Virus record (IMG/VR): IMGVR_UViG_3300018080_000180
Coordinates: 368-64,367 of that record
Direction: 5' to 3' (one strand)
Length of the DNA stretch: 64,000 nucleotides
Source of the DNA: a virus
Taxonomy: Duplodnaviria; Caudoviricetes
Shown here: piece by piece, positions 1-64,000 of the stretch
Numbering within the stretch: position 1 is the first letter of the stretch
Layout: each line of letters begins with the position of its first letter
Position numbers and translations under genes: made by a program
The notes under the pieces: generated by a model
The model's database searches: none
What the model saw: the letters and a program-made list of their open reading frames with translations, nothing else
What the model was told of the DNA's origin: nothing

Positions 1-117
1 AGCAATCCCATCACTCTTACACGCAGCGAGGATCGCAACAAAAACCTTGAAAACCTCAGCCGATTCCATCATTAAAGAGCTTAAGAGGATATCTGAATCG
101 AGCTTCGTGAACCCCAT
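1..117 (-). CDS. Replication initiator-like protein, N-terminal part (runs off window start)
   Basis: ATG at 117 overlaps the upstream TGA; MGFTKLDSDILLSSLMMESAEVFKVFVAILAACKSDGIA resembles the N-terminus of phage replication-organiser proteins. Confidence 0.6.
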   Translation of the reverse strand, partial: MGFTKLDSDILLSSLMMESAEVFKVFVAILAACKSDGIA

Positions 118-308
118 CACTCGACCTCCTCTCTGGTAGCCTCAAAAATGTAAAAATTATCATCCGTGATGTCTTCACCATGAAGTTCATTCCCGATACT
201 AAGCACCTGATCTTCATAAATCCTAATATCTGGGTACGGGATACTAAACTTTGCCGCAATAAGAGATTTTACCTCTCCAACAGTAAACAGGAGTTTGTTA
301 GTGGGCAC
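117..308 (-). CDS. Hypothetical protein (63 aa)
   Basis: GGAGG SD before GTG; coupled to next gene. Confidence 0.7.
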   Translation of the reverse strand: MPTNKLLFTVGEVKSLIAAKFSIPYPDIRIYEDQVLSIGNELHGEDITDDNFYIFEATREEVE

Positions 309-327
309 AAATAACCTCCAATAGAAA

Positions 328-459
328 ATCCAACGGGCCGCACCGATGGCGCTCCGGGCAACAACAGAAACCCTTTGCTTTGGTACGACCCGTGGATGTA
401 ATTGCGTTCATGGAAGTCCTGTTGTTTGAGTTGGCGTCGGGGCCATTACCTCCCGACAC
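328..459 (-). ncRNA. Structured leader RNA (c4/CI-like antisense-leader candidate)
   Basis: ~16-bp stem 328-344/382-397, hairpin 434-459, internal complementarity AACAACAG/CTGTTGTT. Confidence 0.4.
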
Positions 460-463
460 TATC

Positions 464-492
464 AATCTACCATTGTCCAATCATCGTGTCAA
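464..492 (-). promoter_or_regulatory. Sigma70-type promoter
   Basis: TTGACA-17 bp-TAGATT with TGn extended -10. Confidence 0.6.
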
Positions 493-939
493 GTCCGCAT
501 CGATTGAATAAAAGTGAATCATCTCGATCTTGGCTACCGGCTCCCAGTCTTGCCAGTCGTCACGATCCCAACGACCACCATACATCGTCACGAACGGAGC
601 TTTATTCAGGCGTACAATCAGGTCACAGTCAACGAACCTCACTGCAAGCCACGCCGGCCTGTTGGTAAGCTCTTCAAGCCTCTTTGCTGCCAGCAGCTTG
701 TGCAAAGATATCATGTAGTCAGTGTACTTGGTCGACGCATTCTTCCGGCACTTGATCTCCATCCATGCCTTGACGTTGTGGTGCTTGTCGACCATCGCCA
801 CATCCAGCCCCCACTTAGTTGAGAGCTTGATCGGGCGCAGGCCGTTTATCTCTCCGAGCTCTACAGCAAACTCCTTCTCCCGGCGAAGATCTTCTTCCTT
901 CTCATACATCCGGCGCCTGCGTTCATGCGGCTGCATCAT
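481..939 (-). CDS. PD-(D/E)xK family nuclease
   Basis: LDVAMVD...WMEIKCR motif. Confidence 0.65.
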   Translation of the reverse strand: MMQPHERRRRMYEKEEDLRREKEFAVELGEINGLRPIKLSTKWGLDVAMVDKHHNVKAWMEIKCRKNASTKYTDYMISLHKLLAAKRLEELTNRPAWLAVRFVDCDLIVRLNKAPFVTMYGGRWDRDDWQDWEPVAKIEMIHFYSIDADLTR

Positions 940-956
940 AGATACTTCCTAATGAA

Positions 957-1032
957 GGGGAGACAGACGGGGTTCGAACCCGCGACCGCCGGACCCACAT
1001 TCCGGTGCTCTACCAACTGAGCTACTGCCTCC
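957..1032 (-). tRNA. tRNA-His (GUG)
   Basis: Full cloverleaf; G-1:C73 His identity; anticodon arm CCGGA-ATGTGGG-TCCGG; T-loop TTCGAAC; ends CC-T rather than CCA. Confidence 0.92.
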
Positions 1033-1052
1033 ATAACTGTCTCCACGTTTGA

Positions 1053-1451
1053 TCAGTACCGATCGTCGTATCCACCACGACCACGGTCGTCCCTGCGGCC
1101 ATAGTCCCGGTCCCGGCCACGGTCATCCCGGTCGTCGCTTCGAGGGGCAAAGCACTGCTTGTACACAGCCATTGCCGCTATCTCGACGCTCTTCCGGGGG
1201 TTGCCGTCACGGTCCTCCCAGCTATTGGTCTGTTTGCGGCCGTAAACGAGAACGGCGTCGCCCTTTTTCAGATTGGCCATTGCGGCATCGGCGGTGTACT
1301 TGAAGCACACCACGTCAGTGTATTCGACCTTCTGATCATCTCGCGGACCATAGTTGGTAGCGATAGAAAACTTGACGACATTCTTTTTTTCCCCGAAGGC
1401 CTCGGGATCTTTGGTCAGTCGACCACCAATGTTACAGCTGTTGATGTCCAT
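1053..1451 (-). CDS. ssb: Single-stranded DNA-binding protein
   Basis: IGGRLTKDPE, FSIATN, LKKGDAVLVYGR, WEDRDG OB-fold motifs. Confidence 0.92.
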   Translation of the reverse strand: MDINSCNIGGRLTKDPEAFGEKKNVVKFSIATNYGPRDDQKVEYTDVVCFKYTADAAMANLKKGDAVLVYGRKQTNSWEDRDGNPRKSVEIAAMAVYKQCFAPRSDDRDDRGRDRDYGRRDDRGRGGYDDRY

Positions 1452-1461
1452 GATTTTTCCT

Positions 1462-1896
1462 TTACCATTGACTGATTGTTGAAATGTCTACGGCGTTCGG
1501 GTCGGGGATGTAAGCCCCGAGCTCTATTGCCGCCCACGTTTTGATCTCCTCCATCTTTTCCTCCCACTCAGACGTTGTCCACTCTTCGAGCCTCGTGGAC
1601 CGAACAAACGGCATCCCGTTGTCGTCCAGATATACGAAAAACTTCGCCTGCAGGATTGCATGGACCTGATCGTTTTCGTATGGCGCATATCCGAGCGCAT
1701 CACCAATAATGGGGACAACCACTCCCCTGTAATATCTGTTCTGCTGGTTGCTCTTTTCCTTCCTCTGTTTACGTATGATACATTCCACGGCCGCATTCTC
1801 AGGAAACGTGGCGAGATACGCAGCCAAGCCGGCTGGATCTTCGGGCACGAATTCCCTGTTGGTGATCGTGCCCGGATATTTCAGATCGAAATTCAT
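1462..1896 (-). CDS. NinB-like recombination accessory protein
   Basis: KSNQQNRYY, VHAILQAKF, RST, C-terminal IPDPN. Confidence 0.7.
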   Translation of the reverse strand: MNFDLKYPGTITNREFVPEDPAGLAAYLATFPENAAVECIIRKQRKEKSNQQNRYYRGVVVPIIGDALGYAPYENDQVHAILQAKFFVYLDDNGMPFVRSTRLEEWTTSEWEEKMEEIKTWAAIELGAYIPDPNAVDISTISQW

Positions 1897-2735
1897 GACT
1901 TCGGTTTCGGAACTTTGTCGTCTTCGACGTCACGAAAGATCTTGCCGTAATCGATGATCTTGATATTTACCAGACCATCGTAGCCGTGCTTGTCCTGCAG
2001 CCACATACGCCAGCATTCAGGGTCCACGCTTTTTTCGGTAAGCAGCCCTGCCAGCTTCTCGACGTCCTCGCTCAGGATCAGGCCATAGTGGCGCTGGTAT
2101 GCGTCGTTGAGCTGCTTCTTGTCGTGGCCGGGTACTTCGATGTACCGGGGACCGGGGCCTTGCTCACGAGGCGCGGGAGGATCCTGACGGCGCTGTTGTG
2201 CCGGCGGATGATCGTTGCCCATCTCCATGGTATCGATCTCGGAGTCGATCTGCCCGGAGAACGGGATGCAGAACACCTGATTCAGGACGTACTTGTAGGC
2301 CGAGGTCATGGCCTTGTTGTACGCCTTGTCACTGGTGTCGTTCCCTGATCCGGTCACCTTGGCTTCGAGGAAGGTGCCGTCGGGACCATAGAAGGTGTAG
2401 GTAATCACGAGCTTGACAAACATCATCTTGCCGCCGTTCGCCCGTGGCTCGGTCCAGTGCTCCTCCTCCTCAACCGTCGGAACGATCAGGACTTGGTGCT
2501 TGGCCAGCAGCGGATTCAGGCTGTCGCAGACATCGTCGATCGATCGGTAGCTGTAATTCTGATCCTTGTTCTTGTGGCTCTTTTCCACGGGACCGATCTC
2601 TCCAAGGATGGAGAGGATTCGCTCCTGAATCGTTGGCGGCACACGCTTTGCGACGGTCGCCTTCGGTTCGGCCGGCTTACGGCTGCGGGTGGTCTTCGAC
2701 GCAGCCGCTTCTGTGGTTTCTTTCTTCTTGGTCAT
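1893..2735 (-). CDS. ERF-family single-strand annealing protein
   Basis: NYSYRSIDDV, GNDTSDKAYNKAMTSAYKYVL. Confidence 0.9.
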   Translation of the reverse strand: MTKKKETTEAAASKTTRSRKPAEPKATVAKRVPPTIQERILSILGEIGPVEKSHKNKDQNYSYRSIDDVCDSLNPLLAKHQVLIVPTVEEEEHWTEPRANGGKMMFVKLVITYTFYGPDGTFLEAKVTGSGNDTSDKAYNKAMTSAYKYVLNQVFCIPFSGQIDSEIDTMEMGNDHPPAQQRRQDPPAPREQGPGPRYIEVPGHDKKQLNDAYQRHYGLILSEDVEKLAGLLTEKSVDPECWRMWLQDKHGYDGLVNIKIIDYGKIFRDVEDDKVPKPKS

Positions 2736-2766
2736 GCCTGTCTACTTTCCTTTTCTACGTTCGGGA

Positions 2767-3717
2767 TTAAAGGTTTTTCCCGAAGGGGCAAAATTGTTTC
2801 GCATCGCAATAGTCTTCGCAGCGGGTGTTCCTTCCGGGGCGCTGCTCGACCGAGTGGCCCCTCCCGAGCTCCAGCGCGAGAGCCGTTGCGTCTGCTTCGT
2901 CGTTGAACACGCGAACAGCCGTCTTCCTTCCTTCCTTATTGACGGCGTAGGTTGTAGGTTTCGCCCACCGCTCTTCCGGGGTGCAGAACGGAAGCTCTTC
3001 GTCCGCGAGCTTACAGGCATTGAAGTGGACCCGGGAACGCGCAACAAGATATTCCTCGGTCGCTTCTTGCGTCCAGAGAGGAACCTTGATGCACTGCTGT
3101 GATGCTGGAGGGTAGTTCGTGTTGCCGGCCTTGCTCTTCTGAAAATCACGATAAAAAGTATTGATCTTCAGAGCATTCACCGGGAAGCCGAGCAGTCGAA
3201 ACGCAAACGCATAGCAGTTCAGCTGACGTTCCCACTCGGGCTTGGATCCACCGTCACTGTAAACGATGCTCCAGACCGAGGTGACCTTGTGGTCCTCGAC
3301 AACACCGTCGACCCCGTCATAACAGTCGGACTTGCCGGACACGTAATAACTGTTGGGGTCGTAGTTCTCGGTCTCCCAGAACTTTACGTTGCCGTCGACA
3401 GTGTAGAGCCGCTGCTTGACAAGGTCATAGAACCAGCGCTCTTCGCTGAGGCGCTCGGCGTTCGGGTTACCTTTAGCTGCAAGGCGCTCGACCGTGTTGT
3501 GGGCTGCGCTTCCAATGAACAGCCACGTAAACTCGGTGGCATCCTTAGCAATCTTGTCCCGGTGGCGATCGACGAGGATCTTGGGACGGGGGGCGTCGAT
3601 AAGCTGTGTTACCGACAGGACGTTGTCTGGTGCTTTGACCAGATCATACTCTTCGACATACGCCTTGATGGCATCCACCACTGTGGGCGACAGGTTAAAA
3701 TTGTTGGTGATTATCAT
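2767..3717 (-). CDS. PD-(D/E)xK exonuclease (RecB/Cas4-like), ERF partner
   Basis: GSAAH, VSGKSD, EDHKVT, QLNCY, C-terminal CxxYCxxxxFC. Confidence 0.8.
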   Translation of the reverse strand: MIITNNFNLSPTVVDAIKAYVEEYDLVKAPDNVLSVTQLIDAPRPKILVDRHRDKIAKDATEFTWLFIGSAAHNTVERLAAKGNPNAERLSEERWFYDLVKQRLYTVDGNVKFWETENYDPNSYYVSGKSDCYDGVDGVVEDHKVTSVWSIVYSDGGSKPEWERQLNCYAFAFRLLGFPVNALKINTFYRDFQKSKAGNTNYPPASQQCIKVPLWTQEATEEYLVARSRVHFNACKLADEELPFCTPEERWAKPTTYAVNKEGRKTAVRVFNDEADATALALELGRGHSVEQRPGRNTRCEDYCDAKQFCPFGKNL

Positions 3718-3935
3718 TGCTCCACTCCTTTGCGCGAGAGTGTTAAGGGTTTATTTGTGCAATAGGGACATCCCCTCAGCCGCCTCTGTGATCCGCACTT
3801 TTTACAGGTTGTCGCTTCCCAACGATCGGCCATCATGTCGACCATTCGCGGCTGACTCACCTTGTTTTTGGCAGCCAGCTTCTTTACCCGTTTCTGGGTA
3901 TCGATGTCGACTGATACGGTTGTCTGGTTGGCCAT
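3714..3935 (-). CDS. Ribbon-helix-helix-like DNA-binding protein with Zn finger (candidate repressor)
   Basis: TTVSVDIDTQKRVKKLAAKNKVSQPRMVD plus CKKC...CPYC; AAGGAGG SD. Confidence 0.6.
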   Translation of the reverse strand: MANQTTVSVDIDTQKRVKKLAAKNKVSQPRMVDMMADRWEATTCKKCGSQRRLRGCPYCTNKPLTLSRKGVEQ

Positions 3936-3960
3936 CTATCCTCCTTCGTGGTTGTTGTCA

Positions 3961-4085
3961 GGTCAGGCGACAGGGAGTCAAACCCTGCAATTTTTCACAG
4001 ACACGTCGGCCTGCTACACCTTTCGCCCGTCGGTTACTCAGTCACGGGGGATTCCCGTGTCCCTTACTCCCTTGGATACTGCCCG
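3961..4085 (-). ncRNA. tRNA-like RNA with enlarged central region
   Basis: Acceptor CGGGCAG/TCGCCTG-A-CC, T-arm CAGGG-TTTGACT-CCCTG, D-like TCC/GGA; lies just downstream of a promoter. Confidence 0.45.
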
Positions 4086-4099
4086 ATAGTCTCAATTAG

Positions 4100-4129
4100 A
4101 TTATACTTGATTCCCAATTGAGAGTCAAT
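4100..4129 (-). promoter_or_regulatory. Promoter with ATTGA-N3-TCAATTG operator
   Basis: TTGACT-17-TATAAT. Confidence 0.85.
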
Positions 4130-4134
4130 AGAAA

Positions 4135-4395
4135 TCAGACCGGCTGGAACCCTGTCAGACAGAGCCCCAGATCGTCCAGTTCGTACTCGATTTCCTGCCC
4201 GACAACCCTGCTCACATCGACTCCGTGTCCCGGGACAATGCAGCCGAAGCATGCATCCAGCGCCCGGATGAGCGGCCCGTCATCGGCGTGCAGCACCCCC
4301 AGCTCTCCGTTGTGGTCCTCGACCACCAGCGTGGCAATGCCGCTGCCCCAGCTGCCCCAGCTGGCCCTCAGTCCTTTAATAGTTGCGCGTGCCAT
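4135..4395 (-). CDS. Hypothetical protein (86 aa)
   Basis: AAGGAGG SD, clean ORF. Confidence 0.75.
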   Translation of the reverse strand: MARATIKGLRASWGSWGSGIATLVVEDHNGELGVLHADDGPLIRALDACFGCIVPGHGVDVSRVVGQEIEYELDDLGLCLTGFQPV

Positions 4396-4424
4396 CTCAG
4401 CCCTCCTTTTTATGGTTGTTCCCC

Positions 4425-6914
4425 TTATCCGTAGATCCGGGTGTAAAGTTCCTGCCCTAGCTGCCGGCGGTACTTCTTCAAGATCTTCTTGCCGACAACC
4501 GCCTGCTTGGGAGTCAGGCTCAGCTGGTGCGCAAGACTGTTGCCTATACGTGTATCGCAGCCGTTGTAGCCCACATCGTTGCGGAAGCTGGCATGATCAC
4601 TGTCGAACCCGGAGATGTACTTCAGGCCCTCATGGATTGCCTCTACGTCCGCCTTGGTGAGGCCCACGGCCTCCAGCGTGATCTGCTTCCGGGTCAGGTT
4701 GTTGGTGGTCGGCTGAGCGCCCGGGGTGACCGGCTCGGGCTCGACGACTTCGTCCAGCGCCCTGTCGATGACGGCCTGCTTGTTAACGATCGTCTTGGCA
4801 ATCGTGCAGTCGAGGCTCTCCTCCAGCACAAGGTGATAGATATTGACGCTATCCTTCTGGCCGATGCGGTGGCAGCGGTCCTCTGCCTGCGTGACATTCC
4901 CGGGAACCCAGTCGAGCTCCGTGAAGATGACCGTGGAGGCTGCGGTGAGCGTGAGGCCTACGCCGGCAGCCGTGATGGATCCGATGAAGACCTTGACCGC
5001 AGGATCCCTCTGGAAGCGATCCACGGCGTCCTGCCGGTCAGCTTGCGCCGTCTGCCCAGTCAGGACTACCGCAGAATCGCCAAAGGCCTGCTTGAGGCCT
5101 TTTACGACGTCATGGTGATGAGCGAACACCACCACCTTGTCGATGCTCTCCAGCTGCTCTTTGATGAAGTCGATGCACTGCGGGATCTTCTGGACCGCCG
5201 TGTCGTGCCGCAGCCTTGCGATCTCGGTGAAGGCTGCCGTGGCTGCGTGCCGCAGGAGCCTCACAGCGTCCTTGTATTCGCTTTCGTTGTCGGATGCCTT
5301 GGCCAGCTCCACATTGGCCTTGAGCTCCTCCAGCCGCGCTTCGTTGCGCTTCGAGGCCTCAATCTCGGCCCTGACCGCCCGGGCTCCCTCGCCATCGGCC
5401 GACAGCTCGATGACCGTCCGACGCTTTGCCGGGAGCTCCTTGAGCACGTCCTTCTTGAGACGACGGCAGAGGATGCTCTCGCGCAGCTTGTCCTGCAATT
5501 CTGTAAGGTTGCTGGCTTCGCTGAAGTCCCAGCCATAGCGGTTCTGATGAGCGTTGCAGTAGCGCTTCGCGTAAGCAAAAAAGTTGCTGAACAGGTCAGC
5601 CTTGAGGCTGCTCGCAAGAGTCCAGAGCTCAAGCGGCCGGTTGACGATCGGCGTCCCGGTGAGATACAGCCTCCGACTGGCCCGGATGCCCGGGAAGTGG
5701 AAGTTGCTGCGCTTGGTGGACCCAACTACCAGCTGGGTGCGCTTGGCCTTGCTGTTCTTCAGATAATGAGCCTCGTCAACACAAAGAATTGACCAGACAC
5801 CCGACTCAGATACATTTCTCCAACTAATGAGTATATCGTAATTAATTATCAAAACAAAAACAGGAGAACCACCATGGCCAGACCCGCAAGAGTAAGTGAC
5901 ACGCAACTCAGAAAACACTTTCAGCTTTTCAAAAAGGGACTGCGCGTACCTGAGGTTGCCAAGATGCTTGGCATCAGGGGAAGCACCTTGAGGTATCACT
6001 ACTTCAGAATCACGGGCAACAGACTGCGGCTTTTTAGGCGCCACCAGCCCGCGTTTGCTACCCCGAAGAGTGCCACCACTCTTGCCTACATGGCGGGATT
6101 TATCGACGGCGACGGGTGGATTACCATTACCAAAACTGCCGCCCAAATTGGAATTTCCAGCGTTGACAAATCGGTCGTTGATTTCTTTCTGAAATATGGG
6201 GGACTCTATAGTAGCCGACCGGGAAACAGCAGTGGAACAATCAAAGGGGCTCGAACCCAACACATGTGGAGAATAAGCAGAACCTTGGACGTCCTGAACG
6301 CCCTCATAGCCATTCGGCCCTACCTCGTTATTAAAAAGAGAAAGGCCGCTGAAACAATCCAGTACTGCAGGAGAAGGCTTTCCAGATGCAACAGCAGCAA
6401 CTAATGGGCGAGTGCTCCACTTGTCCAGCTCGCGTGCCCAGTTGATCTTCAGGGACGCCGGACAAACCACGAGGACTGTTTTGATCGACTTGTCGAGGTT
6501 GATAATTCCGCAGACCTGTATGGTCTTCCCGAGCCCGGGCTCGTCACCGAGGAGGGTCGAGGGCCGCTGGCTGATGTACTTGATTCCGGCCAGCTGGTAA
6601 GGAAGGTAGCTGAGGCCTTCTGGGGATGGGACAACGAAGTCGGCGCTGACCGAACGGCTGGCTTCGAGAGCCGCCTGTCGCTCCTCTTCAAGCGCCCTGA
6701 GCTCTTCCTGCAGCTCGGGGAGACAGTAGGGCAGGAGCTTGGCCGCCGTCTTAGGCTCCTTCGTGTACCAGACTCTCGCCTGTGGGTTCCACCAGAAGCC
6801 TGCCCCCTTCACGACATCCTTTTCGGAATAGTCGCTGCGAGCGACGAACACCTCCTGCTCGCTCTTGATGTACTTGGTCCAACCCTTCTGAACCGTTTCT
6901 CTGTATACCACCAT
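4425..6914 (-). CDS. SNF2/HARP-like helicase with ~175-aa insertion
   Basis: LGDEPGLGKT, VCPASL, INYDIL, DEAH, LTGTP, GVGLTL, QAEDRCHRIGQ; N-terminal DUF5710-like WNPQARVWY. Confidence 0.92.
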   Translation of the reverse strand: MVVYRETVQKGWTKYIKSEQEVFVARSDYSEKDVVKGAGFWWNPQARVWYTKEPKTAAKLLPYCLPELQEELRALEEERQAALEASRSVSADFVVPSPEGLSYLPYQLAGIKYISQRPSTLLGDEPGLGKTIQVCGIINLDKSIKTVLVVCPASLKINWARELDKWSTRPLVAAVASGKPSPAVLDCFSGLSLFNNEVGPNGYEGVQDVQGSAYSPHVLGSSPFDCSTAVSRSATIESPIFQKEINDRFVNAGNSNLGGSFGNGNPPVAVDKSRHVGKSGGTLRGSKRGLVAPKKPQSVARDSEVVIPQGASPDAKHLGNLRYAQSLFEKLKVFSELRVTYSCGSGHGGSPVFVLIINYDILISWRNVSESGVWSILCVDEAHYLKNSKAKRTQLVVGSTKRSNFHFPGIRASRRLYLTGTPIVNRPLELWTLASSLKADLFSNFFAYAKRYCNAHQNRYGWDFSEASNLTELQDKLRESILCRRLKKDVLKELPAKRRTVIELSADGEGARAVRAEIEASKRNEARLEELKANVELAKASDNESEYKDAVRLLRHAATAAFTEIARLRHDTAVQKIPQCIDFIKEQLESIDKVVVFAHHHDVVKGLKQAFGDSAVVLTGQTAQADRQDAVDRFQRDPAVKVFIGSITAAGVGLTLTAASTVIFTELDWVPGNVTQAEDRCHRIGQKDSVNIYHLVLEESLDCTIAKTIVNKQAVIDRALDEVVEPEPVTPGAQPTTNNLTRKQITLEAVGLTKADVEAIHEGLKYISGFDSDHASFRNDVGYNGCDTRIGNSLAHQLSLTPKQAVVGKKILKKYRRQLGQELYTRIYG
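5789..5816 (+). promoter_or_regulatory. Candidate promoter for the antisense endonuclease, inside helicase codons
   Basis: TTGACC-16-TACATT in an AT-rich patch; AGGAGA SD at 5862-5867. Confidence 0.5.
5874..6404 (+). mobile_element. HTH + single-motif LAGLIDADG homing endonuclease nested antisense in the helicase gene
   Basis: LAYMAGFIDGDGWI, QIGISSVDK, YGG, WRIS, IRPYLVIKKRKA; N-terminal HTH; own SD. Confidence 0.9.
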
Positions 6915-6939
6915 CTTGTGCCTCCCACCTTTTTCTTTA

Positions 6940-6970
6940 ATTATACATTGGTGGTCAATTGATTGTCAAT
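6940..6970 (-). promoter_or_regulatory. Promoter with ATTGA-N3-TCAATTG operator
   Basis: TTGACA-18-TATAAT upstream of helicase. Confidence 0.85.
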
Positions 6971-7186
6971 AGTTTTTTCTGGACAGAAGATGTGCTGCAA
7001 TTCGCCATCGATTATCGTGAACTTCTCACCCTTGGCAATAGGGGTGTCGCAGTTGGCGCACCCCCACTGCTTCGAGGCAACTAAAATCGTCTTGGCTGTC
7101 TTGAAGCGATCAGACACCTCGGCGTGTGTCTTGAAGAGTATTTTTAGCGTATACTCCTCGATATCGATCGCTGTGTGTTTACGCAT
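6941..7186 (-). CDS. Small Zn-finger protein
   Basis: CANC...HIFC; GGAG SD. Confidence 0.6.
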   Translation of the reverse strand: MRKHTAIDIEEYTLKILFKTHAEVSDRFKTAKTILVASKQWGCANCDTPIAKGEKFTIIDGELQHIFCPEKTIDNQLTTNV

Positions 7187-7616
7187 CCCACTCCTCCAGC
7201 GGGGTCACCCCGACTTTTTTGAAGACCGTACAATCCTTGCCATCGATTCCACCGAACTCGTACCGCGACCCCTCGCCAGCCTCATCCAGCAGCTTCTTCA
7301 CCTTTGCCGAGCTGGCGTCGGTGAGTTTGATCAGAAGCCCCTGAGCGCCCACCCGGGTGGCGATACGACACGTCTTATACTTCTTATCCCGAACCACTTC
7401 GAACGCATCCTCTGCCTTCAGGGTATCCGCAGGCTCCCTCTCGCACCACCATGCCGGCTTCCCTGTGGGGTTGCCATCGACATCAAAGATGGGTGTAAAG
7501 CACGTCCTGCTCGGGTCCGACAAACTGGCTGAGCGCCAGTAATTTACACCTCCGCGATCCCGGATCCAGCCACGGATCTTCGGGGCCATGTCAGCTGTGA
7601 TTGTTATCCTTGACAT
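7179..7616 (-). CDS. Hypothetical protein (145 aa, start MSRITI)
   Basis: AAGGAGG SD before ATG 7616. Confidence 0.7.
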   Translation of the reverse strand: MSRITITADMAPKIRGWIRDRGGVNYWRSASLSDPSRTCFTPIFDVDGNPTGKPAWWCEREPADTLKAEDAFEVVRDKKYKTCRIATRVGAQGLLIKLTDASSAKVKKLLDEAGEGSRYEFGGIDGKDCTVFKKVGVTPLEEWDA

Positions 7617-7782
7617 CCTTAGCCTCCTTTGGCCAGATTGCGTCGGCCAGCGCCTTGTATAAAAGTGAAAGATTCGTCTTGTCTTCTGCCGTGATCTCAT
7701 CTCCGACGATGGCCCGAGCAACAGCGTGGAAGGCCGGAATCGCGGCCTTCGAGTCCAGCCACACCACCGTCTCTTTACGCAT
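7591..7782 (-). CDS. Hypothetical protein (63 aa, MRKETVVW)
   Basis: TGATG coupling with upstream gene. Confidence 0.55.
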   Translation of the reverse strand: MRKETVVWLDSKAAIPAFHAVARAIVGDEITAEDKTNLSLLYKALADAIWPKEAKDVKDNNHS

Positions 7783-8693
7783 CACCCCCTTGCAGTTGCC
7801 AGCGCCTCGATCTCTCCGCGCTCGATCTCGTGGCACCCGATCTTCAGAGTACCGTTCACCGAGATTACGGTGTAGCCACCGATGTCGTAACCGTGGGTCA
7901 GCTTGCCACGTTGCAGGAGCTTGTATGCCACGATGGCTTCGCGTTCGGTGACCTCGGCGGAGTCGGACGTCTGGACCGCTGACTCTTCGCGCTTCCTTCC
8001 GTAACCGTCCTCGGTTACTACCCGCAAGAGCTGCGGCCTGAGCCCGTAGATTCTGACGTTGCCGCCAGCACGCCACCGCTCGATCTTCTCCTTCAGGGCC
8101 TCACGCTTCTTGGCGGCAGCCTCAGCCGCACGCTTCCGGAGCTTCGCACGGAGCTCTTCGAGGTCGGTTCCACTAAACTTTTCAGCCAGCTCGTCAACTG
8201 CCTTGAGATCATCGACCGCCTGCTCGCCAAGCTCGAATGCTTCAACATAAGCGTGAAACTTGTTTCGTTTGTCTTCAGCATAATTCAGTTTCCACTCGAA
8301 GTTCGACCGCGCCCGGGCAGCAGATTCGTACTGCTCGACACACTGCTGCCTAAACCACTCAATGACATTTTTGTGGCTGGCGGTGTCAGCATAACACGTC
8401 CGATAGCTTGCGCCATACCGATCAAACGGGACAACGAAGACACAGTAGTTTGCCGGGATTGCACCGCGCACAATGCCCTGATGCTGACTAGTGCTTACCG
8501 AATAGCTGGCAGCATTGAACAGGACAACTTCACGACCGCTTGGCGTCCGAGTAAACCGTGCGATCGGAAAGTGGCGACCATAAGAGTAGATGACATCACC
8601 CTCAAAAAAAATGTTCCCGGCACGCCCCTCTTCCTGCCTCTTGTTCGCCCAGTAGTGGGCGACCTCTGCATGGTTCCTTAACCTTTTCCGCAT
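7782..8693 (-). CDS. Conserved hypothetical early phage protein
   Basis: GAGGAGG SD; IYSYGRHFPIA and LKIGCHEI motifs; first gene after promoter. Confidence 0.85.
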   Translation of the reverse strand: MRKRLRNHAEVAHYWANKRQEEGRAGNIFFEGDVIYSYGRHFPIARFTRTPSGREVVLFNAASYSVSTSQHQGIVRGAIPANYCVFVVPFDRYGASYRTCYADTASHKNVIEWFRQQCVEQYESAARARSNFEWKLNYAEDKRNKFHAYVEAFELGEQAVDDLKAVDELAEKFSGTDLEELRAKLRKRAAEAAAKKREALKEKIERWRAGGNVRIYGLRPQLLRVVTEDGYGRKREESAVQTSDSAEVTEREAIVAYKLLQRGKLTHGYDIGGYTVISVNGTLKIGCHEIERGEIEALATARG

Positions 8694-8725
8694 ATCAAAC
8701 CTCCTCGGGTTGTGGTTTTATTTTA

Positions 8726-8756
8726 ATTATACATTGATTTTCAATTGAAAGTCAAT
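8726..8756 (-). promoter_or_regulatory. Promoter with ATTGA-N3-TCAATTG operator
   Basis: TTGACT-18-TATAAT. Confidence 0.85.
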
Positions 8757-8767
8757 AGGTTTATACG

Positions 8768-8795
8768 AAAAAAAGCCCCGGGAATCCCGAGGCTC
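8768..8795 (-). terminator. Intrinsic terminator ending the late/lysis operon
   Basis: AGCCTCGGG-ATT-CCCGGGGCT followed by T-tract. Confidence 0.85.
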
Positions 8796-8820
8796 ATAAC
8801 ACATTGATTTTTATGGAGTA

Positions 8821-9807
8821 CTAAACGCAGTCAATTCTGTGAAAATCGTCCCGTTCGCAGAAATGAGTGATCAAAGCATGCGGAGACGGCGGCCTCTTGT
8901 CCCATTGTTTCGGATAATCCTTGAGTCCGTACCGTTTACAAACAGTAAATACATTTTCACTGCAGAAGTCACGCTTGGGGTTCTGTCGAACCCACGGGAA
9001 CCATCGACGTACCGCCGGCACGAAGGGCAGTAACCCACGCCAGTCATACTTCCTGCGGTTGCGACGCAGACGGGCAAGGTGCGCCTGTGCTGCATAGCGC
9101 ACCTCTTCATCGTCAAACCCGTCCCACCGCCACACTGAGTGCATCCTGTCCCAGCGTTTCTTGTATTTGTCAAACGAGCTTTCGACGAATCCACGAGGTG
9201 TCGCCTCCGATGCGAAGTACTGCCCGTGATCTTCGGTGGCAAATCCGGTATGTGTCGGGATGTCCATATCAAACATCTTGTGGATCCCGTTGACAGTCAT
9301 TCGGATAATCGCACCACTTGGCTTTGCGCTGGTGGTAAAGAAGACGTCCGTGCCGCGCATCTTGTCAGGGCGCACCGGGAGCTTCTTGTCGATCACCACG
9401 GGCGCCTCTACCGGGACCGTGGTGTTTACGTAGACCTTGATCATCTCCTGCCGCTGCAGGGTGTCATCGAGAGCCTTGCGGAGCTTGGAAGCCGTAGTCC
9501 CGATTGTCACGATACAACCGAGAGATCCGCCCTTCCCGCCGTCCGGGTGAATGAGATAGTGGGACCACTCTCCCTCGGGGGTCCACATCCGGATCTTCCA
9601 GCCTTCACCCTCTTCGACCACCATCCCGGGTTCGGTCGTATCCACCGACGGCTCCCGAATCGTCCACACTCCGGGGCGAATGACGTTGACCAGCTCGCCA
9701 TCGGTGTTGATACTTCCACTGCGACAGTCGAACGAAAGCCCCTCCATGCAAATGAGCTTACCGAAGCCACGCTCGTCGTATTTAAACTGGATATACTTTT
9801 CCTTCAT
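8821..9807 (-). CDS. Putative endolysin: YkuD/L,D-transpeptidase-like domain + permuted papain-like (YiiX/NlpC-P60) domain
   Basis: YLIHPDGGKGGSLGCIV; PTHTGF...YDWRGL...FCSENV; next to holin-like gene. Confidence 0.65.
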   Translation of the reverse strand: MKEKYIQFKYDERGFGKLICMEGLSFDCRSGSINTDGELVNVIRPGVWTIREPSVDTTEPGMVVEEGEGWKIRMWTPEGEWSHYLIHPDGGKGGSLGCIVTIGTTASKLRKALDDTLQRQEMIKVYVNTTVPVEAPVVIDKKLPVRPDKMRGTDVFFTTSAKPSGAIIRMTVNGIHKMFDMDIPTHTGFATEDHGQYFASEATPRGFVESSFDKYKKRWDRMHSVWRWDGFDDEEVRYAAQAHLARLRRNRRKYDWRGLLPFVPAVRRWFPWVRQNPKRDFCSENVFTVCKRYGLKDYPKQWDKRPPSPHALITHFCERDDFHRIDCV

Positions 9808-10133
9808 TACTGCCCTCCCCTGCTCGCAAAGAAGATGATAACACCAATGACAATCTGGATCACGGTCAACCCAACACCGAGGGCAACGGCAGAAACCTTT
9901 ACCCCTGCCTTCATCTCGTTCTGGCCAATGGCGAGGTGGTTAATGTTGGTTGTCTGGGTGTCTACAGCGGCAAATATCTTGCCTATGCTTTCCTTGACTT
10001 CCACAACTCCCCCCTTGAGGTTTTCCAATTCTACGCTTTTTGCTGCATCGCATTTTCCAAACCTAAGAGCAAGGTCGTTAACCTTTGAACCGAGATTGTT
10101 TAAGTCAGACTCTGTTGCGAATTCGGCCATCAC
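9807..10133 (-). CDS. Holin-like membrane protein
   Basis: Coiled coil plus C-terminal TM helix. Confidence 0.55.
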   Translation of the reverse strand: MMAEFATESDLNNLGSKVNDLALRFGKCDAAKSVELENLKGGVVEVKESIGKIFAAVDTQTTNINHLAIGQNEMKAGVKVSAVALGVGLTVIQIVIGVIIFFASRGGQ

Positions 10134-13100
10134 TGTCCTCTCTTCGATTTAATAACAGCTTCACGGTGCTTCTTCCATAACTTCTTGTACAGCTCCCACT
10201 CTTCGTCAACCTTGACAATGCTTGGATGCTTGCTCCAGTTGGCCTTTTCTTGCGGCGTGAGGTTCTTGTACGCCGCCTCCCTGCGTCTGGCAAACTGGTT
10301 CTGCATGCCTCCAGAGTACAGTGCATTGTACCCAAACTTCAGCTTGCTTGCCGGCAGCTCCTTGGGTTTCTCCAGCAGTCTACCGGAGAAATACTCATTG
10401 ATCTGTTTGACGTTCTCCGAGGGGTCGTCTATACCAGCATTGAACGCCTCGGCCTTGAACGCTTTGCGCCGGTCCTTCGGCAGCTGCTCGTACCAGTTTT
10501 TGAAGATGAGGCGCTCGCGCCAGCTTCCGGGCTTCTTCAGCCGGCTGGTCATGGCACCCTTGAGTGACACGTCTTCCAGAGTCGACTTCGGATACAGGAG
10601 GTTTGCCATCCCCTCTCCCTTGGCAGCCCTGAAGGCCCCCTCGACGGCCCGGATAGCCATGGATGCCGGCAGCCTCGTTGCGATGGCACTTACCTGCGCC
10701 CCGGCCTTAAGCGCCTTCTGGGCGGCTTTCCGGCGCTCTGTGGGCGTCTGAGCCTGAGCAAGATCGGCTACACCACCCATGAACCTGCCGGCGGTTCCGA
10801 ACACCTCGAAGGCCGTGGGGGTCACGTCGAACCCGTAGTCCCTGATAGGCTTCTGGCCCCGCATCTCTCGGATCCGGTTGCGAGCGTTGGCCATCATGGA
10901 GTTAATGCCCTCGCCAACCACCGGGAGGGTTCCGGTAACGCCGTTGACGGCGTACATCATCAGCCCCTCTGGGTCCTGCAGCAGGCGCTTTGGGTTGTAC
11001 CATGCGCCAGTGTCGATCGCGTAGATCCACATCGCTGCGGCCATCTGGGCGAAGAACATCTTCACAGCCATCTTCATCACCTCGTCGGGGGGCGCCGATG
11101 CCGACTTGGCCGCCATCCCGATCATGGCCCACATATTCGCGTTCTGGTTGATCTGGTTCTTGAATGCAGTGAAGGCACCAACGACCCCTCGATCGCGGAA
11201 GGCTTCTGGCAGATTCACCAGCGAGCTCTCAGGCTGTGTCCTGCGGATGAGCATGTCAGCCTCGCGCACTGCCCGGGACTGGTTGCCGTGCTTCTTCATA
11301 CCGTCATCGAACTTGGCCAGCCATATCGACACGACGGCGGCCTCGTCGAACGCCCGTATCCCCGCCATGGAAGCATCCGCCAGCTGGGTCATCGCGGGAC
11401 CGAAGCCAAACGCCTTCTTGACTTCCCGGGATTCCTGCAACTCCCTGAGCGTCCGCTCCACGTTTCCGTTGCGGGTCTTCATGTATTCGCTCAGCCCGTA
11501 GACCATCTTCTGCATGTTCTTCCAGCCACCCGTGGTGTACTGGGCGAACCGCTGGGTCACGAGGCCGGGAGAGACGAAAGGCATCGCGCCCGTCATCGAC
11601 GCGAGCTGCTTGGCCATGACGCGCACGTTGAGCCCGAGGGCATACACGCCGTAGTTCCGGCGAATAAAGTCAGCCCATGTGTTGAGGGCATTACTGTTGA
11701 TATTGGATGGGCGACCAGCAATCATATCCTGATGCCAGCGCCACATCGTCTTGTACGCTGCCTCGCTCCGAGTCTGGATCGCCCGGGAGACAGGGTCGTA
11801 ATCGAGAATGCGCCGTGTTGTGTTGATCGTTTCCTCGAAGGCAATGTAGTGCTCGACGTCCCTCATGTGGGCAAAGACAGTCCGAAAGAAGTCGTAGTCC
11901 CGGAACGCAGCCTCGCTCTTCACACGACCCTTGGTGAACTTACGATCGAGGCCGATCGGCCGAGTGGAGTAGCGCTGCATCAGATCGATCATCACAGGGC
12001 TCTCGGCACGCTTGCGATCGAGACGCATGATCGGGAAGTACCGATCGGACTTCGGCATCTCGACTCCGTATACCTTTTTAAAGACCTCGTTCACCCGGGG
12101 GTAAACGTCGGTGTCGTAGAAGTCAATGAGCCGGTCGACCGCATCCTTCACCTCCTGAGGGAGGGCGTCGGTGATGGTCTGGACAGCATCATCGGTGTAA
12201 CCACTTCCATACAGGTGGCGCAGGTTGTCCTCATTCTGCGAGTTTGCATAAACGAACATGGCCTGATTCGCGCTCAGCTTCCGCTGGTACGGGATCCCGG
12301 TATCCATGTCATACACTGTCACCTCGAAGTCATCGAACTTCTGGTACATCCGGCGCAAATCCAGACCTTTGAAGATCTCGGCAACCTTGTCCTGATGTGC
12401 CTTGGCAGCGATGCTCTCCTCGATGGCCTTCTGGCGGATTGGTTCATACACGAACCGGGACAGCGCTCCGGGTTTCTGTCCGAGCATCTGGAAATTCCCG
12501 GTCGCCCATTCCATAAGCAACTCAGGACGAACCTGCTGCCAGCCAAAGAAGCGGCCGATCTCTCCGAGCGACTTCATCAGGCCCCGGGTCTCATCGTCGA
12601 ATGCCCGGGCAGCCCTGCGCTCGATGGCCGCCTGCGAGGTCACCTTACGGACCCCGGCAACCACCGCCTGACGCTTGGCGTTAACCTGTTTCATCTCACG
12701 ATCGACCTGACGCTTGCGCTCGCTACGGCCAGTAGTGTAAATCAGGCGCATCTCTTCACTCACACGACGCAGCTGGGCGGCCGACATCTGGTCAAGGCGA
12801 GGAGAGGTGTTCTGAATAACGAAGGCCTTCTCCTCCGGAGTCAGCTCGACATCCTCAGGGCCGTTGATCTTGTCGTAGATCCGAACAAACTCAGCTTCGG
12901 CCTCAGTGATCGGATTACCCTGTGCGACCTGCGACTTAATCTGGTCGAGATTCAGGCGCGGCCGAGTATCATCGAATGCATCCATGAGAGCTTCGAGCTC
13001 AGCTGCGGCCTCCGGGGTAAACACCGATGACTTGCGCTTTCCGGCTTTCACTGCATCGATCATGCTGCGATACCGCTTGATCCGATCCTTTGCCTTTTTG

Positions 13101-16100
13101 TAAAGCATGCGCCTGAGGTTGTTCTGCACGCGCTGGTCAATCAGGTCCAGCACCTTGTTGAACATATATGGCGTCTTTACCCTTTTAATAAGGGGGTAGA
13201 TATCCCGAGGGTAACCCACCTGTCGCGCATAAAGAGAAAGGGTCCGTGCGATATCCTCGCGCAGCTCAGCTTTTTTCTCGGCGAGCTCAGCCTTGGTCAT
13301 CTCCCGAAAAGCAATAAGGTATTTATCGATCGCCATGGCTGACCCGGCACGCATTCGCAGCGTTTCCTCGTCCTGCAGGGCACGCAGCCGTGTCCGGGCT
13401 TCCTGTAGGTACTCGTATTCCTCTTTAATACGATACTTCGAAGCAACCAGATCCGCAGGGCGCACCGGGATCCGCTTAACGACAGCGGAGAGTCCACGGC
13501 GCTTCTTCGAGAACGTAAGGCCTGCACCCTTCACTGCCTCGGCTACAGCGTCCTCTCGATTACCGGCGGCTGTACTATACTCAATGAACGGCACTCCGGC
13601 ATTTCTAAGAATCCGGTCAACCATCGGAAAGCGATTATCAGGAACAATAGCGAGCTTCGCTTCCCCGATCATTACAGGGCGCGACATCTTTACTTCAAAG
13701 TAGTGCTTCGGCATCTCCCGAATGAGGTTGGCCATGTCAACGATGTGTTCAACCAGATTGTCAGGAAGCCCCTGAAACCCGATCTCCTGCGCTATCCTGC
13801 GGACATCCTCATTACCACGACCGTTTTCGTCATAGTATCGCGCAACAAGTCCATGCAGCGTGGCCGAAGACTTCTGGGCATACGGCTCGATATCGGTCAT
13901 CAGCTTGCTATGAAGCAGCGACGCAAGTCCTACCCCGGTATATGGCTCCCGCTCCATGCCACCGGCCTCATACCTGCTAATGACGCTCTTCCAGTCACTA
14001 AGGCGTTCGCGGGATCTCCCGGTAAGATACCCATATTTTTGCTCTATCCCCTCCATCTCAGCAGATCGCGGATCCTGCCGGGACATTGCTTCGTGGTGGG
14101 CCTGCAGTGTGGCCGGAACCGTCTCTCCGCGAAGAACCATTTCGCCAACACCATACAGCTCGTCAGCGAGCATCCCAAGCCAGTCACGGTATTCGCCATA
14201 GCGACCGTTCATTAAATAATGCAGCTTCCCGCTGGCCCTTTCGTTTGTTTCGCTTATAAAGAGAGACTGTAATCCAACATCCCCCATGGCAAAATCAAAA
14301 AAGAGATCCCGATCCTCTTCTTTCATTATTTCAGCAGAATCGCGAGAGATTATTCCATCATCTGCAGGAAAAAATTTCTTGACCGCCTCTTCGATTTTTC
14401 GGGCAGTCGCTCTGGCAACCTGTCTGTTCGGCCTGTAAGCAACATCCATAATGCGCCGTGCCGTGTAGGCATCTCCGTTGTAAACGAAGTCGATAGACGG
14501 CTGAACGGTTTCCTGCGGAAATACCAAAGAAATCCCGCCGAACTCCTTCAGCGGACTCTTGGTTGAAGCAATTGCGATAGACACCGCCGGAATCCCGCCG
14601 ATCGAGTTGATGCGTTCGAGGCTTTCCTCGGCAAGGTTGTGAACAATGTAAAGGTCTTTCTGCTTTGACCCGGGCAGCTTCTTTTTCGAAAGCGTCTCCC
14701 GTGTCGGGCGCCCGAGCAACGTCTCGTCATAGACGGCGTAGTTGGTGGTAGCTGGACCATCAGATTCGAATGCGCCGGCAATTCCAACACCAGCCAGAGC
14801 GTCAGATGCGGCGATATTGGATTCGAGGATCCGGGCAACAGTGCGATAAATATCACCACCAGTAACGAAGCCGCCGAGCTGTGCCTTGGTTGCCGAGATA
14901 ATGCTATCATAGGCCTCGGGATCAGGAACCGCCTGCCGGCCAAGATCGATCATCTCCTGAGATTCGGGGTTGTTCCAGTCAAGAAAGTTCCCGTTCTCAA
15001 TGGCCAACTCAGCGGTGTACAGATACGAGGTGCTCTGGACCTGCACACGGTTCTCTTTGATGAGATCTACCAGCTCTTTTAGCTGCTCTTTACGGAAGGG
15101 GTGATCACCCGGGTAGGTCATACCCTTCGCCATCTCATCGATTTCCTCGCCACGCCGCCACGCTCGAACCATGTTGGCAACCCCGATGCTGTCAAACATC
15201 GGCCAACGTCGATTCATCCCGTCAACGGTGAATCTATAGCCACCGAGCTCCTGAGCGTACCATACAGCATTGCCACGGACGTCAGTAACATAGGTGGCCG
15301 CACCCATGGCAGAGATCCCCGAGGCGCGTCCAGCGTTGTTGCGATAGTCGAAGTCGTCGTACTGGGATCCAGACCCGTGATAAACCTTCTTGCTGAAAGC
15401 AAGAACCGGATCGTTGCGGTCAGCTTCAGTGATTTTCGACTCGTACCATGTATTACCCTGCTCATCAGTAACAGGAGTAACATCTGAGCGAAGCCTCCTG
15501 AAAGCTTTCAATGCACCTGACTTATAATTACGAAGTACCTCTTGCGCAGACTTGTGGATCTTTGTTAAATCATAACCACCCCCTATCGGGGTGTCGCCAG
15601 TACGAAACCTTACATGAAAGGTCTGAATTGGAAACGGCTCATTTTCCGAGACCCCCATAATGTACCTTGCGTTGTTTACAAAGTCAGCCACCTGCTTTTT
15701 CTTTTGATCTGAAAGCTGCCTGTATTTATCCGCAAACCTTGAACTGGTTGTCCACACAAGGAAGTGCTGGTCACCCTCATCTATTCCACTTTTGTCAACA
15801 GACAGGATAAGGTCGCGCCTGCCACTCCTCCTGTGCTCAAGAGTTGCCCCGGGCTTCGCCTTTTTCAGGATCTCATCGCTGCTTTGATCTGAGCCACCTA
15901 TTGCAAAAAGTTCATGCTGCGCACGAACGTCTGCTTCTTTTTTTACGAACCCCTCGACAAGAGCCAACGTCTCCTCGGTTGGCATCCGAATCGTCTCGTA
16001 CCCACGCACCGCAGCCACCTTGATCGCCTCGCGCACCATGCGCTGGGGCCAGAGCTTGTGATAGGCTTCCGTTTGAGTGCGGAGGATAGACGGAAACGTC

Positions 16101-19100
16101 TTGAACCTTTTCGGGACCATCTGGTACAGCTGTTGAACAACACCATATTTATAATTCAGATCGGCGGGGGCTGATTCTGTGGCAGCCTGATACAGGCCGG
16201 CGTGCATTATTTCTTTGTACCAGTCGGTTTTATAAAAATCATGAAAGTGTCCGGTATGTGGACGAAAGTCAAGAGAGTCCAAAACACGACGAGCGGTCTC
16301 TTTTTCGTTTAATCCAATCATGTCGTCTTCTGACATCGACCCTACTTCAGCGTCGATTGCATCGATAATCTTTTGTGGCTCCCCCTCGCCGACAGGCTTT
16401 TCTTCGCGTTCCTCTTCGGACCAGTCAACAAACTCATTAATGGCTTCAACATCATAATGCTGAAACAGATCTGACTGGATCTCCATAATGTTGAATGCAT
16501 TGCCGATTGGAGCAACCCGCAGGTGGCCAAACAGACCGACCCTGTCGCTGGTGTCTTCTGCGGCGGCTTCCGCCTCATCGATCCACGTATACGCCGCCTC
16601 CTTGGACCCAAAGACGCCAAGAACCTTCTCCTTGTTCTTTTTGTCAACAACCGCATAACTCGGAGGCGCCCAATCCTGAACCTTGAACCCTTCTACTATT
16701 TCATACTCAGGAAAAAGCTCTTTTGACAGCTCCATGTACTGGTCTGTCCAATGTCCAGCCTGCCCATGATAATACGGAGCATTGAAAATGATCGACTCGC
16801 CTTTCGCCAAGCCGGAGTACCCAAGCTCGGGGACGCCATACTTTACTTCGTACTCTCCACCAGTGGAACTGATGCGAGTAAGCGGGATAAGCTCGGTATT
16901 TACCTCGCGCTTCAGCTGTTCAAGATCGATTTTCTTCTCACCCTTGTGATACTTGTCAAGCACAAAGCTGACGACATCGGCCTCGATCGGTTTCACTTCC
17001 TTGCTTTTCAGCAGACTGTCCATCTGACCACGACTGACCATATCCTTGCCAACAAGCTCCCGACGCAAGAATACAGAGGTGGTAAGGAACGGCTTGGTGT
17101 CCTCTACCACAACCTTTTTCGAAAGTGTTGCTATTTTTCCGGCTCTTCGGTCTGCGTCATATCGCTGGCGGATTGCTTCTGCTTGAGGGCCGTATCGATT
17201 AACGATGGACTCAGTGAGTCTGCCGAGGACTTTTTCATTGTACTGATCGTCGCCCCTTCCCGATATATCGGGGCGTCCTTCGGATACGAGCCGTGAAATG
17301 TAGCTGGAGCCATCTGGGTTCTCCTTCCAGTCATTGTCGAAATATCCGCCGTCACTGTTGAACCTCCACGTATCAACCTTCTCAACCGGATACGCATTGT
17401 CGATCACAGGAGCGATCGCCCTGTGGAAGTCAGCATTCGACAGTTCTCCGAACGTAAAGTTTATGATCCGGGCGCCGGATGAGTGCCCGATAATTCCAAT
17501 GCTGTTAGCGTACTTCGGCATGGCAGCCATGACCGAGTGCTGCAATGCCAGTGACTGCTCTTCATCGAACGGTCTGCCGGTCAGAACCTCGATGCCGTTG
17601 TTATTGGCAGCATCGACGCCCCCGTAGATCGGGTAGTGGTATGCCACGGCGTCCTGCTTATAGATATAGCCGAATGCGTTTGCAGCTGCATCGAGCTTCG
17701 CGGCGACGGCCTTGTCGATCTGCTTAGATCCCTCGGTAACACCGAGGAGTGCGAGCGCCTGCTGTGATGGATTGCTCGCCAACTCCCATGCGCCGGCCGT
17801 GGTGAACTGGGTTGCCAGTGGAAGCTCCAGCATGTCGAAGATCGCGTTGGTTCCCCGTGGAGTCTGGACCATCTGCATGAGGTCGCGATGAAGTCGCGCC
17901 TTGTCCTCATAAGCCATCTTGGTCATCCATGCGTACTCGCCGCTGGTTGTCGGGATGGTCTCGTAGGAGAAAAACGACAGGCGCTCGCCGATACGCCGTG
18001 CAAAGTCGTCAAGCTCAAGCGTATTGGGATCAGGAAACTCCATTCGCTCGTGCATACGCTTTAAGATTTTGATCCACGAATCATTATCGTAGTCAATCTC
18101 CACACCATTGCGCACTATCTTGGTAAGCTCGCCCGGAGCAAAGCTGCGAATAACATCGTTGTACTTGTCATTCCACGCCTGCCGGAACGAGCACCAGATC
18201 GATGCCTGTAGCTGGTCGTTCGAAAGGTTGAGACGCTTCGCCAGCATTCGCATCTCTTTCTGGAGACGGCGCTGAAGCGTGGCGCTTTGAGAGCGCTGCG
18301 GAGTAACACCGAACGCTCGATAAATCCATGTGTCCATGACGGCATCGTAGTCGCCCGGGAAGTCGCTTGACAGGTAGCTGATGAGAGTCTGGTCAAACGG
18401 GGTTACCTTGGGTCCGGTAGCCACCTCGGCAGCCGACGCGCCACGAATCAGCTGCTTGACCTTGTTGCTAACACTGCGATTCTTGCCAAACATTCTGCCA
18501 GCCAAAGCTCGCTCGAAATCCTGAACATCCATGGCGCTGGTCTCGCCAAGAAACTCGATAACATCAAAAACGTAGTCAGTGTTTTTTGCCACTGAAGTCT
18601 GGGGGCTGGTGACAGCTGCCACGTTCATGTACAGCTCTGCCTTGACGGGATCGCCGCCGGCAAGGTACATGGCAGCACGGCTGCTGGAACGATACCAGTT
18701 CTTGAAATCCTTCCCCGCCTCGGCATAGCCGGCAAGATCCTGCACGAGCTTACGCATCTGGCTTGGGTTCCCGATAATCACCCCGGCGCTTTCGAAAATT
18801 TCTTGCTCGCGGGTAGCCTTACGAGGTTTTGACAGTGTGGGTTTCTGCTTGGCTATCTTGGCAACTCTTTCGGCGATACCCGGGCGCTGCTTCGACATGG
18901 CTTCGAGGATCTGCCGACGCAGCTCGATCGCGCCCTTGGGGTCGAGGTAGCGGGAGTGTTCCTTCGGTGCTTTCTTTACTGCAGCAATGATATCACCGAC
19001 CATCCGCAGGATCTTCCTGAGGACCTTCGGGGCCTTGTCAGCAAGAGTATAGAAGACGCCCCGGGCGGTCCCGATGTCTCCGGAGATATCGGCCAGCAGC

Positions 19101-22100
19101 TCAGCAATCACGTAGCTTGACACAGGATAACCCTTATAGGTCGTCATATCTGGGTCGTTCACCCTCAGTTCGGCGAGGTCCTCTGCCCCATAGTTCGCAA
19201 GACGTTCAAGCAAGTACTCGCGGTAACCCGCAGCATCCATTGCCTCAAACAGGGAGAAGAGGAGGTTGTTATAGTCTGACTTGGAATCGTGCTGGATCCG
19301 GTGCAGCCCTTCGTGCAGGAACGTGGTAAGGAGGGGGAGATCCCCCTCGGTGTTGAGCAGCACCACCCCGGGCATGTCCTCCGGGGCGTAGCCGTTGATA
19401 TCGAGGCCTCCACGCCCATCCTTGAACCACAGGATCGTGGTCCCCATGTCAGTCGCAAGAGCCTCAATAGCCTTCTGGTACGCTGTTTCTGACTTTGCGG
19501 GGACGGCGCCTGCCTGAGCGTATCTGCCGCCGAACTTGCGGAGGCCGGTGACTGCTTTATCAAGCAGCCTGACCTTCTTATCCTGATCTGTAACTACAGA
19601 AGGCGCCTTTTTTGGCGGAGCTTTCTCTTCTGTTAATCGTCGCTGTCCTGCTTCAGTGGCTTTTCCAGCTTCGCCATCTCTTTTCTGTACTGCAGGCCGT
19701 TGATCTCGCCGTTTCGATAGCGTTTTATCAGGTTGAACTCTTTTAGGGAATTCCCGCTCAGCCTCAGCTTGACTTTTTGCTGGTTCACGTTTTTCCTCCA
19801 GTTCTCGCGCCGACACAAGGCCGGCTTGTTCATAAATGGGTCCGAGGTCTTCTCCTTCAACCCCACTTATATTATACCGTTCCGCCAATTGATTGTCAAT
19901 GTAAATCGCATTGCGTCGTTTCGACTTGCCTTCCAGCATGGCTTGATCTGCACCAGCAAGATCGGCCCCGACCCCTATGGTTGCCCCGAGCGGAACCCGC
20001 ATAACGGTGCCGTTTTTAGCCGTTATCGGAACAGTTATCGAATTGAGTTTCTGTTGCATTTGCTGCAGCTTTGCGGGAAGTTCGGCCATCTCTTCGTCTG
20101 TCAGTTCAGCAATGCCGGCACCTTCATCGCCATGGATGTGGTAATAATTAATCCCGACCTCTTCTGCAGCCTCAGCAAGAGCCCTCTGCCCCTTCTTCAT
20201 GATGTAGTCGCCAGCATTATGGCCTTCAATGGTCTCGTCATTCCACGGCTTGAATTTATCAAGGTCATAAAAAATGTTTACACGAGTTTTGCCTTCTTCG
20301 ACAGGTTTCTGCATTGCGCTCTGAAAGTGGGGGCCGCTCTTGAGCTTGGTAAGCCCATGCCGTTTCGATCTTGATGCGTAGCGAAGTGCCTTGTCACGAG
20401 GGAGCTCTGGATCCTCCTCTTGAAGCTCATCTGCAACAGACTCCAGAGTTTCTGGCTGAACCTCTGCTCCGATGTCCTCCATTATCTTGACTCTGCCCTG
20501 AGCCTTCCCGGGCGTAATCGGAGGCGGCTCAAAACTCTTTGGGGCTATCTCAAAAATCTCCTCGTCGATAACTTCCAAAGACTCTATTCCGGACTCCGCT
20601 GTCGGAAGCTGCCCTTGCTTCTCCGTTGGCTGAACCGGCGCCTCAGTGGGCGCTCGCGGCTCCTCAGCGGCAGCTTCCGATGGCGTAGCGGGTTTGGACA
20701 GTGTAGGGGGCTTGCGGCCCTCCTCGGCCTCCTGAGCGGCCAGAGCCTCGATCTGGGCTACGGTCTCGGGATCGTCCGATACAACCTCCTCAATGGTCAG
20801 ATCTGGGCCTACAGGGGCAGCTGGCGCCTCTCCGGGTGCTGTGGGGGCCTCTCCGGGCGCTGTGGGGGCTACAGGGGTAGCTTCTTGCCTCAGACGCTCC
20901 TGCTCGGCCCTCTCGGTGGCTGCCTCGCGCTGAGCGGCCTCTATATCAATAGTCTGCGCTGCATCGCTCATTACGGCCTTCTGGGCACTCTCCTGAGCCT
21001 TGTCGAGCACCCCGAGTCCCTTCAGCGTCTTGTGGACGACCTTTACGCCGGCAGCTTTGGCCTGATCAGAGATCTTCTCGACGCCTGCCCGGACGCCAGC
21101 TCCGCCCATACCAAGCAGGAACATAGATGGGAAGGCTGTCGCGTAGGCGGCGGCTCCCTCAACCATGGCATTCTTCAGCTCTTCGAGAATCTTGATCTTC
21201 TTGCCCTCTGACATTTTGCCAAGGACCGGAGCGATCGTCCCGGTGAGCCACTCCTGAAACATCTCCTCACGGGCTTCGTGGTGGGCACCTTCTGCACGCT
21301 TGGCCAGACCTGCAATGGATCCTGATACAAACCGAGCGAACCGTCCGGTACCAATGCTTTTGCCCATAGCTGTCCGGATTGCGTTCAGGGTCTCCTTACT
21401 GAAGACACCCTTGTTCTGCATGTCCTCAACTTTGGCGTATCCAATACCAATCGGCAGCGCAAAAACTCGCTGCATATCCCTGCTGACACCAGCCTCCTCT
21501 AAGGCCCGAGCAGTGCTGCCTGCGCCTTCGAGTGTCCACATCAGGCCGCCGGCCCCGGGAACCACCATGTTCAGGGCGGTACCTGCCGCCATCCCGGGGA
21601 GGATCCGGATGGTAGACGAGATAATATTCTTGTACTGATCCTGATCTGTCGCCTCTGTAATCTCGTCGGTCAGAGCCATCGCCTCATCGTAGGCCTCATC
21701 ATCAAGAGAATAGAGCGCAAGGCCAGTGGAAATGCTGGCCGACAAGTCTGCAACCCCAGCCAGAAAAGAAGCAGTGGGGGTACTGAAAAACCCGGGCTTG
21801 ACATTTTGTAGGTAATCCACAAAGTCTTCGGCCTCTGCCTTGCGCAGCCATCCCGGAGACAGCTCCTCCATAACATCTTCGGCGTATTTGACGTAGTCCT
21901 TTGCCGCTTCCAGCTCCTGTTTCACCTGAGTGTCGCGTCCTGTTTCGCGGGCGATCGCTTCGCGTCCGGGCTCCAGCTCCTGAAGGGCTGCCTCCCGAGC
22001 CTTGAACGCACGATCCCAGCGACCTGCCGCAGCGGTCAATCCAGTGACATGCTTTGCAACCGTCTTGCCGACCTCACCAAGAAACCCTTCGCGCCCCTCG

Positions 22101-22927
22101 ATCGGTGTGACCCCAGCCTCTGGCATTTCCAACCGTCGGTCTGCTGGGGGAGCCTGTTGCATAACGTCGACAGCCGGGGCCTCCACTGCTTCGGTTGGAG
22201 TGTACTCTTCTTCCCTCAAAAGAGCCTTACGCTCATCCTGAAGCATGCGAATCTGCTCTCGCTTCTGCTCGTCAGTTAACTCAACGGGCGCCTCCCCCGC
22301 CTCTCCTGTGATAAGCTCCTTTTCAGTGCGGGAAAGCTCCTGCTGCCTCTTGCTCCACATCTCGCGTGTCTGCTCGTAGGACTTGCGAACATCAAGACCT
22401 TTTGGCTTCGGCTCAAGCGATTTGCGTATCTCTTTGATCTGCTCTTCGATCTCGGCAAGGCGCTGCTTCTTTGATTTCTCCTCGGCACGGCGCCCACGTT
22501 CAGCCTGCAAGGACTGGCGAATAAATCCCTCTGGCTTCTCCTCGGACTCGCGCTTCAAATAACCAGTAAACCCAAGAATATTTTCGGCTATGCCGGCCAT
22601 TGGACCTATGACAGGAACACCCCTTAAAAGAGCTCCGCCAAAACCAGCACCAGCCTCGCGGCGCTCACCCGGGCTTCCTTCCACCGTAGGAGGGGTAACT
22701 ATCTCGGCCTCGGGATCCTGCATCGTCCTGCCACCGGGAGGGGCGGCTGGCTGTGGTGTCGGCTCAGGTTCTGGCTGCTGCTGGGCTGCTCTCGCATCGT
22801 CGGAGAGGACTTCGTCGAGCGACAGGCCTATGTCTTCCGACGGCGGGGTATAGGAAGCCCGTGCCTCGTCGGAAAGAAATTCGTCAATATTCAGGTCGAG
22901 GTTTTGGTAGCTGCTGCGTGGGGCCAT
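10130..22927 (-). CDS. Giant polyvalent virion/ejection protein (4265 aa)
   Basis: GGDEF-like (DLDKFK..ND..GH..GD, HGDEG), zincin HEGLH, DUF7178-like, EIQSD domain, ART-like YHGS, helical C-terminus like internal virion proteins. Confidence 0.9.
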   Translation of the reverse strand: MAPRSSYQNLDLNIDEFLSDEARASYTPPSEDIGLSLDEVLSDDARAAQQQPEPEPTPQPAAPPGGRTMQDPEAEIVTPPTVEGSPGERREAGAGFGGALLRGVPVIGPMAGIAENILGFTGYLKRESEEKPEGFIRQSLQAERGRRAEEKSKKQRLAEIEEQIKEIRKSLEPKPKGLDVRKSYEQTREMWSKRQQELSRTEKELITGEAGEAPVELTDEQKREQIRMLQDERKALLREEEYTPTEAVEAPAVDVMQQAPPADRRLEMPEAGVTPIEGREGFLGEVGKTVAKHVTGLTAAAGRWDRAFKAREAALQELEPGREAIARETGRDTQVKQELEAAKDYVKYAEDVMEELSPGWLRKAEAEDFVDYLQNVKPGFFSTPTASFLAGVADLSASISTGLALYSLDDEAYDEAMALTDEITEATDQDQYKNIISSTIRILPGMAAGTALNMVVPGAGGLMWTLEGAGSTARALEEAGVSRDMQRVFALPIGIGYAKVEDMQNKGVFSKETLNAIRTAMGKSIGTGRFARFVSGSIAGLAKRAEGAHHEAREEMFQEWLTGTIAPVLGKMSEGKKIKILEELKNAMVEGAAAYATAFPSMFLLGMGGAGVRAGVEKISDQAKAAGVKVVHKTLKGLGVLDKAQESAQKAVMSDAAQTIDIEAAQREAATERAEQERLRQEATPVAPTAPGEAPTAPGEAPAAPVGPDLTIEEVVSDDPETVAQIEALAAQEAEEGRKPPTLSKPATPSEAAAEEPRAPTEAPVQPTEKQGQLPTAESGIESLEVIDEEIFEIAPKSFEPPPITPGKAQGRVKIMEDIGAEVQPETLESVADELQEEDPELPRDKALRYASRSKRHGLTKLKSGPHFQSAMQKPVEEGKTRVNIFYDLDKFKPWNDETIEGHNAGDYIMKKGQRALAEAAEEVGINYYHIHGDEGAGIAELTDEEMAELPAKLQQMQQKLNSITVPITAKNGTVMRVPLGATIGVGADLAGADQAMLEGKSKRRNAIYIDNQLAERYNISGVEGEDLGPIYEQAGLVSARELEEKREPAKSQAEAEREFPKRVQPDKTLSKRRDQRPAVQKRDGEAGKATEAGQRRLTEEKAPPKKAPSVVTDQDKKVRLLDKAVTGLRKFGGRYAQAGAVPAKSETAYQKAIEALATDMGTTILWFKDGRGGLDINGYAPEDMPGVVLLNTEGDLPLLTTFLHEGLHRIQHDSKSDYNNLLFSLFEAMDAAGYREYLLERLANYGAEDLAELRVNDPDMTTYKGYPVSSYVIAELLADISGDIGTARGVFYTLADKAPKVLRKILRMVGDIIAAVKKAPKEHSRYLDPKGAIELRRQILEAMSKQRPGIAERVAKIAKQKPTLSKPRKATREQEIFESAGVIIGNPSQMRKLVQDLAGYAEAGKDFKNWYRSSSRAAMYLAGGDPVKAELYMNVAAVTSPQTSVAKNTDYVFDVIEFLGETSAMDVQDFERALAGRMFGKNRSVSNKVKQLIRGASAAEVATGPKVTPFDQTLISYLSSDFPGDYDAVMDTWIYRAFGVTPQRSQSATLQRRLQKEMRMLAKRLNLSNDQLQASIWCSFRQAWNDKYNDVIRSFAPGELTKIVRNGVEIDYDNDSWIKILKRMHERMEFPDPNTLELDDFARRIGERLSFFSYETIPTTSGEYAWMTKMAYEDKARLHRDLMQMVQTPRGTNAIFDMLELPLATQFTTAGAWELASNPSQQALALLGVTEGSKQIDKAVAAKLDAAANAFGYIYKQDAVAYHYPIYGGVDAANNNGIEVLTGRPFDEEQSLALQHSVMAAMPKYANSIGIIGHSSGARIINFTFGELSNADFHRAIAPVIDNAYPVEKVDTWRFNSDGGYFDNDWKENPDGSSYISRLVSEGRPDISGRGDDQYNEKVLGRLTESIVNRYGPQAEAIRQRYDADRRAGKIATLSKKVVVEDTKPFLTTSVFLRRELVGKDMVSRGQMDSLLKSKEVKPIEADVVSFVLDKYHKGEKKIDLEQLKREVNTELIPLTRISSTGGEYEVKYGVPELGYSGLAKGESIIFNAPYYHGQAGHWTDQYMELSKELFPEYEIVEGFKVQDWAPPSYAVVDKKNKEKVLGVFGSKEAAYTWIDEAEAAAEDTSDRVGLFGHLRVAPIGNAFNIMEIQSDLFQHYDVEAINEFVDWSEEEREEKPVGEGEPQKIIDAIDAEVGSMSEDDMIGLNEKETARRVLDSLDFRPHTGHFHDFYKTDWYKEIMHAGLYQAATESAPADLNYKYGVVQQLYQMVPKRFKTFPSILRTQTEAYHKLWPQRMVREAIKVAAVRGYETIRMPTEETLALVEGFVKKEADVRAQHELFAIGGSDQSSDEILKKAKPGATLEHRRSGRRDLILSVDKSGIDEGDQHFLVWTTSSRFADKYRQLSDQKKKQVADFVNNARYIMGVSENEPFPIQTFHVRFRTGDTPIGGGYDLTKIHKSAQEVLRNYKSGALKAFRRLRSDVTPVTDEQGNTWYESKITEADRNDPVLAFSKKVYHGSGSQYDDFDYRNNAGRASGISAMGAATYVTDVRGNAVWYAQELGGYRFTVDGMNRRWPMFDSIGVANMVRAWRRGEEIDEMAKGMTYPGDHPFRKEQLKELVDLIKENRVQVQSTSYLYTAELAIENGNFLDWNNPESQEMIDLGRQAVPDPEAYDSIISATKAQLGGFVTGGDIYRTVARILESNIAASDALAGVGIAGAFESDGPATTNYAVYDETLLGRPTRETLSKKKLPGSKQKDLYIVHNLAEESLERINSIGGIPAVSIAIASTKSPLKEFGGISLVFPQETVQPSIDFVYNGDAYTARRIMDVAYRPNRQVARATARKIEEAVKKFFPADDGIISRDSAEIMKEEDRDLFFDFAMGDVGLQSLFISETNERASGKLHYLMNGRYGEYRDWLGMLADELYGVGEMVLRGETVPATLQAHHEAMSRQDPRSAEMEGIEQKYGYLTGRSRERLSDWKSVISRYEAGGMEREPYTGVGLASLLHSKLMTDIEPYAQKSSATLHGLVARYYDENGRGNEDVRRIAQEIGFQGLPDNLVEHIVDMANLIREMPKHYFEVKMSRPVMIGEAKLAIVPDNRFPMVDRILRNAGVPFIEYSTAAGNREDAVAEAVKGAGLTFSKKRRGLSAVVKRIPVRPADLVASKYRIKEEYEYLQEARTRLRALQDEETLRMRAGSAMAIDKYLIAFREMTKAELAEKKAELREDIARTLSLYARQVGYPRDIYPLIKRVKTPYMFNKVLDLIDQRVQNNLRRMLYKKAKDRIKRYRSMIDAVKAGKRKSSVFTPEAAAELEALMDAFDDTRPRLNLDQIKSQVAQGNPITEAEAEFVRIYDKINGPEDVELTPEEKAFVIQNTSPRLDQMSAAQLRRVSEEMRLIYTTGRSERKRQVDREMKQVNAKRQAVVAGVRKVTSQAAIERRAARAFDDETRGLMKSLGEIGRFFGWQQVRPELLMEWATGNFQMLGQKPGALSRFVYEPIRQKAIEESIAAKAHQDKVAEIFKGLDLRRMYQKFDDFEVTVYDMDTGIPYQRKLSANQAMFVYANSQNEDNLRHLYGSGYTDDAVQTITDALPQEVKDAVDRLIDFYDTDVYPRVNEVFKKVYGVEMPKSDRYFPIMRLDRKRAESPVMIDLMQRYSTRPIGLDRKFTKGRVKSEAAFRDYDFFRTVFAHMRDVEHYIAFEETINTTRRILDYDPVSRAIQTRSEAAYKTMWRWHQDMIAGRPSNINSNALNTWADFIRRNYGVYALGLNVRVMAKQLASMTGAMPFVSPGLVTQRFAQYTTGGWKNMQKMVYGLSEYMKTRNGNVERTLRELQESREVKKAFGFGPAMTQLADASMAGIRAFDEAAVVSIWLAKFDDGMKKHGNQSRAVREADMLIRRTQPESSLVNLPEAFRDRGVVGAFTAFKNQINQNANMWAMIGMAAKSASAPPDEVMKMAVKMFFAQMAAAMWIYAIDTGAWYNPKRLLQDPEGLMMYAVNGVTGTLPVVGEGINSMMANARNRIREMRGQKPIRDYGFDVTPTAFEVFGTAGRFMGGVADLAQAQTPTERRKAAQKALKAGAQVSAIATRLPASMAIRAVEGAFRAAKGEGMANLLYPKSTLEDVSLKGAMTSRLKKPGSWRERLIFKNWYEQLPKDRRKAFKAEAFNAGIDDPSENVKQINEYFSGRLLEKPKELPASKLKFGYNALYSGGMQNQFARRREAAYKNLTPQEKANWSKHPSIVKVDEEWELYKKLWKKHREAVIKSKRGQ
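19633..19788 (-). CDS. Nested +1-frame small basic protein (51 aa) inside the giant gene
   Basis: GGAGG 6 nt before GTG; consensus promoter ~80 nt upstream. Confidence 0.55.
   Translation of the reverse strand: MNQQKVKLRLSGNSLKEFNLIKRYRNGEINGLQYRKEMAKLEKPLKQDSDD
19871..19900 (-). promoter_or_regulatory. Intragenic consensus promoter with the same operator
   Basis: TTGACA-17-TATAAT; ATTGACAATCAATTG identical to 6956-6970. Confidence 0.8.
20815..20875 (-). repeat. 21-bp coding tandem repeat (APTAPGE) in linker
   Basis: APTAPGEAPTAPGEAPAAP. Confidence 0.6.
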
Positions 22928-22941
22928 TTACACCTTCCGAG

Positions 22942-24072
22942 TTACTGCGTTGACTGGAAATACTTTTTGAACTTCGGGCTCGCCATGACATTGGAAATTG
23001 TTTTCTCGTCAGGATTTTTCAGCCCTTGGTCGACCAGCCAGTCTATTGCAGCTTCTCGGTAGGCATCCTGATCGATGCCTTCATCATAATCGGCTTCTAT
23101 TTGCTGCAGAGAGCGCTGACCACCGCCGGCTCGTAATTGCTGGGCGATACCTTCTGCTCTGTCAAGCTCAGCCTGTGCGGCCTGAAGCTGATCGCCAAGA
23201 GATGACGTAAGCAGCTTTTTGACCTTTGCCTTTGCTGACTCAAGATCTTTTATTAGCTTGTCCTTTGTCTCGTCTTCAGTATAAGCATTGTTCAGTTGCT
23301 GCTGAATTGTCTCAATGCGCTTCTCAGTTTCGGCAAGTTCTTCGGCCTCCATATCGGCGGCCTTCTTGATTTTATCCCTCTTCATCAATGCATTCTTTGC
23401 AGTTGCCTCTGCCTTGCTACGTTCCTGAAGGTACTGATCGCGCTGCCTGAGTCCGGAGCTCTGACCCTGCTGCTGACCGCGACGCTTTTCCTGCTGCTGC
23501 TGGAGAGAAGTGGGAATGGCACCAATATAGTCGCCGGCACCGACGCCCTCGGGGAACTGATAATCGGCAGCAGCTCCGCCCTGCTCGATCGCCGTCCTAC
23601 GATCCTGAGCGCCGGCAGATCCTTGAATGAATTGCTGGGTACGCTGGCGTTCCGATTCGGCCTCGTGCTGGGCCTTCATACGCTTGTCGTATTCGATGAG
23701 ACCAACGCTTGCGTGCTTGTACCAGTTCATGGCATTGAACCGACCATTGTCATCGTAGTAAAACTCCTTCGGGGGGAGCCATTCGAGAACGCCCTTACCC
23801 ATGCGCTTAACAGCGTCCTGCTCGAAGAGCTTGACACCCTTCATTCCCATTCCGAGAACACGCCTGAATATATTCTCCTGATTCGCTTTTGCCATACTGG
23901 CGCCCATTGCGTTACGCATGGCTGCACCAGTGGCGCGAACCGGATCATCGGCCGGGGCTGACTCTGGTGTATGCGTGGTTGGGCCGATACCCGCCCCGAG
24001 ATCCTGAGGATCCTCTGACTCTGCTCCACCGGCAAACTTGCCAATACCTTGATATGATCTCATCGTGTTCAT
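22942..24072 (-). CDS. Putative ejection (internal virion) protein, coiled coil
   Basis: Position, A/Q/E-rich helical sequence; TAATG coupling. Confidence 0.7.
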   Translation of the reverse strand: MNTMRSYQGIGKFAGGAESEDPQDLGAGIGPTTHTPESAPADDPVRATGAAMRNAMGASMAKANQENIFRRVLGMGMKGVKLFEQDAVKRMGKGVLEWLPPKEFYYDDNGRFNAMNWYKHASVGLIEYDKRMKAQHEAESERQRTQQFIQGSAGAQDRRTAIEQGGAAADYQFPEGVGAGDYIGAIPTSLQQQQEKRRGQQQGQSSGLRQRDQYLQERSKAEATAKNALMKRDKIKKAADMEAEELAETEKRIETIQQQLNNAYTEDETKDKLIKDLESAKAKVKKLLTSSLGDQLQAAQAELDRAEGIAQQLRAGGGQRSLQQIEADYDEGIDQDAYREAAIDWLVDQGLKNPDEKTISNVMASPKFKKYFQSTQ

Positions 24073-25148
24073 TATGCGGCCACCTTCCACATTGAAGCGA
24101 TACGATCGCGACGCTTCGCCTTGTTTGACCCGGCGTTGGCAACGATTGCAGCGAATGCCTGAGATGCTTTTTCTCTGCCCTGCATCCGCTTGTCTTTCTT
24201 TCGCTGTTTTTCGTCAGCGATCTGTTTGCCGGCAGCACGCCGCTGCGTAACCTGTAGAGCAGCAGCATCGCGCTTCTTCGTCTGCCTTTCAAAGTACCAT
24301 TTCTCCATCATGTTCCAGTATTCTTTGCGAGCACGATTAAAGAGCTTCTGGTCGCGCTTTTCGGCCTTGTCATATTTCGCACCGGCAGTAAAGATTCCGG
24401 CAACACCCATGACTACGGCTCCGATTATGCCTCCCCATGGACCGCCGTACTTGAACCCCTCGCCGAAACCCTTGACGGACTCGCGCCACGATTCCTGAGC
24501 GACGTAACCGCCTTTCTGCTCGCCCCATGCCATCTCGCCAAAAACCTGAGCCGGGTTCTGAGATATGGCAAGACCACGATTCTGTATCGGGCTGCCCTCG
24601 GCCAGCATCTCAGTCTCAGTCGGAAGACCATCAAGAAATTGGTCAAGATTGGGAGAGATGTCGTAGTTGGGATCAAAGTAGAGCTTACCCTGATCCTTCC
24701 ACGCTTCGAGATCACTTTGGTAATCAAGAGCAGCCTGCTTCTGGTTGGCGGTAGTAAGTGCATCAAGACCTTGACCAGCCATGTCGAATGCCATCCCGAC
24801 TGGGTTGACGCCACCCATTCCGCCTTCTCCACCGCCCATCATTCCAGACATTGCCCCTTCTGTGCCGGCGCCCTTCTCCCCACCAAACATTCCAGAGAGC
24901 GTCTGGGCGAGGTCCATGCCTTGACCAATCATGCCCATCACATCAACATCTTTCTTGGGCTCTTGGCCTATGGCGGTCTGGGTAGATCCAGCAGCAGGAG
25001 ATGGAGAAGCAACTATGTCAGTTGGCTCGCGTGCCGGCTGAGACACAGGAGTCGTCTCTTGGTACGAAGTCCTTCTGGTTTCATCCAGAGGATCCCGATA
25101 GCTTGTGGTGCCATCAGGCCCAATTGCAGTGTACGATCTTGGTGCCAT
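24072..25148 (-). CDS. Putative ejection/pilot protein with glycine-zipper TM segment
   Basis: GFKYGGPWGGIIGAVVMGVAG. Confidence 0.7.
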   Translation of the reverse strand: MAPRSYTAIGPDGTTSYRDPLDETRRTSYQETTPVSQPAREPTDIVASPSPAAGSTQTAIGQEPKKDVDVMGMIGQGMDLAQTLSGMFGGEKGAGTEGAMSGMMGGGEGGMGGVNPVGMAFDMAGQGLDALTTANQKQAALDYQSDLEAWKDQGKLYFDPNYDISPNLDQFLDGLPTETEMLAEGSPIQNRGLAISQNPAQVFGEMAWGEQKGGYVAQESWRESVKGFGEGFKYGGPWGGIIGAVVMGVAGIFTAGAKYDKAEKRDQKLFNRARKEYWNMMEKWYFERQTKKRDAAALQVTQRRAAGKQIADEKQRKKDKRMQGREKASQAFAAIVANAGSNKAKRRDRIASMWKVAA

Positions 25149-25159
25149 GTTAAAACTCC

Positions 25160-28100
25160 TTATGCAGCCCTCAATGAACTTGCACTGGCGTCATCGAAAG
25201 CATCTCCAGCCTTGCCAGCGGTATTGGCAAAACCGTACTTAAATCCGGGAGCGTAATAAAAGATCTCCCCCGCATCGTTCTCAAGAACAATGACATCAAA
25301 AACAAAGTCGACGTCATTTCTTGTTGCCATCACAACATCGCTTTCCACGCCATTGATGGTATATTCAACCCCATTGACAAAAAACGGCTGATTTACAGAT
25401 CCCTCTATCGCCGACTTCGTGGTCGCATTCATATTAACATTGAATGCAGTAGTGTTCCCAGCGCCATTCTTCACGACTGATGGCTTTCCATACACATCGG
25501 TATTCCGTTGGAGCTCCACCTCCCAGTCCTGAATGGTGCCACTCATTGGAACCCTCTGCTTATATACCTCATAGTCACCCTTTGTGACATACGCAAGATT
25601 GGTCGGCTGACTCGGCATATCCCCGAGTCCATAGTTGTTTTCCGGAGAAAGGTCGGAACGCATCCGGCCGTCATCTCCGTAAAGGTTACTAACCATGCCT
25701 GTCGCCGGATCGATCTGCCACCCCTTGCCACCGTCCCAAATCTGCTGGAATTCTGCAATGTCAAGGACTCCGTCTGCTCCTGCCAAGGGAGTGTCACGCA
25801 GAGCCTGATAGAATTGGGTGAAGATCCCGTTGATCAGACTCGCCTCGGTGCTCATGTGTGCTTGGTTGTTTTCATCGTACCACACAAAGCTGCCCGGAGG
25901 CATATCGGTAACCTGCGTTACCTCGTTTGAAGGGAGCGCCTCCCAATATTCGCCTTCCAGCGGGGCGTTGGTAAGCAGCGTGTCGAGGTTCACCAGCTCA
26001 TCAGCCACACCGTTCTCGTTCATCGCGATCGAGGTGGCCACGCCGCTCTGGCTGTACACCTGTATCTGTGATGGTCCAAAGCGCTCATTGAGAAATTTCC
26101 GAGCGTCAAACACACCGTTATCAAAATAGTCATACAGGTCCACGCCCTGAGCATTGAGCTGTGAAATCTTGTCGACTACGTCGCCCTGAGTGACAGGTCG
26201 GGTTGTGCCGTCCGGGTTGGTCACATAGAAGTTGGTTCCATTACCGGGAGCAGTCATCACCTCTTCGCGGTCGTACACCGGGGTGCCATCAGTATTGTAC
26301 TGGGTGATGTCGGCACCATTCGGCGTGGTGTAGTCAAAGGCAGTTGCGGGATCGTTCCACGGCCACGCAATGGTTGCATAGTTCGGCGTTCCGTCCTCGT
26401 TGATATCGGAGCTGCTGTTACGCCACGAACGAATAGAGGTCTGGAGGGCCTCGAAGGTTCTGGCGTTGCTCGGATCGGTGATAGCAGCATCCGGGTTGTC
26501 GAAGTACTGCTCATTGATGATGCCGTCATCAACGAGATCGATAACAGTCTGTTGAGTCCCGTCACGGTTGAGATAGTCGCGGCGGTTCTCTACCCACGCC
26601 TCGATCCTTGCAGCTCCTGTTGGGCTGTCAGGATCATCGATCTTCAGCATGTTGGCAACGTATGCTTTGAGGTTCGGATCCTCTGCCAGCATGTCCGTAG
26701 CACTCATGCCCGGGTCAAAGTCGAGCAGCGCAGTGATACGACCATCAGCCAGAGCACCGAACTCTTCAGACTTCTGGGTGCGCATCGAGCTGATCATGTC
26801 CCCGATGGCCTGATCAACTATCGGATCACTGGGGTCTACTCCATAATCGGCCGCGATCTGCGTGCGAAGCGACTCGTTGCCGAGAATGTCTGTCGAGCTG
26901 CTTCCGGCATCGAGCATAAGGCCAATGAGATCCGACGGCGTCTTCTGGCTTTGCGACATCGAGATGGCCATGTAGTCTGCCTCGGTAGCTCCATCAGGCC
27001 CGTACTCTTCGAGGAACCTCGAAAGAGACATGCCGTTGGCAATATCGTTGGCCATACGGCCAAAGGCTTCGTCATCGTACTTCTGAAGTGTCCGGGCGTT
27101 CTCGAACAGGTTCTGGGCAGAATCGATCTGCAACTTCAGGATGTCCCCGCCGATATCGCCAAGGAGCTTTGACAGCTGACCACTGGTATCCCGGACGGCT
27201 GCGGCCATCATCGCCGACATCGCCTGAGGGCTGATATTGCCCTGAAGCCCCTGCTGTTTGAGAGCAGCCAGTGCAGCGGCATCGGCCCCGCTCTGGGCGC
27301 TTACAAGGCGATTCAGAGTGCTCTGAATGTATGCCGAGTCTCCGCTCATGAGGCCACGCAGGATGTCCTGAGCCGCTTCCATGTCGGTGTCATACTGATC
27401 AGTAGTCGGCGCTGCAGCTGTAACAGTATCAGGGGTGACACCTATTCCAGCCTGACCACGAGCCTCATCGCTCATCTCAAGGGCAGGTATATCCCCTCGA
27501 CCAATCGCAGCATCCCGCTCAAGAGCCATCTGCCGATAGTCGGGAGCGGGGGCTTTCGGTGGTTCAAGTGTGGGAGGCTTTGGAGTCTCGACCGTTTTCG
27601 GCGGTGGAGGAGTAACCGTCTTCATCCCAGTGATATCAGTTCCCTCGGCCTGCCCCGGAGTGATGTTGTAATTGGCCGGCTGCATGCCAATAGCTTCCAT
27701 ACCTCTACCAATGTCGTATGCCTGCTGTCTGCCGGCCACATTTTCTGGAAGGTTTGCCTGCTGAATGGCAGTCGGGGTTCCGGTTATTTTGGGCGCAGGC
27801 GGCAGTCCTTCGTTATTCTGATCATCGGGAGGCGGCTGGGTTGCACTGTAGGTTCCCGATTGCAGCCCCATTTTTGGCTGCTGACCGATAGCCGCTCGCA
27901 TTGCGTTAGGATCAAACCGTCCGCCATGGACTGCTCCAGCCATGTCTCGCAGGATGTCAGGACCTATGGCGGCCGTCTCGTCGGCACTGAAGACCCACTC
28001 GCCCTCGTGCTTGTCGGTTACCGGCGAGCCTACCCCGGGAGTACGCCTGTCCTGTTGCACCACCCCGTCAGGGCCGGCGCCGGTATATCCGGAAGGCATG

Positions 28101-28198
28101 GCGGGGCCTTGACCAACAGCTGCCTCGTTCCTGTCAGGCTCTCCGAACACAACAGGAGGAAGGTCCGTCCACCAGTCTCTCACTTTTTTCGTAGGCAT
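25160..28198 (-). CDS. Putative ejection protein (1012 aa)
   Basis: KHEGEWVFSADETAAIG motif, A/Q/G-rich middle, acidic C-terminus. Confidence 0.7.
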   Translation of the reverse strand: MPTKKVRDWWTDLPPVVFGEPDRNEAAVGQGPAMPSGYTGAGPDGVVQQDRRTPGVGSPVTDKHEGEWVFSADETAAIGPDILRDMAGAVHGGRFDPNAMRAAIGQQPKMGLQSGTYSATQPPPDDQNNEGLPPAPKITGTPTAIQQANLPENVAGRQQAYDIGRGMEAIGMQPANYNITPGQAEGTDITGMKTVTPPPPKTVETPKPPTLEPPKAPAPDYRQMALERDAAIGRGDIPALEMSDEARGQAGIGVTPDTVTAAAPTTDQYDTDMEAAQDILRGLMSGDSAYIQSTLNRLVSAQSGADAAALAALKQQGLQGNISPQAMSAMMAAAVRDTSGQLSKLLGDIGGDILKLQIDSAQNLFENARTLQKYDDEAFGRMANDIANGMSLSRFLEEYGPDGATEADYMAISMSQSQKTPSDLIGLMLDAGSSSTDILGNESLRTQIAADYGVDPSDPIVDQAIGDMISSMRTQKSEEFGALADGRITALLDFDPGMSATDMLAEDPNLKAYVANMLKIDDPDSPTGAARIEAWVENRRDYLNRDGTQQTVIDLVDDGIINEQYFDNPDAAITDPSNARTFEALQTSIRSWRNSSSDINEDGTPNYATIAWPWNDPATAFDYTTPNGADITQYNTDGTPVYDREEVMTAPGNGTNFYVTNPDGTTRPVTQGDVVDKISQLNAQGVDLYDYFDNGVFDARKFLNERFGPSQIQVYSQSGVATSIAMNENGVADELVNLDTLLTNAPLEGEYWEALPSNEVTQVTDMPPGSFVWYDENNQAHMSTEASLINGIFTQFYQALRDTPLAGADGVLDIAEFQQIWDGGKGWQIDPATGMVSNLYGDDGRMRSDLSPENNYGLGDMPSQPTNLAYVTKGDYEVYKQRVPMSGTIQDWEVELQRNTDVYGKPSVVKNGAGNTTAFNVNMNATTKSAIEGSVNQPFFVNGVEYTINGVESDVVMATRNDVDFVFDVIVLENDAGEIFYYAPGFKYGFANTAGKAGDAFDDASASSLRAA

Positions 28199-28213
28199 CG
28201 CAAGCTCCCTTAA

Positions 28214-28585
28214 TTAACCGAACAGATTGATCCGTGTAGCCGTGGTGGCTGCGCTGAGATGGACACGGGTGCAGTGGAACGGCTTGTCCACGCCGGGGGT
28301 AAACGACTCAAGAACGTAGTTGTCGTTTGGAAGGTCCATCTGGACGTTCGCAAGAGCCGCACCGACAACAGAAACCATACGCACCCTGAACCGGGGAATG
28401 TAGGTATCTTCGGTAATCGGCCTCGTAGAATCGTCGTTGTGGTTCTTCAGATACCACGTTGAGCCACTCTTGATGAGCGTCTGGCACCGATAAAGTGGCG
28501 TTGCCAGCTTCTCTGCGTCGCTGCCCGTTTCGTGAACGAACGGGGTCTGCGGCCTGCCCTTTTGATTGTCGTTGTAAAAAGACAC
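28214..28585 (-). CDS. Putative virion protein (123 aa)
   Basis: AAGGAGG SD; beta-rich. Confidence 0.7.
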   Translation of the reverse strand: MSFYNDNQKGRPQTPFVHETGSDAEKLATPLYRCQTLIKSGSTWYLKNHNDDSTRPITEDTYIPRFRVRMVSVVGAALANVQMDLPNDNYVLESFTPGVDKPFHCTRVHLSAATTATRINLFG

Positions 28586-28596
28586 TCGAACCTCCT

Positions 28597-31341
28597 TTAA
28601 ATGAATACTCCAACCCTTAGTCCGCCGAAGCCTCCGCCTCCACCTTCCATCGGAACCCCGCCGAGAATCATCGGAGTGCCAACAGATTCACCACTAATTA
28701 TACCATTTGGAAGCACCACGCCCTCCCGCATGACGATAATCGATCCAATGTTTTCTTCTGACGGGATACCGGCAGGCGTAATCGCAACACTCCCGGGAAT
28801 AATGGTGGGTGATCCCATCGATTCACCAGAGGCGATTCCATTGGGAGTTATGGTAACTGCACCCGGAACGACAGTAGGCGCCCCGATCGCCTCTCCGGAC
28901 GGTATTCCGGAAACGCTGATAGTCATGTTAACCTTGGGTGACCCCATCGATTCGCCAGAAGCTATACCGGACGGATTGACAGTCACGCTCCCAACAATAA
29001 TAGAGGGGGATCCCATGGATTCGCTTGAGCTGATTCCGCTTGGCGTTATGTTTACCGGACCCGCCACCACCGTGGGAGATCCGATCGATTCCGATGACCC
29101 TATGCCATTTGGAGATACTGTCACTGCTCCGACGGATACGGTAATGCCGCCTGTTACCTCTCCTGACGCAACACCGTTTGGTTCTACGACCTGATCTCCA
29201 ATAACGGCAGGAGATCCAATTGATTCGCCAGAGGATATCCCGGACGGGCTTATTGTTACCGATCCCGGAACGACCGTTGGGCTCCCAATGGATTCGCCAG
29301 AGGCGATACCATTTGGAGATATGGTAACCGCACCTTCAACTACAGTCGGGCTGCCGATCGATTCTGAGGACGCTATGCCATCGGGAGTGACCGTAACCGC
29401 CCCGGGGACAACGGTCGGGCCTCCAATCGATTCTCCGGATGCAATCCCATCAGGAGTGATCGTCACAGATCCGGGGACAACAGTTGGGGATCCAATCGAC
29501 TCGCCAGAAGCAATTCCGTTTGGAGTAACCGTCACAGCTCCGGGTACAACAGTCGGACTCCCAATTGACTCGCTGGAGGAAATACCATTTGGAGACACTG
29601 TAACCGTCGTGGTGATCGTGGGGCTTCCCATCGACTCGCCTGAAGATATCCCGGTCGGCGTAACTGTCTGTGCGGTTACAGAAAAATCAATAACGAAGTA
29701 TGAATATTCAGCCGCAACGGATTTAGTACCAATTCTATTTACACGCAGATTGGTGGTTGACGTAAAAGAATACCGGCAAAAGGATGATTCAGGCGAATCA
29801 TTACTTCCCACGCTTGCACCGTAATTAGTATAAGCGCCACCGGGGAGTATGCAGACCGAATTGGCAAGCGTTATCGCCGAGATGGTTTCATCTGCCTGAG
29901 TAGTGGATGAATCCATCGAGATCGTTGAATGCTGTACGGTTGCTGATATCCCGGTGATCTCGACAACATACACGGTCGCATCCATTGCGTTGCCGGTTAC
30001 GTCTTTATACCCGGTTACTGTCGTAGAGTTGGTGAGCTGATACCGCATTAACTTTTGAGCGGCAACATTATATGATCCGTTGTCGGTCTGATATGCTGAC
30101 CCAACAAGGAAGGTCTTTGAGGTGTCAACGGAACTTATAGTATCAGTCCCGGACGTAGCGCCTGACGCAAGTGACAAGTCGGCTTGCTGAACGTCAAACG
30201 CTTCACCTTCCATCACCTGCCAGTAACAGGTACAGCTACCTCCCGGCGCGGCCCGAACAGATATTTGAAGATTGGTCGTGGATGTCAGTTCTACCATGAA
30301 CCAAGACTTTGTATGCCACCACGTTTCGCCGCTATCTTGTTGTATTCCGATTAGCGGGAAAGAATTAGCAAGCGTCACAGCGTCAATGGTTACATTGGTC
30401 GTTGTGGCCGATATGGATTGAGAGCCATGCTGTACCTTGAATCCGTCCCCCTCAAACTCCCATATCTCATAGTAGATTGTCCCACTACTTCCCGATATGG
30501 CCCCCCGGTAGAACGTGGCTTTAATCGTGGTTCCATCAATCCAAAGTCGTGGTGCCCAACCTGAACGTCTTGGTTCCTTCTCTGCGTAATTTCCAGTATA
30601 GAAAATCACGCTCTTGTTAATGTCAATTATTCCGTGGGTCGATCCTACGTCAACGGTCTTCGATGTATCGCTATTGGCAAAAGCAACCGACCCTTGAATC
30701 TTCTGCACGAAAGCATCGTCACGGGATGGAATAAGGATGAGCGTGTGGCAGATAGATTGTTTTGAGTCAGACGACCCGAATGTCGTTGCGGCAATAGCAC
30801 CTTCCGAAACGGTCGTGTTGCTATCGGCTATCGCAGAGTGAGTTGAATCTTCACGTTCTGTATATCCGCTCCGTGGGGACATTGAGGTATTCGACCCCTC
30901 AACACTCATGCAGTCCACAACCCAACAGCCTGATGTGGCAGGATGCACCGCGCCAGTATCATGCGTAGTCGCAAAGTCAAGGTCAACGTCTACTGCGGCA
31001 GAATCATCAACGGCACCAAACGGAGTCTTATCATCCACTCCGCTGTATGCCGATATAATCCCATACAGGTTGTCGCTTGCACAGGCAACGGAAAAGGTGA
31101 AATTCGATGCGGCCACATCCCCAGAATCGGCAATCTTGTACAGCGTTGTCTGCCCGTGATAGTCAGAATCGCTGTCATACTTTTCTGTCCACCCAGCAAG
31201 AGACGCGCTGACTCCAGTCTCGTCTTGACTTGAGATAACAGCGATCATCAAGTCTCCGACAGTAAGGCCGGACGGCTTGGTAATCGTTATGGACGTACCA
31301 GTGGTATCGTTGTGCGCGGATGCTCTGAAGGCAATGGCCAT
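28597..31341 (-). CDS. S/T-rich fibre/decoration protein with repeats
   Basis: ITITKPSGLTVGDLMIAV N-domain; four VQxG/S...V/IDxxxS-type repeats; 15 C-terminal repeats. Confidence 0.8.
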   Translation of the reverse strand: MAIAFRASAHNDTTGTSITITKPSGLTVGDLMIAVISSQDETGVSASLAGWTEKYDSDSDYHGQTTLYKIADSGDVAASNFTFSVACASDNLYGIISAYSGVDDKTPFGAVDDSAAVDVDLDFATTHDTGAVHPATSGCWVVDCMSVEGSNTSMSPRSGYTEREDSTHSAIADSNTTVSEGAIAATTFGSSDSKQSICHTLILIPSRDDAFVQKIQGSVAFANSDTSKTVDVGSTHGIIDINKSVIFYTGNYAEKEPRRSGWAPRLWIDGTTIKATFYRGAISGSSGTIYYEIWEFEGDGFKVQHGSQSISATTTNVTIDAVTLANSFPLIGIQQDSGETWWHTKSWFMVELTSTTNLQISVRAAPGGSCTCYWQVMEGEAFDVQQADLSLASGATSGTDTISSVDTSKTFLVGSAYQTDNGSYNVAAQKLMRYQLTNSTTVTGYKDVTGNAMDATVYVVEITGISATVQHSTISMDSSTTQADETISAITLANSVCILPGGAYTNYGASVGSNDSPESSFCRYSFTSTTNLRVNRIGTKSVAAEYSYFVIDFSVTAQTVTPTGISSGESMGSPTITTTVTVSPNGISSSESIGSPTVVPGAVTVTPNGIASGESIGSPTVVPGSVTITPDGIASGESIGGPTVVPGAVTVTPDGIASSESIGSPTVVEGAVTISPNGIASGESIGSPTVVPGSVTISPSGISSGESIGSPAVIGDQVVEPNGVASGEVTGGITVSVGAVTVSPNGIGSSESIGSPTVVAGPVNITPSGISSSESMGSPSIIVGSVTVNPSGIASGESMGSPKVNMTISVSGIPSGEAIGAPTVVPGAVTITPNGIASGESMGSPTIIPGSVAITPAGIPSEENIGSIIVMREGVVLPNGIISGESVGTPMILGGVPMEGGGGGFGGLRVGVFI
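28670..29670 (-). repeat. ~15 coding repeats, mostly 23 aa / 69 bp (TPxGIASGESIGSPTVVPGxVTI)
   Basis: Visible in translation and DNA. Confidence 0.9.
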
Positions 31342-31892
31342 TACGACACCGCAACCTCTCCAAGAACCTCAGACGACTGGATTCCCTGTGGCGATACCAG
31401 CTTGTCCCTGACCATGCCGCTCTGAGCCATTACAACGAGTGGAGCACCACGCTCTCCGTTGAAGTTGATTGCGTAAAACGGCACGGGAATGGTGGAAACG
31501 ACCGGAGCTACCAATGCAATGTGCGTGATATTCTGATACCACCCTGCTGCACGTATGTTTGACACGAGGTCGGGAATATCGATTATACCACTTCCAAGGT
31601 CTCCGTCGTATGACCCTATCGCGTCGATGACGTATTGCTCGGAATCGTAGCTCCTTGCATGTATGTGCCTATAGGCAAGCCTGCCTTCTTCCTCTGGAGA
31701 AACCCAGCCGGAATCGTTAAATACCGAGTAAACGGTGGCACCATCATGGAAGTAAGAAAACCTCCACGATCCAACATCGTCCACGCTGACCGGGTTAAAG
31801 CAGCTGCCGCACTGCACCTCGTATAGCACGGCACCCGGAAACGACCCAGACACGAGCGAGTTCGACTCGCCTATGAGGATAACAAGCGACAT
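31341..31892 (-). CDS. Putative virion protein (183 aa)
   Basis: Ends in one repeat unit SPQGIQSSEVLG like the downstream gene. Confidence 0.65.
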   Translation of the reverse strand: MSLVILIGESNSLVSGSFPGAVLYEVQCGSCFNPVSVDDVGSWRFSYFHDGATVYSVFNDSGWVSPEEEGRLAYRHIHARSYDSEQYVIDAIGSYDGDLGSGIIDIPDLVSNIRAAGWYQNITHIALVAPVVSTIPVPFYAINFNGERGAPLVVMAQSGMVRDKLVSPQGIQSSEVLGEVAVS

Positions 31893-31901
31893 GCTATCCT
31901 T

Positions 31902-32312
31902 TTACAGCTTGAAAATGTACGGCGTTGACGCCTGCCACTGCACCGTGATATCGCCACCGTTGGGCGTTACCGGGAGGCCGCTTCCTGTATCGATGTAACA
32001 GATAAGCGTGCTGGTAGACTCCGTGCCGGTGTGCTTGTAAAGCAGAACGCCGTCCGCCGCATCTCCGGTAACCGAAGAAAAGGTGGTGTCGTTCGCATCG
32101 CAGGCACCATCGGTGTCGGGTGTCGACTGACCGGCGAGTGATTCAGTTGCCACACGGGCAGCCCCGGCAATATCGTCGAGGTTCTGATCGGCCGAAAGAT
32201 TCGGGTCATCGTCGGTTTCGTCGATAAGGATCGCCTTGATCGTGTCATTGACCCAGTCAATGTTCCCGTTGGCGAACTCGTTTCGACCGTAATCAAACAT
32301 TCCAGTGGCCAT
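31902..32312 (-). CDS. Minor structural/tail protein (136 aa)
   Basis: IDWVNDTIK...LICYID...LPVTPNGGDITVQW...IFKL family motif. Confidence 0.75.
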   Translation of the reverse strand: MATGMFDYGRNEFANGNIDWVNDTIKAILIDETDDDPNLSADQNLDDIAGAARVATESLAGQSTPDTDGACDANDTTFSSVTGDAADGVLLYKHTGTESTSTLICYIDTGSGLPVTPNGGDITVQWQASTPYIFKL

Positions 32313-32335
32313 TATGGCCCCCTTTCAGAAGAGGT

Positions 32336-32638
32336 TTAGTATTCAGCACCATCTATAAAAATATAGACCTTGTTTAAAAAGCTGGCGTTTCCACTTACTG
32401 AATCGCCAGCATCAAGAACTATGAACGGATCGAGCTGATATGTCTCTTTTGCGGCAAGCTGCTTCGATGGAATCAGCGATACACCATCGACACTCAGGTT
32501 AAATGACTGCGGGTTTGACAGGTCGGTATTGACAACCACAATGCTTCTGATAATAGCCTGTCTCCCGGTCGGAACCACGTACACCGAAGATACTCCGGTA
32601 GGAATAACCCCGTGGAATAATTTTGCTGCTATTTTCAT
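32336..32638 (-). CDS. Small beta-sandwich virion protein
   Basis: VYVVPTG..AIIRSIVVVN...VLDAGDSV...IDGAE. Confidence 0.7.
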   Translation of the reverse strand: MKIAAKLFHGVIPTGVSSVYVVPTGRQAIIRSIVVVNTDLSNPQSFNLSVDGVSLIPSKQLAAKETYQLDPFIVLDAGDSVSGNASFLNKVYIFIDGAEY

Positions 32639-32874
32639 ATCCCCATCAAAATCAGCTCTTCGAGGTTCTGTTGAACCTGCTGCGCAAAGAACCGATTGGT
32701 TACAGGATTGAGTTGCCGATTATTCACCGAGCGCAGGAACTCGATGTCGGTTGTATTTATTGACGCCTGCCGAGCAATGCGATCAATAGACGACTCTATT
32801 CCCTCGTTTCTTGCATGCGAGGATTCTCTGTTGAGAAACCGCTCGGGCCTTGTTATCGATCTGCCTCTCGCCAT
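32635..32874 (-). CDS. Hypothetical virion protein (79 aa, MARGRS)
   Basis: TAATG coupling, AGGAG SD. Confidence 0.6.
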   Translation of the reverse strand: MARGRSITRPERFLNRESSHARNEGIESSIDRIARQASINTTDIEFLRSVNNRQLNPVTNRFFAQQVQQNLEELILMGI

Positions 32875-34004
32875 TATGATACTCCTATGTAAGCGCGACC
32901 CTCGTTGTTGTTCATGTCGCGATAGTAGGCAGCGAGCGCAGAGTCGGATATATGCTTGTTGTAAAGCCTGAAATCGAACCACGACCCGGGCGTGATATTC
33001 AGCGCCGGAAGCGATGCACTGCTCTTGGCATAGTACATCTGCCATCCATTTATCGAATCGCCGTAAGCGGTCAACGGAATCGCAGGACCGCCCTGACCCA
33101 ACTCGACATCAACCCCGCCCTTCGTCCAGATAATGACGGTATAGGCGCCGGCTTGGGGATTGTTCACCATGGGAGTATCGGCAGTCGTCAGGAACGCCGA
33201 TCCGGATATTTCATCAGGCCCATCAATGGCCGTGACGTAGGTCCGGGGTAGCTGGTAAGCATTGGCCCGATCATAGAGCAGGAAGCGGTAGCTGGTAACC
33301 CACGCCTTCTTGCCTATCGACAGCTCGTCCTGATAGCCCCACTCGCTCATGGTGCGCTCGGCAACGGTCCCGAGCTTCGGCTTGATTATTGCATTGTGCT
33401 TCCGGGTGGTCAGCCTGAACTCTGAGGCAGCGAAACGAATAAGGAACTGAGCTCTCTGGGACTCGCATTTAACCCCCGAAAATACGGCCTCAGCCATGTC
33501 TGGAAGGTCTTCTGTAATCGCGTCCGGGGTGTAGCGCTCCCCGTCCATGTAGATCTCCAGATCGACTTCCTGAGCGTTTCTGAGCCCCCGAGAGTTATAT
33601 CCGGAGGCGCCCTTGTTATCGTCGTCCTGAGGGCGAATCTGCAACTGAGTCATATCGACCTCGAAGCTGTCGTCCTCCTTGCCCGGGCCGGCATCTTCCT
33701 GACGGGTGTGGATCTCGCACTCGATCTCGGTTCCTGTAGATAAAGCGTCGAAATCGCTCTCATCCTTGTCGGTATAAGCAGGTTTGTTGTGGGTAACGCG
33801 ATCATACGTCGCAAGCTCCCATACCTTGCGATCGTTCCTGTCCACCACTATCGAGCGCTGGATCTTGTTTTCGTCGAAAAACACCAGCGTCCCGATATTG
33901 GCCATGGGACGAACCCACTCAGGATTCTGATACATGCTCCACCCTATGCCCTGAGACGGCTCAAAGGCATAGCGGAGGCATCTTGCCACCCTTACCAGAC
34001 TCAT
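32874..34004 (-). CDS. Tail nozzle/stabilisation protein C-terminal half + LamG-like domain
   Basis: CLRYAF...GWSMY...EIECEIHT continues the nozzle fold; YTVIIW...DFRLYNKHIS LamG-like. Confidence 0.6.
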   Translation of the reverse strand: MSLVRVARCLRYAFEPSQGIGWSMYQNPEWVRPMANIGTLVFFDENKIQRSIVVDRNDRKVWELATYDRVTHNKPAYTDKDESDFDALSTGTEIECEIHTRQEDAGPGKEDDSFEVDMTQLQIRPQDDDNKGASGYNSRGLRNAQEVDLEIYMDGERYTPDAITEDLPDMAEAVFSGVKCESQRAQFLIRFAASEFRLTTRKHNAIIKPKLGTVAERTMSEWGYQDELSIGKKAWVTSYRFLLYDRANAYQLPRTYVTAIDGPDEISGSAFLTTADTPMVNNPQAGAYTVIIWTKGGVDVELGQGGPAIPLTAYGDSINGWQMYYAKSSASLPALNITPGSWFDFRLYNKHISDSALAAYYRDMNNNEGRAYIGVS

Positions 34005-34933
34005 GCTTCTGTGGGCTCCTCTGCCATCTCAGCGGGGATGTCCTCGGGGCGCCCGTCGCGGACGGCCTGAAGCATCGCCTCGTACATATCCTTCATCCTT
34101 ACGACCTTCTCGATCTGGCTGCGAGCCTGATCAAGACCTCTCTTGTCTGCCATGGCCTTGGCTACCCGGGCAGCGGCGCCGGCCTTGTAGATGCTGTTCT
34201 TGCAGCTCTCTATCTGGCCAAGGAGGATAATTTCCTTGTTCTGCGGGTTGATATCAGGCAGCTCATCCATTAGAAACCTCCCCGGCACCAAGTGCCTTAC
34301 ATGACAATGTGTGTCAACGAATATCTCGAAGCCGGCCTCTCGGGCAGCAATACAGAACCCGACATCCTCCCCGGTACTGACGCGCATCTTTTTGCCGTCA
34401 ACCTCGGTCTCAATAATGCGATGATAAAACCACGGATACTCGACCTTTTCGAACACCTCTTTGGCAACATACAGGAATCCGGCGCCGCACCAGTCGACCT
34501 TCAAGAGTGGCTCGGCAGTTTCGGCGTACTTCTTTTGGGTGAGAACCTTCCAGTACCTTTCGCCGGCAGCAATATTGCCGTCCATCCACCCGCAGGTGTA
34601 CTCCTCGTCATCCATATCCATCACGGTCGAATGACGGCTCTTGTACATTCCGGAGATTATCTGCTTCCCGCGACCAAGAAGACGCTCTGCCTGTTCAACC
34701 GTAAAGGCGATATCAGAATCAACGAACAGAAAGCCTTCAATGTCTCCCCTGATTTTCTGAATGGCCTCATACGCATGGCCGCCATTCACAAGCGTGTTTC
34801 TGCTGTCGGCGACAAGCGTACCGCGAACATTCATCCACGTAGCCTTTTTGCCCATGGCAGCTTTGAGCGCCTCAATAGAGTCCATACATTCGGGCTCTAT
34901 TCGCTCATAGTAAGGGGTGCAGATTTTCAGCAT
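34001..34933 (-). CDS. GT2-like glycosyltransferase with C-terminal coiled coil
   Basis: FLFVDSDI, CGAGFL, YPWF, GEDVGFC. Confidence 0.85.
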   Translation of the reverse strand: MLKICTPYYERIEPECMDSIEALKAAMGKKATWMNVRGTLVADSRNTLVNGGHAYEAIQKIRGDIEGFLFVDSDIAFTVEQAERLLGRGKQIISGMYKSRHSTVMDMDDEEYTCGWMDGNIAAGERYWKVLTQKKYAETAEPLLKVDWCGAGFLYVAKEVFEKVEYPWFYHRIIETEVDGKKMRVSTGEDVGFCIAAREAGFEIFVDTHCHVRHLVPGRFLMDELPDINPQNKEIILLGQIESCKNSIYKAGAAARVAKAMADKRGLDQARSQIEKVVRMKDMYEAMLQAVRDGRPEDIPAEMAEEPTEA

Positions 34934-34948
34934 GACAACTCCTGTCAA

Positions 34949-36370
34949 TTAGGTGGCTGATTCGTACATGAGCTCGAAGCTCGTAGTTCCAATTTGTGCA
35001 GTAACTGTGCCGGCAGCCGTCGGCGAACCGGCCGAAGCGACTCCATCAGAAAATGCAGCAAAGCGACCGCTGTCGTCCTTCACATCGCCGGTAAACACAA
35101 AAGCAGTGTCATCGACCTCCACATAGGTGGTTTCATAATACCCGCCGATATACAACGTCGCAGTGTTGCCACGAGGGCGAATCTTTGTCGCTTCAAGCCA
35201 ACGGTCACCATGGATAAGCAGGTTGGCATAGGTATTGACAAAACGATCTTCGTCGGTCGTCAGCGCATCGAACGACTGAATCAAAGCAAGACTGCTGGTA
35301 TCAGGATCCTCGGTCCAGATCTGATACTGGGCGTATCGATAGGTTGTCTGGGCGGCCTGCCACGCCACGCGAGTTTCAGCTGCGGTGATCATGTCGGTTG
35401 TGTTGTACTCTTGCAGGATGTACCGAGTTGCTATTCCGTAGCCGTTATCAATCAACGAAGGGTCAACGGCGCCACGCGACATGCTGTGGAACACCTGTGA
35501 ATCAGATGGAGATGTATCCTGTGACCACGACTGATCAAGTATGCCAAGAATATCTACGTCGTTCGGAGGTATCGTCGCGAGCACCTGCCCGGCATCGATT
35601 GTTATCCCGGTAGCCTCAAGGAGAATGTTCGTGCCATTGGCCGTATTCGGGTTGATGTTAACCGTTCCAGAGTCAAGATCAAGGGTTATCCTCGACTGAG
35701 TAGCACCCGGTCCACCAATTATGACTTCCTTATTCCCGGTAAACTGCAGGCTCCCGTCATAGGACGGAGAGTCGACAACGGTAGAAACGAGAAGTGCCCC
35801 GAGGCCAGAGTTGAGGCCCATGTAGCCCCACGAGTCGGTACGGTAGTTACCGAACCGAATGTAGTTGTCTTCCTCGATCCAGATGTCCTCGACCGTTTCG
35901 AGTGGAAGCTGGAGGTCGACAATAACATTGGGCTCCCCATCGATCAGAATGTCGTCGCCGGCATAAACTTCGATGCCGGTTGCTGCCCTCGTCGTCACAA
36001 AAAGGGCAGACCGTGACGTCGAATAGCTCATCGAAGCCTCGGGTACAGTCGTACTCCCGAAGTTGATGGCCTCATTATCGGGGATATATGCGCCCTTTTC
36101 GAGCACCATCTTTGTGCCGTCAATGAACGTAACACCGTCGGTATCGGTGATATTGAACCCATCGCTATCGACCAGCGCAAGTCTGCCGACAGTGAGGCCA
36201 TGATCACGCGAATTCAATCCATGATAGGTCGTGCTTCCGATCCTGTGAACCAGCTGCTTGTCATCGGTGCTCAGACCGATCTGATTATCCTGAAGCTCCT
36301 TGGTCCCGCCAAGAAGCGTCAGCTCGGAATAGAGACCATTCTCACGAAGTATTTGTTTGTCGACTGCCAT
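34949..36370 (-). CDS. Tail fibre/spike-like protein
   Basis: Beta-rich; ELQDNQIGLSTDDKQL N-terminal attachment motif. Confidence 0.55.
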   Translation of the reverse strand: MAVDKQILRENGLYSELTLLGGTKELQDNQIGLSTDDKQLVHRIGSTTYHGLNSRDHGLTVGRLALVDSDGFNITDTDGVTFIDGTKMVLEKGAYIPDNEAINFGSTTVPEASMSYSTSRSALFVTTRAATGIEVYAGDDILIDGEPNVIVDLQLPLETVEDIWIEEDNYIRFGNYRTDSWGYMGLNSGLGALLVSTVVDSPSYDGSLQFTGNKEVIIGGPGATQSRITLDLDSGTVNINPNTANGTNILLEATGITIDAGQVLATIPPNDVDILGILDQSWSQDTSPSDSQVFHSMSRGAVDPSLIDNGYGIATRYILQEYNTTDMITAAETRVAWQAAQTTYRYAQYQIWTEDPDTSSLALIQSFDALTTDEDRFVNTYANLLIHGDRWLEATKIRPRGNTATLYIGGYYETTYVEVDDTAFVFTGDVKDDSGRFAAFSDGVASAGSPTAAGTVTAQIGTTSFELMYESAT

Positions 36371-36373
36371 TGG

Positions 36374-38485
36374 TTACTCCTCGCAGACTTGTCCGCCGAC
36401 GTCCTGCACAACGTCGTCGCCTGTTATTGCTGTGCCGCCATTATCGTTCCAGATATCGCTCCCAGAAAGCTCGGTGCCGCCATTGTCCTGAACAACGTCG
36501 TCGCACGCCTCCTCGTTCGTCCAGAACCAGAGGATATACCCGTCTTCCTTTGAATAGGTGCTCACACACCTGTAAAACGGATCCATGCGATCGAGGATCT
36601 TTTTGATGGCCGAAAGGCTCGTGGATGAATCTACCGCATAGTCGGTCGTTCCCCACTTTCTGCCATCATAGGTTCTGAACGAGAATTCAGAGGTAAGGCC
36701 AAAGATGAGGTTCGACCGCACCCTCTGGAAGCTCTCCCAGAATATGATTCCAATGTCGCCATCGTAGACGGTGAGGTCATCGATACGGGCGACGAACTCG
36801 CCGATATCCTTGTTGCCGGCGTTGACAACGGTCTGGAGCGAGGTACCATAAGTTTCATTCGGATGAAAGACCGAGAAGTTACCGGCAAACGCCTCCATGT
36901 GGACGACACGCTGGTGCGTCTTGAAATACTGGATGTCTCTCCGATAGTAGCCAGCTCTGAATATATTGGTAAGCTGACTGTATCTTGCCTCGTCATCGTT
37001 TCGGTTACAAGCAAACATGAATCCGCTGTCAATAACTCCACGATCTCCTCCGACCATGGCGTTAAAGAAACGGGCAGGGATGTACAGGTCGCTCTCCGAA
37101 TTGATTCTGGCGTCGATTGACGGAGAAGAGGATCCATCGGTGACAACGTCGGGGAGAACATCAAAGTAGGTACGCTGGAACTCGTAGGTTTTCCCGACAG
37201 CGGTATCGGCGACCCCAAGAGTATAGGCGATTGGCACACCACTGATCGACGTGTCCGCAATGGTAACCCGAGTTGGGCTGACATATCCGGTAATATGAGT
37301 ATAAGCACCAGTGTGAAAAAAGATCGGTTTACCAACATCAGTAGCCTCGAATACTTCCAGCGCGGGTCCAGACACCTTGTCAAGGATTCCACCGGATATG
37401 TTTGCCATCCCTATGCGTCCGCCACCTATCGCGATCGCGTTGTTTCCGGTTGTAATTCCAGTTACCAAGTCTGGACCAACACTCTGAATCGACCCGACAA
37501 GGCCATTGATATCCTTGATGGCCGCACCACGATCCGGGGCATCAAAGCCTACGCTCCCGAGAATTGGAGAAACGGCGTATGGCGGACCAGCAGGATTAAC
37601 AGAAACCATCATCACCTTTGCAACCGGAACATCATCAACCCACACAACCTGATCGACACGGTTGCCGATCCACTGGCCGGCCGAAAACACCCGACCGGGC
37701 TCAGCCCCCTTTGTTCCAATATTCTTGGTCCGATAAATAGAAGCAGAGCTGGCAGAGTAGTTTCCAGCAGGAACCTCGATGTTTCCTACCGGAGTGTCGG
37801 TAGCGGTTGGGCTGATCTCTGTTGCACGAAACACGTCTCCGTAATCTACACTGTCAATCTCTTGACAGGTGCCACTCTCCCACAAAAGCTCGCTGGTTCC
37901 ATCGGCGCGATTCCCGGTATAATCGGAAAACGGAAACCTTGACAACGAATAGGTGTACCGATACCCGTAGATCTTTGACGAATCCTCTGGAACTCCAGTG
38001 ATCAGCGTGGTGGGAACACCCTCGTTGATACGGTACATATAGTAAAACGATTCGTCAAGAACAATCCGATAGATGGCATCACCGCTGAACAGGTAGGCTT
38101 CTTTTTCGTAAACCGCAATGTCGCCGTCGGTGTCCGATACAGCAGTGCTGCTGAAGTTTTCTACTGGCGTGTAAGTCGTTATCGGCTTGTCAGTTACGTA
38201 GACTGTCGAACCGTACTGCCAGATGACAAGGCCCATATTCTCGTGATCTGCACGGGCATTAAGATCCCCGCTGGGGGTCGCGACGTCCGTGTACAAACGA
38301 GATCCCGGGCGTCCTTCGGCCCACGTCCGGTAGTTGTTTACATTGACACTCTTTTCAGAATATCCAACAGGGATGCCGGACCCGGGAGGAGCCTGCAACA
38401 TGCCACGCCAGCTCTTCTGAAGTATATCGAAGGGCTGCTCAGCTCTGGTTATGTTAACCGGACGTTTGAGCTGAATCTTGGACAT
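36374..38485 (-). CDS. Tail nozzle/stabilisation protein (P22 gp10-like) N-terminal part
   Basis: WRGM...NV...GRPG start, beta-propeller features, follows adaptor gene. Confidence 0.65.
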   Translation of the reverse strand: MSKIQLKRPVNITRAEQPFDILQKSWRGMLQAPPGSGIPVGYSEKSVNVNNYRTWAEGRPGSRLYTDVATPSGDLNARADHENMGLVIWQYGSTVYVTDKPITTYTPVENFSSTAVSDTDGDIAVYEKEAYLFSGDAIYRIVLDESFYYMYRINEGVPTTLITGVPEDSSKIYGYRYTYSLSRFPFSDYTGNRADGTSELLWESGTCQEIDSVDYGDVFRATEISPTATDTPVGNIEVPAGNYSASSASIYRTKNIGTKGAEPGRVFSAGQWIGNRVDQVVWVDDVPVAKVMMVSVNPAGPPYAVSPILGSVGFDAPDRGAAIKDINGLVGSIQSVGPDLVTGITTGNNAIAIGGGRIGMANISGGILDKVSGPALEVFEATDVGKPIFFHTGAYTHITGYVSPTRVTIADTSISGVPIAYTLGVADTAVGKTYEFQRTYFDVLPDVVTDGSSSPSIDARINSESDLYIPARFFNAMVGGDRGVIDSGFMFACNRNDDEARYSQLTNIFRAGYYRRDIQYFKTHQRVVHMEAFAGNFSVFHPNETYGTSLQTVVNAGNKDIGEFVARIDDLTVYDGDIGIIFWESFQRVRSNLIFGLTSEFSFRTYDGRKWGTTDYAVDSSTSLSAIKKILDRMDPFYRCVSTYSKEDGYILWFWTNEEACDDVVQDNGGTELSGSDIWNDNGGTAITGDDVVQDVGGQVCEE

Positions 38486-38488
38486 CCG

Positions 38489-39175
38489 TTACCTCGAATA
38501 CCCGAATGAGTCGGCCGGATACACTCTGGCTTCCTCTTGAATTGGGGTTCTTCCGATCCGCGCCTGCTGGCCTCGGTTCAGCTGGTTGCGTATCTGCCGG
38601 CAAACGCGCTCGATGATCACTTCGTCGCTGCCATCATCGCCATACTCTTCCGACCGAAGCATGGCGATAACTGCCTTCCGCATGCGCCAGTGGACATGCT
38701 GTGGCAACGTGAGCTGAATGTTGATGTCGGTTAACGGGGTCGCCTGAATGTAGTATTCAAGGTAATACTTAGTTGTCGTTGAGCCGGGATTGAACGGAAA
38801 CTCTACAGTGGCAAGCTGCCCATTGTCGGGAATTGCATCCCGAGTGTTAACACCAACCTGATAAAATCCCCGGCCATTGAAATAATAGTTCTTACTCCAA
38901 GGCCGGGGCAGTGAACGAGAATCGATGCTCGGAGGTGACTCGGCAAAAACCGCCTTGACCCTTCTGCAGTTCGCGGGACAGTCATACTGGTGTATGTTGT
39001 TCTGCGTCACGAGGTAGGGCGGCATCCCGGTAGAGGGATTAATGTACGTTGTCTGCATGGTATCCTGCTCGTACACGATGGTCTGGATCTCATCGAGAAC
39101 ATTCAGGATCTGCTCCAACGTGTAGTTGCCTACCCGCCTGCGGATCATCTCACAGTTATACCGAGTCGATGGCAT
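38489..39175 (-). CDS. Head-tail adaptor protein
   Basis: Position; QYDCPANCRRV, YYLEYY..ATPL, LPQHVH. Confidence 0.6.
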   Translation of the reverse strand: MPSTRYNCEMIRRRVGNYTLEQILNVLDEIQTIVYEQDTMQTTYINPSTGMPPYLVTQNNIHQYDCPANCRRVKAVFAESPPSIDSRSLPRPWSKNYYFNGRGFYQVGVNTRDAIPDNGQLATVEFPFNPGSTTTKYYLEYYIQATPLTDINIQLTLPQHVHWRMRKAVIAMLRSEEYGDDGSDEVIIERVCRQIRNQLNRGQQARIGRTPIQEEARVYPADSFGYSR

Positions 39176-39176
39176 G

Positions 39177-39974
39177 TTAGGCCGTCACTTTCTCCGGTTC
39201 GGTCTTGTTGCCGGTTGCTTCGAGAATCGAGTCAATGACGATAACCTTCGTCGCCTTCGGGTCGAGCTCTATCCCATATTCGTCACGGGCAACCTTTTTG
39301 AGCTTCTGGAATTCCATGACCTCAAGAGCCTCGCGACTGTAATGGGTGTTCAACTCGTTGGACTTGGCGGCTATTGCCTTCTCTTTCTCGCGCAGAAGTT
39401 TCTCGCGACGAGCAAGCTCCTGTTCCTTCTTGTGAAGGTCCATTGACTTCTGCGTAAGATTGAGATTGAGCTTGCTGTCCTCGCTATGAATGGGAACCGG
39501 AGCACGCTGCTCACTGACCGTTTCAAAACGATTGCGATGCATGTCTTCGCGTCGACGATCGTTGAATTCCTTCCATTCGGTCGAAAGGCCTTCTTCGATT
39601 TTCTTCGCGAGCACCTCTACCTCGGCCCTGATAACCTCGTCGTCGATTTCCCAGAGGCCGTCGTAAAAGTGATGCGCGAGAACAATGAGGTTGTGTCTGG
39701 TCTTCGGAACATATGAGAAGTAAAGCCCGAGGGGGCTCTTCTGCCACTGGGCACATCCGGGCTCCCGATAGGTGATCGTGGGAACACCACGCTCTTTACG
39801 AATGATCGCATCCTCGAACCCATGTGACTTCGAGTTCGGCGTATTCGCTCTGCTGCTGTTCCAGTTCAGCTTGATGAGGGTGAACGGATTGCCATAAGCA
39901 TCCGGAATGCCCTTAGCAAGCTCGATCCACTCGTCGGTCGGGTGCTGCTTTGTTGCTCCGTATACGATTACCAT
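39177..39974 (-). CDS. Hypothetical protein with C-terminal HeH/Rho-N-like motif
   Basis: LKKVARDEYGIELDPKATKVIVIDSIL. Confidence 0.65.
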   Translation of the reverse strand: MVIVYGATKQHPTDEWIELAKGIPDAYGNPFTLIKLNWNSSRANTPNSKSHGFEDAIIRKERGVPTITYREPGCAQWQKSPLGLYFSYVPKTRHNLIVLAHHFYDGLWEIDDEVIRAEVEVLAKKIEEGLSTEWKEFNDRRREDMHRNRFETVSEQRAPVPIHSEDSKLNLNLTQKSMDLHKKEQELARREKLLREKEKAIAAKSNELNTHYSREALEVMEFQKLKKVARDEYGIELDPKATKVIVIDSILEATGNKTEPEKVTA

Positions 39975-40005
39975 AATGAACCTTTCGTCAAATAAGTGAC
40001 AATAG

Positions 40006-40025
40006 AAAAAAAGGACTACCGTCCC
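40006..40025 (-). terminator. Short intrinsic terminator
   Basis: GGAC-GGTA-GTCC followed by T-tract. Confidence 0.45.
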
Positions 40026-40156
40026 GGGAACTCAGTCAGCGGATAAATGCTATCCCGTTTGCCCTTTTTCTTGGGCTTCGTTTTCTTGAGGATAGTACGG
40101 CTGTATGTTGGCTCCCCGACGGCAGGCTTGTTAACAACCTTTCCCTGAACTATCAT
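40016..40156 (-). CDS. Small basic protein (46 aa, MIVQGKVVNK...)
   Basis: GGAG SD; fills gap after MCP; below ORF-track cutoff. Confidence 0.5.
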   Translation of the reverse strand: MIVQGKVVNKPAVGEPTYSRTILKKTKPKKKGKRDSIYPLTEFPGR

Positions 40157-40174
40157 GATTCACTCCATTGGAAT

Positions 40175-40200
40175 GAAAGGGAGGGGTGTTACCCCCTCCC
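40175..40200 (-). terminator. Hairpin after MCP
   Basis: GGGAGGGG-GTAACA-CCCCTCCC-TTT. Confidence 0.65.
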
Positions 40201-40206
40201 AGTCGT

Positions 40207-41463
40207 TCAGTCGACCGGAGGTGCCGCAAACGGCACAACGATCGAGCCCTGCTGCTGGAGAGTGGTGCTTCCAGCATTCTCGCCGACATCGTATCCGACC
40301 TGCTTGATTCCGCAGCTGCAGAATACGCCCGAGCCGAAGTACTTGTCGTACTGCTGGTATTCCCATTCCCAGTGGAAACCCTCGGGCATCCACTCGCACA
40401 GCGCGGCCTGACCGACAAGGAAGCCGACCTGACGCGCTGCAGCGGTCTTGTCCCGGGGATCCGAGGAGCCGTCATCCGCATTACCCATCCCCCGGTAGAG
40501 GGCGGTAAGCGAAGCGCCACCGGTCGCTCCGGTGGCGGTTCCGCCAACGGTGAGCGTGGGATAGCGGGGATCTTCGATGAAACGGATGCAGCCCAGCTGG
40601 CCGAGGAATCCCGGATACATGAACCGGATTTCCTGCGAGAAGGCCTGAGCATCACGCCAGATCGGACCAAGGGCGCCAACCTGCGTGGGGTGCTTCAGCC
40701 ATGTGGCCTGCGGGGAAGGAATGAAGAACAGGTATCCCTCGGTGCCGTCCTCGAACATGATCCGACGGATCAGGCTCTCGGTGCTCGCCCACTCTTCAAG
40801 ACGCTGGAAGAAACGCACGCTGGCTGCAGCGTTGGTCCCGGTCCCTGCGGTATTAAGCGCGTTGACCAGAGTCTGCGTCCATGTCGCGTAGCTTGCGTTG
40901 TAGACGGGCTGCTGAGCATTGCTCAGGCCGGGGATGTACCAGTTCGGGGACCACGACGGGTTCAGGAAGTGCGGTGCGGTTGCAAGGTTCTCCGACGCGC
41001 CTTCGAGAAGAGCCTGACGCCGCATCTTGCCGAAGTACTGCTTGAAGTACCGGCCCAGAAGCGGGACACGCTGCTCGAAGAGCTTGTAGGGGAACTTGTC
41101 ACGGGCATAGATACCATACGCCTGATTGGTTGTCGCATGGCTGATGTCCGTGTACTGCATCTTGAAGAACTTGGTCGTGATGTCTTCTTCGTTCAGGCGC
41201 TGGTCGCCGTTGGCGCCGAGGGTCGGGGCCTCGTAGAGATCCTTGACCATCGGAACCTTGACCGTGCGGCCTTCGTCTGCCTTGGCGTCGAGCTTCAGGT
41301 AGATGGCATTCGGCAGCGCCGGAGCATCTTCGCCTACGGAGTAGACGTAGTCGTCTGACAGCTTGTCGAACACTTCCTGAGGAAGCGCCTCTTTTTTGAG
41401 ATCGGTGAGAAAAATCTCGATCTGCAGTTCAGGATCGAGAACACCGGGAGTATTAATCGCCAC
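40207..41463 (-). CDS. Major capsid protein (N4-gp56/DUF4043-like)
   Basis: GRTVKVPMVKDL..GDQRLNEE; after scaffold; AAGGA SD; followed by hairpin. Confidence 0.8.
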   Translation of the reverse strand: MAINTPGVLDPELQIEIFLTDLKKEALPQEVFDKLSDDYVYSVGEDAPALPNAIYLKLDAKADEGRTVKVPMVKDLYEAPTLGANGDQRLNEEDITTKFFKMQYTDISHATTNQAYGIYARDKFPYKLFEQRVPLLGRYFKQYFGKMRRQALLEGASENLATAPHFLNPSWSPNWYIPGLSNAQQPVYNASYATWTQTLVNALNTAGTGTNAAASVRFFQRLEEWASTESLIRRIMFEDGTEGYLFFIPSPQATWLKHPTQVGALGPIWRDAQAFSQEIRFMYPGFLGQLGCIRFIEDPRYPTLTVGGTATGATGGASLTALYRGMGNADDGSSDPRDKTAAARQVGFLVGQAALCEWMPEGFHWEWEYQQYDKYFGSGVFCSCGIKQVGYDVGENAGSTTLQQQGSIVVPFAAPPVD

Positions 41464-41487
41464 GGTGCGGTCCTTTCTTGGATGTGG

Positions 41488-42855
41488 TCACCGCTTCTTC
41501 GCTCCGATACCAAACCTGTTCCGAAGAGCATTGAACTCATCGGACAGATCTTTATTGTTATCGAACCTCGTGACGTTCTGGGCACGCATCTTCGTAAGCT
41601 CACGAAGACGGCCGGCAGCCTCCTCATTGGACTGCGACGTGATGTCCTTCGGGGGTTGACCGTGAACGCCACTTGGAGGAACGGCGACCGATTCTTCTTG
41701 GTCGCGTCGGACTTTATCCTGCAGAGACTGTGACTCCGCCGGAGAGGGGTGCTTCGACGGAGGCGTTGACCCTTCAACAGGGACGCCCCAGATCTGCTGC
41801 TGTTCCTTTATGAGATCCGCCACTGAATCGTAGCGAAGCTCAGGATACCCCTGTGTAAAATCGGCGAACCGATTGGCGAGAGGTTTGATCCGGTTGAAGG
41901 CCTCCATATCGGATTTCGGCAACCGGCTCAGATAATCGTTATCCTTTCGGATAATGGCATCGTTGATGGCAGCAATATCAACAGAAGTGTTGATCTTGGC
42001 AGTGGTCATGTGCTCCCGGATCTTACCCCAGAAGCTATCCCACGCTTTCTGCTTCTCGCCTTTGCTCAGATTATCAACGTGCTCGAAAGCGGTCGCTGCC
42101 TTCTGCTCAACGTCGGAGATCTTTTTCCGGAGACCGGCATTGACTTTGGCCACCTTGGCTGCGTACTCGCCCATTTCGATCATGTACTTGTTCGCAGCCG
42201 TCTGGTAGTCATCATCAAAAAGGCCACCTTCGAAGTCATCAGGCTTCGGTGCTTTCGGCGGCTCACCAACATCGACGTCGGATACGCCGGAGTCGGTCGG
42301 TGATTCAGGCGGTTTCCCGGTCTTGATCTGCTTGTGAAGGTTCTGAAGTTGCTGCTCCAGATCCTTCTTCTGCTGACCGAGCTTTCCGCCACTCTCGTTC
42401 AATCTGTCAATCTGCTTACGGAGGTCGCCGACATCCGATAGCAGCTTACGGTGAGCCTCCTCCATTGCTTCCTTGGAACCATAGCCGAGGAAATTATCCG
42501 AGGACGAACCTTCGGGTGGCTTCTCCGTCGGGGGTTCACTTCCCTTTGGCGGCGTGGCATCGGGGATCTCGGTCTTTCCGGGCTGCGAAGGCGGATTGGA
42601 TTCTCCCGGGGGAGTGCTTCCTTCCGAATGCTGCCCTTCTGCGGGAGGAGCACCCTCCGGCGGCTTCTCTCCTGCAGGCGGATTGTCTGAGATCATCCCG
42701 GTGCGAATGTCGCTTCCGGGTGCGGCTGCAACGAATTTCATGAACTCATCGCGTTCGTCGCCTTTCTTGGGAACCTCGATCTCGTTAGAACGAATCTTCC
42801 CGAGTATCTCGGCCTGCGAAAGGTCTTTGATTTTGACAAGTGTGTCATTAGGCAT
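41488..42855 (-). CDS. Scaffolding protein
   Basis: P/E/S-rich disordered region plus coiled coil between portal and MCP. Confidence 0.65.
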   Translation of the reverse strand: MPNDTLVKIKDLSQAEILGKIRSNEIEVPKKGDERDEFMKFVAAAPGSDIRTGMISDNPPAGEKPPEGAPPAEGQHSEGSTPPGESNPPSQPGKTEIPDATPPKGSEPPTEKPPEGSSSDNFLGYGSKEAMEEAHRKLLSDVGDLRKQIDRLNESGGKLGQQKKDLEQQLQNLHKQIKTGKPPESPTDSGVSDVDVGEPPKAPKPDDFEGGLFDDDYQTAANKYMIEMGEYAAKVAKVNAGLRKKISDVEQKAATAFEHVDNLSKGEKQKAWDSFWGKIREHMTTAKINTSVDIAAINDAIIRKDNDYLSRLPKSDMEAFNRIKPLANRFADFTQGYPELRYDSVADLIKEQQQIWGVPVEGSTPPSKHPSPAESQSLQDKVRRDQEESVAVPPSGVHGQPPKDITSQSNEEAAGRLRELTKMRAQNVTRFDNNKDLSDEFNALRNRFGIGAKKR

Positions 42856-42901
42856 ATTGGTTTCTCCTCAGATCAGAACGCATCTTGATCGTGGAAAAGG
42901 T

Positions 42902-43144
42902 TTAGCTCTGGATCTGCGGCTTTGAGCTGCCGGCCGCAGGGAAGTTGTTCAGGTTCTCACCCTTGCCTGCGAGGTTCACGCCTGCGCGTGCCCGGCTCGC
43001 CGGCCCGGATGTCTGCTTGCCACCCGAGGGTGGGGACTTGCTGCCAGTTGCCGTGTTGCAAGGCTCGCCACCGGCACCCGCCGAAGCACTCCCCGAACCC
43101 GACACAGGCATGTTCTTCTTCTCGAACGTGGACTTACCGTTCAT
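42902..43144 (-). CDS. Small G/S-rich hypothetical protein
   Basis: AGGAGG SD, ATGA coupling. Confidence 0.6.
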   Translation of the reverse strand: MNGKSTFEKKNMPVSGSGSASAGAGGEPCNTATGSKSPPSGGKQTSGPASRARAGVNLAGKGENLNNFPAAGSSKPQIQS

Positions 43145-45240
43145 ACGGCTGCCTCCTGTGGTTGAGTTTGCATTTTTTCGATAAAGTTACCACCCTGAAG
43201 CATATTGTCACCCTCCTGCTGGGGAGTGCCTGCTCCTATTTCTGCCTGTGATGGACTGCCTGCTGAAAATTGCTGCGGGATCTGCTCCTGACCACTTCCG
43301 CCCATGGCGCTCTGCTGGCCCTCTTCCTGAGCTGCCTGCCCAAGACCAATGAGCTTGTTGCGCAACATGAGCACGTTGATCGACGTCTGGTAGCCAGCCT
43401 CCATCTTCAGTAGACCAACAGCCTTGCGTATCTCTTCTTTCTGCTCATCAGGAATCTCTTGGGTTTCAAGAATGGCGCCGGTCATGATGAGACGCAGCAG
43501 CCGGTCCTGAGGGTCGGTAAGCACCTGCAGGGTCTCGGCATAATTTGACCGCAGCTCTGTTCTCAGGTTGATGCCACTGGTCGAAGGAACCAGCACAACC
43601 TTCATCATTGGAAGAATACTGATATCATCGAGAACAAAGGTGTTTCCATACGAGTCGACAACCCGCTCGTTGATCACAAAGCCGTTGCTGTTCCCAGCGC
43701 CGGCAAACTCACGAGGAATCCCTGCGTAGGTGATCTTCGACTGGCGAGCATAGGCCAGAGCCTTCTCGCGCTTGTGGGTCTCCCAGAGCTTGGCGTACCA
43801 TTTCTGCCCCACGAGACCCATCTCGACCTTGTGACGGTACAGGATCCCGGTCTCCTGATTTGACTCTGTACGGGCGTCCATGGCCGCAGGAACGAGCGAC
43901 AGGCGGTCTGCGAGGTCATACCGCCGGCCGATCTGATTGACCAGATCAGGACGTGCGCTTGCCCCGGGAAGCTCGATAATTCCACCGTTCGGCAGATCCT
44001 TGGTCGAACCCTCGTCGAGCCAGATACGAGCTGCGGGGTCATTCCACCCCTGCTCGATCTCCAGCTCCTTCTGGGAGTCACCGCCAGTCAGGGCACGATC
44101 GAGAGCAAAGGCACCCTTTGCCGACCGGGCCTGAATGTCATCAACGTACATCTCGCCGCGATTGATCGACAGCTGAATGTCATACAGTCTATCAATGACA
44201 CCCTGATACTGGGAATGAAACTTGAGCCCGAGCGGATAGATGTTGCAGTTGTTGGTCTGAACCTTGTCCTTGCCCTTGGCGAGGAAAAGCTCCGAGTCGA
44301 TGGTGGGAACAATCGCTTCGTAAAACTTGATCACCCTCTTACGCTTGGTCCACGTAATGTCAAAATTCGGATCAAGTCCTACCTGCTGAATATACCGCTG
44401 CTTCGCCTCGCGGTCCTGCTCCGAACCGTTTTTGAATCCGGTGTCAGGAAAATTGCAGTGGTTCTTGATGTCGTATTCCCAGTCTTCGACTTCCTCTTTT
44501 GTAAAGTGGAAGCCGAGAACGCGATGGCGGTCCCCCCACTTGTGCTCAGTCTCTCGATAGTTCGGGATGTTGGTCGTATTCTGACCGTAATCAACGCCCT
44601 CAACCTCTTCGCGCTCTTTGAGCTGCTTCAGATAAGATGAGGTGTGTGGGAATTTCTCGGCTATCTCGTAGGCAAAGAGCATCTCTTCTTCGAAATAGCA
44701 CTTGATGTCGTTGATGTCAGAGGTTTTCCATGCAGGGTCAAGGAAGATGCAGAGCGGGTTGGGTGACTCCCACGCGCAGTTACCGAAGTCACTGAAGCGA
44801 TCGGATATCATCATGCGCTCGTAGCCGACCTGTATGAAGCAGTCTCGAAGCGCCAGCTGCTCCGGAGTTTCCCAGCCAAGATTGTACTTGTCAGAATAGT
44901 ACATATCCTGCAGCTTCAGAGCGAGGCTGTCGAGCTTGCCTATCATAGGCATGTACTTGATGTCGAACGGATTACTCAGGAAGGATCCGCATAAGGTCTC
45001 AACCTTCCATGCAGATATGTTGAAGGTCGGAGGACGGCGCCCCTGATTGCGCAGCTTCTCGACAGCATACGATGGCCACTGGCCAAAGTTGATCCCCCAG
45101 TACATACGGGAGTTGCGGATAAGGCGCTTCATATCCGGCTCCCAGTAATCCTGAAACCGCTCAAACTGGCGCTGAATAAATCCAGCCCTGCGAAGGCGAG
45201 TCTCGTCCCGGGGAGATGCTATGCTTTTATACGCTGGCAT
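43141..45240 (-). CDS. Portal protein (P22-like)
   Basis: 699 aa; GQW...RPPTFNI, DP.WK..D..D, Q-rich tail. Confidence 0.8.
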   Translation of the reverse strand: MPAYKSIASPRDETRLRRAGFIQRQFERFQDYWEPDMKRLIRNSRMYWGINFGQWPSYAVEKLRNQGRRPPTFNISAWKVETLCGSFLSNPFDIKYMPMIGKLDSLALKLQDMYYSDKYNLGWETPEQLALRDCFIQVGYERMMISDRFSDFGNCAWESPNPLCIFLDPAWKTSDINDIKCYFEEEMLFAYEIAEKFPHTSSYLKQLKEREEVEGVDYGQNTTNIPNYRETEHKWGDRHRVLGFHFTKEEVEDWEYDIKNHCNFPDTGFKNGSEQDREAKQRYIQQVGLDPNFDITWTKRKRVIKFYEAIVPTIDSELFLAKGKDKVQTNNCNIYPLGLKFHSQYQGVIDRLYDIQLSINRGEMYVDDIQARSAKGAFALDRALTGGDSQKELEIEQGWNDPAARIWLDEGSTKDLPNGGIIELPGASARPDLVNQIGRRYDLADRLSLVPAAMDARTESNQETGILYRHKVEMGLVGQKWYAKLWETHKREKALAYARQSKITYAGIPREFAGAGNSNGFVINERVVDSYGNTFVLDDISILPMMKVVLVPSTSGINLRTELRSNYAETLQVLTDPQDRLLRLIMTGAILETQEIPDEQKEEIRKAVGLLKMEAGYQTSINVLMLRNKLIGLGQAAQEEGQQSAMGGSGQEQIPQQFSAGSPSQAEIGAGTPQQEGDNMLQGGNFIEKMQTQPQEAAV

Positions 45241-45509
45241 TACAGAGTTGTAGCCTTCTCTTCAACCACGCCCTTGAGCGATGTCAGAAACTTGCTGAGA
45301 TCGGTGAAGGCGACCTCGGGAGACCCGTTCGGGCACATCGAGTACATCACCTTCTCTTCGCCATCGATGATTTTCTTGCGGATGTTGACGCTCATGTAGA
45401 CCGACCCGCTTGACTTCTCGTAGGTGGTCGCCGGAACTGCTCCGAGCTGGCTGTACACCTTTGACTTCGCTGATCGATCCATCGGCATTACTACATTCCC
45501 TGCTGCCAT
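45240..45509 (-). CDS. Hypothetical protein (89 aa)
   Basis: Coupled to portal. Confidence 0.6.
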   Translation of the reverse strand: MAAGNVVMPMDRSAKSKVYSQLGAVPATTYEKSSGSVYMSVNIRKKIIDGEEKVMYSMCPNGSPEVAFTDLSKFLTSLKGVVEEKATTL

Positions 45510-45510
45510 T

Positions 45511-45795
45511 TTACACCCCTTGCGATGCGGTTAATAGACAATCGAATTCGAACTTCCTGTCAAACTTCACCGGCCCTTCCAGTGTTTCGAAAACCGACTG
45601 GCCGCCGGGAAGGAAATAGATCTGAATAAACTTGGTTATCGTAGGACAGGAGGGACAACGCAGTGTCATCTTTTTCCCGGGGTTGTTCTTCAGGGCCTCA
45701 ATACAGCAGTCCGGGATCCCTACGAGAAATCGGCTACAGGTGCCTTGGTCTCCACTACCTCTCAGTTTCTCGTTCTCGCACTCTATTCTTGGCAT
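45511..45795 (-). CDS. Cys-rich Zn-binding protein
   Basis: IEC...CSRFL...LRCPSC. Confidence 0.6.
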   Translation of the reverse strand: MPRIECENEKLRGSGDQGTCSRFLVGIPDCCIEALKNNPGKKMTLRCPSCPTITKFIQIYFLPGGQSVFETLEGPVKFDRKFEFDCLLTASQGV

Positions 45796-45799
45796 ACAT

Positions 45800-45834
45800 A
45801 AAAAAGCCCCGGCAGGGTTACCCCCGCCGAGACT
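45800..45834 (-). terminator. Intrinsic terminator in leader of head operon
   Basis: GTCTCGGCGGGG-GTAA-CCCTGCCGGGGC-TTTTTT. Confidence 0.75.
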
Positions 45835-45835
45835 T

Positions 45836-45911
45836 GGCGCAAAAGAGATGTGGAGCTGAGAACGAAAAATGGCGCATCAGGACGAAACCTTCCGGCTTCC
45901 CCTTTTGCGCC
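45836..45911 (-). ncRNA. Structured leader/sRNA
   Basis: 10-bp closing stem GGCGCAAAAG/CTTTTGCGCC, CU-rich interior. Confidence 0.45.
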
Positions 45912-45918
45912 TATAATC

Positions 45919-45947
45919 AGTATACGTATTTACTGGCCAAAAATCAA
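45919..45947 (-). promoter_or_regulatory. Promoter of head operon
   Basis: TTGATT-17-TATACT. Confidence 0.6.
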
Positions 45948-45966
45948 CCCAATTTTGCGAATTTAG

Positions 45967-46773
45967 CTAAAACGTGGTTTTTGACACTTCCTTGAGCTTC
46001 CGGTCCCACTTGGCTTTCCCCTCTGCATGGGCCTGCTCATAGACTGATTTCCGGCCAAAATCGGCCACACTCTTGAGGTGGACCATATCCGGGGAAATGG
46101 CCCCACTCCGGTAATATGACTGCATTTTATCGGGCTCGGGCTTGTTCCCCTTGACGTTGTACCGCTGGAACTTGTAGGCCCAGCCAATGTAGGTAGTGTC
46201 GAGCAGCGTGCCGGCCATGATCGGAACATTAACCTTGATCGCCCCATCGATCCCGGGCCACTCGACCATATTGAACAGAGACCTGTCGTCAACGATGTGC
46301 TCCGGAACCCCCTTGAACCAGTAGCCGCTCGGAGGGACGCCAACCTGCCCCGGCTGCATCTCCATCTTCTGGTCGTGGCAGTACCACCGCTTGCCGTTTG
46401 CAGGATACCAGAACGACAGGCAGATATGGGCAAACTTTTTCTGAGCACCGGAATAGTTGAACCCGCAGTACAGCATATTGCTTTTGTCAACATCGTTCAC
46501 GATGCCCTTGCTGAGCTTCATCCCCCAGCTGTCAAACGCTCTCACGATACGCTTCCAGTCTTCGCCATACCGCACGCAGATATCGAAATCGCCATCGGGA
46601 ATGATGCCATCATTTTTGACAATGCCAAACAGGCCTCCAAAAGATAGCCAGTATTGGACACCGGCAAACCCGAACACCTCGTTAATCATCTTGACGGTGC
46701 GCTCCAACATCGGACTCGGCTTTAGACAACCCATGTCATACCTCGCATTTCGTTTTCTTGAGAAGGTCGTCAA
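45967..46773 (-). CDS. LicD-family nucleotidyl/phospho-transferase
   Basis: YWLSFGGLFGIVKNDGIIPDGDFDI. Confidence 0.8.
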   Translation of the reverse strand: MTTFSRKRNARYDMGCLKPSPMLERTVKMINEVFGFAGVQYWLSFGGLFGIVKNDGIIPDGDFDICVRYGEDWKRIVRAFDSWGMKLSKGIVNDVDKSNMLYCGFNYSGAQKKFAHICLSFWYPANGKRWYCHDQKMEMQPGQVGVPPSGYWFKGVPEHIVDDRSLFNMVEWPGIDGAIKVNVPIMAGTLLDTTYIGWAYKFQRYNVKGNKPEPDKMQSYYRSGAISPDMVHLKSVADFGRKSVYEQAHAEGKAKWDRKLKEVSKTTF

Positions 46774-47446
46774 ACTCCTTCGTATTCAAAGGATCGATAC
46801 CGACGTACTCAAGGACAGTGTTAAAATAAAGTGGATCGCTTATCATCCTCTCGAACTTCGCCCTGAACACCCCAACATCTTTGTATTTCCGCGAGAGCTC
46901 CAGAGCCATTGGATACTCGTGAATGTACCTGACCCTCGGGGATGACATAGCAAAGAGGCGCCCGGAAGACGTGGACCAGCTGGCTCCCTTGCTCCACTTT
47001 CGGTGGATGCTGAGCACCCGGGCATTCGGGAAGATCTTGAGCCACTCGCCAAGGGTGATGCCGTTGCGTGGATCCTTCCAGCCCCACTGTCCCCCGATCG
47101 CCTCCCTTGCGGAGAACGTACACGCTGCCGCCGCTCTCATCTCAGCTGCATTGGAAAACCTTCCAAGGTCTCCACCGCTGCTCTTCATGATGCTGACGTA
47201 TTTATCCGCAAGCCTTGCCATGTTTCGGTGGGTAAGCTCGGTTCCCCACATTGCCTTCTGGATGCCAATGTTGATATCCTTCATGGCCTTTGATTCGTGC
47301 CACTTCCGGTCGTCCCTGTTGCCGGCGTCGAATCCAACGAACAGGCCGCAGAACCGCAACAGCTTCGTCGCATACGAAGTGCCACCACCGTGCATCCCGC
47401 AGATAATAATTGGGCTTGCTTTTTTGAAATTCATCATCACCCTCAT
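46736..47446 (-). CDS. Sulfotransferase family protein
   Basis: PIIICGMHGGGTS, WGWKDPR. Confidence 0.8.
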   Translation of the reverse strand: MRVMMNFKKASPIIICGMHGGGTSYATKLLRFCGLFVGFDAGNRDDRKWHESKAMKDINIGIQKAMWGTELTHRNMARLADKYVSIMKSSGGDLGRFSNAAEMRAAAACTFSAREAIGGQWGWKDPRNGITLGEWLKIFPNARVLSIHRKWSKGASWSTSSGRLFAMSSPRVRYIHEYPMALELSRKYKDVGVFRAKFERMISDPLYFNTVLEYVGIDPLNTKEFDDLLKKTKCEV

Positions 47447-48156
47447 TTGTGCCTGATTGTGTATCCGTTACCAGACTTGTCGTAAGCCTTGAACTTGCTG
47501 TGCAGCGGCTTCCCGGTGATGATCCGACCATCGAAAAGCTGCCACGCCCTGTAGTTAAGAACACCCATGTTTCCGTTGATGTGCGGTTTCACAGTACGCA
47601 GGTCGCTTACCATAACCTTCAACAGCCTGACCATGTCTGGGCGCCTCGCACCTATGATGCCGGCGTTAAGGGCCACACGATCATCGTAGTGCGTGTGGCC
47701 GTAGACCCTGCGCTGCTTCTTTCTGATGAATATTCCACGATCACCCTCCGATCCAACACACAGATACCCCGGCCTTATGAGCTTGAACGGGTCTCCGTAA
47801 AATTCAATGTCGAAAAGATCGCACAGGAAAATCTCCATCAAGCTCGGATTGCTCGTAATGTACTGAAGGAAGTGAATGTACCGCTGATCATTAAGAGACT
47901 GACCAGTCAGGTTCACCCGCTTAAATAATAGCCCACTGCCAGCACACCTGTTAATGAACTTGCTTGACAACTGGTCGTGGAATATGACAACAGGAAGCCT
48001 ATGCTTTGCTGCGGTCTCTACAAAGGTAGATATCAGCTGGTAGCTGTCTGGCGGAAATGTATGATCAGGCCTGTAATGCTTGCTTACGGGATCTCCGCCT
48101 CTGCGCGGCTGCGGATCCCTCGCGCCTGTGAAATACGTTGTCAGAATCGATCTCAT
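47443..48156 (-). CDS. GT-A fold glycosyltransferase-like protein
   Basis: FLCDLFDI...DPF, LNAGIIG. Confidence 0.65.
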   Translation of the reverse strand: MRSILTTYFTGARDPQPRRGGDPVSKHYRPDHTFPPDSYQLISTFVETAAKHRLPVVIFHDQLSSKFINRCAGSGLLFKRVNLTGQSLNDQRYIHFLQYITSNPSLMEIFLCDLFDIEFYGDPFKLIRPGYLCVGSEGDRGIFIRKKQRRVYGHTHYDDRVALNAGIIGARRPDMVRLLKVMVSDLRTVKPHINGNMGVLNYRAWQLFDGRIITGKPLHSKFKAYDKSGNGYTIRHK

Positions 48157-48883
48157 ATATCACCCTTCCGTTGTGCTTAACTCTCGTGTAGCCGCCCTTC
48201 CTCATCATCATGTCTATATAGCCAACACGCCTCGACAGCTGTTTATCGTAAAACTTACTGTTGGTATGACGATGCCCTATGAACGGAGTGTCCATCTGCG
48301 CAACACCAATACCAGCCTTCTTTGCCTTTGCAAAAAAGTCAAGGTGCTCTCCACCGCACTTCAGGTCGGCATCCCATCCACCCATCTTCCTGATCTTGGC
48401 AACGTCACCTACCCAGAAGTTGGGAATCATATCACAGTACGTAATGCCGCCGCCCTTGCGGTGGGCACCAGAGCGTCGATCGATCTCGGTCCCGTTGATC
48501 CGCAGGACTGTCGTATTCCAGTTGGTAGTCCTACCCTCTATCCTGCCGCCAAGAATATCGATATCATCGTGTCGCTCCAGAACATCAACCATCTCTCCAA
48601 ACGGGAACTGCCTGCGAAAGAAAAAATCATCGTCGAGCAGCATCATGTACTTCGACCTGACCACCTTAAGCATCATATTCCGCTTGGCCGACAGCCCAGA
48701 GTCAAACTTCATGTTGATCAGCCTGCCATTAGTAAGGTGCAGAACAGGCGGAAGTCGACCGTCATTGACCACGATGACAGGAATCGTCTTGGTTATCTCC
48801 CGAATAGACGCAACACAGCGAGCCAGAGCGTCGTTACGCTCGAATGCGGCTATACATATCGTAAGAGCTTCAGAGAGCCGCAT
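48065..48883 (-). CDS. GT2 glycosyltransferase (B4GALNT-like)
   Basis: AFER, VVNDG, FDSGLSAKRN, LLDDDF, CDMIPNF, WDADLK, EHLDFF. Confidence 0.85.
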   Translation of the reverse strand: MRLSEALTICIAAFERNDALARCVASIREITKTIPVIVVNDGRLPPVLHLTNGRLINMKFDSGLSAKRNMMLKVVRSKYMMLLDDDFFFRRQFPFGEMVDVLERHDDIDILGGRIEGRTTNWNTTVLRINGTEIDRRSGAHRKGGGITYCDMIPNFWVGDVAKIRKMGGWDADLKCGGEHLDFFAKAKKAGIGVAQMDTPFIGHRHTNSKFYDKQLSRRVGYIDMMMRKGGYTRVKHNGRVIYEIDSDNVFHRREGSAAAQRRRSRKQALQA

Positions 48884-49787
48884 GGATAGCCTTCCTTATT
48901 TCTGACATTCGGGCAATGTTGTCTGCGGCCGACCCGGTCTTACGCCCACCCTGTATTGTCCCCAGAGCATTAGCGTACACGGCATCGATGCCTTTTATCT
49001 TGTTGATCATGACGTAGTTATTCACACTGTTTGGCGTCAACCCGCTTGCACAAAACATGACAACCCTCAACGGGCGATTGGCAACCCTGAAAAGCACATT
49101 ATGCAGCGCCGAACCATGGCAGCCTATGATTACATCATGCTCGTTCACTGCTGCTATCTGCTGCTCTACGGTCTCCAGCTGGGGGTGCGATATCTTCGCA
49201 CCTATCGAGCACATGAACTCCTCGATCTGATCCTCACCATGGACCTTCCTCAGCCGGAGCGGCAGCTTACTCCTGCTGAGGTACAGGGGAGCCTTGCGCT
49301 TCCGGTACGGCCCCAGCTCCTTGGCTACACTCTCAAAGAATGCTGCATGGATGGGGTGACAGGACCGACGATTCTCGAACGATGGCAGCGCTATATGGGC
49401 CTTCTTGATGGTGGTCCTGCCTGTAGGTGCTTGAATCTTTGACAGGTGCTTCCGGGTCATTGGACTGATCTTCATGACGCGCAGGACGTTAGTCGAGATC
49501 CCCCGGCGTCCGATCACAAGACTCCTCGTTTCCCCGAAAGCCCATATCCTACTCGATCCCTCAGTGAGAAAATGGCCCCAGTGCGACAGGTCCATAGGAA
49601 TGAATACTGCATTGCTTACGTGGTTCGACAGACCTCTATACAAGCACGCCCGGGGAACCTTAATCTCACCATCTCCGCGAACGAACGTGGATTCCATGAT
49701 CAACCTGTCATTTGAGCTATAAAGGCGCGGAATCCCCTTACCCGGATAATAAACATCCCTTGCAGTGACGAAGCCCGGATTACCCAC
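48870..49787 (-). CDS. GT61 (DUF563) glycosyltransferase
   Basis: HWGHFLTE, LYLSR, QI....HDVIIGCHGSALHN; GTG start with GGAGG. Confidence 0.8.
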   Translation of the reverse strand: MGNPGFVTARDVYYPGKGIPRLYSSNDRLIMESTFVRGDGEIKVPRACLYRGLSNHVSNAVFIPMDLSHWGHFLTEGSSRIWAFGETRSLVIGRRGISTNVLRVMKISPMTRKHLSKIQAPTGRTTIKKAHIALPSFENRRSCHPIHAAFFESVAKELGPYRKRKAPLYLSRSKLPLRLRKVHGEDQIEEFMCSIGAKISHPQLETVEQQIAAVNEHDVIIGCHGSALHNVLFRVANRPLRVVMFCASGLTPNSVNNYVMINKIKGIDAVYANALGTIQGGRKTGSAADNIARMSEIRKAIHAAL

Positions 49788-50526
49788 GGAGTTGCCTCCG
49801 AATGAACCGGGAAACGGTGTCCACCTGATAGGGGATCTCGTGGTACTCTTCCCCAGCTTCTGCAACCATCCTCTTGAAGACTGGATGCTCCGATACGTGG
49901 TTCCATTGCCGATAGAACTCGGGCTTTATCATTGCTGACAGCCTCTTGAATATCACGGCGTCGCCCTTGTCCTTGCGTTTGCGGATCTCGCCGAGGTGGA
50001 TCCCGTGGTGGCGCACCTGCCCGGGAGAGTAGTTCCTGCTGACCTTCAGGCCGGACTCTTCGACCACGCTACGAATTGCCATCTCGTCGTCGTAGTGTCC
50101 GTGACCTATCTCGCCGGCAGCCAGCTTGTGCATGTACTTGCGCCGTGCATTGAGCGTCTTGGCGTACCACTGGGCATTGACAAAGTTGAGGCCACGCAGG
50201 CGCTTGTGGTGATCCCTGCATCGACCCATGATCGCGTTGCTGTAAGGAAGCCCGGACTGTTTCATCTCCCTGAGGTGGAACGACAGCAGGTCCACCGACT
50301 CCTCCATGACCATGATATCGATATCGGTGATCCACACATAGTCGTAGTTCCCGGTGACCGTTGCGAGGTGGCGGTACGATGCGGCAGCATACTTCGGCAT
50401 TCCATCGGGAGGAAGCATTATCTCTATCGTGTAGTTCGGATATGCTCGCTGAGCACAATACTTGAAAAGCGGAATGTATGCCTTGTACACTCCGCTCGCC
50501 GATGTAAGAATAGCTACCTTGGGCAC
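49780..50526 (-). CDS. GT-A fold glycosyltransferase-like protein
   Basis: YDYVWITDIDI DxD motif, YDDE; start uncertain. Confidence 0.65.
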   Translation of the reverse strand: MPKVAILTSASGVYKAYIPLFKYCAQRAYPNYTIEIMLPPDGMPKYAAASYRHLATVTGNYDYVWITDIDIMVMEESVDLLSFHLREMKQSGLPYSNAIMGRCRDHHKRLRGLNFVNAQWYAKTLNARRKYMHKLAAGEIGHGHYDDEMAIRSVVEESGLKVSRNYSPGQVRHHGIHLGEIRKRKDKGDAVIFKRLSAMIKPEFYRQWNHVSEHPVFKRMVAEAGEEYHEIPYQVDTVSRFIRRQLRG

Positions 50527-50533
50527 GGATCTT

Positions 50534-50698
50534 TTAAGCGCGAGATTTACGTCTCGCAGGCTTCCGCATTCCGCCCTTCTCGACACCCTTGATCGTCCCC
50601 TTGTTCTTTGAAGCGTAGAAGACTCTCTCGCCTTTCTTCGGGCCGTATTCCTTCTTCATGGACCCCATGATCTTCTTTCCCTTTTTGGTCATCGGCAT
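50534..50698 (-). CDS. Small basic conserved phage protein (54 aa) overlapping the sulfotransferase 3' end
   Basis: MPMTKKGKKIMGSMKKEYGPKKGERVFYASKNKGTIKGVE; GAGGAG SD. Confidence 0.75.
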   Translation of the reverse strand: MPMTKKGKKIMGSMKKEYGPKKGERVFYASKNKGTIKGVEKGGMRKPARRKSRA

Positions 50699-51314
50699 CG
50701 CCATTCTCCTCTGTTAAAAGCTTACGGGCTGCAGCTACCTTCGAACGGGAAACATTCTTGTAGGCTTCAAGGATATTCCCGGCCAAGGTGCCGGCGTCAG
50801 CCCCGTATATAAAATGCATTAAGCTGACAATAAAGAGCGCAGGCTTTTCAATGATAAAATTGTACTGGGCAATGAAATGATCGTCGGGCTTGTGTTCCTT
50901 CAGCCAGTTCGAATACATCATTGTCTTCAGACAATAGTTCTGCTTTGCGTTGTCCGGGTTAATAAGGCTGCTGAGGGCCGGAACACCCTTGCCCATAGTC
51001 ACCCTGCTCTCGACGGCCTCTTCAAGGTTACGGACGCACAGGATCGCCTTCCATACCCGCTCTGGCGGGGTTTTCTGCAGAGCCTGAGCAGATACCTTGA
51101 GAGCCTTTCCATCGTACTTGCCCTCCGGCAGGCCGCCCCTGTTCGTGCCATCGGGAAACTCATAGTACCCGAGGGGATTATACTGCTTGAACTCTGAGTT
51201 GCCGGCACAGAACTTCGAAGGAGCCACGGGGAACCCGAGCAGGTCCAGAGTCTGCATCATCATCGACGTCCCGGTCCTCGGTGCCCCGCATACGATCAAT
51301 GCGCCCTTAGCCAT
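50547..51314 (-). CDS. Sulfotransferase-like P-loop protein
   Basis: IVCGAPRTGTSMMMQTL, NPLGYYE. Confidence 0.8.
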   Translation of the reverse strand: MAKGALIVCGAPRTGTSMMMQTLDLLGFPVAPSKFCAGNSEFKQYNPLGYYEFPDGTNRGGLPEGKYDGKALKVSAQALQKTPPERVWKAILCVRNLEEAVESRVTMGKGVPALSSLINPDNAKQNYCLKTMMYSNWLKEHKPDDHFIAQYNFIIEKPALFIVSLMHFIYGADAGTLAGNILEAYKNVSRSKVAAARKLLTEENGDADDQKGKEDHGVHEEGIRPEERRESLLRFKEQGDDQGCREGRNAEACET

Positions 51315-51510
51315 ACACGGCCTCCTGTACTGCCTCTTTAAGATTACCTATCGGGAACAGGTTCCTGCTGATTGCATGCGCCAACCTCGGATCCTTCTTG
51401 CGAAGCTTCTCGATCAGGTCGCACTGCATCGGAACCGGCAGATTCTTCCAGTCTTTCACAGTCGCAGTCAGGCGCCTCACAAAACTCTCTGAGCTCTTCT
51501 TCGAGTTCAT
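51307..51510 (-). CDS. Hypothetical protein (67 aa)
   Basis: GGAGG SD, coupled. Confidence 0.6.
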   Translation of the reverse strand: MNSKKSSESFVRRLTATVKDWKNLPVPMQCDLIEKLRKKDPRLAHAISRNLFPIGNLKEAVQEAVYG

Positions 51511-51800
51511 TCGAAATCCTCCCCTCCTGCTGCGTCTGGATCAGGACCAAGCTGGCGAGCACTTTCCCTCTCGTGCAGCTCCTTTTCAATTTCCTCAGCC
51601 TCTCTTCTTGCGCGTTCACCCTTCTCCTCCTCTACGGCAGCCTCCACGATGCGCTTCAGATCAACCATCTCCTCGATTAATTTGACTTCGCGGAACCGTG
51701 GCTCGGCAAACTGGATAAAGTGCCTCAGTGCCCTGAGCATGTTGACAGGGTCAATTTCGTACTGCTTGCGACAGCCCTCAGCCCTTAACTTCACGTTCAA
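51507..51800 (-). CDS. Hypothetical protein (97 aa)
   Basis: GGAG SD, coupled. Confidence 0.55.
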   Translation of the reverse strand: MNVKLRAEGCRKQYEIDPVNMLRALRHFIQFAEPRFREVKLIEEMVDLKRIVEAAVEEEKGERARREAEEIEKELHERESARQLGPDPDAAGGEDFE

Positions 51801-52443
51801 TCGCTCCCTTCAGATCAGAAAACATCTTCTGCAGAAACCCGGGATCCTTCTGCTCGATGTCATCAAGGTCGAGCTTCAGCCCGTGGTTCTGCCAGAGTAT
51901 CGCACCCTTCTTCTCGATGAAGCCGCAGCCAAGCAGCAGCGCACGCCCCTCAGGGGAGCTCTGCTTCCAGCTGGAGACGATATACCGCACGTTGCCGTTG
52001 AATAAGGTCTTGGCAACATTCACCAGCTTCTTCATGCGGCCCTCTTTGCGATTCTTCGGGCGGGTCCACATATTGTGGATCTCCAGCACACAGTACGGCT
52101 TGATCGTCTTCGGCCGAACGAATACGGCGTTAAGGAACAGGGAGGCAACGATCGTCCCGTTGATGTAGTCGGTAATGTACAGTGGATCGCCCTGATGCGG
52201 CTCGATGAAGATGCCATTCTGGCTGGCGAGGGCCTTCTGGGTACTGGCCTGAATGAGCGGACACTTGTCTGGAAACCCGCCCTTGCTGTTGGCTTTCGTG
52301 ATGATGTCCTCGCCACCGTCGTCTGCCTTGGGGTGGCCACACACCAGCTTGTCGCTTGGCATCTCTGTGTAGTGCTCACATTTGCGACACTCGGTAATGA
52401 GCTTGTCGCCGTCGACTACCTTTACTTTGCCATGTACTCCCAT
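51778..52443 (-). CDS. Cys-rich domain + GNAT-like acetyltransferase
   Basis: CRKCEH..CGHP..CPL; EIHNMWTRPKNRKEGRM...GF. Confidence 0.55.
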   Translation of the reverse strand: MGVHGKVKVVDGDKLITECRKCEHYTEMPSDKLVCGHPKADDGGEDIITKANSKGGFPDKCPLIQASTQKALASQNGIFIEPHQGDPLYITDYINGTIVASLFLNAVFVRPKTIKPYCVLEIHNMWTRPKNRKEGRMKKLVNVAKTLFNGNVRYIVSSWKQSSPEGRALLLGCGFIEKKGAILWQNHGLKLDLDDIEQKDPGFLQKMFSDLKGAIEREVKG

Positions 52444-54464
52444 TCGCTCCTCCTCGGTGCTACGTTCATGCGGCCGCCGCGCATCTTCTCGCGCACCTTG
52501 ACCTTCCTCTGTGAATATGGTGGCAGCGGGGTCGGTGAGTCAAATTCACCAGCACCCCGGAGCTCGTTAACAACTATCGCAAGGGCTATACAGTGGGGGT
52601 AGCCGTCAGCCGGTATACGCCCATCATACTCCCAGCCACGATACTGCAGGTCAGTAGCTATGCAGTCGGTATGGACCACGACCCGATTCTCCACAAAGAG
52701 CTCACGGGCAAACATGATCGCCGCATTGATGTCGTACTGCTTGGCCTCGCGGATCCTCATTCTGCGCTTCCGCATCAGCTTTATGGTATTCTCCCCCTTG
52801 CTGAACATCTCGCTGTTTCCGAGGATCTTGGTTGTTTTGCTGAATCCCTTGCCAGCAGCAGCCCTAATCTGCCCTATGATTATCTCAGGCACCGGCCGAT
52901 CACTTCCAAACTCAGAAACGACAAACAGCTTCCGGCTGCGCTTCCCCCAGAAGAACCAGTTCCCATGGATCCCGGTGTCCTTCTGCTGAATGACCACACT
53001 GTAGAAGTTGAACATATCCGGCTCGACCTCAGTCCAGTCCAGATCGAAGTCCTTGAACAGCTCACCACTATACTGTGGCCAAACCGACTTCTGGCCAACG
53101 AGGAGCTTGTACGCCCCAGACACAGCGTCTATCTGGTCACGCTTGTTGAGCGGGAATGATCCAGCCTCAGCAAGAAACGCCCTGTTCCATTTACCCCTGA
53201 CAATGTATACGTGCCCCTGCTCTGCCTTGGCAGCCCATGTCTTTGCCCTGTCGATCTTACTTCCAGTCGGCCTGTCAGCGTGGAATTCGTACCCATGCAA
53301 GAGGGCTCTGTAATGATCCACAGACTCGATGCCGGCAGACCCGGGCTCCTGCTCTATACCTATCGGGGTATCATGACCGTCCATGGCAGCGTTCTGCTTG
53401 ACCTTGGCCTCAGTCTTTGCCGGCGTAAGTCTAAACCGCTCCATGTGGCGTATGTAGAGATCAGGACCATCGAGGCCGCACTTGGCCCCGGCCGTGTAGT
53501 CCGGGTCGTCGTCTTCCTTCTCGGGCTCAGTCCCAGCCTTGTCCCAGTACCTGATCCAGCGAATGCCGCCCGGAACCTCATTCTCCTCGATGATCTTGAA
53601 CCACAGAGGGTTGAGCATGCCGCCCTTGTAGCTGATATTCCAGTTACCGTTGAGAAGCCGCTCGCGGTCCACGGCAGCCATGGCCATGAGTGTCGACTTG
53701 TAAAAGGGGTCAGCTATCTTACCGAGCGGATTGTCGTCGATGGTTGATGGAATAAACGTAAGGCTCTTTGGTCCATTCCCTTCGCTGTCCTTCCAACTCT
53801 CTTCTACCCATACAATCTCATCATTTATCCGGGTAAAATACCGAAGAACCCCAGATCGCTCCTGTATGGGCAACCCGGTCTCGTCATCTATCCACCAATC
53901 AATAAGATCCCGAACCCACGAGTCTGCGTCGGGGTTTGTCGTGGCACGCATGTATGGCTTCGCGCCCTTGAACCCTGCCGGCGGACGATTGCGTGACATG
54001 AGATAAAAGAACTGACCTTCGGTGAAGTGGGTAAGCTCATCAAAGCCAATAAACACGTACTGTGCGCCCTGATGATCGAGCTTCGTTTTTTCGTGCTGCA
54101 TGTGGCTGAACTTTATAAAGCTGTCTGCCGGGAACTCCCACTTGAGAAAGTGACCAATAGGGGTGGCGCCGAGCTTCGAGTAGATCTGCGAGGACGTATC
54201 CCATAGACCGCCACCAGACGTGATCTGGGGTGAAGTGCGACGAAAGATAATGCCATTGTAGTTTGGAAGATGAGAATATCTGGCAGCATCAAGCAGGAGC
54301 CCGTAGCTCTTCCCGCCATAGGCAGCCCCACCATAGATAACTATGTCAGCGGGAGACGCAAGAAACTCTGACTGTGGCCCGGGCTGTGGCGACAGTACGT
54401 CAACCCCGCGCTTGGCCGCCTCTACGGCAGCCTCAGTCATCGATGCATCAAGGGGGGTTGGCAT
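52422..54464 (-). CDS. terL: Terminase large subunit with C-terminal extension
   Basis: PQPGPQ, YGGAAYGGKS, FDELTHF, ATTNP, RYWDKAGT, IEQEPGSAG, DQIDA. Confidence 0.95.
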   Translation of the reverse strand: MPTPLDASMTEAAVEAAKRGVDVLSPQPGPQSEFLASPADIVIYGGAAYGGKSYGLLLDAARYSHLPNYNGIIFRRTSPQITSGGGLWDTSSQIYSKLGATPIGHFLKWEFPADSFIKFSHMQHEKTKLDHQGAQYVFIGFDELTHFTEGQFFYLMSRNRPPAGFKGAKPYMRATTNPDADSWVRDLIDWWIDDETGLPIQERSGVLRYFTRINDEIVWVEESWKDSEGNGPKSLTFIPSTIDDNPLGKIADPFYKSTLMAMAAVDRERLLNGNWNISYKGGMLNPLWFKIIEENEVPGGIRWIRYWDKAGTEPEKEDDDPDYTAGAKCGLDGPDLYIRHMERFRLTPAKTEAKVKQNAAMDGHDTPIGIEQEPGSAGIESVDHYRALLHGYEFHADRPTGSKIDRAKTWAAKAEQGHVYIVRGKWNRAFLAEAGSFPLNKRDQIDAVSGAYKLLVGQKSVWPQYSGELFKDFDLDWTEVEPDMFNFYSVVIQQKDTGIHGNWFFWGKRSRKLFVVSEFGSDRPVPEIIIGQIRAAAGKGFSKTTKILGNSEMFSKGENTIKLMRKRRMRIREAKQYDINAAIMFARELFVENRVVVHTDCIATDLQYRGWEYDGRIPADGYPHCIALAIVVNELRGAGEFDSPTPLPPYSQRKVKVREKMRGGRMNVAPRRSEWEYMAK

Positions 54465-54471
54465 CCGAACT

Positions 54472-54663
54472 CTACCTGTTCCTCACGATGTCTTCTGAGA
54501 TGCTCCTCAGCTCATCAGCCTTGCGCTGAAAAGCAGACTCACCATAGGATAAGCTGTGTCCCTGCATGGACCGAGAAGCATTCTCTGCCCTCATCCCATC
54601 TACCTCAACCATTATGGCCGACGCCTCTATTTTGCGTGCGTATAACCAACCGATATCCGCCAT
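54472..54663 (-). CDS. Hypothetical protein (63 aa)
   Basis: EVDGMRAENASR..G.SLSYGE small phage family motif. Confidence 0.65.
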   Translation of the reverse strand: MADIGWLYARKIEASAIMVEVDGMRAENASRSMQGHSLSYGESAFQRKADELRSISEDIVRNR

Positions 54664-54666
54664 GAG

Positions 54667-54837
54667 CTACCCCCTCGCTATATCAAGAGCCGTGTTCATC
54701 CAGCGCTCTACGTCTTCTGTGTGCTGCTTCCTCATCGACTTGATCATACGATTCTGCATGATGATCACATCGATCAATTCCTGCCGGCTCATTTCCGTTT
54801 CCGGCTTGCCCATCCATGTGAACTGGGGGTGTTCCAT
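54667..54837 (-). CDS. Hypothetical protein (56 aa, MEHPQFTW)
   Basis: AGGAG SD. Confidence 0.5.
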   Translation of the reverse strand: MEHPQFTWMGKPETEMSRQELIDVIIMQNRMIKSMRKQHTEDVERWMNTALDIARG

Positions 54838-55018
54838 TTTCAAGACTCCTGATGATGGTTTCGATATCTTCGAGCACGGGGAAGCCCCGCGCCACACAAT
54901 TCTGAACAGTCCGCAGGAGGGACGCCAGCACCTGATGCATGGCTGTTACATCACTCACCAAGTAGTACGCCCCCTGCGGACGCTCTCTCATTTTGCATGT
55001 GTTCTGAAAACGCCTCAC
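54683..55018 (-). CDS. Hypothetical protein
   Basis: GTGA coupling to the Tad1-like gene; 3' part overlaps next gene. Confidence 0.35.
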   Translation of the reverse strand: MRRFQNTCKMRERPQGAYYLVSDVTAMHQVLASLLRTVQNCVARGFPVLEDIETIIRSLENGTPPVHMDGQAGNGNEPAGIDRCDHHAESYDQVDEEAAHRRRRALDEHGS

Positions 55019-55335
55019 GTCTCGTGAGTGCCCTCCACGTCGCGCTCTTCGCGATCCTTGGTCCGGTTGTTGAGATACTCCATAGCAAGCTCAAGGTGAT
55101 GAAGAGCCTCAGCGTTGTCCTGACACCTGAACCGCGACTCCTGATAATACCGGATCCTGTCAGCTGCCGCATCGATGATATCCTCAACGAATGCGCCGTT
55201 TGGCTCCTTGCGCCCCTCACCACGACCGAGCGGACCATTCTGCCAGCCGATAGCAAAGCCACGACCAAACGTGGTGCCGCCGGCAGGGTTGCCATTGGCA
55301 TCATCAAAGTGCATGCTGCTGATACCCATTCTCAT
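55015..55335 (-). CDS. tad1: Tad1-like anti-defence nucleotide sponge
   Basis: WQNGP...NGAFVEDII..AADRI.YYQ..RF.CQDN..AL..LE.A...L..RT.DR..RDVEGT. Confidence 0.75.
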   Translation of the reverse strand: MRMGISSMHFDDANGNPAGGTTFGRGFAIGWQNGPLGRGEGRKEPNGAFVEDIIDAAADRIRYYQESRFRCQDNAEALHHLELAMEYLNNRTKDREERDVEGTHET

Positions 55336-55643
55336 CTCTTCCTCCTATGATATTCGATCAGCTTCGTGCCGACCGAGGTTGTACATTTGACCGTGTGCGG
55401 CTCGTTGATCGGAGTGGTCAGGCCGTGCTGCTCGGTGACCCGCGGGCTGCAGCCAGTAAGCCAGAAGACAATCACACCGGCGACAATCAGTATCACATAT
55501 CCAGTGATCGTGGCCACCCAGAACCTGCGCTTCTGCTCCAACTGGTAACAGCGTCGGCAATCAATGCGTATCGATACGTTCGGGCCAACATCCGTGACCT
55601 TCCCGTGCTCACCGTTGCAATCCGGGCAGACGTCACCCCTCAT
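55332..55643 (-). CDS. Zn-finger + membrane protein
   Basis: CPDC...CRRC, TM helix ending LTGC. Confidence 0.55.
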   Translation of the reverse strand: MRGDVCPDCNGEHGKVTDVGPNVSIRIDCRRCYQLEQKRRFWVATITGYVILIVAGVIVFWLTGCSPRVTEQHGLTTPINEPHTVKCTTSVGTKLIEYHRRKR

Positions 55644-55741
55644 GATTTCCTCCCGGTGCCTTTGCAGTCCTCTGGAGTATCCGACTCATTTTCGGCGCAG
55701 TGACGGTTGACAGCACTTTCTATTTCTGATAGCAACGACAT
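55640..55741 (-). pseudogene. Truncated/chimeric small ORF at start of last cassette
   Basis: AGGAGG SD; MSLLSEIESAVNRHCAENESDTP then switches to CKGTG. Confidence 0.45.
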
Positions 55742-55777
55742 AGCAAACCTCCTATAAATTCAAAGAGAAAACATTTC

Positions 55778-55860
55778 TTACAACGTCTGATAAATGGTGA
55801 AGTTGCAAAGCAATTTGGCGAAGCCCGGAACGAAGTGGAGCACCATTTATTTGTTGGGCG
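55778..55860 (-). repeat. attC-like site C
   Basis: CGCCCAAC-aa-ATAAATGGTG...CACCATTTAT-cagac-GTTGTAA. Confidence 0.7.
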
Positions 55861-55907
55861 CTGTAAACCGGTGACTCCATATTTCGTTCCGGGCTCACCA
55901 CGGGTTG

Positions 55908-56087
55908 TTACCGACTAACCCGCGTATTATCGGCAGGTGCAGAGCGGTCGAGCTTTTTCAAATTCGGCTTTGCTCGTGGCACCATTTTGTACTCAGGGAA
56001 CTCCTTTGCGATAATTTTCTTTGCCTCGGATACCGTAACATCTTTAAACCTGTCCACTTTTCGCGGAATAGAATTGCGAATAGGCAT
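55908..56087 (-). CDS. Cassette C ORF (59 aa, MPIRNSIPRK)
   Basis: AAGGAGG SD; below ORF-track cutoff. Confidence 0.6.
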   Translation of the reverse strand: MPIRNSIPRKVDRFKDVTVSEAKKIIAKEFPEYKMVPRAKPNLKKLDRSAPADNTRVSR

Positions 56088-56151
56088 ATAGCCTCCTTGT
56101 TAAGAAAATGTAGTGGTGAGCCCCTATAATAAAGACTCACCGGTTTATTGC

Positions 56152-56217
56152 GCCCAACGTCCCGGCCCACTCGCCCGAAGTGCGGTACTCCGCATTTTGG
56201 GCTGGGCCTGTTGTACG
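56152..56217 (-). repeat. attC-like site B
   Basis: CGTACAAC-a-GGCCCA GCCC..TGCGG agta CCGCA..GGGC gag TGGGCC-gggac-GTTGGGC. Confidence 0.75.
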
Positions 56218-56238
56218 AAGTTTTGCCGGATCCCATAT

Positions 56239-56499
56239 TTATTCTTCCGGTGCAAACTCAGCAACATCTACGTCCAGGCATTTAATATTATCACGCGAAT
56301 CTTCGAGACAAATTAGCGTTACCATACAATCACGAAGCGCATTCATTTCATCGCGAATATCACCGACACACAAAGGATCGCCGTGCTCGCGTGAATCGCT
56401 AATGGTTGAATCGCCGTGAATGCGTCCGTTGAGTTCAGCACAAAGCTTATTAAATGCCGTAACGCCCTTCATGCGAAAACTGTCAAAGTCAATTTGCAT
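56239..56499 (-). CDS. Cassette B ORF (86 aa)
   Basis: Fills cassette between GTT 56558 and attC B. Confidence 0.65.
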   Translation of the reverse strand: MQIDFDSFRMKGVTAFNKLCAELNGRIHGDSTISDSREHGDPLCVGDIRDEMNALRDCMVTLICLEDSRDNIKCLDVDVAEFAPEE

Positions 56500-56551
56500 A
56501 GATACCCTTTATTTTGCGCCGGACTACAATAAAGCTCTCCGGCAAAATTTC

Positions 56552-56731
56552 TTACAACGGTTCGCGCTACAGATGCCGTAGCACGATATTTTGCCAATCG
56601 GCACGGATATGGTCAAGCGTTATGTCGCTGATCTGCTCCCACTCTTGTTTGAGGCCACGCCGATCAGAAATGTCTTTTTCAAGTGCCGCTACAATTTTAA
56701 GTGCTATGGCAATCTTAGCGCTGTTGTCGGC
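56552..56731 (-). repeat. Long attC-like site A (overlaps coding sequence)
   Basis: GCCGACAAC-a-GCGCTAAGATTGCCATAGCAC...GTGCTACGGCATCTGTAGCGC-gaacc-GTTGTAA. Confidence 0.6.
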
Positions 56732-56932
56732 TCGTTGCTCGACATTAGATCGCTGAGGTTTGTCATGCACGAATTGCCGATTGCACACATACACATCAAA
56801 CGATGGAATGTAGACTGCGCGGCGTTCTCCGCATGCTCTCACCTCTTCCGCTGTGGACAAAAACCCACCGAGCCTGACCACCACGTTCTTTTCGTTTTGC
56901 AAGAGAGAACGCGCTTCGTTTTGTTCCTGCAT
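56567..56932 (-). CDS. Cassette A ORF (121 aa, MQEQNEARS)
   Basis: GGAGG SD; C-terminal DISDRRGLKQEWEQI motif. Confidence 0.6.
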   Translation of the reverse strand: MQEQNEARSLLQNEKNVVVRLGGFLSTAEEVRACGERRAVYIPSFDVYVCNRQFVHDKPQRSNVEQRADNSAKIAIALKIVAALEKDISDRRGLKQEWEQISDITLDHIRADWQNIVLRHL

Positions 56933-57100
56933 GACAAACCTCCAATAATTCAACTGGCAATGGCCGACAACTCGTTCTATGCGGTCATTAATGGGGGTAG
57001 GATGCGGCATAGTGGTCGATGGTTCATCGTGTCTGGAGCTACCATAATTCCCACTATTAACGATATACTTTCCATCGTATCGTTGCACACACCACTACCC

Positions 57101-57607
57101 CTATTCTGTCCCCCTCTGATTATCCGGCAGGATCAGCAGTGGCCTCTGGATGTCCTTGCCGCCCGAGGTGATGTCCTTCTTGATCGGAGCATAGTTGCCG
57201 ACCATCTTGTTGAGCTCCTGTATGTAGCTAAGCTGGATCCTGCGATCATTGTACATGCGCTTGACCATATCGATCACCTTTTCGTCCATGACCCCTTCGG
57301 CACTATCAGCCTCCTGAAACAGCTTGACCACGCGCTCGGTGAGCTGCTGCCCATGCTCAATACCCTCAACGATCCTCTGCACGAGCTTGGCCTTCGGCAT
57401 GCCGGCCTTCACGAACATCTTCTCGGTGTCGCCCATGATCTTTTCTTCGATCTGGTCTGCGAGCCTGCCCTTCTTCCACTTCTTGTTGGCGACACGTTTA
57501 TGTATCGTCACCGCTGAAATTTTATACTTCTTTGATATATCTGCTACAGACGTGCCCATCTCGTAGGCAGCCTTGCACTTGGCCCAAAGTACCGCAGAAT
57601 AAGCCAC
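57101..57607 (-). CDS. terS: Terminase small subunit
   Basis: N-terminal HTH; C-terminal ELNKMVGNYAPIKKDITSGGKDI..LILPDN. Confidence 0.7.
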   Translation of the reverse strand: MAYSAVLWAKCKAAYEMGTSVADISKKYKISAVTIHKRVANKKWKKGRLADQIEEKIMGDTEKMFVKAGMPKAKLVQRIVEGIEHGQQLTERVVKLFQEADSAEGVMDEKVIDMVKRMYNDRRIQLSYIQELNKMVGNYAPIKKDITSGGKDIQRPLLILPDNQRGTE

Positions 57608-57898
57608 TTACAGTGCCTCCGGACCCGGGTCAGGTTCGAACTCTGGGGCATGAAACATACCCTCGACTTCTCTGCCGCCTTCCTGCTCCAGCTCCTTGAG
57701 CAGTATAGCCATGGTGGCGCCTATTGCATGGTGGAGATACCGCATGCCGTTGTCTCCAGCTGAGGCTACCACCTGTGGAGCTATGCCCTGCCTTGCGTAC
57801 ATGGGGATACCCGGAGCGTCAGGCCCTGAGGTAGATATCTCGATGACATACGGAGCCCCGGGCTCATCGACCCTGCTGAGATCAACGGTGAGCTTCAT
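57608..57898 (-). CDS. Hypothetical protein (96 aa)
   Basis: Coupled ORF. Confidence 0.6.
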   Translation of the reverse strand: MKLTVDLSRVDEPGAPYVIEISTSGPDAPGIPMYARQGIAPQVVASAGDNGMRYLHHAIGATMAILLKELEQEGGREVEGMFHAPEFEPDPGPEAL

Positions 57899-58119
57899 AC
57901 GTCCCTCATTCCCAGATACTTGAATACCCGCTGGCCCTCGGCGCCGTCATGGTCAACACCGTAAACGTGGACCCGTGGCTTGACTTCGGTATCGTCCTGA
58001 ACCTTTGACGGCACGGGCAGCGGCTCGGCAATGTAGATCTGGTATTTACCCATCTCAGCCATGATCCTCAGGCCGTCGAACTTGCCCCCGGACAGCTCAA
58101 CCTTCATCTCTTCTACCAT
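57895..58119 (-). CDS. Hypothetical protein (74 aa)
   Basis: ELSGGKFDG...HVY small phage family motif. Confidence 0.6.
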   Translation of the reverse strand: MVEEMKVELSGGKFDGLRIMAEMGKYQIYIAEPLPVPSKVQDDTEVKPRVHVYGVDHDGAEGQRVFKYLGMRDV

Positions 58120-58760
58120 GACGGCCTCCCGGTTTTCGAGGATCTCCCCCGGCTCATGTTGGCCTTCTCAATGACCAGCACGCGACCGTATAAGGTCATC
58201 GAATATGCCGTTCTGGTGAAATAGCCCTTCTCGCCGGCCCACCACCCGTTCATTCTATCGATCAAGGTCTTTGCATACTCGATCATTGTCCCGGGCCTCC
58301 TTAGGCCACCGCCGTACCGTGGCAGGTAGCTGGTCTGAAGATCCTCCACAAGGTAGATGCCGCCGATCTTGACCGATCGATACATGCCCTCGAACGTGGC
58401 GATCTGCTGCTCCATCCTGTGGCCGCCGTCATCGATCAGGATATCGATAGGTCCGACAACACCGCAAACCTTCTTCAGGAAGGCCGGGTCAGCCTGATCT
58501 CCGATGAGCACCTTGATCCCGGGTTCGGCAGCCACCTTGCACTTCGGGTTCTTGTCGACGCCGAATATCCGCGCCCCCGGGCCGAAGTATGACTTCCACA
58601 TCTGCAGGGATCCACCATGGCTCACGCCGAACTCGATCACGGTCGGCTTCTTGTTCCGGAACTTTTTGAAGTGCCGGTGATAGATGGCGAAGTAGTCCAG
58701 CCATTTATGGATCAGCCGACCCTTGTTGTGGCGAAAGTATTCGCTGAGCGGGTTACTCAT
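58113..58760 (-). CDS. Class I SAM-dependent (sugar O-)methyltransferase
   Basis: IHKWLDY, VIEFGVSHGGSLQMW, IGDQAD, IDDGGH, YLVEDL. Confidence 0.88.
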   Translation of the reverse strand: MSNPLSEYFRHNKGRLIHKWLDYFAIYHRHFKKFRNKKPTVIEFGVSHGGSLQMWKSYFGPGARIFGVDKNPKCKVAAEPGIKVLIGDQADPAFLKKVCGVVGPIDILIDDGGHRMEQQIATFEGMYRSVKIGGIYLVEDLQTSYLPRYGGGLRRPGTMIEYAKTLIDRMNGWWAGEKGYFTRTAYSMTLYGRVLVIEKANMSRGRSSKTGRPSW

Positions 58761-59022
58761 CGCTGGCGTACTTCCCGACAATGTGCTCGGCCTTGACACA
58801 GAGCAGCGTCTCCACCCCGACCACCACGTCGATGCCGGCCTTCCGCAGGGTCACGATCACATCTCCGACCGATACACCCTCGACCTCTGGGCCGACGGCC
58901 AGCACCTCCATGCGGTTGTCAGACTCCCGGACAGTGTCTGGGATGATGATCCCGCCCGGGGTCTTCTTTGCCGCCTCGACCCGACGAACCAGCACCATGT
59001 CCTTATACGGTACAAACTTCAT
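58753..59022 (-). CDS. groES: Co-chaperonin GroES (Cpn10)
   Basis: PYKDMVLV...KTPGGIIIPD...VLAVGP...VSVGDVI. Confidence 0.85.
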   Translation of the reverse strand: MKFVPYKDMVLVRRVEAAKKTPGGIIIPDTVRESDNRMEVLAVGPEVEGVSVGDVIVTLRKAGIDVVVGVETLLCVKAEHIVGKYASDE

Positions 59023-59332
59023 TTTTCGCTCCCTCCATTATTCTTTTGGCGATCCCAGACTCAAACAGGAACCCTCCGCCGTTTTTGGTGTGTACCTCAA
59101 GCCATCCGCCGAAGTGTTGGCGTATTCTGCTCACCACGCACTCGCCATTGGATAACTCATAAAACGATTCCTTTATCTGAGATAACTTGTTCTGATAGTC
59201 GTCCCACATTCTGATCAGACCGGAGCGCTCATTGATTCGGCGAGCATACATGAGCTCGGCAGACCCGTACTCTCCCCACGAGTAGGGCTCAGAGTAAAAC
59301 CACACCTCGCAGTGGTCGCAGCCAAGGCGCAT
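59003..59332 (-). CDS. Hypothetical protein
   Basis: ORF; start uncertain. Confidence 0.45.
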   Translation of the reverse strand: MRLGCDHCEVWFYSEPYSWGEYGSAELMYARRINERSGLIRMWDDYQNKLSQIKESFYELSNGECVVSRIRQHFGGWLEVHTKNGGGFLFESGIAKRIMEGAKNEVCTV

Positions 59333-59449
59333 GCTCTGCTTCTTCTCGTATTCGGTAAGCTCCCATTCAAACTGCGGATAATATCTCTGAGGGCGCGAGT
59401 GAGATTCTGCCCGAGAGTCAAGTCTGACATATTGGCAACCTCCTATGAT

Positions 59450-59478
59450 ATTATACTATACGGCTTTCTGCTCTGCAA
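59450..59478 (-). promoter_or_regulatory. Sigma70-type promoter
   Basis: TTGCAG-17-TATAAT, then AGGAGG SD and ATG 59430. Confidence 0.6.
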
Positions 59479-59911
59479 CCATCGCGACGTTCCACGCATT
59501 GATCATGAAGTCGACCAGCACTGAAAGGTTCGTCGACTCACGAAGCTCAACCGAAGGCATCGTCCTGCACTTGCATCCGATCGCAATCTTCTGCTCGTGC
59601 GTCGTGGTGATCTCGCTCATTATCATGGGCAGATACCCACACTTCGGACATCGCACCCCCCGGACTCTTAGCCTCCTCAGTATCTCCCGGTGCTGGTTGG
59701 ATATCCTGTACGTGGCCTCATCGAACGGCAGCGGGTTATTCCGCAGCCGATCGAGAACCTCCTGTGGCCGCTGGCCAACGTCGGCCCGAACAGAGCTGAA
59801 GGTATCGTCCTCTTCCTTCTTCTTCTGCCGTTCAGCATGGAGATTCCTGAGCCATGGGAAGTAGATCCATACCAGCACGGCAGCCGCAACGACCACAAAG
59901 ATGCCGGTCAC
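59456..59911 (-). CDS. Membrane-anchored protein with Lar-like Zn ribbon
   Basis: N-terminal TM; CPKCG...IGCKC...INAWN. Confidence 0.55.
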   Translation of the reverse strand: MTGIFVVVAAAVLVWIYFPWLRNLHAERQKKKEEDDTFSSVRADVGQRPQEVLDRLRNNPLPFDEATYRISNQHREILRRLRVRGVRCPKCGYLPMIMSEITTTHEQKIAIGCKCRTMPSVELRESTNLSVLVDFMINAWNVAMVAEQKAV

Positions 59912-60909
59912 GAGAGGGGCTCTCTTAACTTGAGCGTCGTCGATCGAAGCTGCCTTAAAAACCTATCGGTTTCGCTGCGTGGAGTTGGCGTCATGAGCCC
60001 GACTTCCCTGTCAAGGGTCATCGTTAAGTCCTCCAGACCCTCAACCATCCGCAGATAATCATCCCGGCGCCACACAACGTGATCCTCGCCCAGAGCTTTC
60101 CGGGATCGGTCGATTAGCCTCCGAAGTCCTTCCGGGTTTGATTTTTTCAAATAGCCGACAAGCACCTTCTCGTTTTCGTCGGCAAGCAACCGTTCCATCT
60201 CTGCAATATTTAATGCGATCTCATTCTGAAATGAAGGAGAATGAAGAGACAGCATCTTTTTCGCGCCGGCAATCTCGAACACCTCCCCGGGCTTGTGCTT
60301 TGGGTCAGCCTTCATGAAGACACCGTCAGGGATGTCCGTCTTCTTGCACGTGTAACTTTTGAACGTCGGGACACTGATGTCATAACCAGTGCCATCGAAC
60401 ATCTCCTTGAGGTCCTCGGCGCTGAACTTCCGCAGAATCGCGTGGATAGTATCCCGGGCAATGTACTTGTCCCGGTGCGGGTCGGGCAACTCCTTGATGA
60501 TAACCTGCGGATCGACGGGCTCACCAGCCTTCCCGTTTTTGAGGCTCTCCATGGACTCGTCCATCATCTTAAGGGTGCGCTCCGAAACACTGTCATCCCT
60601 ATTATGGTCCCACTGCCCGGGAACACTGTCAATTCCGGGATCAGAGCCGGCCCTGACGTGATCCTTGACGCTCGGCTCCTCCAGCCGTTCGACACGCTCG
60701 CTAAGGCTCATCATGGTCTGACGGTGGGTCAGCAGGGCGTTGTCCATGGTTTCTAGGCGCTTGAGCACCTTCCCGAGCGTCTCGCTCATGGTGTCCACCC
60801 GGGCAGTGAGCTCAGTGACGCTATCGTCGTGCGCCCTGTACCCATCCAGCTTTTCAGATAGCTTGGCTATTCTGTCACACAGATGTGCGTATTTTTCCTC
60901 CACAGTCAC
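59908..60909 (-). CDS. Coiled-coil hypothetical protein (333 aa)
   Basis: AGGAGGAG SD; heptad repeats. Confidence 0.7.
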   Translation of the reverse strand: MTVEEKYAHLCDRIAKLSEKLDGYRAHDDSVTELTARVDTMSETLGKVLKRLETMDNALLTHRQTMMSLSERVERLEEPSVKDHVRAGSDPGIDSVPGQWDHNRDDSVSERTLKMMDESMESLKNGKAGEPVDPQVIIKELPDPHRDKYIARDTIHAILRKFSAEDLKEMFDGTGYDISVPTFKSYTCKKTDIPDGVFMKADPKHKPGEVFEIAGAKKMLSLHSPSFQNEIALNIAEMERLLADENEKVLVGYLKKSNPEGLRRLIDRSRKALGEDHVVWRRDDYLRMVEGLEDLTMTLDREVGLMTPTPRSETDRFLRQLRSTTLKLREPLS

Positions 60910-60986
60910 CTTCTCCTCCTGTGCGGATAAGTTGTGAATTACTGCACCTCGCCGTCGTCTTCCTGAGCCGTGAAAAGAGGAATCAT

Positions 60987-61313
60987 CTACTCAAAGGCCT
61001 TCCCGCCCGGAATATCGTGGACAACCTCAGCCAAGCCATCCCCGAATATTGGCCGGATCCTGAGCTCTCCCTTTGATGGACCCCTGTGTTCGATCTCGGG
61101 AGCCCCATTACACTGGGCGTCACCTTCGGCCCGTTTACGGGCCTCTATGGAGCTCTGAAGGGTATCGACCAGATTCACGATCTGCTGCTCCATGGCCCAG
61201 ATCCACTGGGTGAGCTTCTCAATCCCTATATCTCCTTGATTTACCGTGTCTTTCACGAGGCCACGAATAGCATCGGTGGCCTGATCGTCGCTCAGTTCGA
61301 ACTCGGCCGGCAT
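60987..61313 (-). CDS. Hypothetical protein (108 aa)
   Basis: ORF in operon. Confidence 0.6.
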   Translation of the reverse strand: MPAEFELSDDQATDAIRGLVKDTVNQGDIGIEKLTQWIWAMEQQIVNLVDTLQSSIEARKRAEGDAQCNGAPEIEHRGPSKGELRIRPIFGDGLAEVVHDIPGGKAFE

Positions 61314-61516
61314 ATATCGCCCCTTTCTGATTCCCTGTTCTGGGAGGGCGCCGGGACGCCAAAGGCTTCCATCTTGAGCATTCCGGCCTTGGCTACCTCC
61401 ATGAGCCCGTAGATCCTCAGGCGATCATCTGCCGTGGTTTCACGGAGGTCGTACATGACCGTTATGTTCCCGGTTCCATCCCGGAAGATATTAACCAGAG
61501 AACGCCCCTCGTTCAT
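61292..61516 (-). CDS. Hypothetical protein (74 aa)
   Basis: IYGLMEVAK motif; coupled. Confidence 0.55.
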   Translation of the reverse strand: MNEGRSLVNIFRDGTGNITVMYDLRETTADDRLRIYGLMEVAKAGMLKMEAFGVPAPSQNRESERGDICRPSSN

Positions 61517-61875
61517 AGCGCCACCCTTTCAGGGTTATTGTGGATGTTGCCGACAATGAAGCTGTTCTTGCCGGCGAACATTGCCACGGGATACTGACGC
61601 AGGAAAGCACCGGATCTGAAGCAAGCAAGCATTATCCCGCGCTCAAACCTCACCACGGCATCGACATCGAACTGGTCTGTTTTGATGTGGATGATATCAC
61701 CTTCGAATATCTCACAGCCCTTCGAGTCGTGAATTGAGGACCCGAGCTCAATCAGTAGATCCCGGGGACTGTCTTTGTGGTTGGCCATAGCTTCGAATAT
61801 CACCATGGACATACCAAACGGCTGACACCATGCCATGCGGCGTTTGTTCCATGCGCGAAACGACTTGACCGGCAT
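61513..61875 (-). CDS. YopX family protein
   Basis: SFRAWNK, DSKGCEIFEGDII, IVGNIHNNPE. Confidence 0.85.
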   Translation of the reverse strand: MPVKSFRAWNKRRMAWCQPFGMSMVIFEAMANHKDSPRDLLIELGSSIHDSKGCEIFEGDIIHIKTDQFDVDAVVRFERGIMLACFRSGAFLRQYPVAMFAGKNSFIVGNIHNNPERVAL

Positions 61876-62069
61876 CAGAACTTCCCCATAACCTGCCGGG
61901 ACAGTATCCCGCGCTGGATGTCAATCTTCTGCTCCGGGGCCGGGGTGTCCAGCTCGAACTGGTGCTGACACGCCTGATCCATGCAAACCATCTTCCGAAT
62001 CTTCCCGTCACGACCATAGCACCGTATCGGGTGATATCCGCACTTCGGACAGACTTCTATATCTGCCAT
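61875..62069 (-). CDS. Zn-ribbon protein (64 aa, MADIEVCPKCG)
   Basis: GGGAGAGGG SD; CPKC..C...C.HQF. Confidence 0.6.
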   Translation of the reverse strand: MADIEVCPKCGYHPIRCYGRDGKIRKMVCMDQACQHQFELDTPAPEQKIDIQRGILSRQVMGKF

Positions 62070-62082
62070 ACCCTCTCCCTTG

Positions 62083-62171
62083 AAAAAGGAGAAAGCCCCG
62101 GAACGCTTAAGCGGAAAGTGAAAGTAGGTATCCGGGTTAAGCGTGGGCCTGCGGCTCCGGGGCTCCTCTCC
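62083..62171 (-). ncRNA. Structured leader RNA / attenuator with U-tract
   Basis: ~17-bp stem GGAGAGGAGCCCCGGAGC/GTTCCGGGGCTTTCTCC then TTTTT. Confidence 0.5.
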
Positions 62172-62199
62172 ATTGTATTCAGCGGTTTCATCTATGTAA

Positions 62200-62229
62200 A
62201 ATATATTCATTTTCAATTGATGATGCCAA
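62200..62229 (-). promoter_or_regulatory. Promoter with partial operator (TCAATTGAAAAT)
   Basis: TTGGCA-18-TATATT. Confidence 0.5.
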
Positions 62230-62286
62230 TTAATTTCCAAGCTGCAGCATAAACGACAACGATGACAAGTATGAACGCCGTGGCGA

Positions 62287-62712
62287 CTACCCCTCCCCAG
62301 ACGTCTCCAACCATATTCTTATACTCTCTGCACGTTTCTTGAATGTCGCAATACTCGCAGAGACCCGACCTACGGAACGAGCAACAACCCATGGAACCCT
62401 CCTCGAATTTGTCACCTGCTTACCATGCAGCTTACCGCTCTTGCTCTTGAGCTCAAGGTTCATGGCCAAGCAGAATTGCTCATCAACAGGTATCAAACAC
62501 AGATTGTCCGGGCGCCCACGAAGCTCGCTGAACACAATCTTCTTCTCAAGGACCGTAAGCCGGCGCTCCAAGATCTTGAAGACCTTGTCCGGGATCCTGA
62601 AGTTGAATATTCCCCGCAGCGTCAGCTCATCGTCGGCGTAACTCTGAAGCGGCGCCTCAGACGCAACCTGATTCTTTTCCTTGTCGACCCACTTCTTTTT
62701 TGGCAGGAGCAT
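62287..62712 (-). CDS. Putative late transcription regulator (sigma r4/ArpU-like HTH)
   Basis: LTVLEKKIV...VVARSVGR...IATFKKRA; sits before promoter-leader-terminator. Confidence 0.35.
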   Translation of the reverse strand: MLLPKKKWVDKEKNQVASEAPLQSYADDELTLRGIFNFRIPDKVFKILERRLTVLEKKIVFSELRGRPDNLCLIPVDEQFCLAMNLELKSKSGKLHGKQVTNSRRVPWVVARSVGRVSASIATFKKRAESIRIWLETSGEG

Positions 62713-62816
62713 CAGCTCCACCATCCGTTAAGAACACCGAGCAAGACAATCACGACCCCGGCTATCGATCCGAGCGTAATTGCCACCATCCATAACTCCA
62801 GCTCCCTGTCGGTCAT
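62712..62816 (-). CDS. Small membrane protein (34 aa)
   Basis: MTDRELELWMVAITLGSIAGVVIVLLGVLNGWWS; TGATG coupling both sides. Confidence 0.5.
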   Translation of the reverse strand: MTDRELELWMVAITLGSIAGVVIVLLGVLNGWWS

Positions 62817-63064
62817 CAGTACCCTCCGTAGGTTTCTGCAGGCTTAATAGCCGCCATACGTTTCCGCCGCCCCGCCTCGCTCTCGATCCTTCCGCACTCG
62901 TCGCACCGATGACTTGCGACCTCACACCTTCTTGTTTTTTCGTTTCGCCTTTGCCGGGGGGTGCTGAAGAACGTGTCCACCCCGCACCCGAGACAGTTGA
63001 GTCTTACTTCCCCCGCCGACGTTAATGTGTGGGGTTGTATCTTCGAAGTCGTTGAAGAGCGCAT
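62816..63064 (-). CDS. Zn-finger protein (82 aa)
   Basis: CLGCG...CDECG; coupled. Confidence 0.55.
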   Translation of the reverse strand: MRSSTTSKIQPHTLTSAGEVRLNCLGCGVDTFFSTPRQRRNEKTRRCEVASHRCDECGRIESEAGRRKRMAAIKPAETYGGY

Positions 63065-63504
63065 CAGTAACCTCTCGATCCTCCAGCGGAGTGATCAGGC
63101 TGATGTACCGGCTCGTTTTCGGCCTGATGTTCTTGTACGTGTGCCACGCCTTCAATATCGGCATACTTTGTCATCTCCCTTCTTTCGTCGGCCTTTCGAC
63201 AGTAGTCCGCATACCACGGCTCATTTGCAAGCAGCTTCTTGTGCCACTCCGGAGCAATAATCCGGAACTTGTCTTCCTTGAACTCATCAAGAAATGCAAC
63301 ATAGTCCTGCTCTTTCTCGTGATCCATGGTTGTCCACGTCAGGCCCATGCCACTGTTGAACATGAGAAGGGCTTCGCCGGCAGGGTATCCCATCGCATAC
63401 GCTTCGTCCTGAAGCCTACGGAGGAATTCAATAACGTCCTGCGCTTCGTCGGGCAGCTTCCTGCTCCGGAGCTCGTCTTGGCTGCAGCAATCAATCAATC
63501 TCAT
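63064..63504 (-). CDS. Hypothetical protein (146 aa)
   Basis: GAGGT SD, ATGA coupling. Confidence 0.6.
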   Translation of the reverse strand: MRLIDCCSQDELRSRKLPDEAQDVIEFLRRLQDEAYAMGYPAGEALLMFNSGMGLTWTTMDHEKEQDYVAFLDEFKEDKFRIIAPEWHKKLLANEPWYADYCRKADERREMTKYADIEGVAHVQEHQAENEPVHQPDHSAGGSRGY

Positions 63505-64000
63505 AGCGGCACCTCACCTATCTTTCCCGTAGCCAATTTGAAAGACCTCCTGAATTCAGCCAACTCCTCATCGGTCATCCGCTCCTCTGGGGTGGGCGCA
63601 GGGGCTTTGGGTGCCGGCGGCCGACGTTCTGAGCTCCTGCGCTCCCGTAGCCTCTGCTCCTTGCGCTTCCGGGAATAATAGCCACGTTCCTCGGCCTCAT
63701 CCCTTCGAGCCCAGTTACGGACAGCCATGACCCAGTTGGCGTACATGGCGTTCTTTGCCTCGCTGTACTCTTCCGCGCTCTGGTAATAGTGGCGAGCCTT
63801 GTCGACCGGCCACTTCGTTGCTGCCACAAAGGCATCGAAGTCATAGAACGGGGAATTCTTGAACAGGTGCTTACCGGCCTTTTTTGGCTTCCCCCTTTCC
63901 CCCATACCCCCTTTTCCCCCAGAAGCAGAAGCAGAAGCAGAAGCATAGATGTCCCGGACACTTTGGGACATTGTCCCACCTTGTCCCTTTTCTTCGGATA
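63501..64000 (-). CDS. Replication initiator-like protein, C-terminal part (enters from window end)
   Basis: Frame open to window edge; (GCTTCT)x4 ASASAS linker; YANWVMAVRNWARRD C-terminal motif. Confidence 0.6.
   Translation of the reverse strand, partial: SEEKGQGGTMSQSVRDIYASASASASGGKGGMGERGKPKKAGKHLFKNSPFYDFDAFVAATKWPVDKARHYYQSAEEYSEAKNAMYANWVMAVRNWARRDEAEERGYYSRKRKEQRLRERRSSERRPPAPKAPAPTPEERMTDEELAEFRRSFKLATGKIGEVPL

Follow-up and report, generated by a model that had tools for sequence, protein, structure and literature searches.

To our knowledge, homing endonuclease genes (HEGs) are thought to persist in essential genes only by way of self-splicing introns, inteins, or intergenic positions. 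Antisense HEGs occur in introns of nuclear rDNA. Among the phage systems closest to the locus studied here is the ShiLan domain, described in mycobacteriophage DNA methylases as an in-frame, non-splicing insert that hides an HNH endonuclease lying out of frame (Arsenault, Gosselin & Gogarten 2025, PMC11855218). Another is the "genes in pieces" arrangement described for phage Aeh1, in which mobE, a free-standing endonuclease gene, splits its host gene nrdA (PMC2988022). Here, we analyzed a stretch of 64,000 nucleotides from a Caudoviricetes virus (IMG/VR record IMGVR_UViG_3300018080_000180), called the window throughout, in which a LAGLIDADG endonuclease ORF lies antisense within the uninterrupted frame of an Snf2-family helicase. 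If translated through, this helicase cassette would represent a variation on the published ShiLan insert, with a LAGLIDADG enzyme in antisense in place of a hidden HNH enzyme on the same strand.

An endonuclease ORF in antiparallel register with a helicase gene

An earlier note on this DNA had described a 176-aa ORF with helix-turn-helix (HTH) and LAGLIDADG features, nested on the plus strand inside an open helicase frame and in exact antiparallel register with it. The ORF list confirmed the nesting (Table 1), and the register also held, since 6914 - 5876 = 1038 = 346 x 3, so that each plus-strand codon coincides with one minus-strand codon. A script check found the same exact register in all four loci with this arrangement, that is, the window and three viral contigs (L082, L083, and L084) described below. 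Alignment with insertion-free helicase homologs, the check that the note had proposed, placed the extra DNA at about 5877..6374, with an uncertainty of a few codons at each end. At this site the window helicase has 181 residues, compared with 12 to 17 in its insert-free relatives, and the gap from flank to flank is 543 nt, against 3 to 84 nt in 78 of the 80 insert-free viral loci in which both helicase flanks were found.

Table 1. Features of the helicase-endonuclease locus (positions refer to the window)
Feature	Position	Strand	Remarks
Snf2-family helicase ORF	4425..6914	-	829 aa, with no stop in the insert
HTH + single-motif LAGLIDADG homing endonuclease ORF	5874..6404	+	176 aa plus stop
LAGLIDADG motif LAYMAGFIDGDG	6081..6116	+	Endonuclease residues 70-81
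Extra DNA relative to insert-free helicases (approximate)	5877..6374		Helicase residues ~181-346, ~498 nt
Dual-coding overlap	6375..6404		Last 9 endonuclease codons + stop, opposite helicase residues 171-180 (LVAAVASGKP)
Shine-Dalgarno-like AGGAGA	5862..5867	+	6 nt before ATG; opposite helicase codons S-P-V
Sigma-70-like TTGACC-16-TACATT	5789..5816	+	Inside helicase codons (W-S-I-L ... N-V-S)
AT-rich recoded helicase codons VLIINYD...DEAH	5766..5852	-	Endonuclease 5' region on the other strand
Helicase motif I GLGKT	6522..6536	-	Residues 127-131, intact
Helicase motif II DEAH	5766..5777	-	Residues 380-383, intact

The endonuclease ORF (531 nt) exceeds the insert in length, and its tail lies opposite the native beta-strand that follows helicase motif Ia (residues 171 to 180). 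Its stop codon faces the identical helicase column in all four loci. No consistent direct or inverted repeats were found at the insert ends and, therefore, there is no sign of transposition. The genes around the helicase, from 2767 to 9807, are all on the minus strand.

Both putative expression signals of the endonuclease, the Shine-Dalgarno (SD) sequence and the promoter-like site, fall outside the insert, in native helicase codons. That these codons are AT rich, as the note had pointed out, was borne out by a GC content of 0.37 versus 0.62 for the gene body. The GC content of the NYD..DEAH segment was 0.14 to 0.25 below that of the gene body in all four insert-bearing loci; for 58 insert-free loci, the mean difference was -0.014 (standard deviation, 0.076; minimum, -0.13). 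TTGACC-16-TACATT was the only promoter-like site between 5600 and 6700, where shuffled sequences averaged 0.4, and a -35-like hexamer (TTGACC or TTGACA) is present in both the window and L082.

A misassembly, one of the outcomes that could have overturned the earlier description, was not seen across 4400-6950, a region that a 48,441-nt Logan contig from sequencing run X1 covers with 0 differences and without any joint at the insert; X1 is not an independent sample, since it may be the source of the window assembly. Runs X2 and X3 contained only short conserved pieces of the stretch. The runs listed with the stretch were all DNA runs, and none of their contigs skipped the insert, so that neither an empty allele nor a spliced form was seen.

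Identity of the endonuclease and the helicase

An exhaustive HMMER search of 1.84 billion representatives retrieved 841 homologs of the endonuclease at an E value of <=1e-3, the four nearest being 40 to 45% identical over their full length. PHROG 5046 matched it as well (E value, 1e-12), while LAGLIDADG_3 (17.9 versus 22.5 bits) and LAGLIDADG_1 (18.0 versus 23.1) stayed under the curated Pfam cut-offs. A word-based search of a 5.8-billion-protein collection returned zero matches, the query itself included. The motif (AGFIDGDG) aligns with those of I-MsoI and I-CreI; residues D78, G79, and G81 were invariant in alignments of 8 to 11 relatives, and in a 58-sequence alignment D78 was invariant and the two glycines nearly so. 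The AlphaFold2 model (pLDDT, 92.6) predicts a three-helix N-terminal domain followed by an alpha-beta-beta-alpha-beta-beta-alpha core (H67-80, E81-85, E90-96, H99-106, E111-115, E129-134, and H137-150), for which the best Foldseek matches were I-CreI (E value, 3e-6; probability, 1.00). Together, the homologs, the predicted fold, and the I-CreI match indicate that the ORF is a genuine HTH + LAGLIDADG homing endonuclease.

The helicase, a member of PHROG 62, matched PF00176 (E value, 1.7e-32) and PF00271 (E value, 1.3e-15), with the SNF2 domain split into two stretches. Motifs I, II, III, and VI (GLGKT, DEAH, TGTP, and QxExRxxRIG) were invariant in the alignment, and an insert-free homolog (P0002) matched Snf2-family ATPases in the PDB, e.g., SRCAP, SWR1, and 1z63. 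It is the only protein with SNF2/Helicase_C matches in the 64,367-bp phage genome. AlphaFold2 predicted a confident core, within which residues 191 to 323, located between the strands 171-176 and 352-358, had pLDDT values of <50. Given the invariant motifs, the single SNF2 gene, and the confident predicted core, the helicase looks alive. A nucleotide search of deposited phages with the helicase gave short, distant matches only.

Recurrence at a single helicase site

Among 232 loci with a member of the endonuclease family, helicase flanks were found only in L082, L083 (identical to L164), and L084, which are also the three best IMG/VR matches to the window endonuclease. All three share with the window the helicase site, the antisense orientation, and register 0, and their frames stay open over 819, 867, and 794 codons, respectively, so that other antisense in-frame HEG insertions, which the note had suggested looking for, do exist. 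The note had regarded stops in the helicase frame of such relatives as the mark of a pseudogene; the opposite was seen, since all three are open across the endonuclease. In L082 and L083, the helicase is a single unsplit ORF, as in the window (829 codons). In L084, motif I of the helicase contains 9 extra nucleotides and an in-frame TAA, and this helicase may be dead despite its open frame across the endonuclease. Endonuclease identity among the four DNA loci was 27 to 47%. A fifth case (P0007; 792 aa), available as a protein sequence alone, likewise has an insert at this helicase site that leaves the frame open.

Scans of metagenomes and genomes gave L164 as the only helicase-nested match, i.e., the L083 contig again, and a further scan of viral contigs centered on P0121-P0124 added no helicase-nested copy. 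Among deposited phages, a protein search with the endonuclease yielded six weak partial matches in four different phages (two of them deposited twice), none of them nested, so that the search revealed this arrangement in no cultured phage.

Free trees scattered the five insert-bearing helicases, and an approximately unbiased (AU) test did not reject one clade (p = 0.21), i.e., a single ancestral insertion was not rejected. We therefore dropped the distribution as proof of active homing. As for co-conversion, the likeness of the flanks was 0.33 among insert-bearing helicases, 0.28 between these and insert-free ones, and 0.40 among the insert-free ones. Judged by these values, the insert-bearing flanks are not clearly closer to each other than to insert-free ones and appear simply more diverged.

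Stop avoidance and the constrained frame

The endonuclease ORF has 15 leucine codons (CTT, 5; CTC, 4; CTG, 4; TTG, 2) and 14 serine codons (AGC, 7; AGT, 4; TCC, 2; TCG, 1). This count agrees with the earlier observation that TTA, CTA, and TCA, the complements of the three stop codons, are absent from it. ATA, GTA, CCA, ACA, and GCA are used, and therefore it is specifically the three stop complements that are avoided. From the codon usage of the phage itself (37 ORFs; 16,804 codons), 2.6 antisense stops were expected in the window ORF, and the probability of finding none, P(0), was 0.065. Taken alone, the open helicase frame of the window could thus be due to chance. With local codon usage, P(0) values for the four loci were 0.065 (window), 0.11, 0.025, and 1.3e-5, the smallest belonging to L084, the locus with the TAA in motif I. 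One of the four open loci has a GC content of 0.44 and nine expected stops. Complementary-frame stops were present in 169 of 179 other distinct relatives (median, 8), and stop-free ORFs numbered 0 of 17 at a comparable GC content (0.5 to 0.6) and 0 of 44 at 0.4 to 0.6.

Between the window and L082, identity was 47% in the endonuclease frame and 28% in the helicase frame; for all copies of the insert, helicase-frame identity ranged from 15 to 28%. Differences in the endonuclease frame followed the order position 3 > position 1 > position 2 in all six pairs. These patterns indicate that the constrained frame of the insert is that of the endonuclease. What is conserved of the insert in the helicase frame is only the shadow of the LAGLIDADG motif, and a search with the helicase-frame insert peptide recovered the query itself and no homolog. 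Frame continuity across the five inserts of unequal length is weak evidence, because the insert is nearly all ORF and selection on the endonuclease alone would keep its length a multiple of three.

Splicing elements and intron-borne relatives

The note had seen neither an intein-like end (HN-C/S/T) nor much room for an intron core, and both observations stood up to Pfam and Rfam searches and to the finding that the ORF is longer than the insert. Pfam gave no intein or Hint domain in the window helicase, and no conserved Cys/Ser/Thr or His-Asn columns were found at the junctions of the five insert-bearing sequences. Rfam gave no intron at an E value of <=10 in 5300-6900 and none at the gathering score in L082-L084, with a low sensitivity (1 of 10 intron-borne relative loci was found, and that below threshold). 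Profiles built from the intron flanks of intron-borne relatives, which matched five control loci at E values of 1e-8 to 1e-56, gave only matches with E values of >=5 in the window and L082-L084, and these at other places. Folding of the insert RNA compared with shuffled sequences gave z-scores of -0.27 for the window and -4.4 for L082, which are uninformative because they are discordant.

Some relatives of the endonuclease are encoded in group I introns of phage capsid genes (N4-gp56-like), in antisense orientation. Complementary-frame stops are missing from these antisense intron-borne relatives as well, even though translation of exon 1 cannot continue into them, and for that reason stop avoidance is no specific proof of a read-through protein. 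An open complementary frame can therefore be selected for by something besides a host protein that reads through. Leaving aside the 10 loci used for building the profiles, at most one stop-codon complement was present in 6 of 19 antisense versus 0 of 24 sense intron-borne ORFs (one-sided hypergeometric p ~0.004). In one of these loci (L132), an SD-like GGAGGAAG followed by ATG opens the complementary frame exactly at the exon-1-frame stop. The intron-borne relatives carry ca. 240 to 280 nt of additional conserved sequence, compared with none beyond the ORF in the helicase insert, and the 5' parts of the introns have in-frame stops, while the helicase frame runs open through either junction of the insert in all four loci. 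Canonical inteins bearing LAGLIDADG endonucleases are also found in this helicase family (P0058 and P0107, both with PF14528 and PF14890); that of P0058 lies in motif VI, after AEDR, with a cysteine at +1.

A proposed translated antisense cassette and its alternatives

The explanation that we favor, and to which we give a somewhat better than even chance, is a non-spliced antisense cassette whose translation in the helicase frame yields a disordered loop on the protein surface. The cassette would consist essentially of the ORF of an I-CreI-like HTH + LAGLIDADG enzyme, placed antisense and in register into a loop of the first RecA-like lobe, between two of its beta-strands. The insert would be retained, and ribosomes would translate the helicase mRNA across it, adding ca. 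165 unstructured residues that the ATPase core may tolerate. The proposed reason why the endonuclease is barred from TTA, CTA, and TCA is that selection acts on the read-through helicase. Expression of the endonuclease would rely on a separate antisense transcript, and both the promoter and the ribosome-binding site are presumably written in the AT-recoded helicase codons (NYD...DEAH). In co-infecting relatives, a homodimer might then cut helicase alleles that lack the insert at the conserved site, and double-strand-break repair would copy the cassette in, so that orientation, register, and site would be inherited along with it. Since L082, L083, and L084 are open across the endonuclease and the P0007 insert is open as well, the tolerated-loop reading gains support; we infer that the insert is read through and that the helicase is active. 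A broader reading, which we hold only tentatively, would make this a general rule: antisense homing endonucleases would keep the codon-register frame stop-free, whether in introns or in coding sequence, and the cassette would be a former intron endonuclease. Loss of the ribozyme from an antisense intron endonuclease would be possible because the complementary frame was already translatable.

The capsid-gene introns raise the possibility that the insert is instead removed from the helicase mRNA by an unrecognized RNA step, e.g., a very reduced or novel intron overlapping the endonuclease, with the frame kept open for the same reason as in the intron-borne relatives. We regard this as unlikely. 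The stop-free complementary frames of those relatives and the L082 insert RNA, with its low z-score and long-range pairing of the flanks in the minimum-energy fold, speak for it, but the window insert RNA folds no better than shuffled sequences, the Rfam searches (at the low sensitivity given above) and the intron-flank profiles found nothing at the insert, there is no DNA beyond the ORF to match the extra sequence of the introns, and the junctions are open where introns have stops. An intein of atypical type, splicing at the protein level in the helicase frame, is highly improbable; canonical inteins do occur in this helicase family, but the insert has no Hint domain or conserved junction residues, and its helicase-frame peptide has no homologs, is poorly conserved between copies, and is predicted with pLDDT values of <50.

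Translation might also matter without its product. By moving across the ~500-nt antisense stretch, ribosomes could keep RNases or Rho-dependent termination away from it, to the benefit of the downstream genes, an active 829-aa protein not being the reason for the open frame. The orientation-dependent stop avoidance, the frame-opening start in L132, the open frame of L084 despite its stop in motif I, and the run of minus-strand genes around the helicase would all fit, yet the L084 TAA would release ribosomes ca. 70 codons upstream of the insert, and the window, L082, L083, and P0007 keep the helicase motifs and a confident predicted core, as expected of an active enzyme. We give such ribosome cover a small probability. 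Smaller still is that of an inactivated or dispensable helicase whose open frame is due to chance or is the relic of a recent insertion. The P(0) of the window and the stop in L084 are compatible with it, and high-GC genes are often open in the complementary frame (e.g., L239, at a GC content of 0.64). Against it stand four DNA examples with diverged endonucleases, all open, including the one with nine expected stops; the invariant helicase motifs; the absence of a second SNF2 gene; and the lack of any stop-free ORF among the 44 other relatives at a GC content of 0.4 to 0.6.

Comparison with known systems and significance

The favored reading of a translated antisense cassette suggests an invasion route into essential genes that needs neither intron nor intein. 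Should the tentative general rule also be true, this would be a third, splicing-independent route beside those two, with real dual coding where the endonuclease tail lies opposite a helicase strand and the promoter lies within helicase codons. The locus would illustrate how antisense dual coding can last over long periods in nature and would mark a tolerated insertion site in Snf2-family ATPases. Gene callers overlook such elements because the host ORF masks them, and the absence of TTA, CTA, and TCA is a clear, easily searched signature that could reveal many overlooked mobile elements. In the intron-borne relatives, the dependence of stop avoidance on orientation points to a constraint linking translation and phage intron-borne genes.

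With I-CreI and I-MsoI, which belong to the homodimeric single-motif LAGLIDADG enzymes, the window endonuclease shares the AGFIDGDG motif and the predicted core (target-normalized TM score in Foldseek, 0.52 to 0.57 over ~121 columns); it differs in its low identity to them (~20%), in the added N-terminal three-helix HTH domain, and in not being intron-encoded. Its relatives link it to the HEGs of group I introns, since they lie antisense in those of phage capsid genes, but the helicase insert has no ribozyme sequence or room for one, and both of its junctions are in frame. The inteins of the helicase family likewise bring a mobile endonuclease into this host family and leave the host ORF open; unlike the window insert, which is in a loop after motif Ia, they are on the sense strand and in frame, have a Hint domain and a cysteine at +1, and are located in motif VI. 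In mobE/nrdA, as described in PMC2988022, an endonuclease also lies within a conserved essential phage gene without intron or intein, but the host gene there forms two ORFs with products that reassemble, and it shares its strand with the endonuclease, whereas the window helicase stays a single ORF.

The closest counterpart is ShiLan. According to its description (PMC11855218), both systems have a homing-type endonuclease ORF overprinted on a stop-free host insert with no detectable intein or intron, a host-frame peptide of no known function predicted as a loop or disordered, and a disjunct distribution. The main text of that paper nowhere uses the terms antisense, reverse, opposite strand, or complement, and a full-text literature search, in which few subscription journals were covered, found no report of a protein-coding gene with an endonuclease nested antisense and in frame. 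The earlier note had proposed a further strategy of homing endonucleases, with antisense overprinting tolerated as a protein loop; the tolerated loop has become the leading reading, given the open relatives and the low pLDDT of the loop, while the strategy is not wholly new, as ShiLan has been published. ShiLan, as described there, has an HNH endonuclease that shares the host's strand but not its frame, has no detectable ribosome-binding site, and resides in a methylase that its authors call non-essential (PMC11855218); the window has a LAGLIDADG + HTH enzyme on the opposite strand in register 0, recoded host codons that contain an SD and a promoter-like site, and as host the only Snf2-family helicase of the phage. 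What the locus would add to ShiLan is an antisense, codon-registered form with another enzyme class and host gene, present in at least four diverged phages, and with expression signals of its own that lie within recoded codons of the host.

A homing endonuclease gene nested in a helicase gene

The viral contig, of which the window covers almost all, is complete (64,367 bp, with direct terminal repeats). Its helicase ORF contains a SNF2-related domain in two separate stretches and a Helicase_C domain (Pfam) and was assigned to PHROG 62, "DNA helicase." The earlier note had described a LAGLIDADG endonuclease ORF nested antisense and in register in this open frame, with no TTA, CTA, or TCA (stops when read on the helicase strand) among its Leu and Ser codons. 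Both points hold: 6914 − 5876 = 1038 = 346 × 3, so that every plus codon coincides with one minus codon, and the three triplets are absent among 15 Leu and 14 Ser codons. Between 2767 and 9807, every neighboring long ORF lies on the minus strand, making the endonuclease gene a lone head-on gene.

The ORF on the plus strand is a genuine gene. The LAGLIDADG models of Pfam scored slightly under their cut-offs, but PHROG 5046 matched with an E value of 1e-12. HMMER, run exhaustively against 1.84 billion representatives, yielded 841 homologs (E ≤ 1e-3), 33 of which reached E ≤ 1e-10; the best four match the whole ORF, its N-terminal helix-turn-helix included, at 40 to 45% identity. With a 58-sequence alignment as input, AlphaFold2 predicted (pLDDT, 92.6) a three-helix N-domain followed by an alpha-beta-beta-alpha-beta-beta-alpha core, for which I-CreI was the first Foldseek match (E, 3e-6); its AGFIDGDG motif lines up with the corresponding motif in I-CreI and I-MsoI. 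With a single LAGLIDADG motif, the enzyme is probably a homodimer, as is established for the family. A perfect palindrome of 10 bp upstream of the start, TAATTAATTA, might belong to the symmetric target that such an enzyme would recognize. A word-based search of a 5.8-billion-protein collection gave zero matches to the endonuclease, the query itself being absent; gene callers have overlooked this ORF.

Coordinates of the features in the window and in related loci
Feature	Locus	Position	Strand	Details
Helicase ORF	Window	4425..6914	-	829 codons
Endonuclease ORF	Window	5874..6404	+	176 codons
Promoter-like TTGACC-16-TACATT	Window	5789-5816	+	Sole such site in 5600-6700
SD-like AGGAGA	Window		+	6 nt before endonuclease ATG
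Palindrome TAATTAATTA	Window	5839-5848		Helicase I-N-Y codons; 26 nt before endonuclease ATG
Insert RNA	L082	2980-3570	-	
Helicase motif I with extra nt	L084	3640-3665	-	DEMG*IGLGKT
Antisense relative in intron	L132/L215	2437-2964		
SD-like GGAGGAAG, then ATG	L132	2985-3010	-	ATG overlaps exon-1-frame stop (TAATATG)
Antisense relative in intron	L244	2770-3192		
Antisense relative in intron	L295	2962-3423		
Antisense relative in intron	L210	1614-2030		
Capsid-like gene, seemingly two introns	L210	1060-2160		
Further antisense intron-borne relatives	L115, L130, L229, L185, L230, L200, L324, L355			

Recurrence of the insert at one helicase site

The arrangement is confirmed and recurrent. Among 232 loci gathered by scans with the endonuclease family, helicase flanks were found only in L082, L083 (the same contig as L164), and L084, which are the top three IMG/VR matches (tblastn identity of 48, 30, and 29%). 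In all three, the endonuclease is antisense at the identical helicase site in register 0, verified by script there and in the window, and the helicase frame, where stops would have pointed to a pseudogene, is open across the endonuclease (open spans of 819, 867, and 794 codons, respectively). The endonuclease stop is positioned against one shared helicase column at each of the four loci, five residues past the W of "KW," and the start falls 0 to 10 codons before the NYD strand. In a fifth helicase, P0007, known from protein alone, the identical site likewise holds an open insert of about this length; the helicase-frame peptide PINDPGDVG of P0007 would be compatible, by the genetic code, with an antisense AY(I/V)AGIIDG.

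Alignment with insert-free homologs (ca. 640 to 680 aa) bears out the proposed extra nonhelicase residues, at ca. 181 to 346. Between "RPL" and the "VVIVNYD" strand, the insert-free viral loci with both flanks found (78 of 80) have 3 to 84 nt, and 76 of those 78 have 36 to 84 nt; the window has 543 nt. AlphaFold2 placed the insert between two confident strands, the native LVAAVA (171 to 176) and VFVLIINY (352 to 358), with pLDDT values of 24 to 34 for residues 191 to 323. Another long homolog, P0114 (795 aa), owes its length to a duplicated N-terminal DUF5710-like module and has no insert at the endonuclease site.

Translation through the insert or its removal

The earlier note had left the overprinting as either tolerated as a protein loop or removed by some step. 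We moderately favor the former as a plausible leading mechanism: a nonspliced, read-through loop in the helicase, combined with an antisense endonuclease gene carrying its own embedded signals. The main rivals both seem unlikely: translation across the insert kept for its own sake, and removal of the insert from the helicase mRNA by an unrecognized RNA step. As had been noted, an intein end is missing (no intein domain in the helicase ORF with Pfam, no conserved insert junctions in the alignment) and room for an intron core is scarce: at 531 nt, the endonuclease ORF exceeds the insert (ca. 498 nt) in length, and the last nine codons and stop of the ORF lie opposite a native helicase strand. 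Searches found no Rfam intron in the window at E ≤ 10 or in L082 to L084 at gathering score, and no flanking repeats at the insert. Flank profiles built from intron-borne relatives gave nothing meaningful in these four loci and matched five control loci with E values of 1e-8 to 1e-56. Two observations count against the leading reading. For the insert RNA of L082, folding is far better than for shuffles (z, −4.41; 0 of 100 equally good), both helicase flanks pairing with each other in the minimum-energy fold; such folding is absent in the window (z, −0.27). In L084, 9 extra nt place an in-frame TAA inside motif I; this may mean that the gene is broken, or it may be a footprint or an error of the assembly.

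Canonical LAGLIDADG inteins do exist in this helicase family, sited in motif VI. They were seen in the homologs P0058 and P0107 (PF14528 and PF14890), in P0058 after AEDR with Cys at +1, and make the family a repeated target of different mobile elements.

The open frame by itself is hardly more than chance in the window (probability of zero complementary-frame stops of 0.065 with the phage's own codon usage); the values for L082, L083, and L084 were 0.11, 0.025, and 1.3e-5, from local codon tables of only 1 to 5 ORFs. For an empirical comparison, such stops were counted in the 179 other distinct ORFs of the family (≥130 codons): 169 had them (median, 8), and none of the 44 at a GC content of 0.4 to 0.6 was stop-free. 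The endonucleases use ATA, GTA, CCA, ACA, and GCA, so the avoidance is specific to stop complements, and at 27 to 47% identity few of their codons are common by descent. Frame continuity adds little evidence, since the insert is nearly all ORF and indels are already held to multiples of three by selection on the endonuclease. Identity was higher in the endonuclease frame than in the helicase frame in six of six pairs (e.g., 47% versus 28%), and differences by endonuclease codon position followed the order 3 > 1 > 2. The helicase-frame peptide gave no homologs when searched, and its conserved part is only the shadow of the LAGLIDADG motif. Judged from these comparisons, the only constraint on the helicase frame is to stay open.

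Stop avoidance in intron-borne relatives

The complementary frame was stop-free in the remaining 10 of the 179 ORFs, 9 of them at 31 to 38% GC and antisense inside group I introns with conserved flanks; L130 gave a subthreshold Rfam Intron_gpI match (27 bits; E, 0.006). The 12 intron-borne antisense loci in the table avoid TTA, CTA, and TCA at 31 to 41% GC, which leaves the intron-sense complementary frame open; L295, outside the 10 stop-free ORFs, has two antisense stops. Four of them interrupt capsid-like genes: L132 (= L215), L244, and L210 match an N4-gp56-family major capsid protein (tblastn), and L295 was assigned by translation likeness alone, its tblastn E value not being useful. With orientation called by flank profiles, stops were far fewer in antisense ORFs (n = 29; 11 with none, 4 with one; range, 0 to 16) than in sense ORFs beside the same intron core (n = 24; none with zero or one; range, 2 to 14). 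Excluding the 10 profile-building loci, 19 antisense ORFs remained (2 with none, 4 with one; range, 0 to 16).

In L244, two in-frame stops lie within the 5' intron part, and in L132, exon 1 is in a different frame. Read-through from exon 1 is thus impossible, and stop avoidance opposite the antisense endonuclease is selected even without a read-through host protein. The L132 GGAGGAAG-ATG looks like a termination-reinitiation arrangement; the 444-codon frame that it opens crosses the antisense endonuclease and intron core and continues in frame into exon 2 of the capsid gene. Two suggestions for this avoidance are no more than ideas: that covering ribosomes protect against termination or decay, and that cassettes shuttle between introns and direct in-frame positions. 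In L210, the antisense-endonuclease intron gives way to a short exon and then to a second conserved 5' intron copy (translation ...KFSLIDLDLLAA*); its duplicate L125 has second, weaker copies of both flank profiles (nhmmer).

Candidate expression signals and history of the insertion

The endonuclease SD and promoter-like site lie opposite native helicase codons (SPV...NYD...DEAH) and, as the earlier note proposed, in AT-rich sequence. The 87-nt NYD-to-DEAH segment directly upstream of the start was lower in GC than the gene body by 0.14 to 0.25 in all four insert-bearing loci, against a mean difference of −0.014 (sd, 0.076; minimum, −0.13) in 58 insert-free loci. The window and L082 have a common TTGAC(C/A) hexamer opposite the codons for S-I-L, a position that reads D-L-L in insert-free helicases. 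On both sides of the insert, the protein has diverged from insert-free helicases more than elsewhere (similarity to insert-free helicases against that among insert-free helicases: flanks, 0.28 against 0.40 to 0.41; rest of the protein, 0.51 against 0.54), which fits altered constraints.

The five insert-bearing helicases were scattered on both insert-removed trees (FastTree, 119 rows; IQ-TREE, 46 rows), requiring five changes, at least four forced by starred branches. The AU test did not reject a single insert-bearing clade (delta lnL, 35.4; p, 0.21), so one old insertion with vertical descent may account for all five. In either case, the endonuclease has remained intact while diverging about as far as its host gene, and under the life-cycle model of homing endonuclease genes such persistence of a selfish gene would imply continued homing or a function.

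Comparison with known systems

In the literature searched, which did not extend to subscription journals or supplements, no antisense, in-register endonuclease in a protein-coding gene was found. The nearest counterpart in print is the ShiLan domain, an HNH endonuclease in an in-frame, nonsplicing insert of mycobacteriophage methylases (PMC11855218; forerunner, PMC9957025, 2023); the main text of PMC11855218 contains none of the terms antisense, reverse, opposite strand, or complement. The ShiLan HNH is encoded on the host's strand and out of frame, whereas the helicase endonuclease is antisense and in register.

Follow-up and report, generated by a model that had tools for sequence, protein, structure and literature searches.

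Genes that lie inside other genes and are expressed from internal promoters are well known from bacteriophage phiX174, in which gene B is found inside gene A and gene E inside gene D. The locus described here belongs to a 64-kb window, which is the whole stretch of DNA analyzed and corresponds to a complete phage genome whose genes are all carried by the minus strand. It is similar to phiX174 in that a small gene appears to be wholly contained in a larger one, is read in another frame, and has a promoter made of the coding sequence of the enclosing gene. However, phiX174 has a tiny single-stranded DNA genome under strong size pressure, whereas here the phage has 64 kb of double-stranded DNA, the enclosing gene is 12.8 kb long and the two frames overlap in a disordered linker. 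A second point of reference is offered by the phage morons, cassettes of promoter, gene and terminator that are inserted in late operons, between genes. The locus shares with them an autonomous promoter and a small gene among late and virion genes, for which independent transcription is predicted; unlike morons, the unit lies inside a gene, in a different frame and with no terminator found, and it therefore falls outside the definition of a moron.

Overprinting of a linker has been modeled in the hepatitis B virus polymerase, whose spacer, in the model described in a review, is proposed to be a linker overprinted on a pre-existing short S gene between two coding units, the ancestral frame being assigned by sliding codon-usage analysis (PMC8227390). 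Also in our case the flexible linker of a multidomain protein would run over an older short gene, and the evidence comes from sliding codon usage; differently from our phage, hepatitis B virus is an animal virus without a separate sigma-70 promoter logic, and here a single genome is available, with no phylogeny. A gene within a gene is also found in the Rpn proteins, in which, according to a preprint, the in-frame C-terminal domain is separately translated as an intragenic antitoxin that modulates the large protein (bioRxiv 10.1101/2023.05.02.539157). The product predicted here is instead out of frame.

The enclosing gene is of a kind described in phages and conjugative elements as polyvalent proteins, which are reported to combine GGDEF, zincin-like peptidase and PBECR-type nuclease domains (Iyer et al., 2017, PMC5512222) and to be possibly processed into separate units by the peptidase domain (PMC5512222). 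As in those proteins, a giant multidomain product is encoded beside virion genes. Neither ‘promoter’ nor ‘overlapping’ appears as a word in the main text of that study and, within the portion available, neither an embedded gene nor a TLSK-like linker motif is described.

The giant gene and its interdomain linker

The giant ORF (10130..22927, minus strand) encodes a polyvalent virion-type protein of 4265 aa and is preceded, on the same strand, by terminase, portal and tail genes. It includes a GGDEF domain (PF00990; 19910..20332, minus strand, aa 866-1006; Pfam E 2.8e-6, profile positions 13-160 of 161), an HEGLH zincin motif at aa 1205, recognized as a motif without a profile match, and a PBECR5 domain detected by Pfam at aa 2755-2858. 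The unrelated GGDEF and PBECR5 domains, the zincin motif and the virion-gene neighbors fit the polyvalent class. The phage is an orphan, since the relatives of its terminase show at most 44% identity. No relatives of the giant-gene region were found in GenBank phages by megablast, nor of aa 850-1300 and aa 1110-1600 of the protein in the IMG/VR scans; protein word searches, at similar and at shorter lengths, returned the query itself or nothing, and none of 310 seed matches in metagenome contigs was confirmed. Contigs from two other sequencing runs match parts of the giant gene perfectly and, since none of them covers 19772-20167, are uninformative on the promoter described below. Rfam gave no match within 19000-20500.

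Downstream of the GGDEF domain the reading frame of the giant gene (frame 0) encodes a charged and hydrophilic segment, with 42% D/E/K/R vs. 28% in the whole protein and a hydropathy in the lowest 1.6% of 85-aa windows, in line with the original prediction, which had placed a small nested ORF within a linker. The giant protein is also marked by seven copies of the motif [TA][LF]SK[KPR], against 0.05 expected and a maximum of 2 in 2000 shuffles, while 11,706 aa of the other genes contain none. These TLSK-like motifs, whose codons vary from site to site, split the polyprotein into domain-sized units and are likely to be processing sites. One of the seven falls in the overlap with the nested ORF, where the same 15 bases (19709..19723, minus strand) are read as TLSKR in frame 0 (aa 1069-1073) and as KRYRN(G), the opening of a YRNGEING turn motif, in the +1 frame. 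In this dual-coded core TAT and CGA, both of them minor codons and the second making up 6% of Arg codons, are found in +1 precisely at the positions at which S and K are required by frame 0. Frame 0 is thus functional across the overlap too, as judged from this motif.

A promoter family with a member inside the giant gene

The codons IDNQLAERYN of the giant ORF had been noticed to spell a sigma-70 promoter immediately after the GGDEF domain, and this is indeed the case. Only 3 codons past the Pfam match, the -35 box TTGACA (19899-19894, minus strand) is followed, after 17 nt, by the -10 box TATAAT (19876-19871), so that all of the 12 consensus positions are matched at 19899-19871 on the same strand as the downstream genes. 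Transcription from this promoter, here called P4, is predicted from spacing to start near G19864. The match exceeds chance: TTGACA-N16-18-TATAAT occurs only twice in 64 kb, both strands considered, against 0.01 expected, and none of 100 shuffles gave at least two. The second occurrence is the helicase promoter (6969-6940). In addition, the 12 promoter codons of P4 show the lowest synonymous-choice score among all the real in-frame 12-codon windows tested.

When both strands of the window were scanned, four sites matching at least 11 of the 12 sigma-70 consensus positions were found, all on the coding strand, and in each of them the sequence ATTGACnnTCAATTG is conserved and is followed by a perfect TATAAT. 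With P4 the family, the only one of near-consensus sigma-70 promoters in the phage, has four members. P1 (TTGACT-18-TATAAT, 8726..8756, minus strand) precedes the gene for a protein of 303 aa; P2 (TTGACA-18-TATAAT, 6940..6970, minus strand) precedes the helicase gene; and P3 (TTGACT-17-TATAAT, 4100..4129, minus strand) precedes a small ribbon-helix-helix-like (RHH)/zinc-ribbon ORF (3935..3714, 73 aa) and the exonuclease, Erf, NinB-like and SSB genes, so that P1-P3 stand before helicase and recombination genes. As the spacers vary among the four copies, only functional elements are common to them. The 15-mer ATTGACAATCAATTG (19886..19900, minus strand) had been reported to be identical in P4 and in the helicase promoter, and positions 19900-19886 and 6970-6956 are in fact the same. 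It holds the -35 box and a 13-bp palindrome, ATTGA-N3-TCAAT (19900-19888), which resembles an operator and occurs 5 times vs. 0.11 expected. A second copy of the palindrome, 11 bp downstream of the first, is exact in P1, which has the two in tandem, and has 1 mismatch in P2; by eye, it can be followed with 2 mismatches in P3, and P4, in which only ATTG is present, lacks it.

Codon usage and the small +1-frame ORF

Within the linker, a +1-frame ORF extends for 77 codons from stop to stop (19633..19866, minus strand) and is closed by a TAA at 19635-19633. The original prediction of a GGAGG followed after 6 nt by a GTG opening a 51-aa ORF holds, with the Shine-Dalgarno sequence at 19795..19799 (minus strand) and the GTG at 19788. 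The same GGAGG-6-start spacing is found at the real genes at 9807, 8693, 7186 and 6914. Such a pairing is not significant by itself, because the giant gene contains 4 of them, with 116 copies of GGAGG on the strand. The start codon is ambiguous on sequence grounds: the candidates are GTG 19788 (51 aa, pI 9.8), ATG 19833 (66 aa), which has an AAGGAG at 18 nt, too distant, and GTG 19866 (77 aa). The 26 +1 codons preceding GTG 19788 are coding-like as well, at the 97th percentile of alternative-frame windows. In any case, the 77-codon ORF with its GGAGG-6-GTG offers the open frame, the start codon and the ribosome-binding site expected of a nested gene. No intrinsic terminator was found after it (local fold z = -1.09).

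In codon usage, however, the ORF is a strong outlier. Along the giant gene, 414 of 422 sliding windows favor frame 0, which is the native frame also in the GGDEF segment (19910..20332), and 6 of the 8 exceptions, at 19867-19717, favor the +1 frame. Among the 150 nested alternative-frame ORFs of at least 50 codons, the +1 ORF ranks first by codon usage, with a score of +0.33 log-likelihood units per codon vs. a mean of -0.37 (sd 0.14). Its GC3 is 0.77, compared with 0.30 in the enclosing frame and 0.63 in the genome. When only the synonymous choice is considered, frame 0 scores -0.378, under all of the 1311 real 77-codon windows, and +1 scores 0.060, a value at the 26th percentile of the real windows and in the top 1.3% of 2622 alternative-frame windows. 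Lysine illustrates the effect: over the overlap frame 0 uses AAA 7 times and AAG 0 times, in a genome in which 77% of Lys codons are AAG. This is the strongest frame switch in codon usage in the genome; by this measure +1 is the native frame here, and frame 0 would be the overprinted one across the small ORF.

These figures bear on three alternative explanations. The first is chance, namely a promoter look-alike next to an open alternative frame in a purine-rich linker. Open alternative frames and GGAGG sequences are in fact common in this genome, as the counts given above indicate, but the rarity of a perfect promoter, the identity of its 15-mer with that of another promoter, the first rank of the ORF and the position of frame 0 below every real window make this explanation hardly credible. 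The second is a frame artefact or a compensated double frameshift, by which the +1 peptide would belong, or would until recently have belonged, to the giant protein in frame, or a programmed frameshift giving a truncated GGDEF product, any of which would account for the native codon usage in +1 and could be helped by the A runs that flank the region. Against this, an independent contig, assembled from what is likely to be the source run, is identical over 17000-22927, at a depth of 17.6 and with 0 indels, TAA closes the +1 frame on both sides, no canonical slippery site was seen on reading the sequence, and frame 0 retains a TLSKR of the recurrent type, which would arise by chance in a 90-aa stretch with a probability of ~1e-3, as estimated from residue frequencies. 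We consider frameshifting of any sort very improbable.

In the third, the promoter is real and the ORF incidental, P4 serving to boost the distal 9.7 kb and later genes or to yield a C-terminal isoform. In the absence of a terminator, the P4 transcript could run toward the terminator-like hairpin with a T-run which was recognized by eye before P1, near 8790-8765. This explanation, which revives the originally suggested internal transcript for downstream domains, seems quite improbable. It leaves unexplained both the coding-type codon usage of +1 and the abnormal one of frame 0, and the first frame-0 start with a Shine-Dalgarno-like sequence, GTG 19366, is met only ~500 nt on, already within the zincin domain and with an unfavorable spacer of 11 nt. 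The other half of that suggestion, a co-regulated nested gene, remains a hypothesis, supported from the sequence itself by the four-copy promoter family, by a Shine-Dalgarno spacing typical of real genes and by the codon usage of the two frames.

The predicted small protein and the probable dual reading of the locus

The relatives of the small protein are elusive. The 77-aa ORF, compared with 1.84 billion representative proteins, gave no convincing homologue, its 2 matches (E 1.6e-5 and 1.6e-4) being short and to repeat proteins; nothing usable was found in Pfam, PHROGs, PDB sequence search and ESM Atlas; none of 592 seed matches in a metagenome scan was confirmed; the best tblastn hit in GenBank phages had E = 3; and no paralogue is present within the window. 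A possible link is with a family of small phage proteins of 11 clusters, whose invariant core YRNGEING(L/M)xYR is also carried by a free-standing ORF of 60 aa (L013:5950-6132). The small protein contains the core Y-x-x-G-E-x-N-G-x-x-Y-R of the family of ~60-aa proteins related to P0005 (alignment A1), and hhalign aligned it to the profile of this family with a probability of 93.5%, the similarity having been found via an 8-residue seed. With the seed kept, the score of the L013 similarity is reached by 14 of 5000 shuffles of the flanks (p = 0.003), after 25 + 592 seed matches had been examined; this similarity is therefore weak, seed-biased and not significant by itself. A scan with alignment A1 recovered only the contig already found, and P0005 had no match in GenBank phages.

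The AlphaFold2 model of the small-protein monomer, obtained from the single sequence (pLDDT 76.5), consists of a coil followed by two helices, confident at residues 12-25 and 31-42, and in both this model and that of the L013-family protein the NGEIN loop lies between two helices. Fold searches with the two models returned generic helical hairpins only. As regards the ribbon-helix-helix class, in whose dimers paired N-terminal strands are followed by two helices, no RHH profile matched and RHH chains are absent among the fold matches listed. The assignment of the small protein to this class was set aside, as the possibly related family is a plain two-helix hairpin and a stronger RHH candidate is offered by the ORF 3935..3714.

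The lack of a secure homologue is one of the arguments for the view that promoter and ORF are a recent relic, once an intergenic unit, swallowed by a fusion of two virion genes so young that they still look intact, and encoding a small protein no longer made or needed. Codon usage would then simply record that +1 is older and that frame 0 was overprinted on it; P4 lacks the second palindrome carried by P1-P3; and P2 provides a picture of how such a fusion could take place, as its -10 box contains the TAA with which the upstream ORF 7186..6941 terminates, so that a shift of one base could fuse genes. Nevertheless, all the elements of the supposed relic are perfect, from the 12/12 promoter to the GGAGG at 6 nt and the open ORF, and the price in minor codons paid by +1 for the frame-0 TLSKR suggests that the two frames have been adapting to each other for a long time, and not that the overlap is a fresh accident. 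On balance we regard the relic as unlikely.

The reading that we favor, and hold to be somewhat probable, is that of a functional early promoter and small gene, dual-coded with the interdomain linker. According to it, 19900-19633 (minus strand) would be an intact small transcription unit, in a different frame, within the interdomain linker of the giant gene. Early in infection the host RNA polymerase would initiate near 19864, and ribosomes would load at GGAGG, start at GTG 19788, or possibly at ATG 19833, and stop at TAA 19633, releasing a basic protein of 51-66 aa with a helix-loop-helix layout. As no frame-0 start follows, the remainder of this transcript would stay untranslated and would probably be terminated or degraded. 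Late in infection the transcript of the structural operon would be read in frame 0 over the same bases, which would then encode the disordered linker. This linker most likely originated from the fusion of two virion-protein ORFs between which the promoter and the small gene already existed. As for function, it had been proposed that the small protein is an inhibitor or partner of an injected domain, an idea based on position alone; we would rather guess that it acts early, in regulation or in host takeover, and independently of the giant protein.

A more ambitious form of this scheme, which we put forward only tentatively, is that of a true dual-coding module, in which the 15 bases of the core would be at the same time a processing site of the polyprotein, TLSKR, and the turn KRYRN-GEING of the early small protein. 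TLSKR would here mark the N-terminal boundary of a self-releasing zincin peptidase unit, at about aa 1072-1366 of the injected polyprotein, and the linker would have been overprinted on the older small gene when two virion proteins were joined into a polyvalent one. The small protein might in this case regulate the palindromic operator of the four promoters or the flanking GGDEF or peptidase domain. If such a module is real, it would be the first gene-within-gene in a polyvalent protein.

To our knowledge, gene callers never annotate a gene that is contained in another one, and small early genes within giant phage ORFs would thus be invisible to current catalogues. The case presented here is unusually clean for a single genome, as a perfect promoter from a defined family is joined to a frame switch in codon usage. 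The recurrent TLSK-like motif would moreover predict where polyvalent polyproteins are cut. If the favored reading is true, the interdomain linkers of polyvalent proteins can house independent genes, the same DNA can be used for a late virion protein and, at another time of infection, for an early one, and reading through the transcription units that lie in between may be a way in which giant polyvalent proteins become larger.

Genome setting of the giant gene

The virus record (64,367 bp, direct terminal repeats, estimated completeness 100%) is covered nearly entirely by the window, in which the minus strand carries almost all of the long ORFs. In transcription order, the terminase (54464..52422) is followed by the portal (45240..43141) with the tail genes and, 3' of these, by the 4265-aa giant ORF (22927..10130). 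Between the giant ORF and an early-type block lies what reads by eye as a terminator-like hairpin plus T-run; the block encodes, in order, a 303-aa protein, helicase, exonuclease, an Erf-like annealing protein, a NinB-like protein and SSB. The giant protein matches the "polyvalent protein" class as described by Iyer et al. (2017; PMC5512222), and includes a GGDEF domain (aa 866–1006; Pfam, E 2.8e-6), a HEGLH zincin motif (aa 1205) and a PBECR5 domain (aa 2755–2858; Pfam, E 4.3e-18). Read by eye rather than from a profile alignment, HGDEG stands at the expected position of the GGDEF signature (aa ~925–935; window ~20125–20155, minus strand), which may mean a degenerate cyclase active site. Searches of GenBank phages, IMG/VR, metagenome contigs and proteins returned no relatives of the giant-gene region. 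Over 17000–22927 the sequence is matched exactly, free of indels and at a depth of 17.6, by a 48-kb contig of the probable source run; the region considered here is not an assembly error. As this contig is from the same sample, it verifies the assembly rather than the biology.

A promoter family shared with the early-type block

The original prediction of a promoter within the codons IDNQLAERYN agrees with the sequence: on the minus strand TTGACA (19899–19894) and TATAAT (19876–19871) are separated by 17 nt, three codons beyond the end of the GGDEF match, and the 15-mer ATTGACAATCAATTG is identical in this promoter (P4) and in the helicase promoter (P2). Such a perfect match is found at two places in the window (0.01 expected), P4 and P2. 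A scan of both strands for at least 11 of the 12 consensus positions returned four sites, at 19899 (P4), 8755 (P1), 6969 (P2) and 4128 (P3), all on the coding strand and all with ATTGACnnTCAATTG followed by a perfect TATAAT; since their spacers differ, functional elements are shared rather than a duplicated block. Within the 15-mer lies a 13-bp palindrome, ATTGA-N3-TCAAT (five exact copies, 0.11 expected), which overlaps the –35 box in an operator-like placement; a second copy, full or degenerate, is present 11 bp downstream in P1 to P3 and is missing in P4. The 12 codons of P4 have the lowest synonymous-choice score among all of the real in-frame 12-codon windows tested, and have been dictated by the nucleotide sequence rather than by the protein. 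We consider P4 probably a real promoter, with an activity predicted from sequence.

In the intergenic promoters the tandem 13-bp palindromes (8733–8756, 6947–6970 and 4117–4129), 11 bp apart and with a common central CAATTG, span the –35 box and the spacer, and look like a cooperative operator pair. The first ORF after P3 encodes a 73-aa protein (3714–3935, minus strand), a candidate binder of the palindromes. This protein has a CxxC...CxxC zinc ribbon at its C-terminus, and its N-terminus looks ribbon-helix-helix-like, although neither profile match there is significant (Pfam RHH_1, E 0.25; PHROG Arc-like repressor, E 0.24). The –10 box of P2 (6940–6945, minus strand) includes the TAA stop of the upstream 81-aa ORF 7186..6941, promoter and ORF 3' end overlapping.

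Coding signal and possible relatives of the small +1 ORF

Downstream of P4, as predicted, GGAGG (19799–19795) precedes by 6 nt a GTG (19788) opening a 51-codon ORF in the +1 frame, which ends at TAA 19635–19633. Four such Shine-Dalgarno pairings occur inside the giant gene, so that this one is no evidence by itself; its spacing is that found at the real genes 9807, 8693, 7186 and 6914. When the giant gene was scanned by codon log-likelihood, the giant-protein frame (frame 0) was favoured in 414 of the 422 windows, and six of the eight against it are consecutive (19867–19717) and favour +1. Nested inside 28 genes are 150 same-strand alternative-frame ORFs of 50 codons or more, of which the complete small ORF (19866–19633, minus strand, 77 codons) has the highest score: +0.33 per codon, where the mean is –0.37 (sd 0.14). 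GC3 in this region amounts to 0.77 when read in +1 and to 0.30 when read in frame 0 (genome 0.63).

Because a charged linker could itself enrich G/C at the first positions of frame 0, the test was repeated on synonymous choice alone. Frame 0 then scored –0.378, below all of the 1311 real 77-codon windows (mean 0.126, sd 0.098), and contains seven AAA and no AAG across the small ORF, in a genome using 77% AAG; +1 scored 0.060, a usual value among real genes that places it within the highest 1.3% of 2622 alternative-frame windows. Across the small ORF, +1 looks like the coding frame. As this signal continues over 26 codons 5' of GTG 19788, the true start may be ATG 19833 (66 aa), against which counts the distance of 18 nt to its AAGGAG. 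The proposal of a nested gene, whose expression is predicted, has support from coding-type codon usage in +1 with abnormal usage in frame 0, from the Shine-Dalgarno spacing and from the promoter family.

A second such case, at 50534–50704 (minus strand), ranks 2 of 150 with a native codon usage (+0.29 per codon): a lysine-rich ORF of 56 aa, opened by ATG, in the 3' tail of an upstream 255-aa ORF (50547–51314, minus strand), whose last ~50 codons overlap it in another frame and whose coding signal fades near 50740. The third-ranking ORF, a 90-codon (stop to stop) +1-frame ORF at 17133–17403 (minus strand), could start at a GTG (17355; GGAGG-7-GTG, 74 aa), yet it scores close to zero (–0.06 per codon), and no promoter was noticed with it.

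Protein searches (Pfam, PHROGs, PDB, ESM Atlas, representative proteins) and tblastn against GenBank phages gave no convincing homologue of the small ORF. A seed-based IMG/VR scan confirmed one of 25 seed matches, L013:5950-6132, a free-standing 60-aa ORF amid a row of small same-strand genes, with relatives in 10 further database clusters (67–97% identity). The invariant core of this family, ...LRAY[RK][NK]GE[IL]NG[ML]xYR..., is the part in common with the small ORF (hhalign probability 93.5%, 27 columns), and in the AlphaFold models of both, two helices flank the NGEIN loop (pLDDT 91 for the family; 76.5 for the small ORF, single sequence). The match was found through an 8-residue seed, with 617 seed matches examined over two collections, and 14 of 5000 seed-keeping flank shuffles score equally well; true homology and coincidence appear to us about equally probable, and our verdict does not rest on it. 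A ribbon-helix-helix fold for the small protein found no support in profile searches, fold searches or the L013-family model.

Proposed dual coding in an interdomain linker

Frame 0 is functional across the small ORF. Seven [TA][LF]SK[KPR] motifs are spread over linkers of the giant protein, at aa 742 (TLSKP), 1069 (TLSKR), 1364 (TLSKP), 1934 (TLSKK), 2510 (AFSKK), 2745 (TLSKK) and 3138 (TFSKK), against 0.05 expected and at most two in 2000 shuffles, and none occurs in 11,706 aa from other genes. Motif codons differ at each site, which indicates conservation at the peptide level. The motifs split the protein into eight domain-sized units (744, 327, 295, 570, 576, 235, 393 and 1125 aa) and are candidate polyprotein processing sites, at which cleavage would occur; those at 1069 and 1364 flank the zincin unit, a layout which fits the processing of polyvalent proteins by a peptidase domain as proposed in PMC5512222. 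TLSKR (19723–19709) lies inside the small ORF, where the same bases encode KRYRN in +1 with the minor codons TAT and CGA (6% of Arg codons), as needed by frame 0 for S and K, so that constraint is indicated for both frames.

The best explanation overall, in which we have moderate confidence, is an early promoter and a small gene dual-coded with the interdomain linker; what the sequence itself shows of it is a family of promoters, an open frame with its ribosome-binding site, the codon statistics of the two frames and a motif in the linker. Early in infection, transcription from P4 would begin near 19864, alongside P1–P3, and the transcript would yield a basic protein of 51–66 aa (pI about 10), predicted to be helix-loop-helix, frame 0 being left untranslated. 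The alternative offered by the original prediction, that the domains further downstream are served by an internal transcript, is not supported: no frame-0 start with any Shine-Dalgarno match occurs before one about 500 nt past P4, within the zincin domain; with frame 0 untranslated, the downstream RNA would probably be lost by polarity. Late in infection, frame 0 would be read from the structural operon transcript. No intrinsic terminator was found 3' of the small ORF by terminator-site scan and local fold, and a moron in the strict sense is not supported, the unit having no terminator and not being intergenic.

Small phages offer classic examples of out-of-frame genes nested in others and served by internal promoters. 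In a full-text literature search, 'polyvalent protein' and 'internal promoter' do not occur together in any of the 15 papers listed, out of 350 with at least two of these terms and 'phage', and neither 'promoter' nor 'overlapping' occurs in the main text of PMC5512222. A nested gene with its own promoter in a polyvalent-protein gene is credible, with a single genome as its basis.

By the codon-usage criterion for ancestral frames in the review PMC8227390, +1 is the older frame; the promoter and small gene were thus probably there first, the linker being overprinted on them. The starting state would resemble P2, with the stop of an upstream ORF in the –10 box, and the closest formal analogue of such an origin is the HBV polymerase spacer/S model presented in the same review. 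Overprinting would probably have fused a GGDEF-ending protein to the peptidase-led remainder of the giant protein.

Follow-up and report, generated by a model that had tools for sequence, protein, structure and literature searches.

The window, i.e., the whole stretch of 64,000 nt of phage DNA that was analysed, contains an island of small reading frames and inverted repeats between the gene of an HTH DNA-binding protein and that of TerL. The island makes up 1.9% of the window and is AT-richer than its surroundings, as had already been recognised in the first-pass annotation, with a GC content of 0.45-0.50 over positions 55550-57050 against 0.54-0.58 in the flanks. All its coordinates are read on the minus strand, and the following elements can be distinguished:

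57101..57607, minus strand: gene of an HTH DNA-binding protein (168 aa) in the upstream backbone; assignment as small terminase weak
56972..57100, minus strand: structured non-coding leader before the first cassette start, with an 11-nt inverted repeat (57105-57095 x 57000-56990)
56723..56971, minus strand: mini-cassette A, from the GTT at 56971 to the AAC at 56723 that terminates its own-end box
56567..56932, minus strand: ORF1 (121 aa), whose residues 76-121 resemble a stand-alone ORF of locus L012
56541..56595, minus strand: hairpin spanning the ORF1 stop codon (20-nt arms, 80%), which abuts and overlaps the start of cassette B
56210..56558, minus strand: cassette B (349 nt), with 21-nt ends, the conserved box at 56534-56524, and ORF2 (56499-56239, 86 aa)
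56159..56209, minus strand: junction B/C, consisting of A, a hairpin (arms 56208-56199 and 56176-56164, 3-nt bulge 56172-56170), and a 5-nt spacer (56163-56159)
55853..56158, minus strand: cassette C (306 nt), with ends at 56158-56128 and 55883-55853, the box at 56134-56124, and ORF3 (56087-55908, 59 aa)
55785..55852, minus strand: junction C/D, consisting of AA, a long-loop hairpin (perfect 10-bp arms 55850-55841 and 55799-55790), and a 5-nt spacer (55789-55785)
55640..55784, minus strand: last cassette-type start, with GTT at 55784, a TTATAGG box (55757-55751), an RBS, and ORF4 (55741-55640, 33 aa)

The HTH protein matches transcriptional regulators or DNA-binding proteins (E 2e-5) and small terminase subunits (E 0.005-0.007) among the PHROGs and has no match in Pfam; the leader that follows contains no RBS-bearing ORF. 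At the other end of the island, the unit that starts at 55784 continues into the backbone genes as far as TerL (54464-52422), which matches Terminase_6N/6C of Pfam. The first 12 nt of this last start are identical to those of cassette B, and no reverse-complement partner with at most two mismatches was found that could serve as its end.

The four GTT junctions that had been proposed (G at 56971, 56558, 56158, and 55784) are indeed the cassette starts, and the corresponding AAC boxes are complementary to them at 9 of 9 (56731-56723), 7 of 8 (56217-56210), and 8 of 8 positions (55860-55853). The complementarity of the ends therefore stands, but its extent of 8-9 nt had been underestimated: it covers 21 nt in cassette B (56558-56538 x 56230-56210, 90% paired) and 31 nt in cassette C (56158-56128 x 55883-55853, 84% paired). 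The repeat of cassette C, within which a shorter one of 11 nt is nested (56123-56113 x 55901-55891), is the longest in the window; among the 42 pairs of inverted repeats found no more than 700 nt apart in the whole 64-kb window, those of C and B rank 1 and 3, and two further repeats of the island rank 9 and 18. When the ends were matched against all candidate starts, cassette B paired with its own at 19 of 24 positions (rank 0 against 63 other starts) and cassette C at 21 of 24 (rank 0 of 65).

A hairpin that closes 5 nt before the next GTT, which had been drawn for all three sites, is present at sites B (56208-56164) and C (55850-55790) but not at site A, where nothing more than the degenerate remnant of a hairpin follows the AAC at 56723; a separate element (56595-56541) forms the hairpin that precedes 56558. 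Mini-cassette A, whose start type is present also in locus L038, carries the RBS and the ATG (56932) of ORF1 and a second inverted repeat of 19 nt (56942-56924 x 56773-56755, 95%). An intragenic inversion of 56774-56923 was considered and rejected, having no read support. ORF1 matches nothing in Pfam or PHROG, and its residues 76-121 share 50% identity with a free-standing ORF of 64 aa on a viral contig (L012, 3935-4129). The frame probably represents a fusion, leading from cassette A into a remnant cassette. The architecture of junction C/D recurs, with compensated stems, in loci L034 and L021.

Within the window, the 12-nt start motif and the 11-nt box are confined to the island, and TTATAGG itself is not a phage-wide signal (4 occurrences, 2.8 expected). 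An Rfam scan of the island yielded nothing beyond a match to mir-290 at E 0.23.

A family of cassettes in phage genomes

A strict detector found 137 cassettes in the window and 83 related loci, but none in 20 unrelated control loci and none in the rest of the window. At least one cassette is present in 32 of the 60 IMG/VR loci retrieved by the pattern of the start motif, with up to 10 in a row. Of 70 candidate cassettes, 20 agree with their own end in at least 18 of 24 positions; in all 20 cases the own match ranks first when compared with about 65 other starts. A direct search with a strict threshold yielded 39 unique cassettes, all of which start with GTT and end with AAC; in these independent examples, the proposed logic of a start complementary to its own end, with a hairpin between successive units, is borne out.

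Each unit opens with GTT and the 21-nt end, followed by a box resembling TTATAGG, an RBS, and, as a rule, a single small ORF; on its 3' side stand the complementary end, AAC, A, the hairpin, and a spacer of about 5 nt that ends in C. The box is recognizable in 79 of 127 cassettes, about 29 nt into the cassette, and the modal ORF start lies 50-59 nt after GTT. Cassettes range from 148 to 2415 nt in size and are found in many unrelated phage backbones; those of 200 nt or less (30 of 126) show no preference for a sense ORF. All cassettes within an array have the same orientation. Arrays are present in at least three complete genomes of virulent type (64, 168, and 213 kb), and among the cargo genes of sister arrays are those of DNA methyltransferases, of Lar, and of a Thoeris inhibitor.

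The end stems of the 39 cassettes are nearly always Watson-Crick paired at positions 1-4 and 12-21, with a sequence that depends on the cassette, and carry an A.C mismatch at position 11 in 38 cases; on the sense strand, A.C (78) outnumbers G.T (17). Positions 5-7 and 12-21 of the end repeat are cassette-specific, and the four bases after GTT vary freely across the family except for the first, a purine imposed by the search pattern. The 81 unique inter-cassette segments, which measure 41-127 nt from AAC to GTT, have A after AAC in 80 cases and C before GTT in 80 cases.

The structure of the junction hairpins is conserved, whereas their sequence is variable. Pair types were tabulated by script, as a MAFFT alignment of 18 junctions mixed two stem registers; the 23 unique stems show three to four pair types at each of their first 10 positions, with compensated pairs. 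A bulge of 1-3 nt is frequent; of 26 junctions, 17 have one, invariably on the sense-strand 3' arm, i.e., the arm of the joining GTT. The spacing of 1-2 and 5 nt, which the first reading of the sequence had singled out as unusual, is confirmed in the family, with junction spacers of 1-2 nt on one side versus 4-6 nt on the other.

The folding of the single strands of the window sites was judged against 200 dinucleotide shuffles. The core of site B reaches -17.2 kcal/mol on the sense strand (z -2.9, 0 of 200 shuffles as good) and -20.3 kcal/mol on the antisense strand (z -4.3, 1 of 200), and the hairpin at the ORF1 stop reaches -14.2 kcal/mol on the sense strand (z -3.8, 1 of 200). By contrast, the core of site C in its array form folds no better than shuffled sequences (z -1.0, 29 of 200, and z -1.3, 22 of 200), so that the expected superiority over shuffled controls applies to site B and the ORF1-stop hairpin but not to site C. 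Across the 81 inter-cassette segments, the median z is -4.2 for the sense and -5.0 for the antisense strand, and 90-91% fall below -2. The earlier remark that A.C mismatches become G.T pairs on the other strand holds; the antisense strand folds better at site B and in 59 versus 19 of the 81 segments, with a median difference of -1.2 kcal/mol in its favour. Sites modelled in the form that they would take in an excised circle fold at -31 to -36 kcal/mol (z -6.7 to -9.0), compared with -12 to -24 kcal/mol in the array form.

The stem of junction B/C recurs in 20 of 22 metagenome loci that were matched by the hairpin pattern, and four more short contigs (run X1) match positions 56146-56222, where their assembly breaks. 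Matches of the same B-type pattern in IMG/VR (5 loci) and in 185,579 species genomes (3 matches) were all due to chance, and since the latter contain no real match, no link to bacterial integrons is shown.

Exchange of cassettes and its possible mechanism

A DNA search of 50,697 phage records gave no match to the window phage; its best TerL relatives in IMG/VR share at most 44% identity, and its HTH/TerS-like protein and ORF2 have no relatives there. Because of this lack of close relatives, comparisons were made among sister arrays. In contigs that are 96-100% identical in their shared parts, cassettes have been gained, lost, replaced, and reordered with breakpoints at or a few bases from C/GTT, as had been predicted. 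The breakpoints of six events lie at or adjoining C/GTT, one of them imprecisely, within 6 nt; that of event 5 falls at the border of hairpin and spacer, and another breakpoint lies within a hairpin loop. Among 128 junction contexts, pairs that share their left side diverge at +4 to +6 in 6 of 9 cases and at -5 to -2 in 3 of 9, and pairs that share their right side diverge at -3 to -1 in 7 of 13. Eight pairs were informative about the hairpin, which was common to them together with the upstream flank in three, with the downstream flank in none, and with neither flank in five.

In events 1, 2, 3, and 6, the recombined junctions share only C-G-T-T(G), and their hairpins are unlike. Moreover, a homolog of the ORF2 cassette is present in a different phage context (L025; protein 63%, E 1.6e-34; DNA 67%), and its homology to cassette B begins exactly at C/GTT. 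These comparisons show that whole cassettes are exchanged between near-identical phages with a joint within C-G-T-T, and that the hairpin stays with the upstream ORF. Since C-G-T-T-G is conserved at every junction, any swap of cassettes breaks there, and the exact crossover is not placeable. Joints indicative of circles, deletions, or inversions were not seen among assembled contigs of the island, which drop rare forms and, in the case of runs X2 and X3, cover only short pieces of the stretch. The probability that the island represents a short cassette array, whose mobile genes belong to a widespread phage-borne type that follows the logic of integron cassettes, is put at roughly 0.55.

The assertion that a tyrosine recombinase is missing holds for the complete 64,367-bp record, which has no match to PF00589 (or PF00239), and no recombinase was found among 48 scanned ORFs. 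Likewise, tyrosine and serine recombinases and IS200-type transposases (PF00589, PF00239, PF01797) are absent from three array-bearing records that are 100% complete. Among the ORFs that flank array loci, 0 of 85 and 1 of 97 match a recombinase. A single Xer-like gene, which adjoins a cassette in L050, is present in 1 of 11 records, and its score does not reach any of the curated cut-offs, that for integron integrases among them; one IS200-type gene occurs in one incomplete record. A search for T7-type RNA polymerase (PF00940) gave zero matches, but the control likewise gave zero matches anywhere.

A cassette of this kind may be excised as a circle, which would bring its two ends together on either side of the hairpin and let them fold into a single long and imperfect stem-loop. 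The folded site, probably on the antisense strand, would then recombine at its AAC/GTT core with the junction of another array. The enzyme would not be encoded by the phage; a tyrosine recombinase of the host, of the IntI or Xer type, is a candidate, and an as yet unrecognised phage function is an alternative source. In its full form, this proposal describes a phage-specific exchange system, an "integron without an integrase", in which the interlocking stem of 21 bp and the bulged hairpin define self-expressed mini-genes that are cut and joined at AAC/GTT on folded single-stranded DNA by a universal host enzyme (XerCD, for example) or by an unrecognised phage protein. Such a system would spread anti-defence and accessory genes among unrelated virulent phages, from podovirus-like phages of 64 kb to jumbo phages of more than 200 kb, that share hosts in sediments and waters. 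The proposal in this full form is tentative and has the odds somewhat against it.

The most serious competing explanation regards the junctions as regulatory elements similar to PeSLs. The hairpin would be an RNA element involved in termination, processing, or stability, the stretch from GTT to TTATAGG would be a promoter, and the cassettes would be shuffled by general or single-strand-annealing recombination of the phage (Erf, Sak4, or RecT with an exonuclease), with the 21-nt ends serving at the RNA level, e.g., as a stem of RNase III size in read-through transcripts. The order of hairpin, conserved box (79 of 127 cassettes), RBS, and ORF fits this explanation, as do the identical hairpins that separate unlike cassettes from each other (5 of 8 pairs), the location of some breakpoints inside the junction, and the length of the stem, because 21 bp correspond to about two helical turns and to the size of an RNase III substrate. 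The window phage also encodes ERF, SSB, and a PDDEXK nuclease, and other array loci encode YqaJ, Gp157, AAA_24, RusA, or endonuclease I. PeSLs themselves have been described to recombine and to form mini-circles in T4-type phages (PMC2839356, PMC4122927).

However, the unlike hairpins joined in events 1, 2, 3, and 6 offer no homology for annealing beyond C-G-T-T(G). No sigma-70 consensus promoter was called at the junctions in a scan of 54000-58500, the junction hairpins lack a T-run, and no intrinsic terminator was called there; the sole terminator-like site on the gene strand of the island (56141-56115) lies inside cassette C, and the counts do not exceed those of shuffled sequences. If TTATAGG were a -10 box or a start site, the 5' end of the cassette would lie upstream of the transcript, and, given the near-invariant A.C at position 11 and the excess of A.C over G.T (78 against 17), the sense RNA would pair less well than the other strand. 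Regulation combined with annealing is judged unlikely as the explanation of the arrays.

A second alternative, that the cassettes are miniature inverted-repeat transposons, i.e., non-autonomous units mobilized by a transposase in trans and inserted beside hairpin targets, would account for 21-nt terminal inverted repeats with GTT at the start and AAC at the end in 39 of 39 strict cassettes and for elements of 148-2415 nt in many unrelated backbones. Yet there is no target-site duplication, as the flanks are ...C and A... in 80 of 81 segments each, and the repeats are cassette-specific except for a few conserved positions, so that a single transposase could not read them by sequence. In addition, the hairpin moves with the upstream cassette, and none of the three complete genomes encodes a transposase, the one IS200-type gene being that of the incomplete record, which makes transposition improbable. 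The possibility that the repeats are crossover sites at which an invertase flips each ORF, as in phase-variable invertons, is suggested by segments of 150-400 nt between inverted repeats of 19-31 nt and by the inner-arm interval of cassette A (150 nt, a multiple of three, with an open antisense frame), but can be largely discounted in view of the uniform orientation within arrays, the absence of an invertase gene and of strand-changing joints in the contigs examined, and the distinct motifs kept by start and end arms in 38 of 39 cassettes, which repeated inversion would scramble.

If the cassette reading is correct, it provides a concrete mechanism, defined at the sequence level, for the fine mosaic structure of the accessory regions of phages, by which single small genes move between unrelated virulent phages that lack an integrase. 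Because the boundaries of the units are predictable from sequence alone, such regions can be parsed and their cargo can be catalogued. Should a host enzyme act on the folded sites, structure-specific recombination sites would extend beyond attC and the attP of CTX-type phages and would supply new parts for DNA engineering; should no site-specific enzyme be involved, the invariant interlock would require another explanation, which would also be of interest.

Comparison with known systems

In filamentous phages of the CTX type, folded single-strand attachment sites, whose hairpin brings two half-sites together, are used in trans by the XerCD of the host, and plasmids of Acinetobacter carry Xer-dependent dif modules bracketed by inverted sites. 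The central region of Xer sites measures about 6 nt, which resembles the combined length of the two unpaired spacers in the phage cassettes. The proposed phage system would share the hairpin, the bracketing by inverted sites, and the action of a host enzyme in trans. Its sites differ in having an AAC/GTT core instead of dif-type arms, and the one lead towards Xer is the Xer-like gene beside a cassette in L050.

With integron cassettes, the phage units have in common a single ORF, a uniform orientation, a boundary at GTT, an imperfect palindrome that follows each ORF and travels with it, an invariant AAC...GTT core, and first bases that are complementary to the box at their own 3' site. As in attC sites, the structure but not the sequence is maintained, G.T pairs give the strand opposite the ORF the more stable fold, and the size range is similar (here 41-127 nt from AAC to GTT). 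Unlike integron cassettes, which depend on a common promoter, they bear their own upstream box and RBS, and they are accompanied by neither intI nor attI. The outer paired region comprises 21 bp with a fixed A.C mismatch and not 7 bp, the spacers measure 1-2 nt on one side and 4-6 nt on the other, and the bulge lies on the opposite arm.

According to the account of canonical attC sites in PMC5027507, the bottom strand shows a bias comparable to that of the phage junctions: it contains more G:T mispairs than the top strand and folds at a lower energy, by 1.28 kcal/mol even after these mispairs have been removed. The extrahelical bases of such sites lie on the arm opposite the cleaved AAC of the recombined strand, and the central spacer is unpaired on both arms. 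The R-box consensus given there (RYYYAAC / GTTRRRY) is matched by 56158 and 55859-55853 but not by 56971, 56558, and 55784.

Clusters of attC sites without an integrase (CALINs) have already been described in virulent phages (Qi et al. 2023, PMC9892861) and, like the sister arrays, carry DNA methyltransferases as cargo. The sites inspected in the CALIN of phage TJE1 do not have the architecture of the present cassettes, but some of the 17 CALINs of that study may belong to the same family.

PeSLs are described as modules of a stem-loop and a promoter that flank small ORFs in T4-type phages, where they recombine and yield mini-circles (PMC2839356, PMC4122927). They resemble the cassette junctions in that modules of a hairpin and an upstream box separate small accessory ORFs in variable regions, in that the differences between close phages consist of ORFs inserted, deleted, or replaced at the modules, in that circles are proposed as intermediates, and in that the phages are described as virulent and without a site-specific recombinase. 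By contrast, PeSLs, as described, act by the homology of like modules and possess sigma-70 promoters and true terminators, whereas the cassettes have interlocking 21-nt ends that are specific to each cassette, and their recombined junctions often share only 4-5 bases. The known relatives of the cassettes are the attC clusters of phages (Qi 2023) and the PeSLs (Arbiol 2010).

The cassette island and the phage that carries it

The cassette array on the minus strand of the window phage is real. It lies in a virus record of 64,367 bp that carries direct terminal repeats, has a completeness rating of 100%, and is covered almost entirely by the window; no close relatives of this phage were found in the collections searched. 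Almost every gene is encoded on the minus strand, including those for a P22-like portal, ERF, SSB, a PDDEXK nuclease, and an SNF2 helicase, in addition to the following features:

10130-22927, minus: single ORF of 4265 aa matching the PBECR5 nuclease family, with weaker matches to GGDEF and DUF7178; its product is probably a giant polyvalent protein, either part of the virion or injected
45795-45950, minus: sigma-70-like promoter, its two hexamers separated by 17 nt, directly followed by TTATAGG, about 100 nt without an ORF, and a G+C hairpin that has a T-run; the stretch may encode a small RNA
45967-50586, minus: cluster of LicD-like, sulfotransferase, GT2, and GT61 glycosyltransferase genes
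52422-54464: Terminase_6 large terminase
55778-56971, minus: cassette island (mini-cassette A, cassettes B and C, and a last start; ORF1 to ORF4)
57101-57607: gene 5' of the island encoding an HTH protein; its assignment as small terminase is weak

The first-pass annotation had correctly placed four GTT starts and three complementary AAC boxes on the minus strand and had described the island as AT-richer; its GC content falls to 0.45-0.50. The complementarity between cassette start and end that it reported is also present, but the repeats are far longer than it stated: 21 nt in cassette B (around ORF2, 90%) and 31 nt in cassette C (around ORF3, 84%), which rank third and first among the 42 inverted repeats of the window whose arms lie within 700 nt of each other. 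On both strands the fold at site B is better than that of shuffled sequences, and the antisense strand gives the stronger of the two (-20.3 kcal/mol, z -4.3); the fold at site C is no better than shuffles (z about -1).

The proposed site A, drawn as a hairpin of 165 nt spanning 56723-56563, found no support. The AAC at 56723 closes a mini-cassette of 249 nt, which is followed by a hairpin remnant, and a separate hairpin spans the stop codon of ORF1 (z -3.8). The C-terminal 46 residues of ORF1 (56567-56932, minus) match a free-standing phage protein of 64 aa in a viral contig (L012, 3935-4129), and the match begins just past the AAC box of mini-cassette A. Judged from sequence, ORF1 resembles two cassettes fused together. 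Its ribosome-binding site and ATG region (56924-56942) pairs with 56773-56755 over 19 nt (95%; ninth among the inverted repeats), with exactly 150 nt between the arms and an open aligned antisense frame; this repeat may represent a translational or structural element.

A family of cassettes in phage genomes

The public assembly for the run that is probably the source is interrupted at 56194-56223, inside the repeated hairpin, which shows that this sample contains several copies of the hairpin. Four other short contigs of the same run match 56146-56222, and most of their differences lie in the inner loop. Searching with a two-arm pattern built from hairpin B recovered nothing beyond chance matches in IMG/VR or species genomes; in metagenome contigs it recovered 22 loci, 20 of which have the whole architecture in common. 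A start-motif pattern search of IMG/VR yielded 60 loci, and a strict detector placed one or more cassettes in 32 of them, with up to ten consecutive cassettes. The 137 cassettes detected in the window and 83 related loci measure 148-2415 nt (median 278); there were none in 20 unrelated loci or in the remainder of the window. Carriers include complete genomes of 168 and 213 kb, and their backbones include lambda-like, HK97-like, P22-like, and T4-like (Gp23) types.

Cassettes start with GTT and a purine, followed by a TTATAGG-like box near +29 (79 of 127 cassettes), a ribosome-binding site, and an ORF that most commonly begins 50-59 nt into the cassette. Among the 96 cassettes longer than 200 nt, ORF coverage is higher on the sense strand in 77 and lower in 18. 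Cassettes of 200 nt or less (30 of 126; e.g., in the related loci L021, L022, L025, L033, and L048) show no preference for a sense ORF and may be non-coding or micro-ORF mini-cassettes. Cargo in or beside the arrays of five loci (L034, L037, L058, L078, and L023) includes Dam, C5, and N6/N4 DNA methyltransferases, MT-A70, a Lar restriction-alleviation protein, the Thoeris inhibitor Tad4, an FRG domain, and a GNAT acetyltransferase.

Each cassette ends in the reverse complement of its opening 21 nt, AAC included. Across 39 strict cassettes, pairing is nearly always kept at positions 1-4 and 12-21, with letters that vary from one cassette to the next, position 11 is an A.C mismatch in 38, and position 10 is mismatched in 22. 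The AAC is followed by A in 80 of 81 inter-cassette segments, and the spacer of 4-6 nt behind the hairpin ends in C, again in 80 of 81. Each of the first ten hairpin positions shows 3-4 pair types (23 unique stems), and the 3' arm carries a bulge of 1-3 nt in 17 of 26 cases. The median fold z of the 81 segments is -4.2 for the sense and -5.0 for the antisense strand; the antisense strand is more stable in 59, the sense strand in 19.

Exchange of whole cassettes and a probable mechanism

The ORF2 cassette has a homolog in L025 (protein identity 63%, E 1.6e-34). DNA homology starts exactly at C|GTT; the 5' side is unrelated, and the 3' hairpin stem differs. Comparison of contigs 96-100% identical over their shared parts revealed insertions of 1.07 kb (L029 versus L037) and 1.16 kb (L037 versus L025), replacements (L025 versus L033), and a different cassette order (L025 versus L037). 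The joints fall in C-G-T-T(G), and the hairpin and spacer remain with the ORF 5' of the joint; exceptions are a joint located where hairpin meets spacer, another within a hairpin loop, and one event imprecise by up to 6 nt. Among 128 junction contexts, 6 of 9 left-shared pairs first differ at +4 to +6, and 7 of 13 right-shared pairs at -3 to -1. Eight junction pairs with near-identical hairpins share the upstream flank in three cases, the downstream flank in none, and neither in five. A fixed region or indels away from the GTT junctions would speak against the integron-like logic proposed in the first-pass annotation; the sister arrays differ by whole cassettes, with joints mostly at C|GTT. 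The integron-like reading is supported both in its logic and by the outcome of this test.

The data fit an integron model, in which circular excision, folding, the strand used, and the action of an enzyme are inferences. A cassette would leave as a circle in which its two ends meet around its own hairpin; recombination between the AAC/GTT core of this site and a junction elsewhere would insert the cassette in series. For cassettes B and C, modeled circle sites reach folding energies of -31 to -36 kcal/mol (z -6.7 to -9.0; 100 mononucleotide shuffles each), compared with -12 to -24 kcal/mol in array form.

Searches of the window phage genome found neither a tyrosine nor a serine recombinase, as had already been noted for the former, and three complete carriers have no match to PF00589 (tyrosine recombinase), PF00239 (serine recombinase), or PF01797 (IS200-type transposase). 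Only one of 11 records encodes a tyrosine recombinase, a Xer-like protein of 280 aa that scores below all curated cut-offs (L050, 11160-12002, minus). Its gene ends 43 nt 5' of a cassette start and is the sole recombinase gene found adjoining an array.

Relation to attC sites and other phage modules

Literature searches did not find the interlocking architecture described. According to the available portions of the sources, the closest functional analogs in virulent phages are the promoter-early stem-loops (PeSLs) of T4-type phages, which depend on homology between like modules, sigma-70 promoters, and terminators (PMC2839356, PMC4122927). Unlike in PeSLs, no such promoters or terminators were called at the island junctions. 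A screen of 10,705 phage genomes reported 17 attC clusters, and IntI1 was active on five of six tested sites from virulent phages (Qi et al. 2023, PMC9892861; accessible parts). The sites of phage TJE1 look unlike those of the present family.

As far as the accessible text of Nivina et al. 2016 (PMC5027507) describes them, recombination of attC sites takes place at AA|C on the bottom strand, the strand with the greater stability and the larger share of G.T pairs. The R box of these sites is 7 nt long, their central spacer is unpaired, and extrahelical bases lie on the arm opposite the cut AAC. Measured against this description, the phage cassettes resemble attC in core triplets, interlock, unit boundary, strand bias, and size range but differ in R-box length, spacer symmetry, and bulge position. 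Because one defining geometric feature is lacking, the sites count as attC-like rather than as established members of attC proper. Unlike the attC cassettes of integrons, the phage cassettes also appear to be self-expressed.
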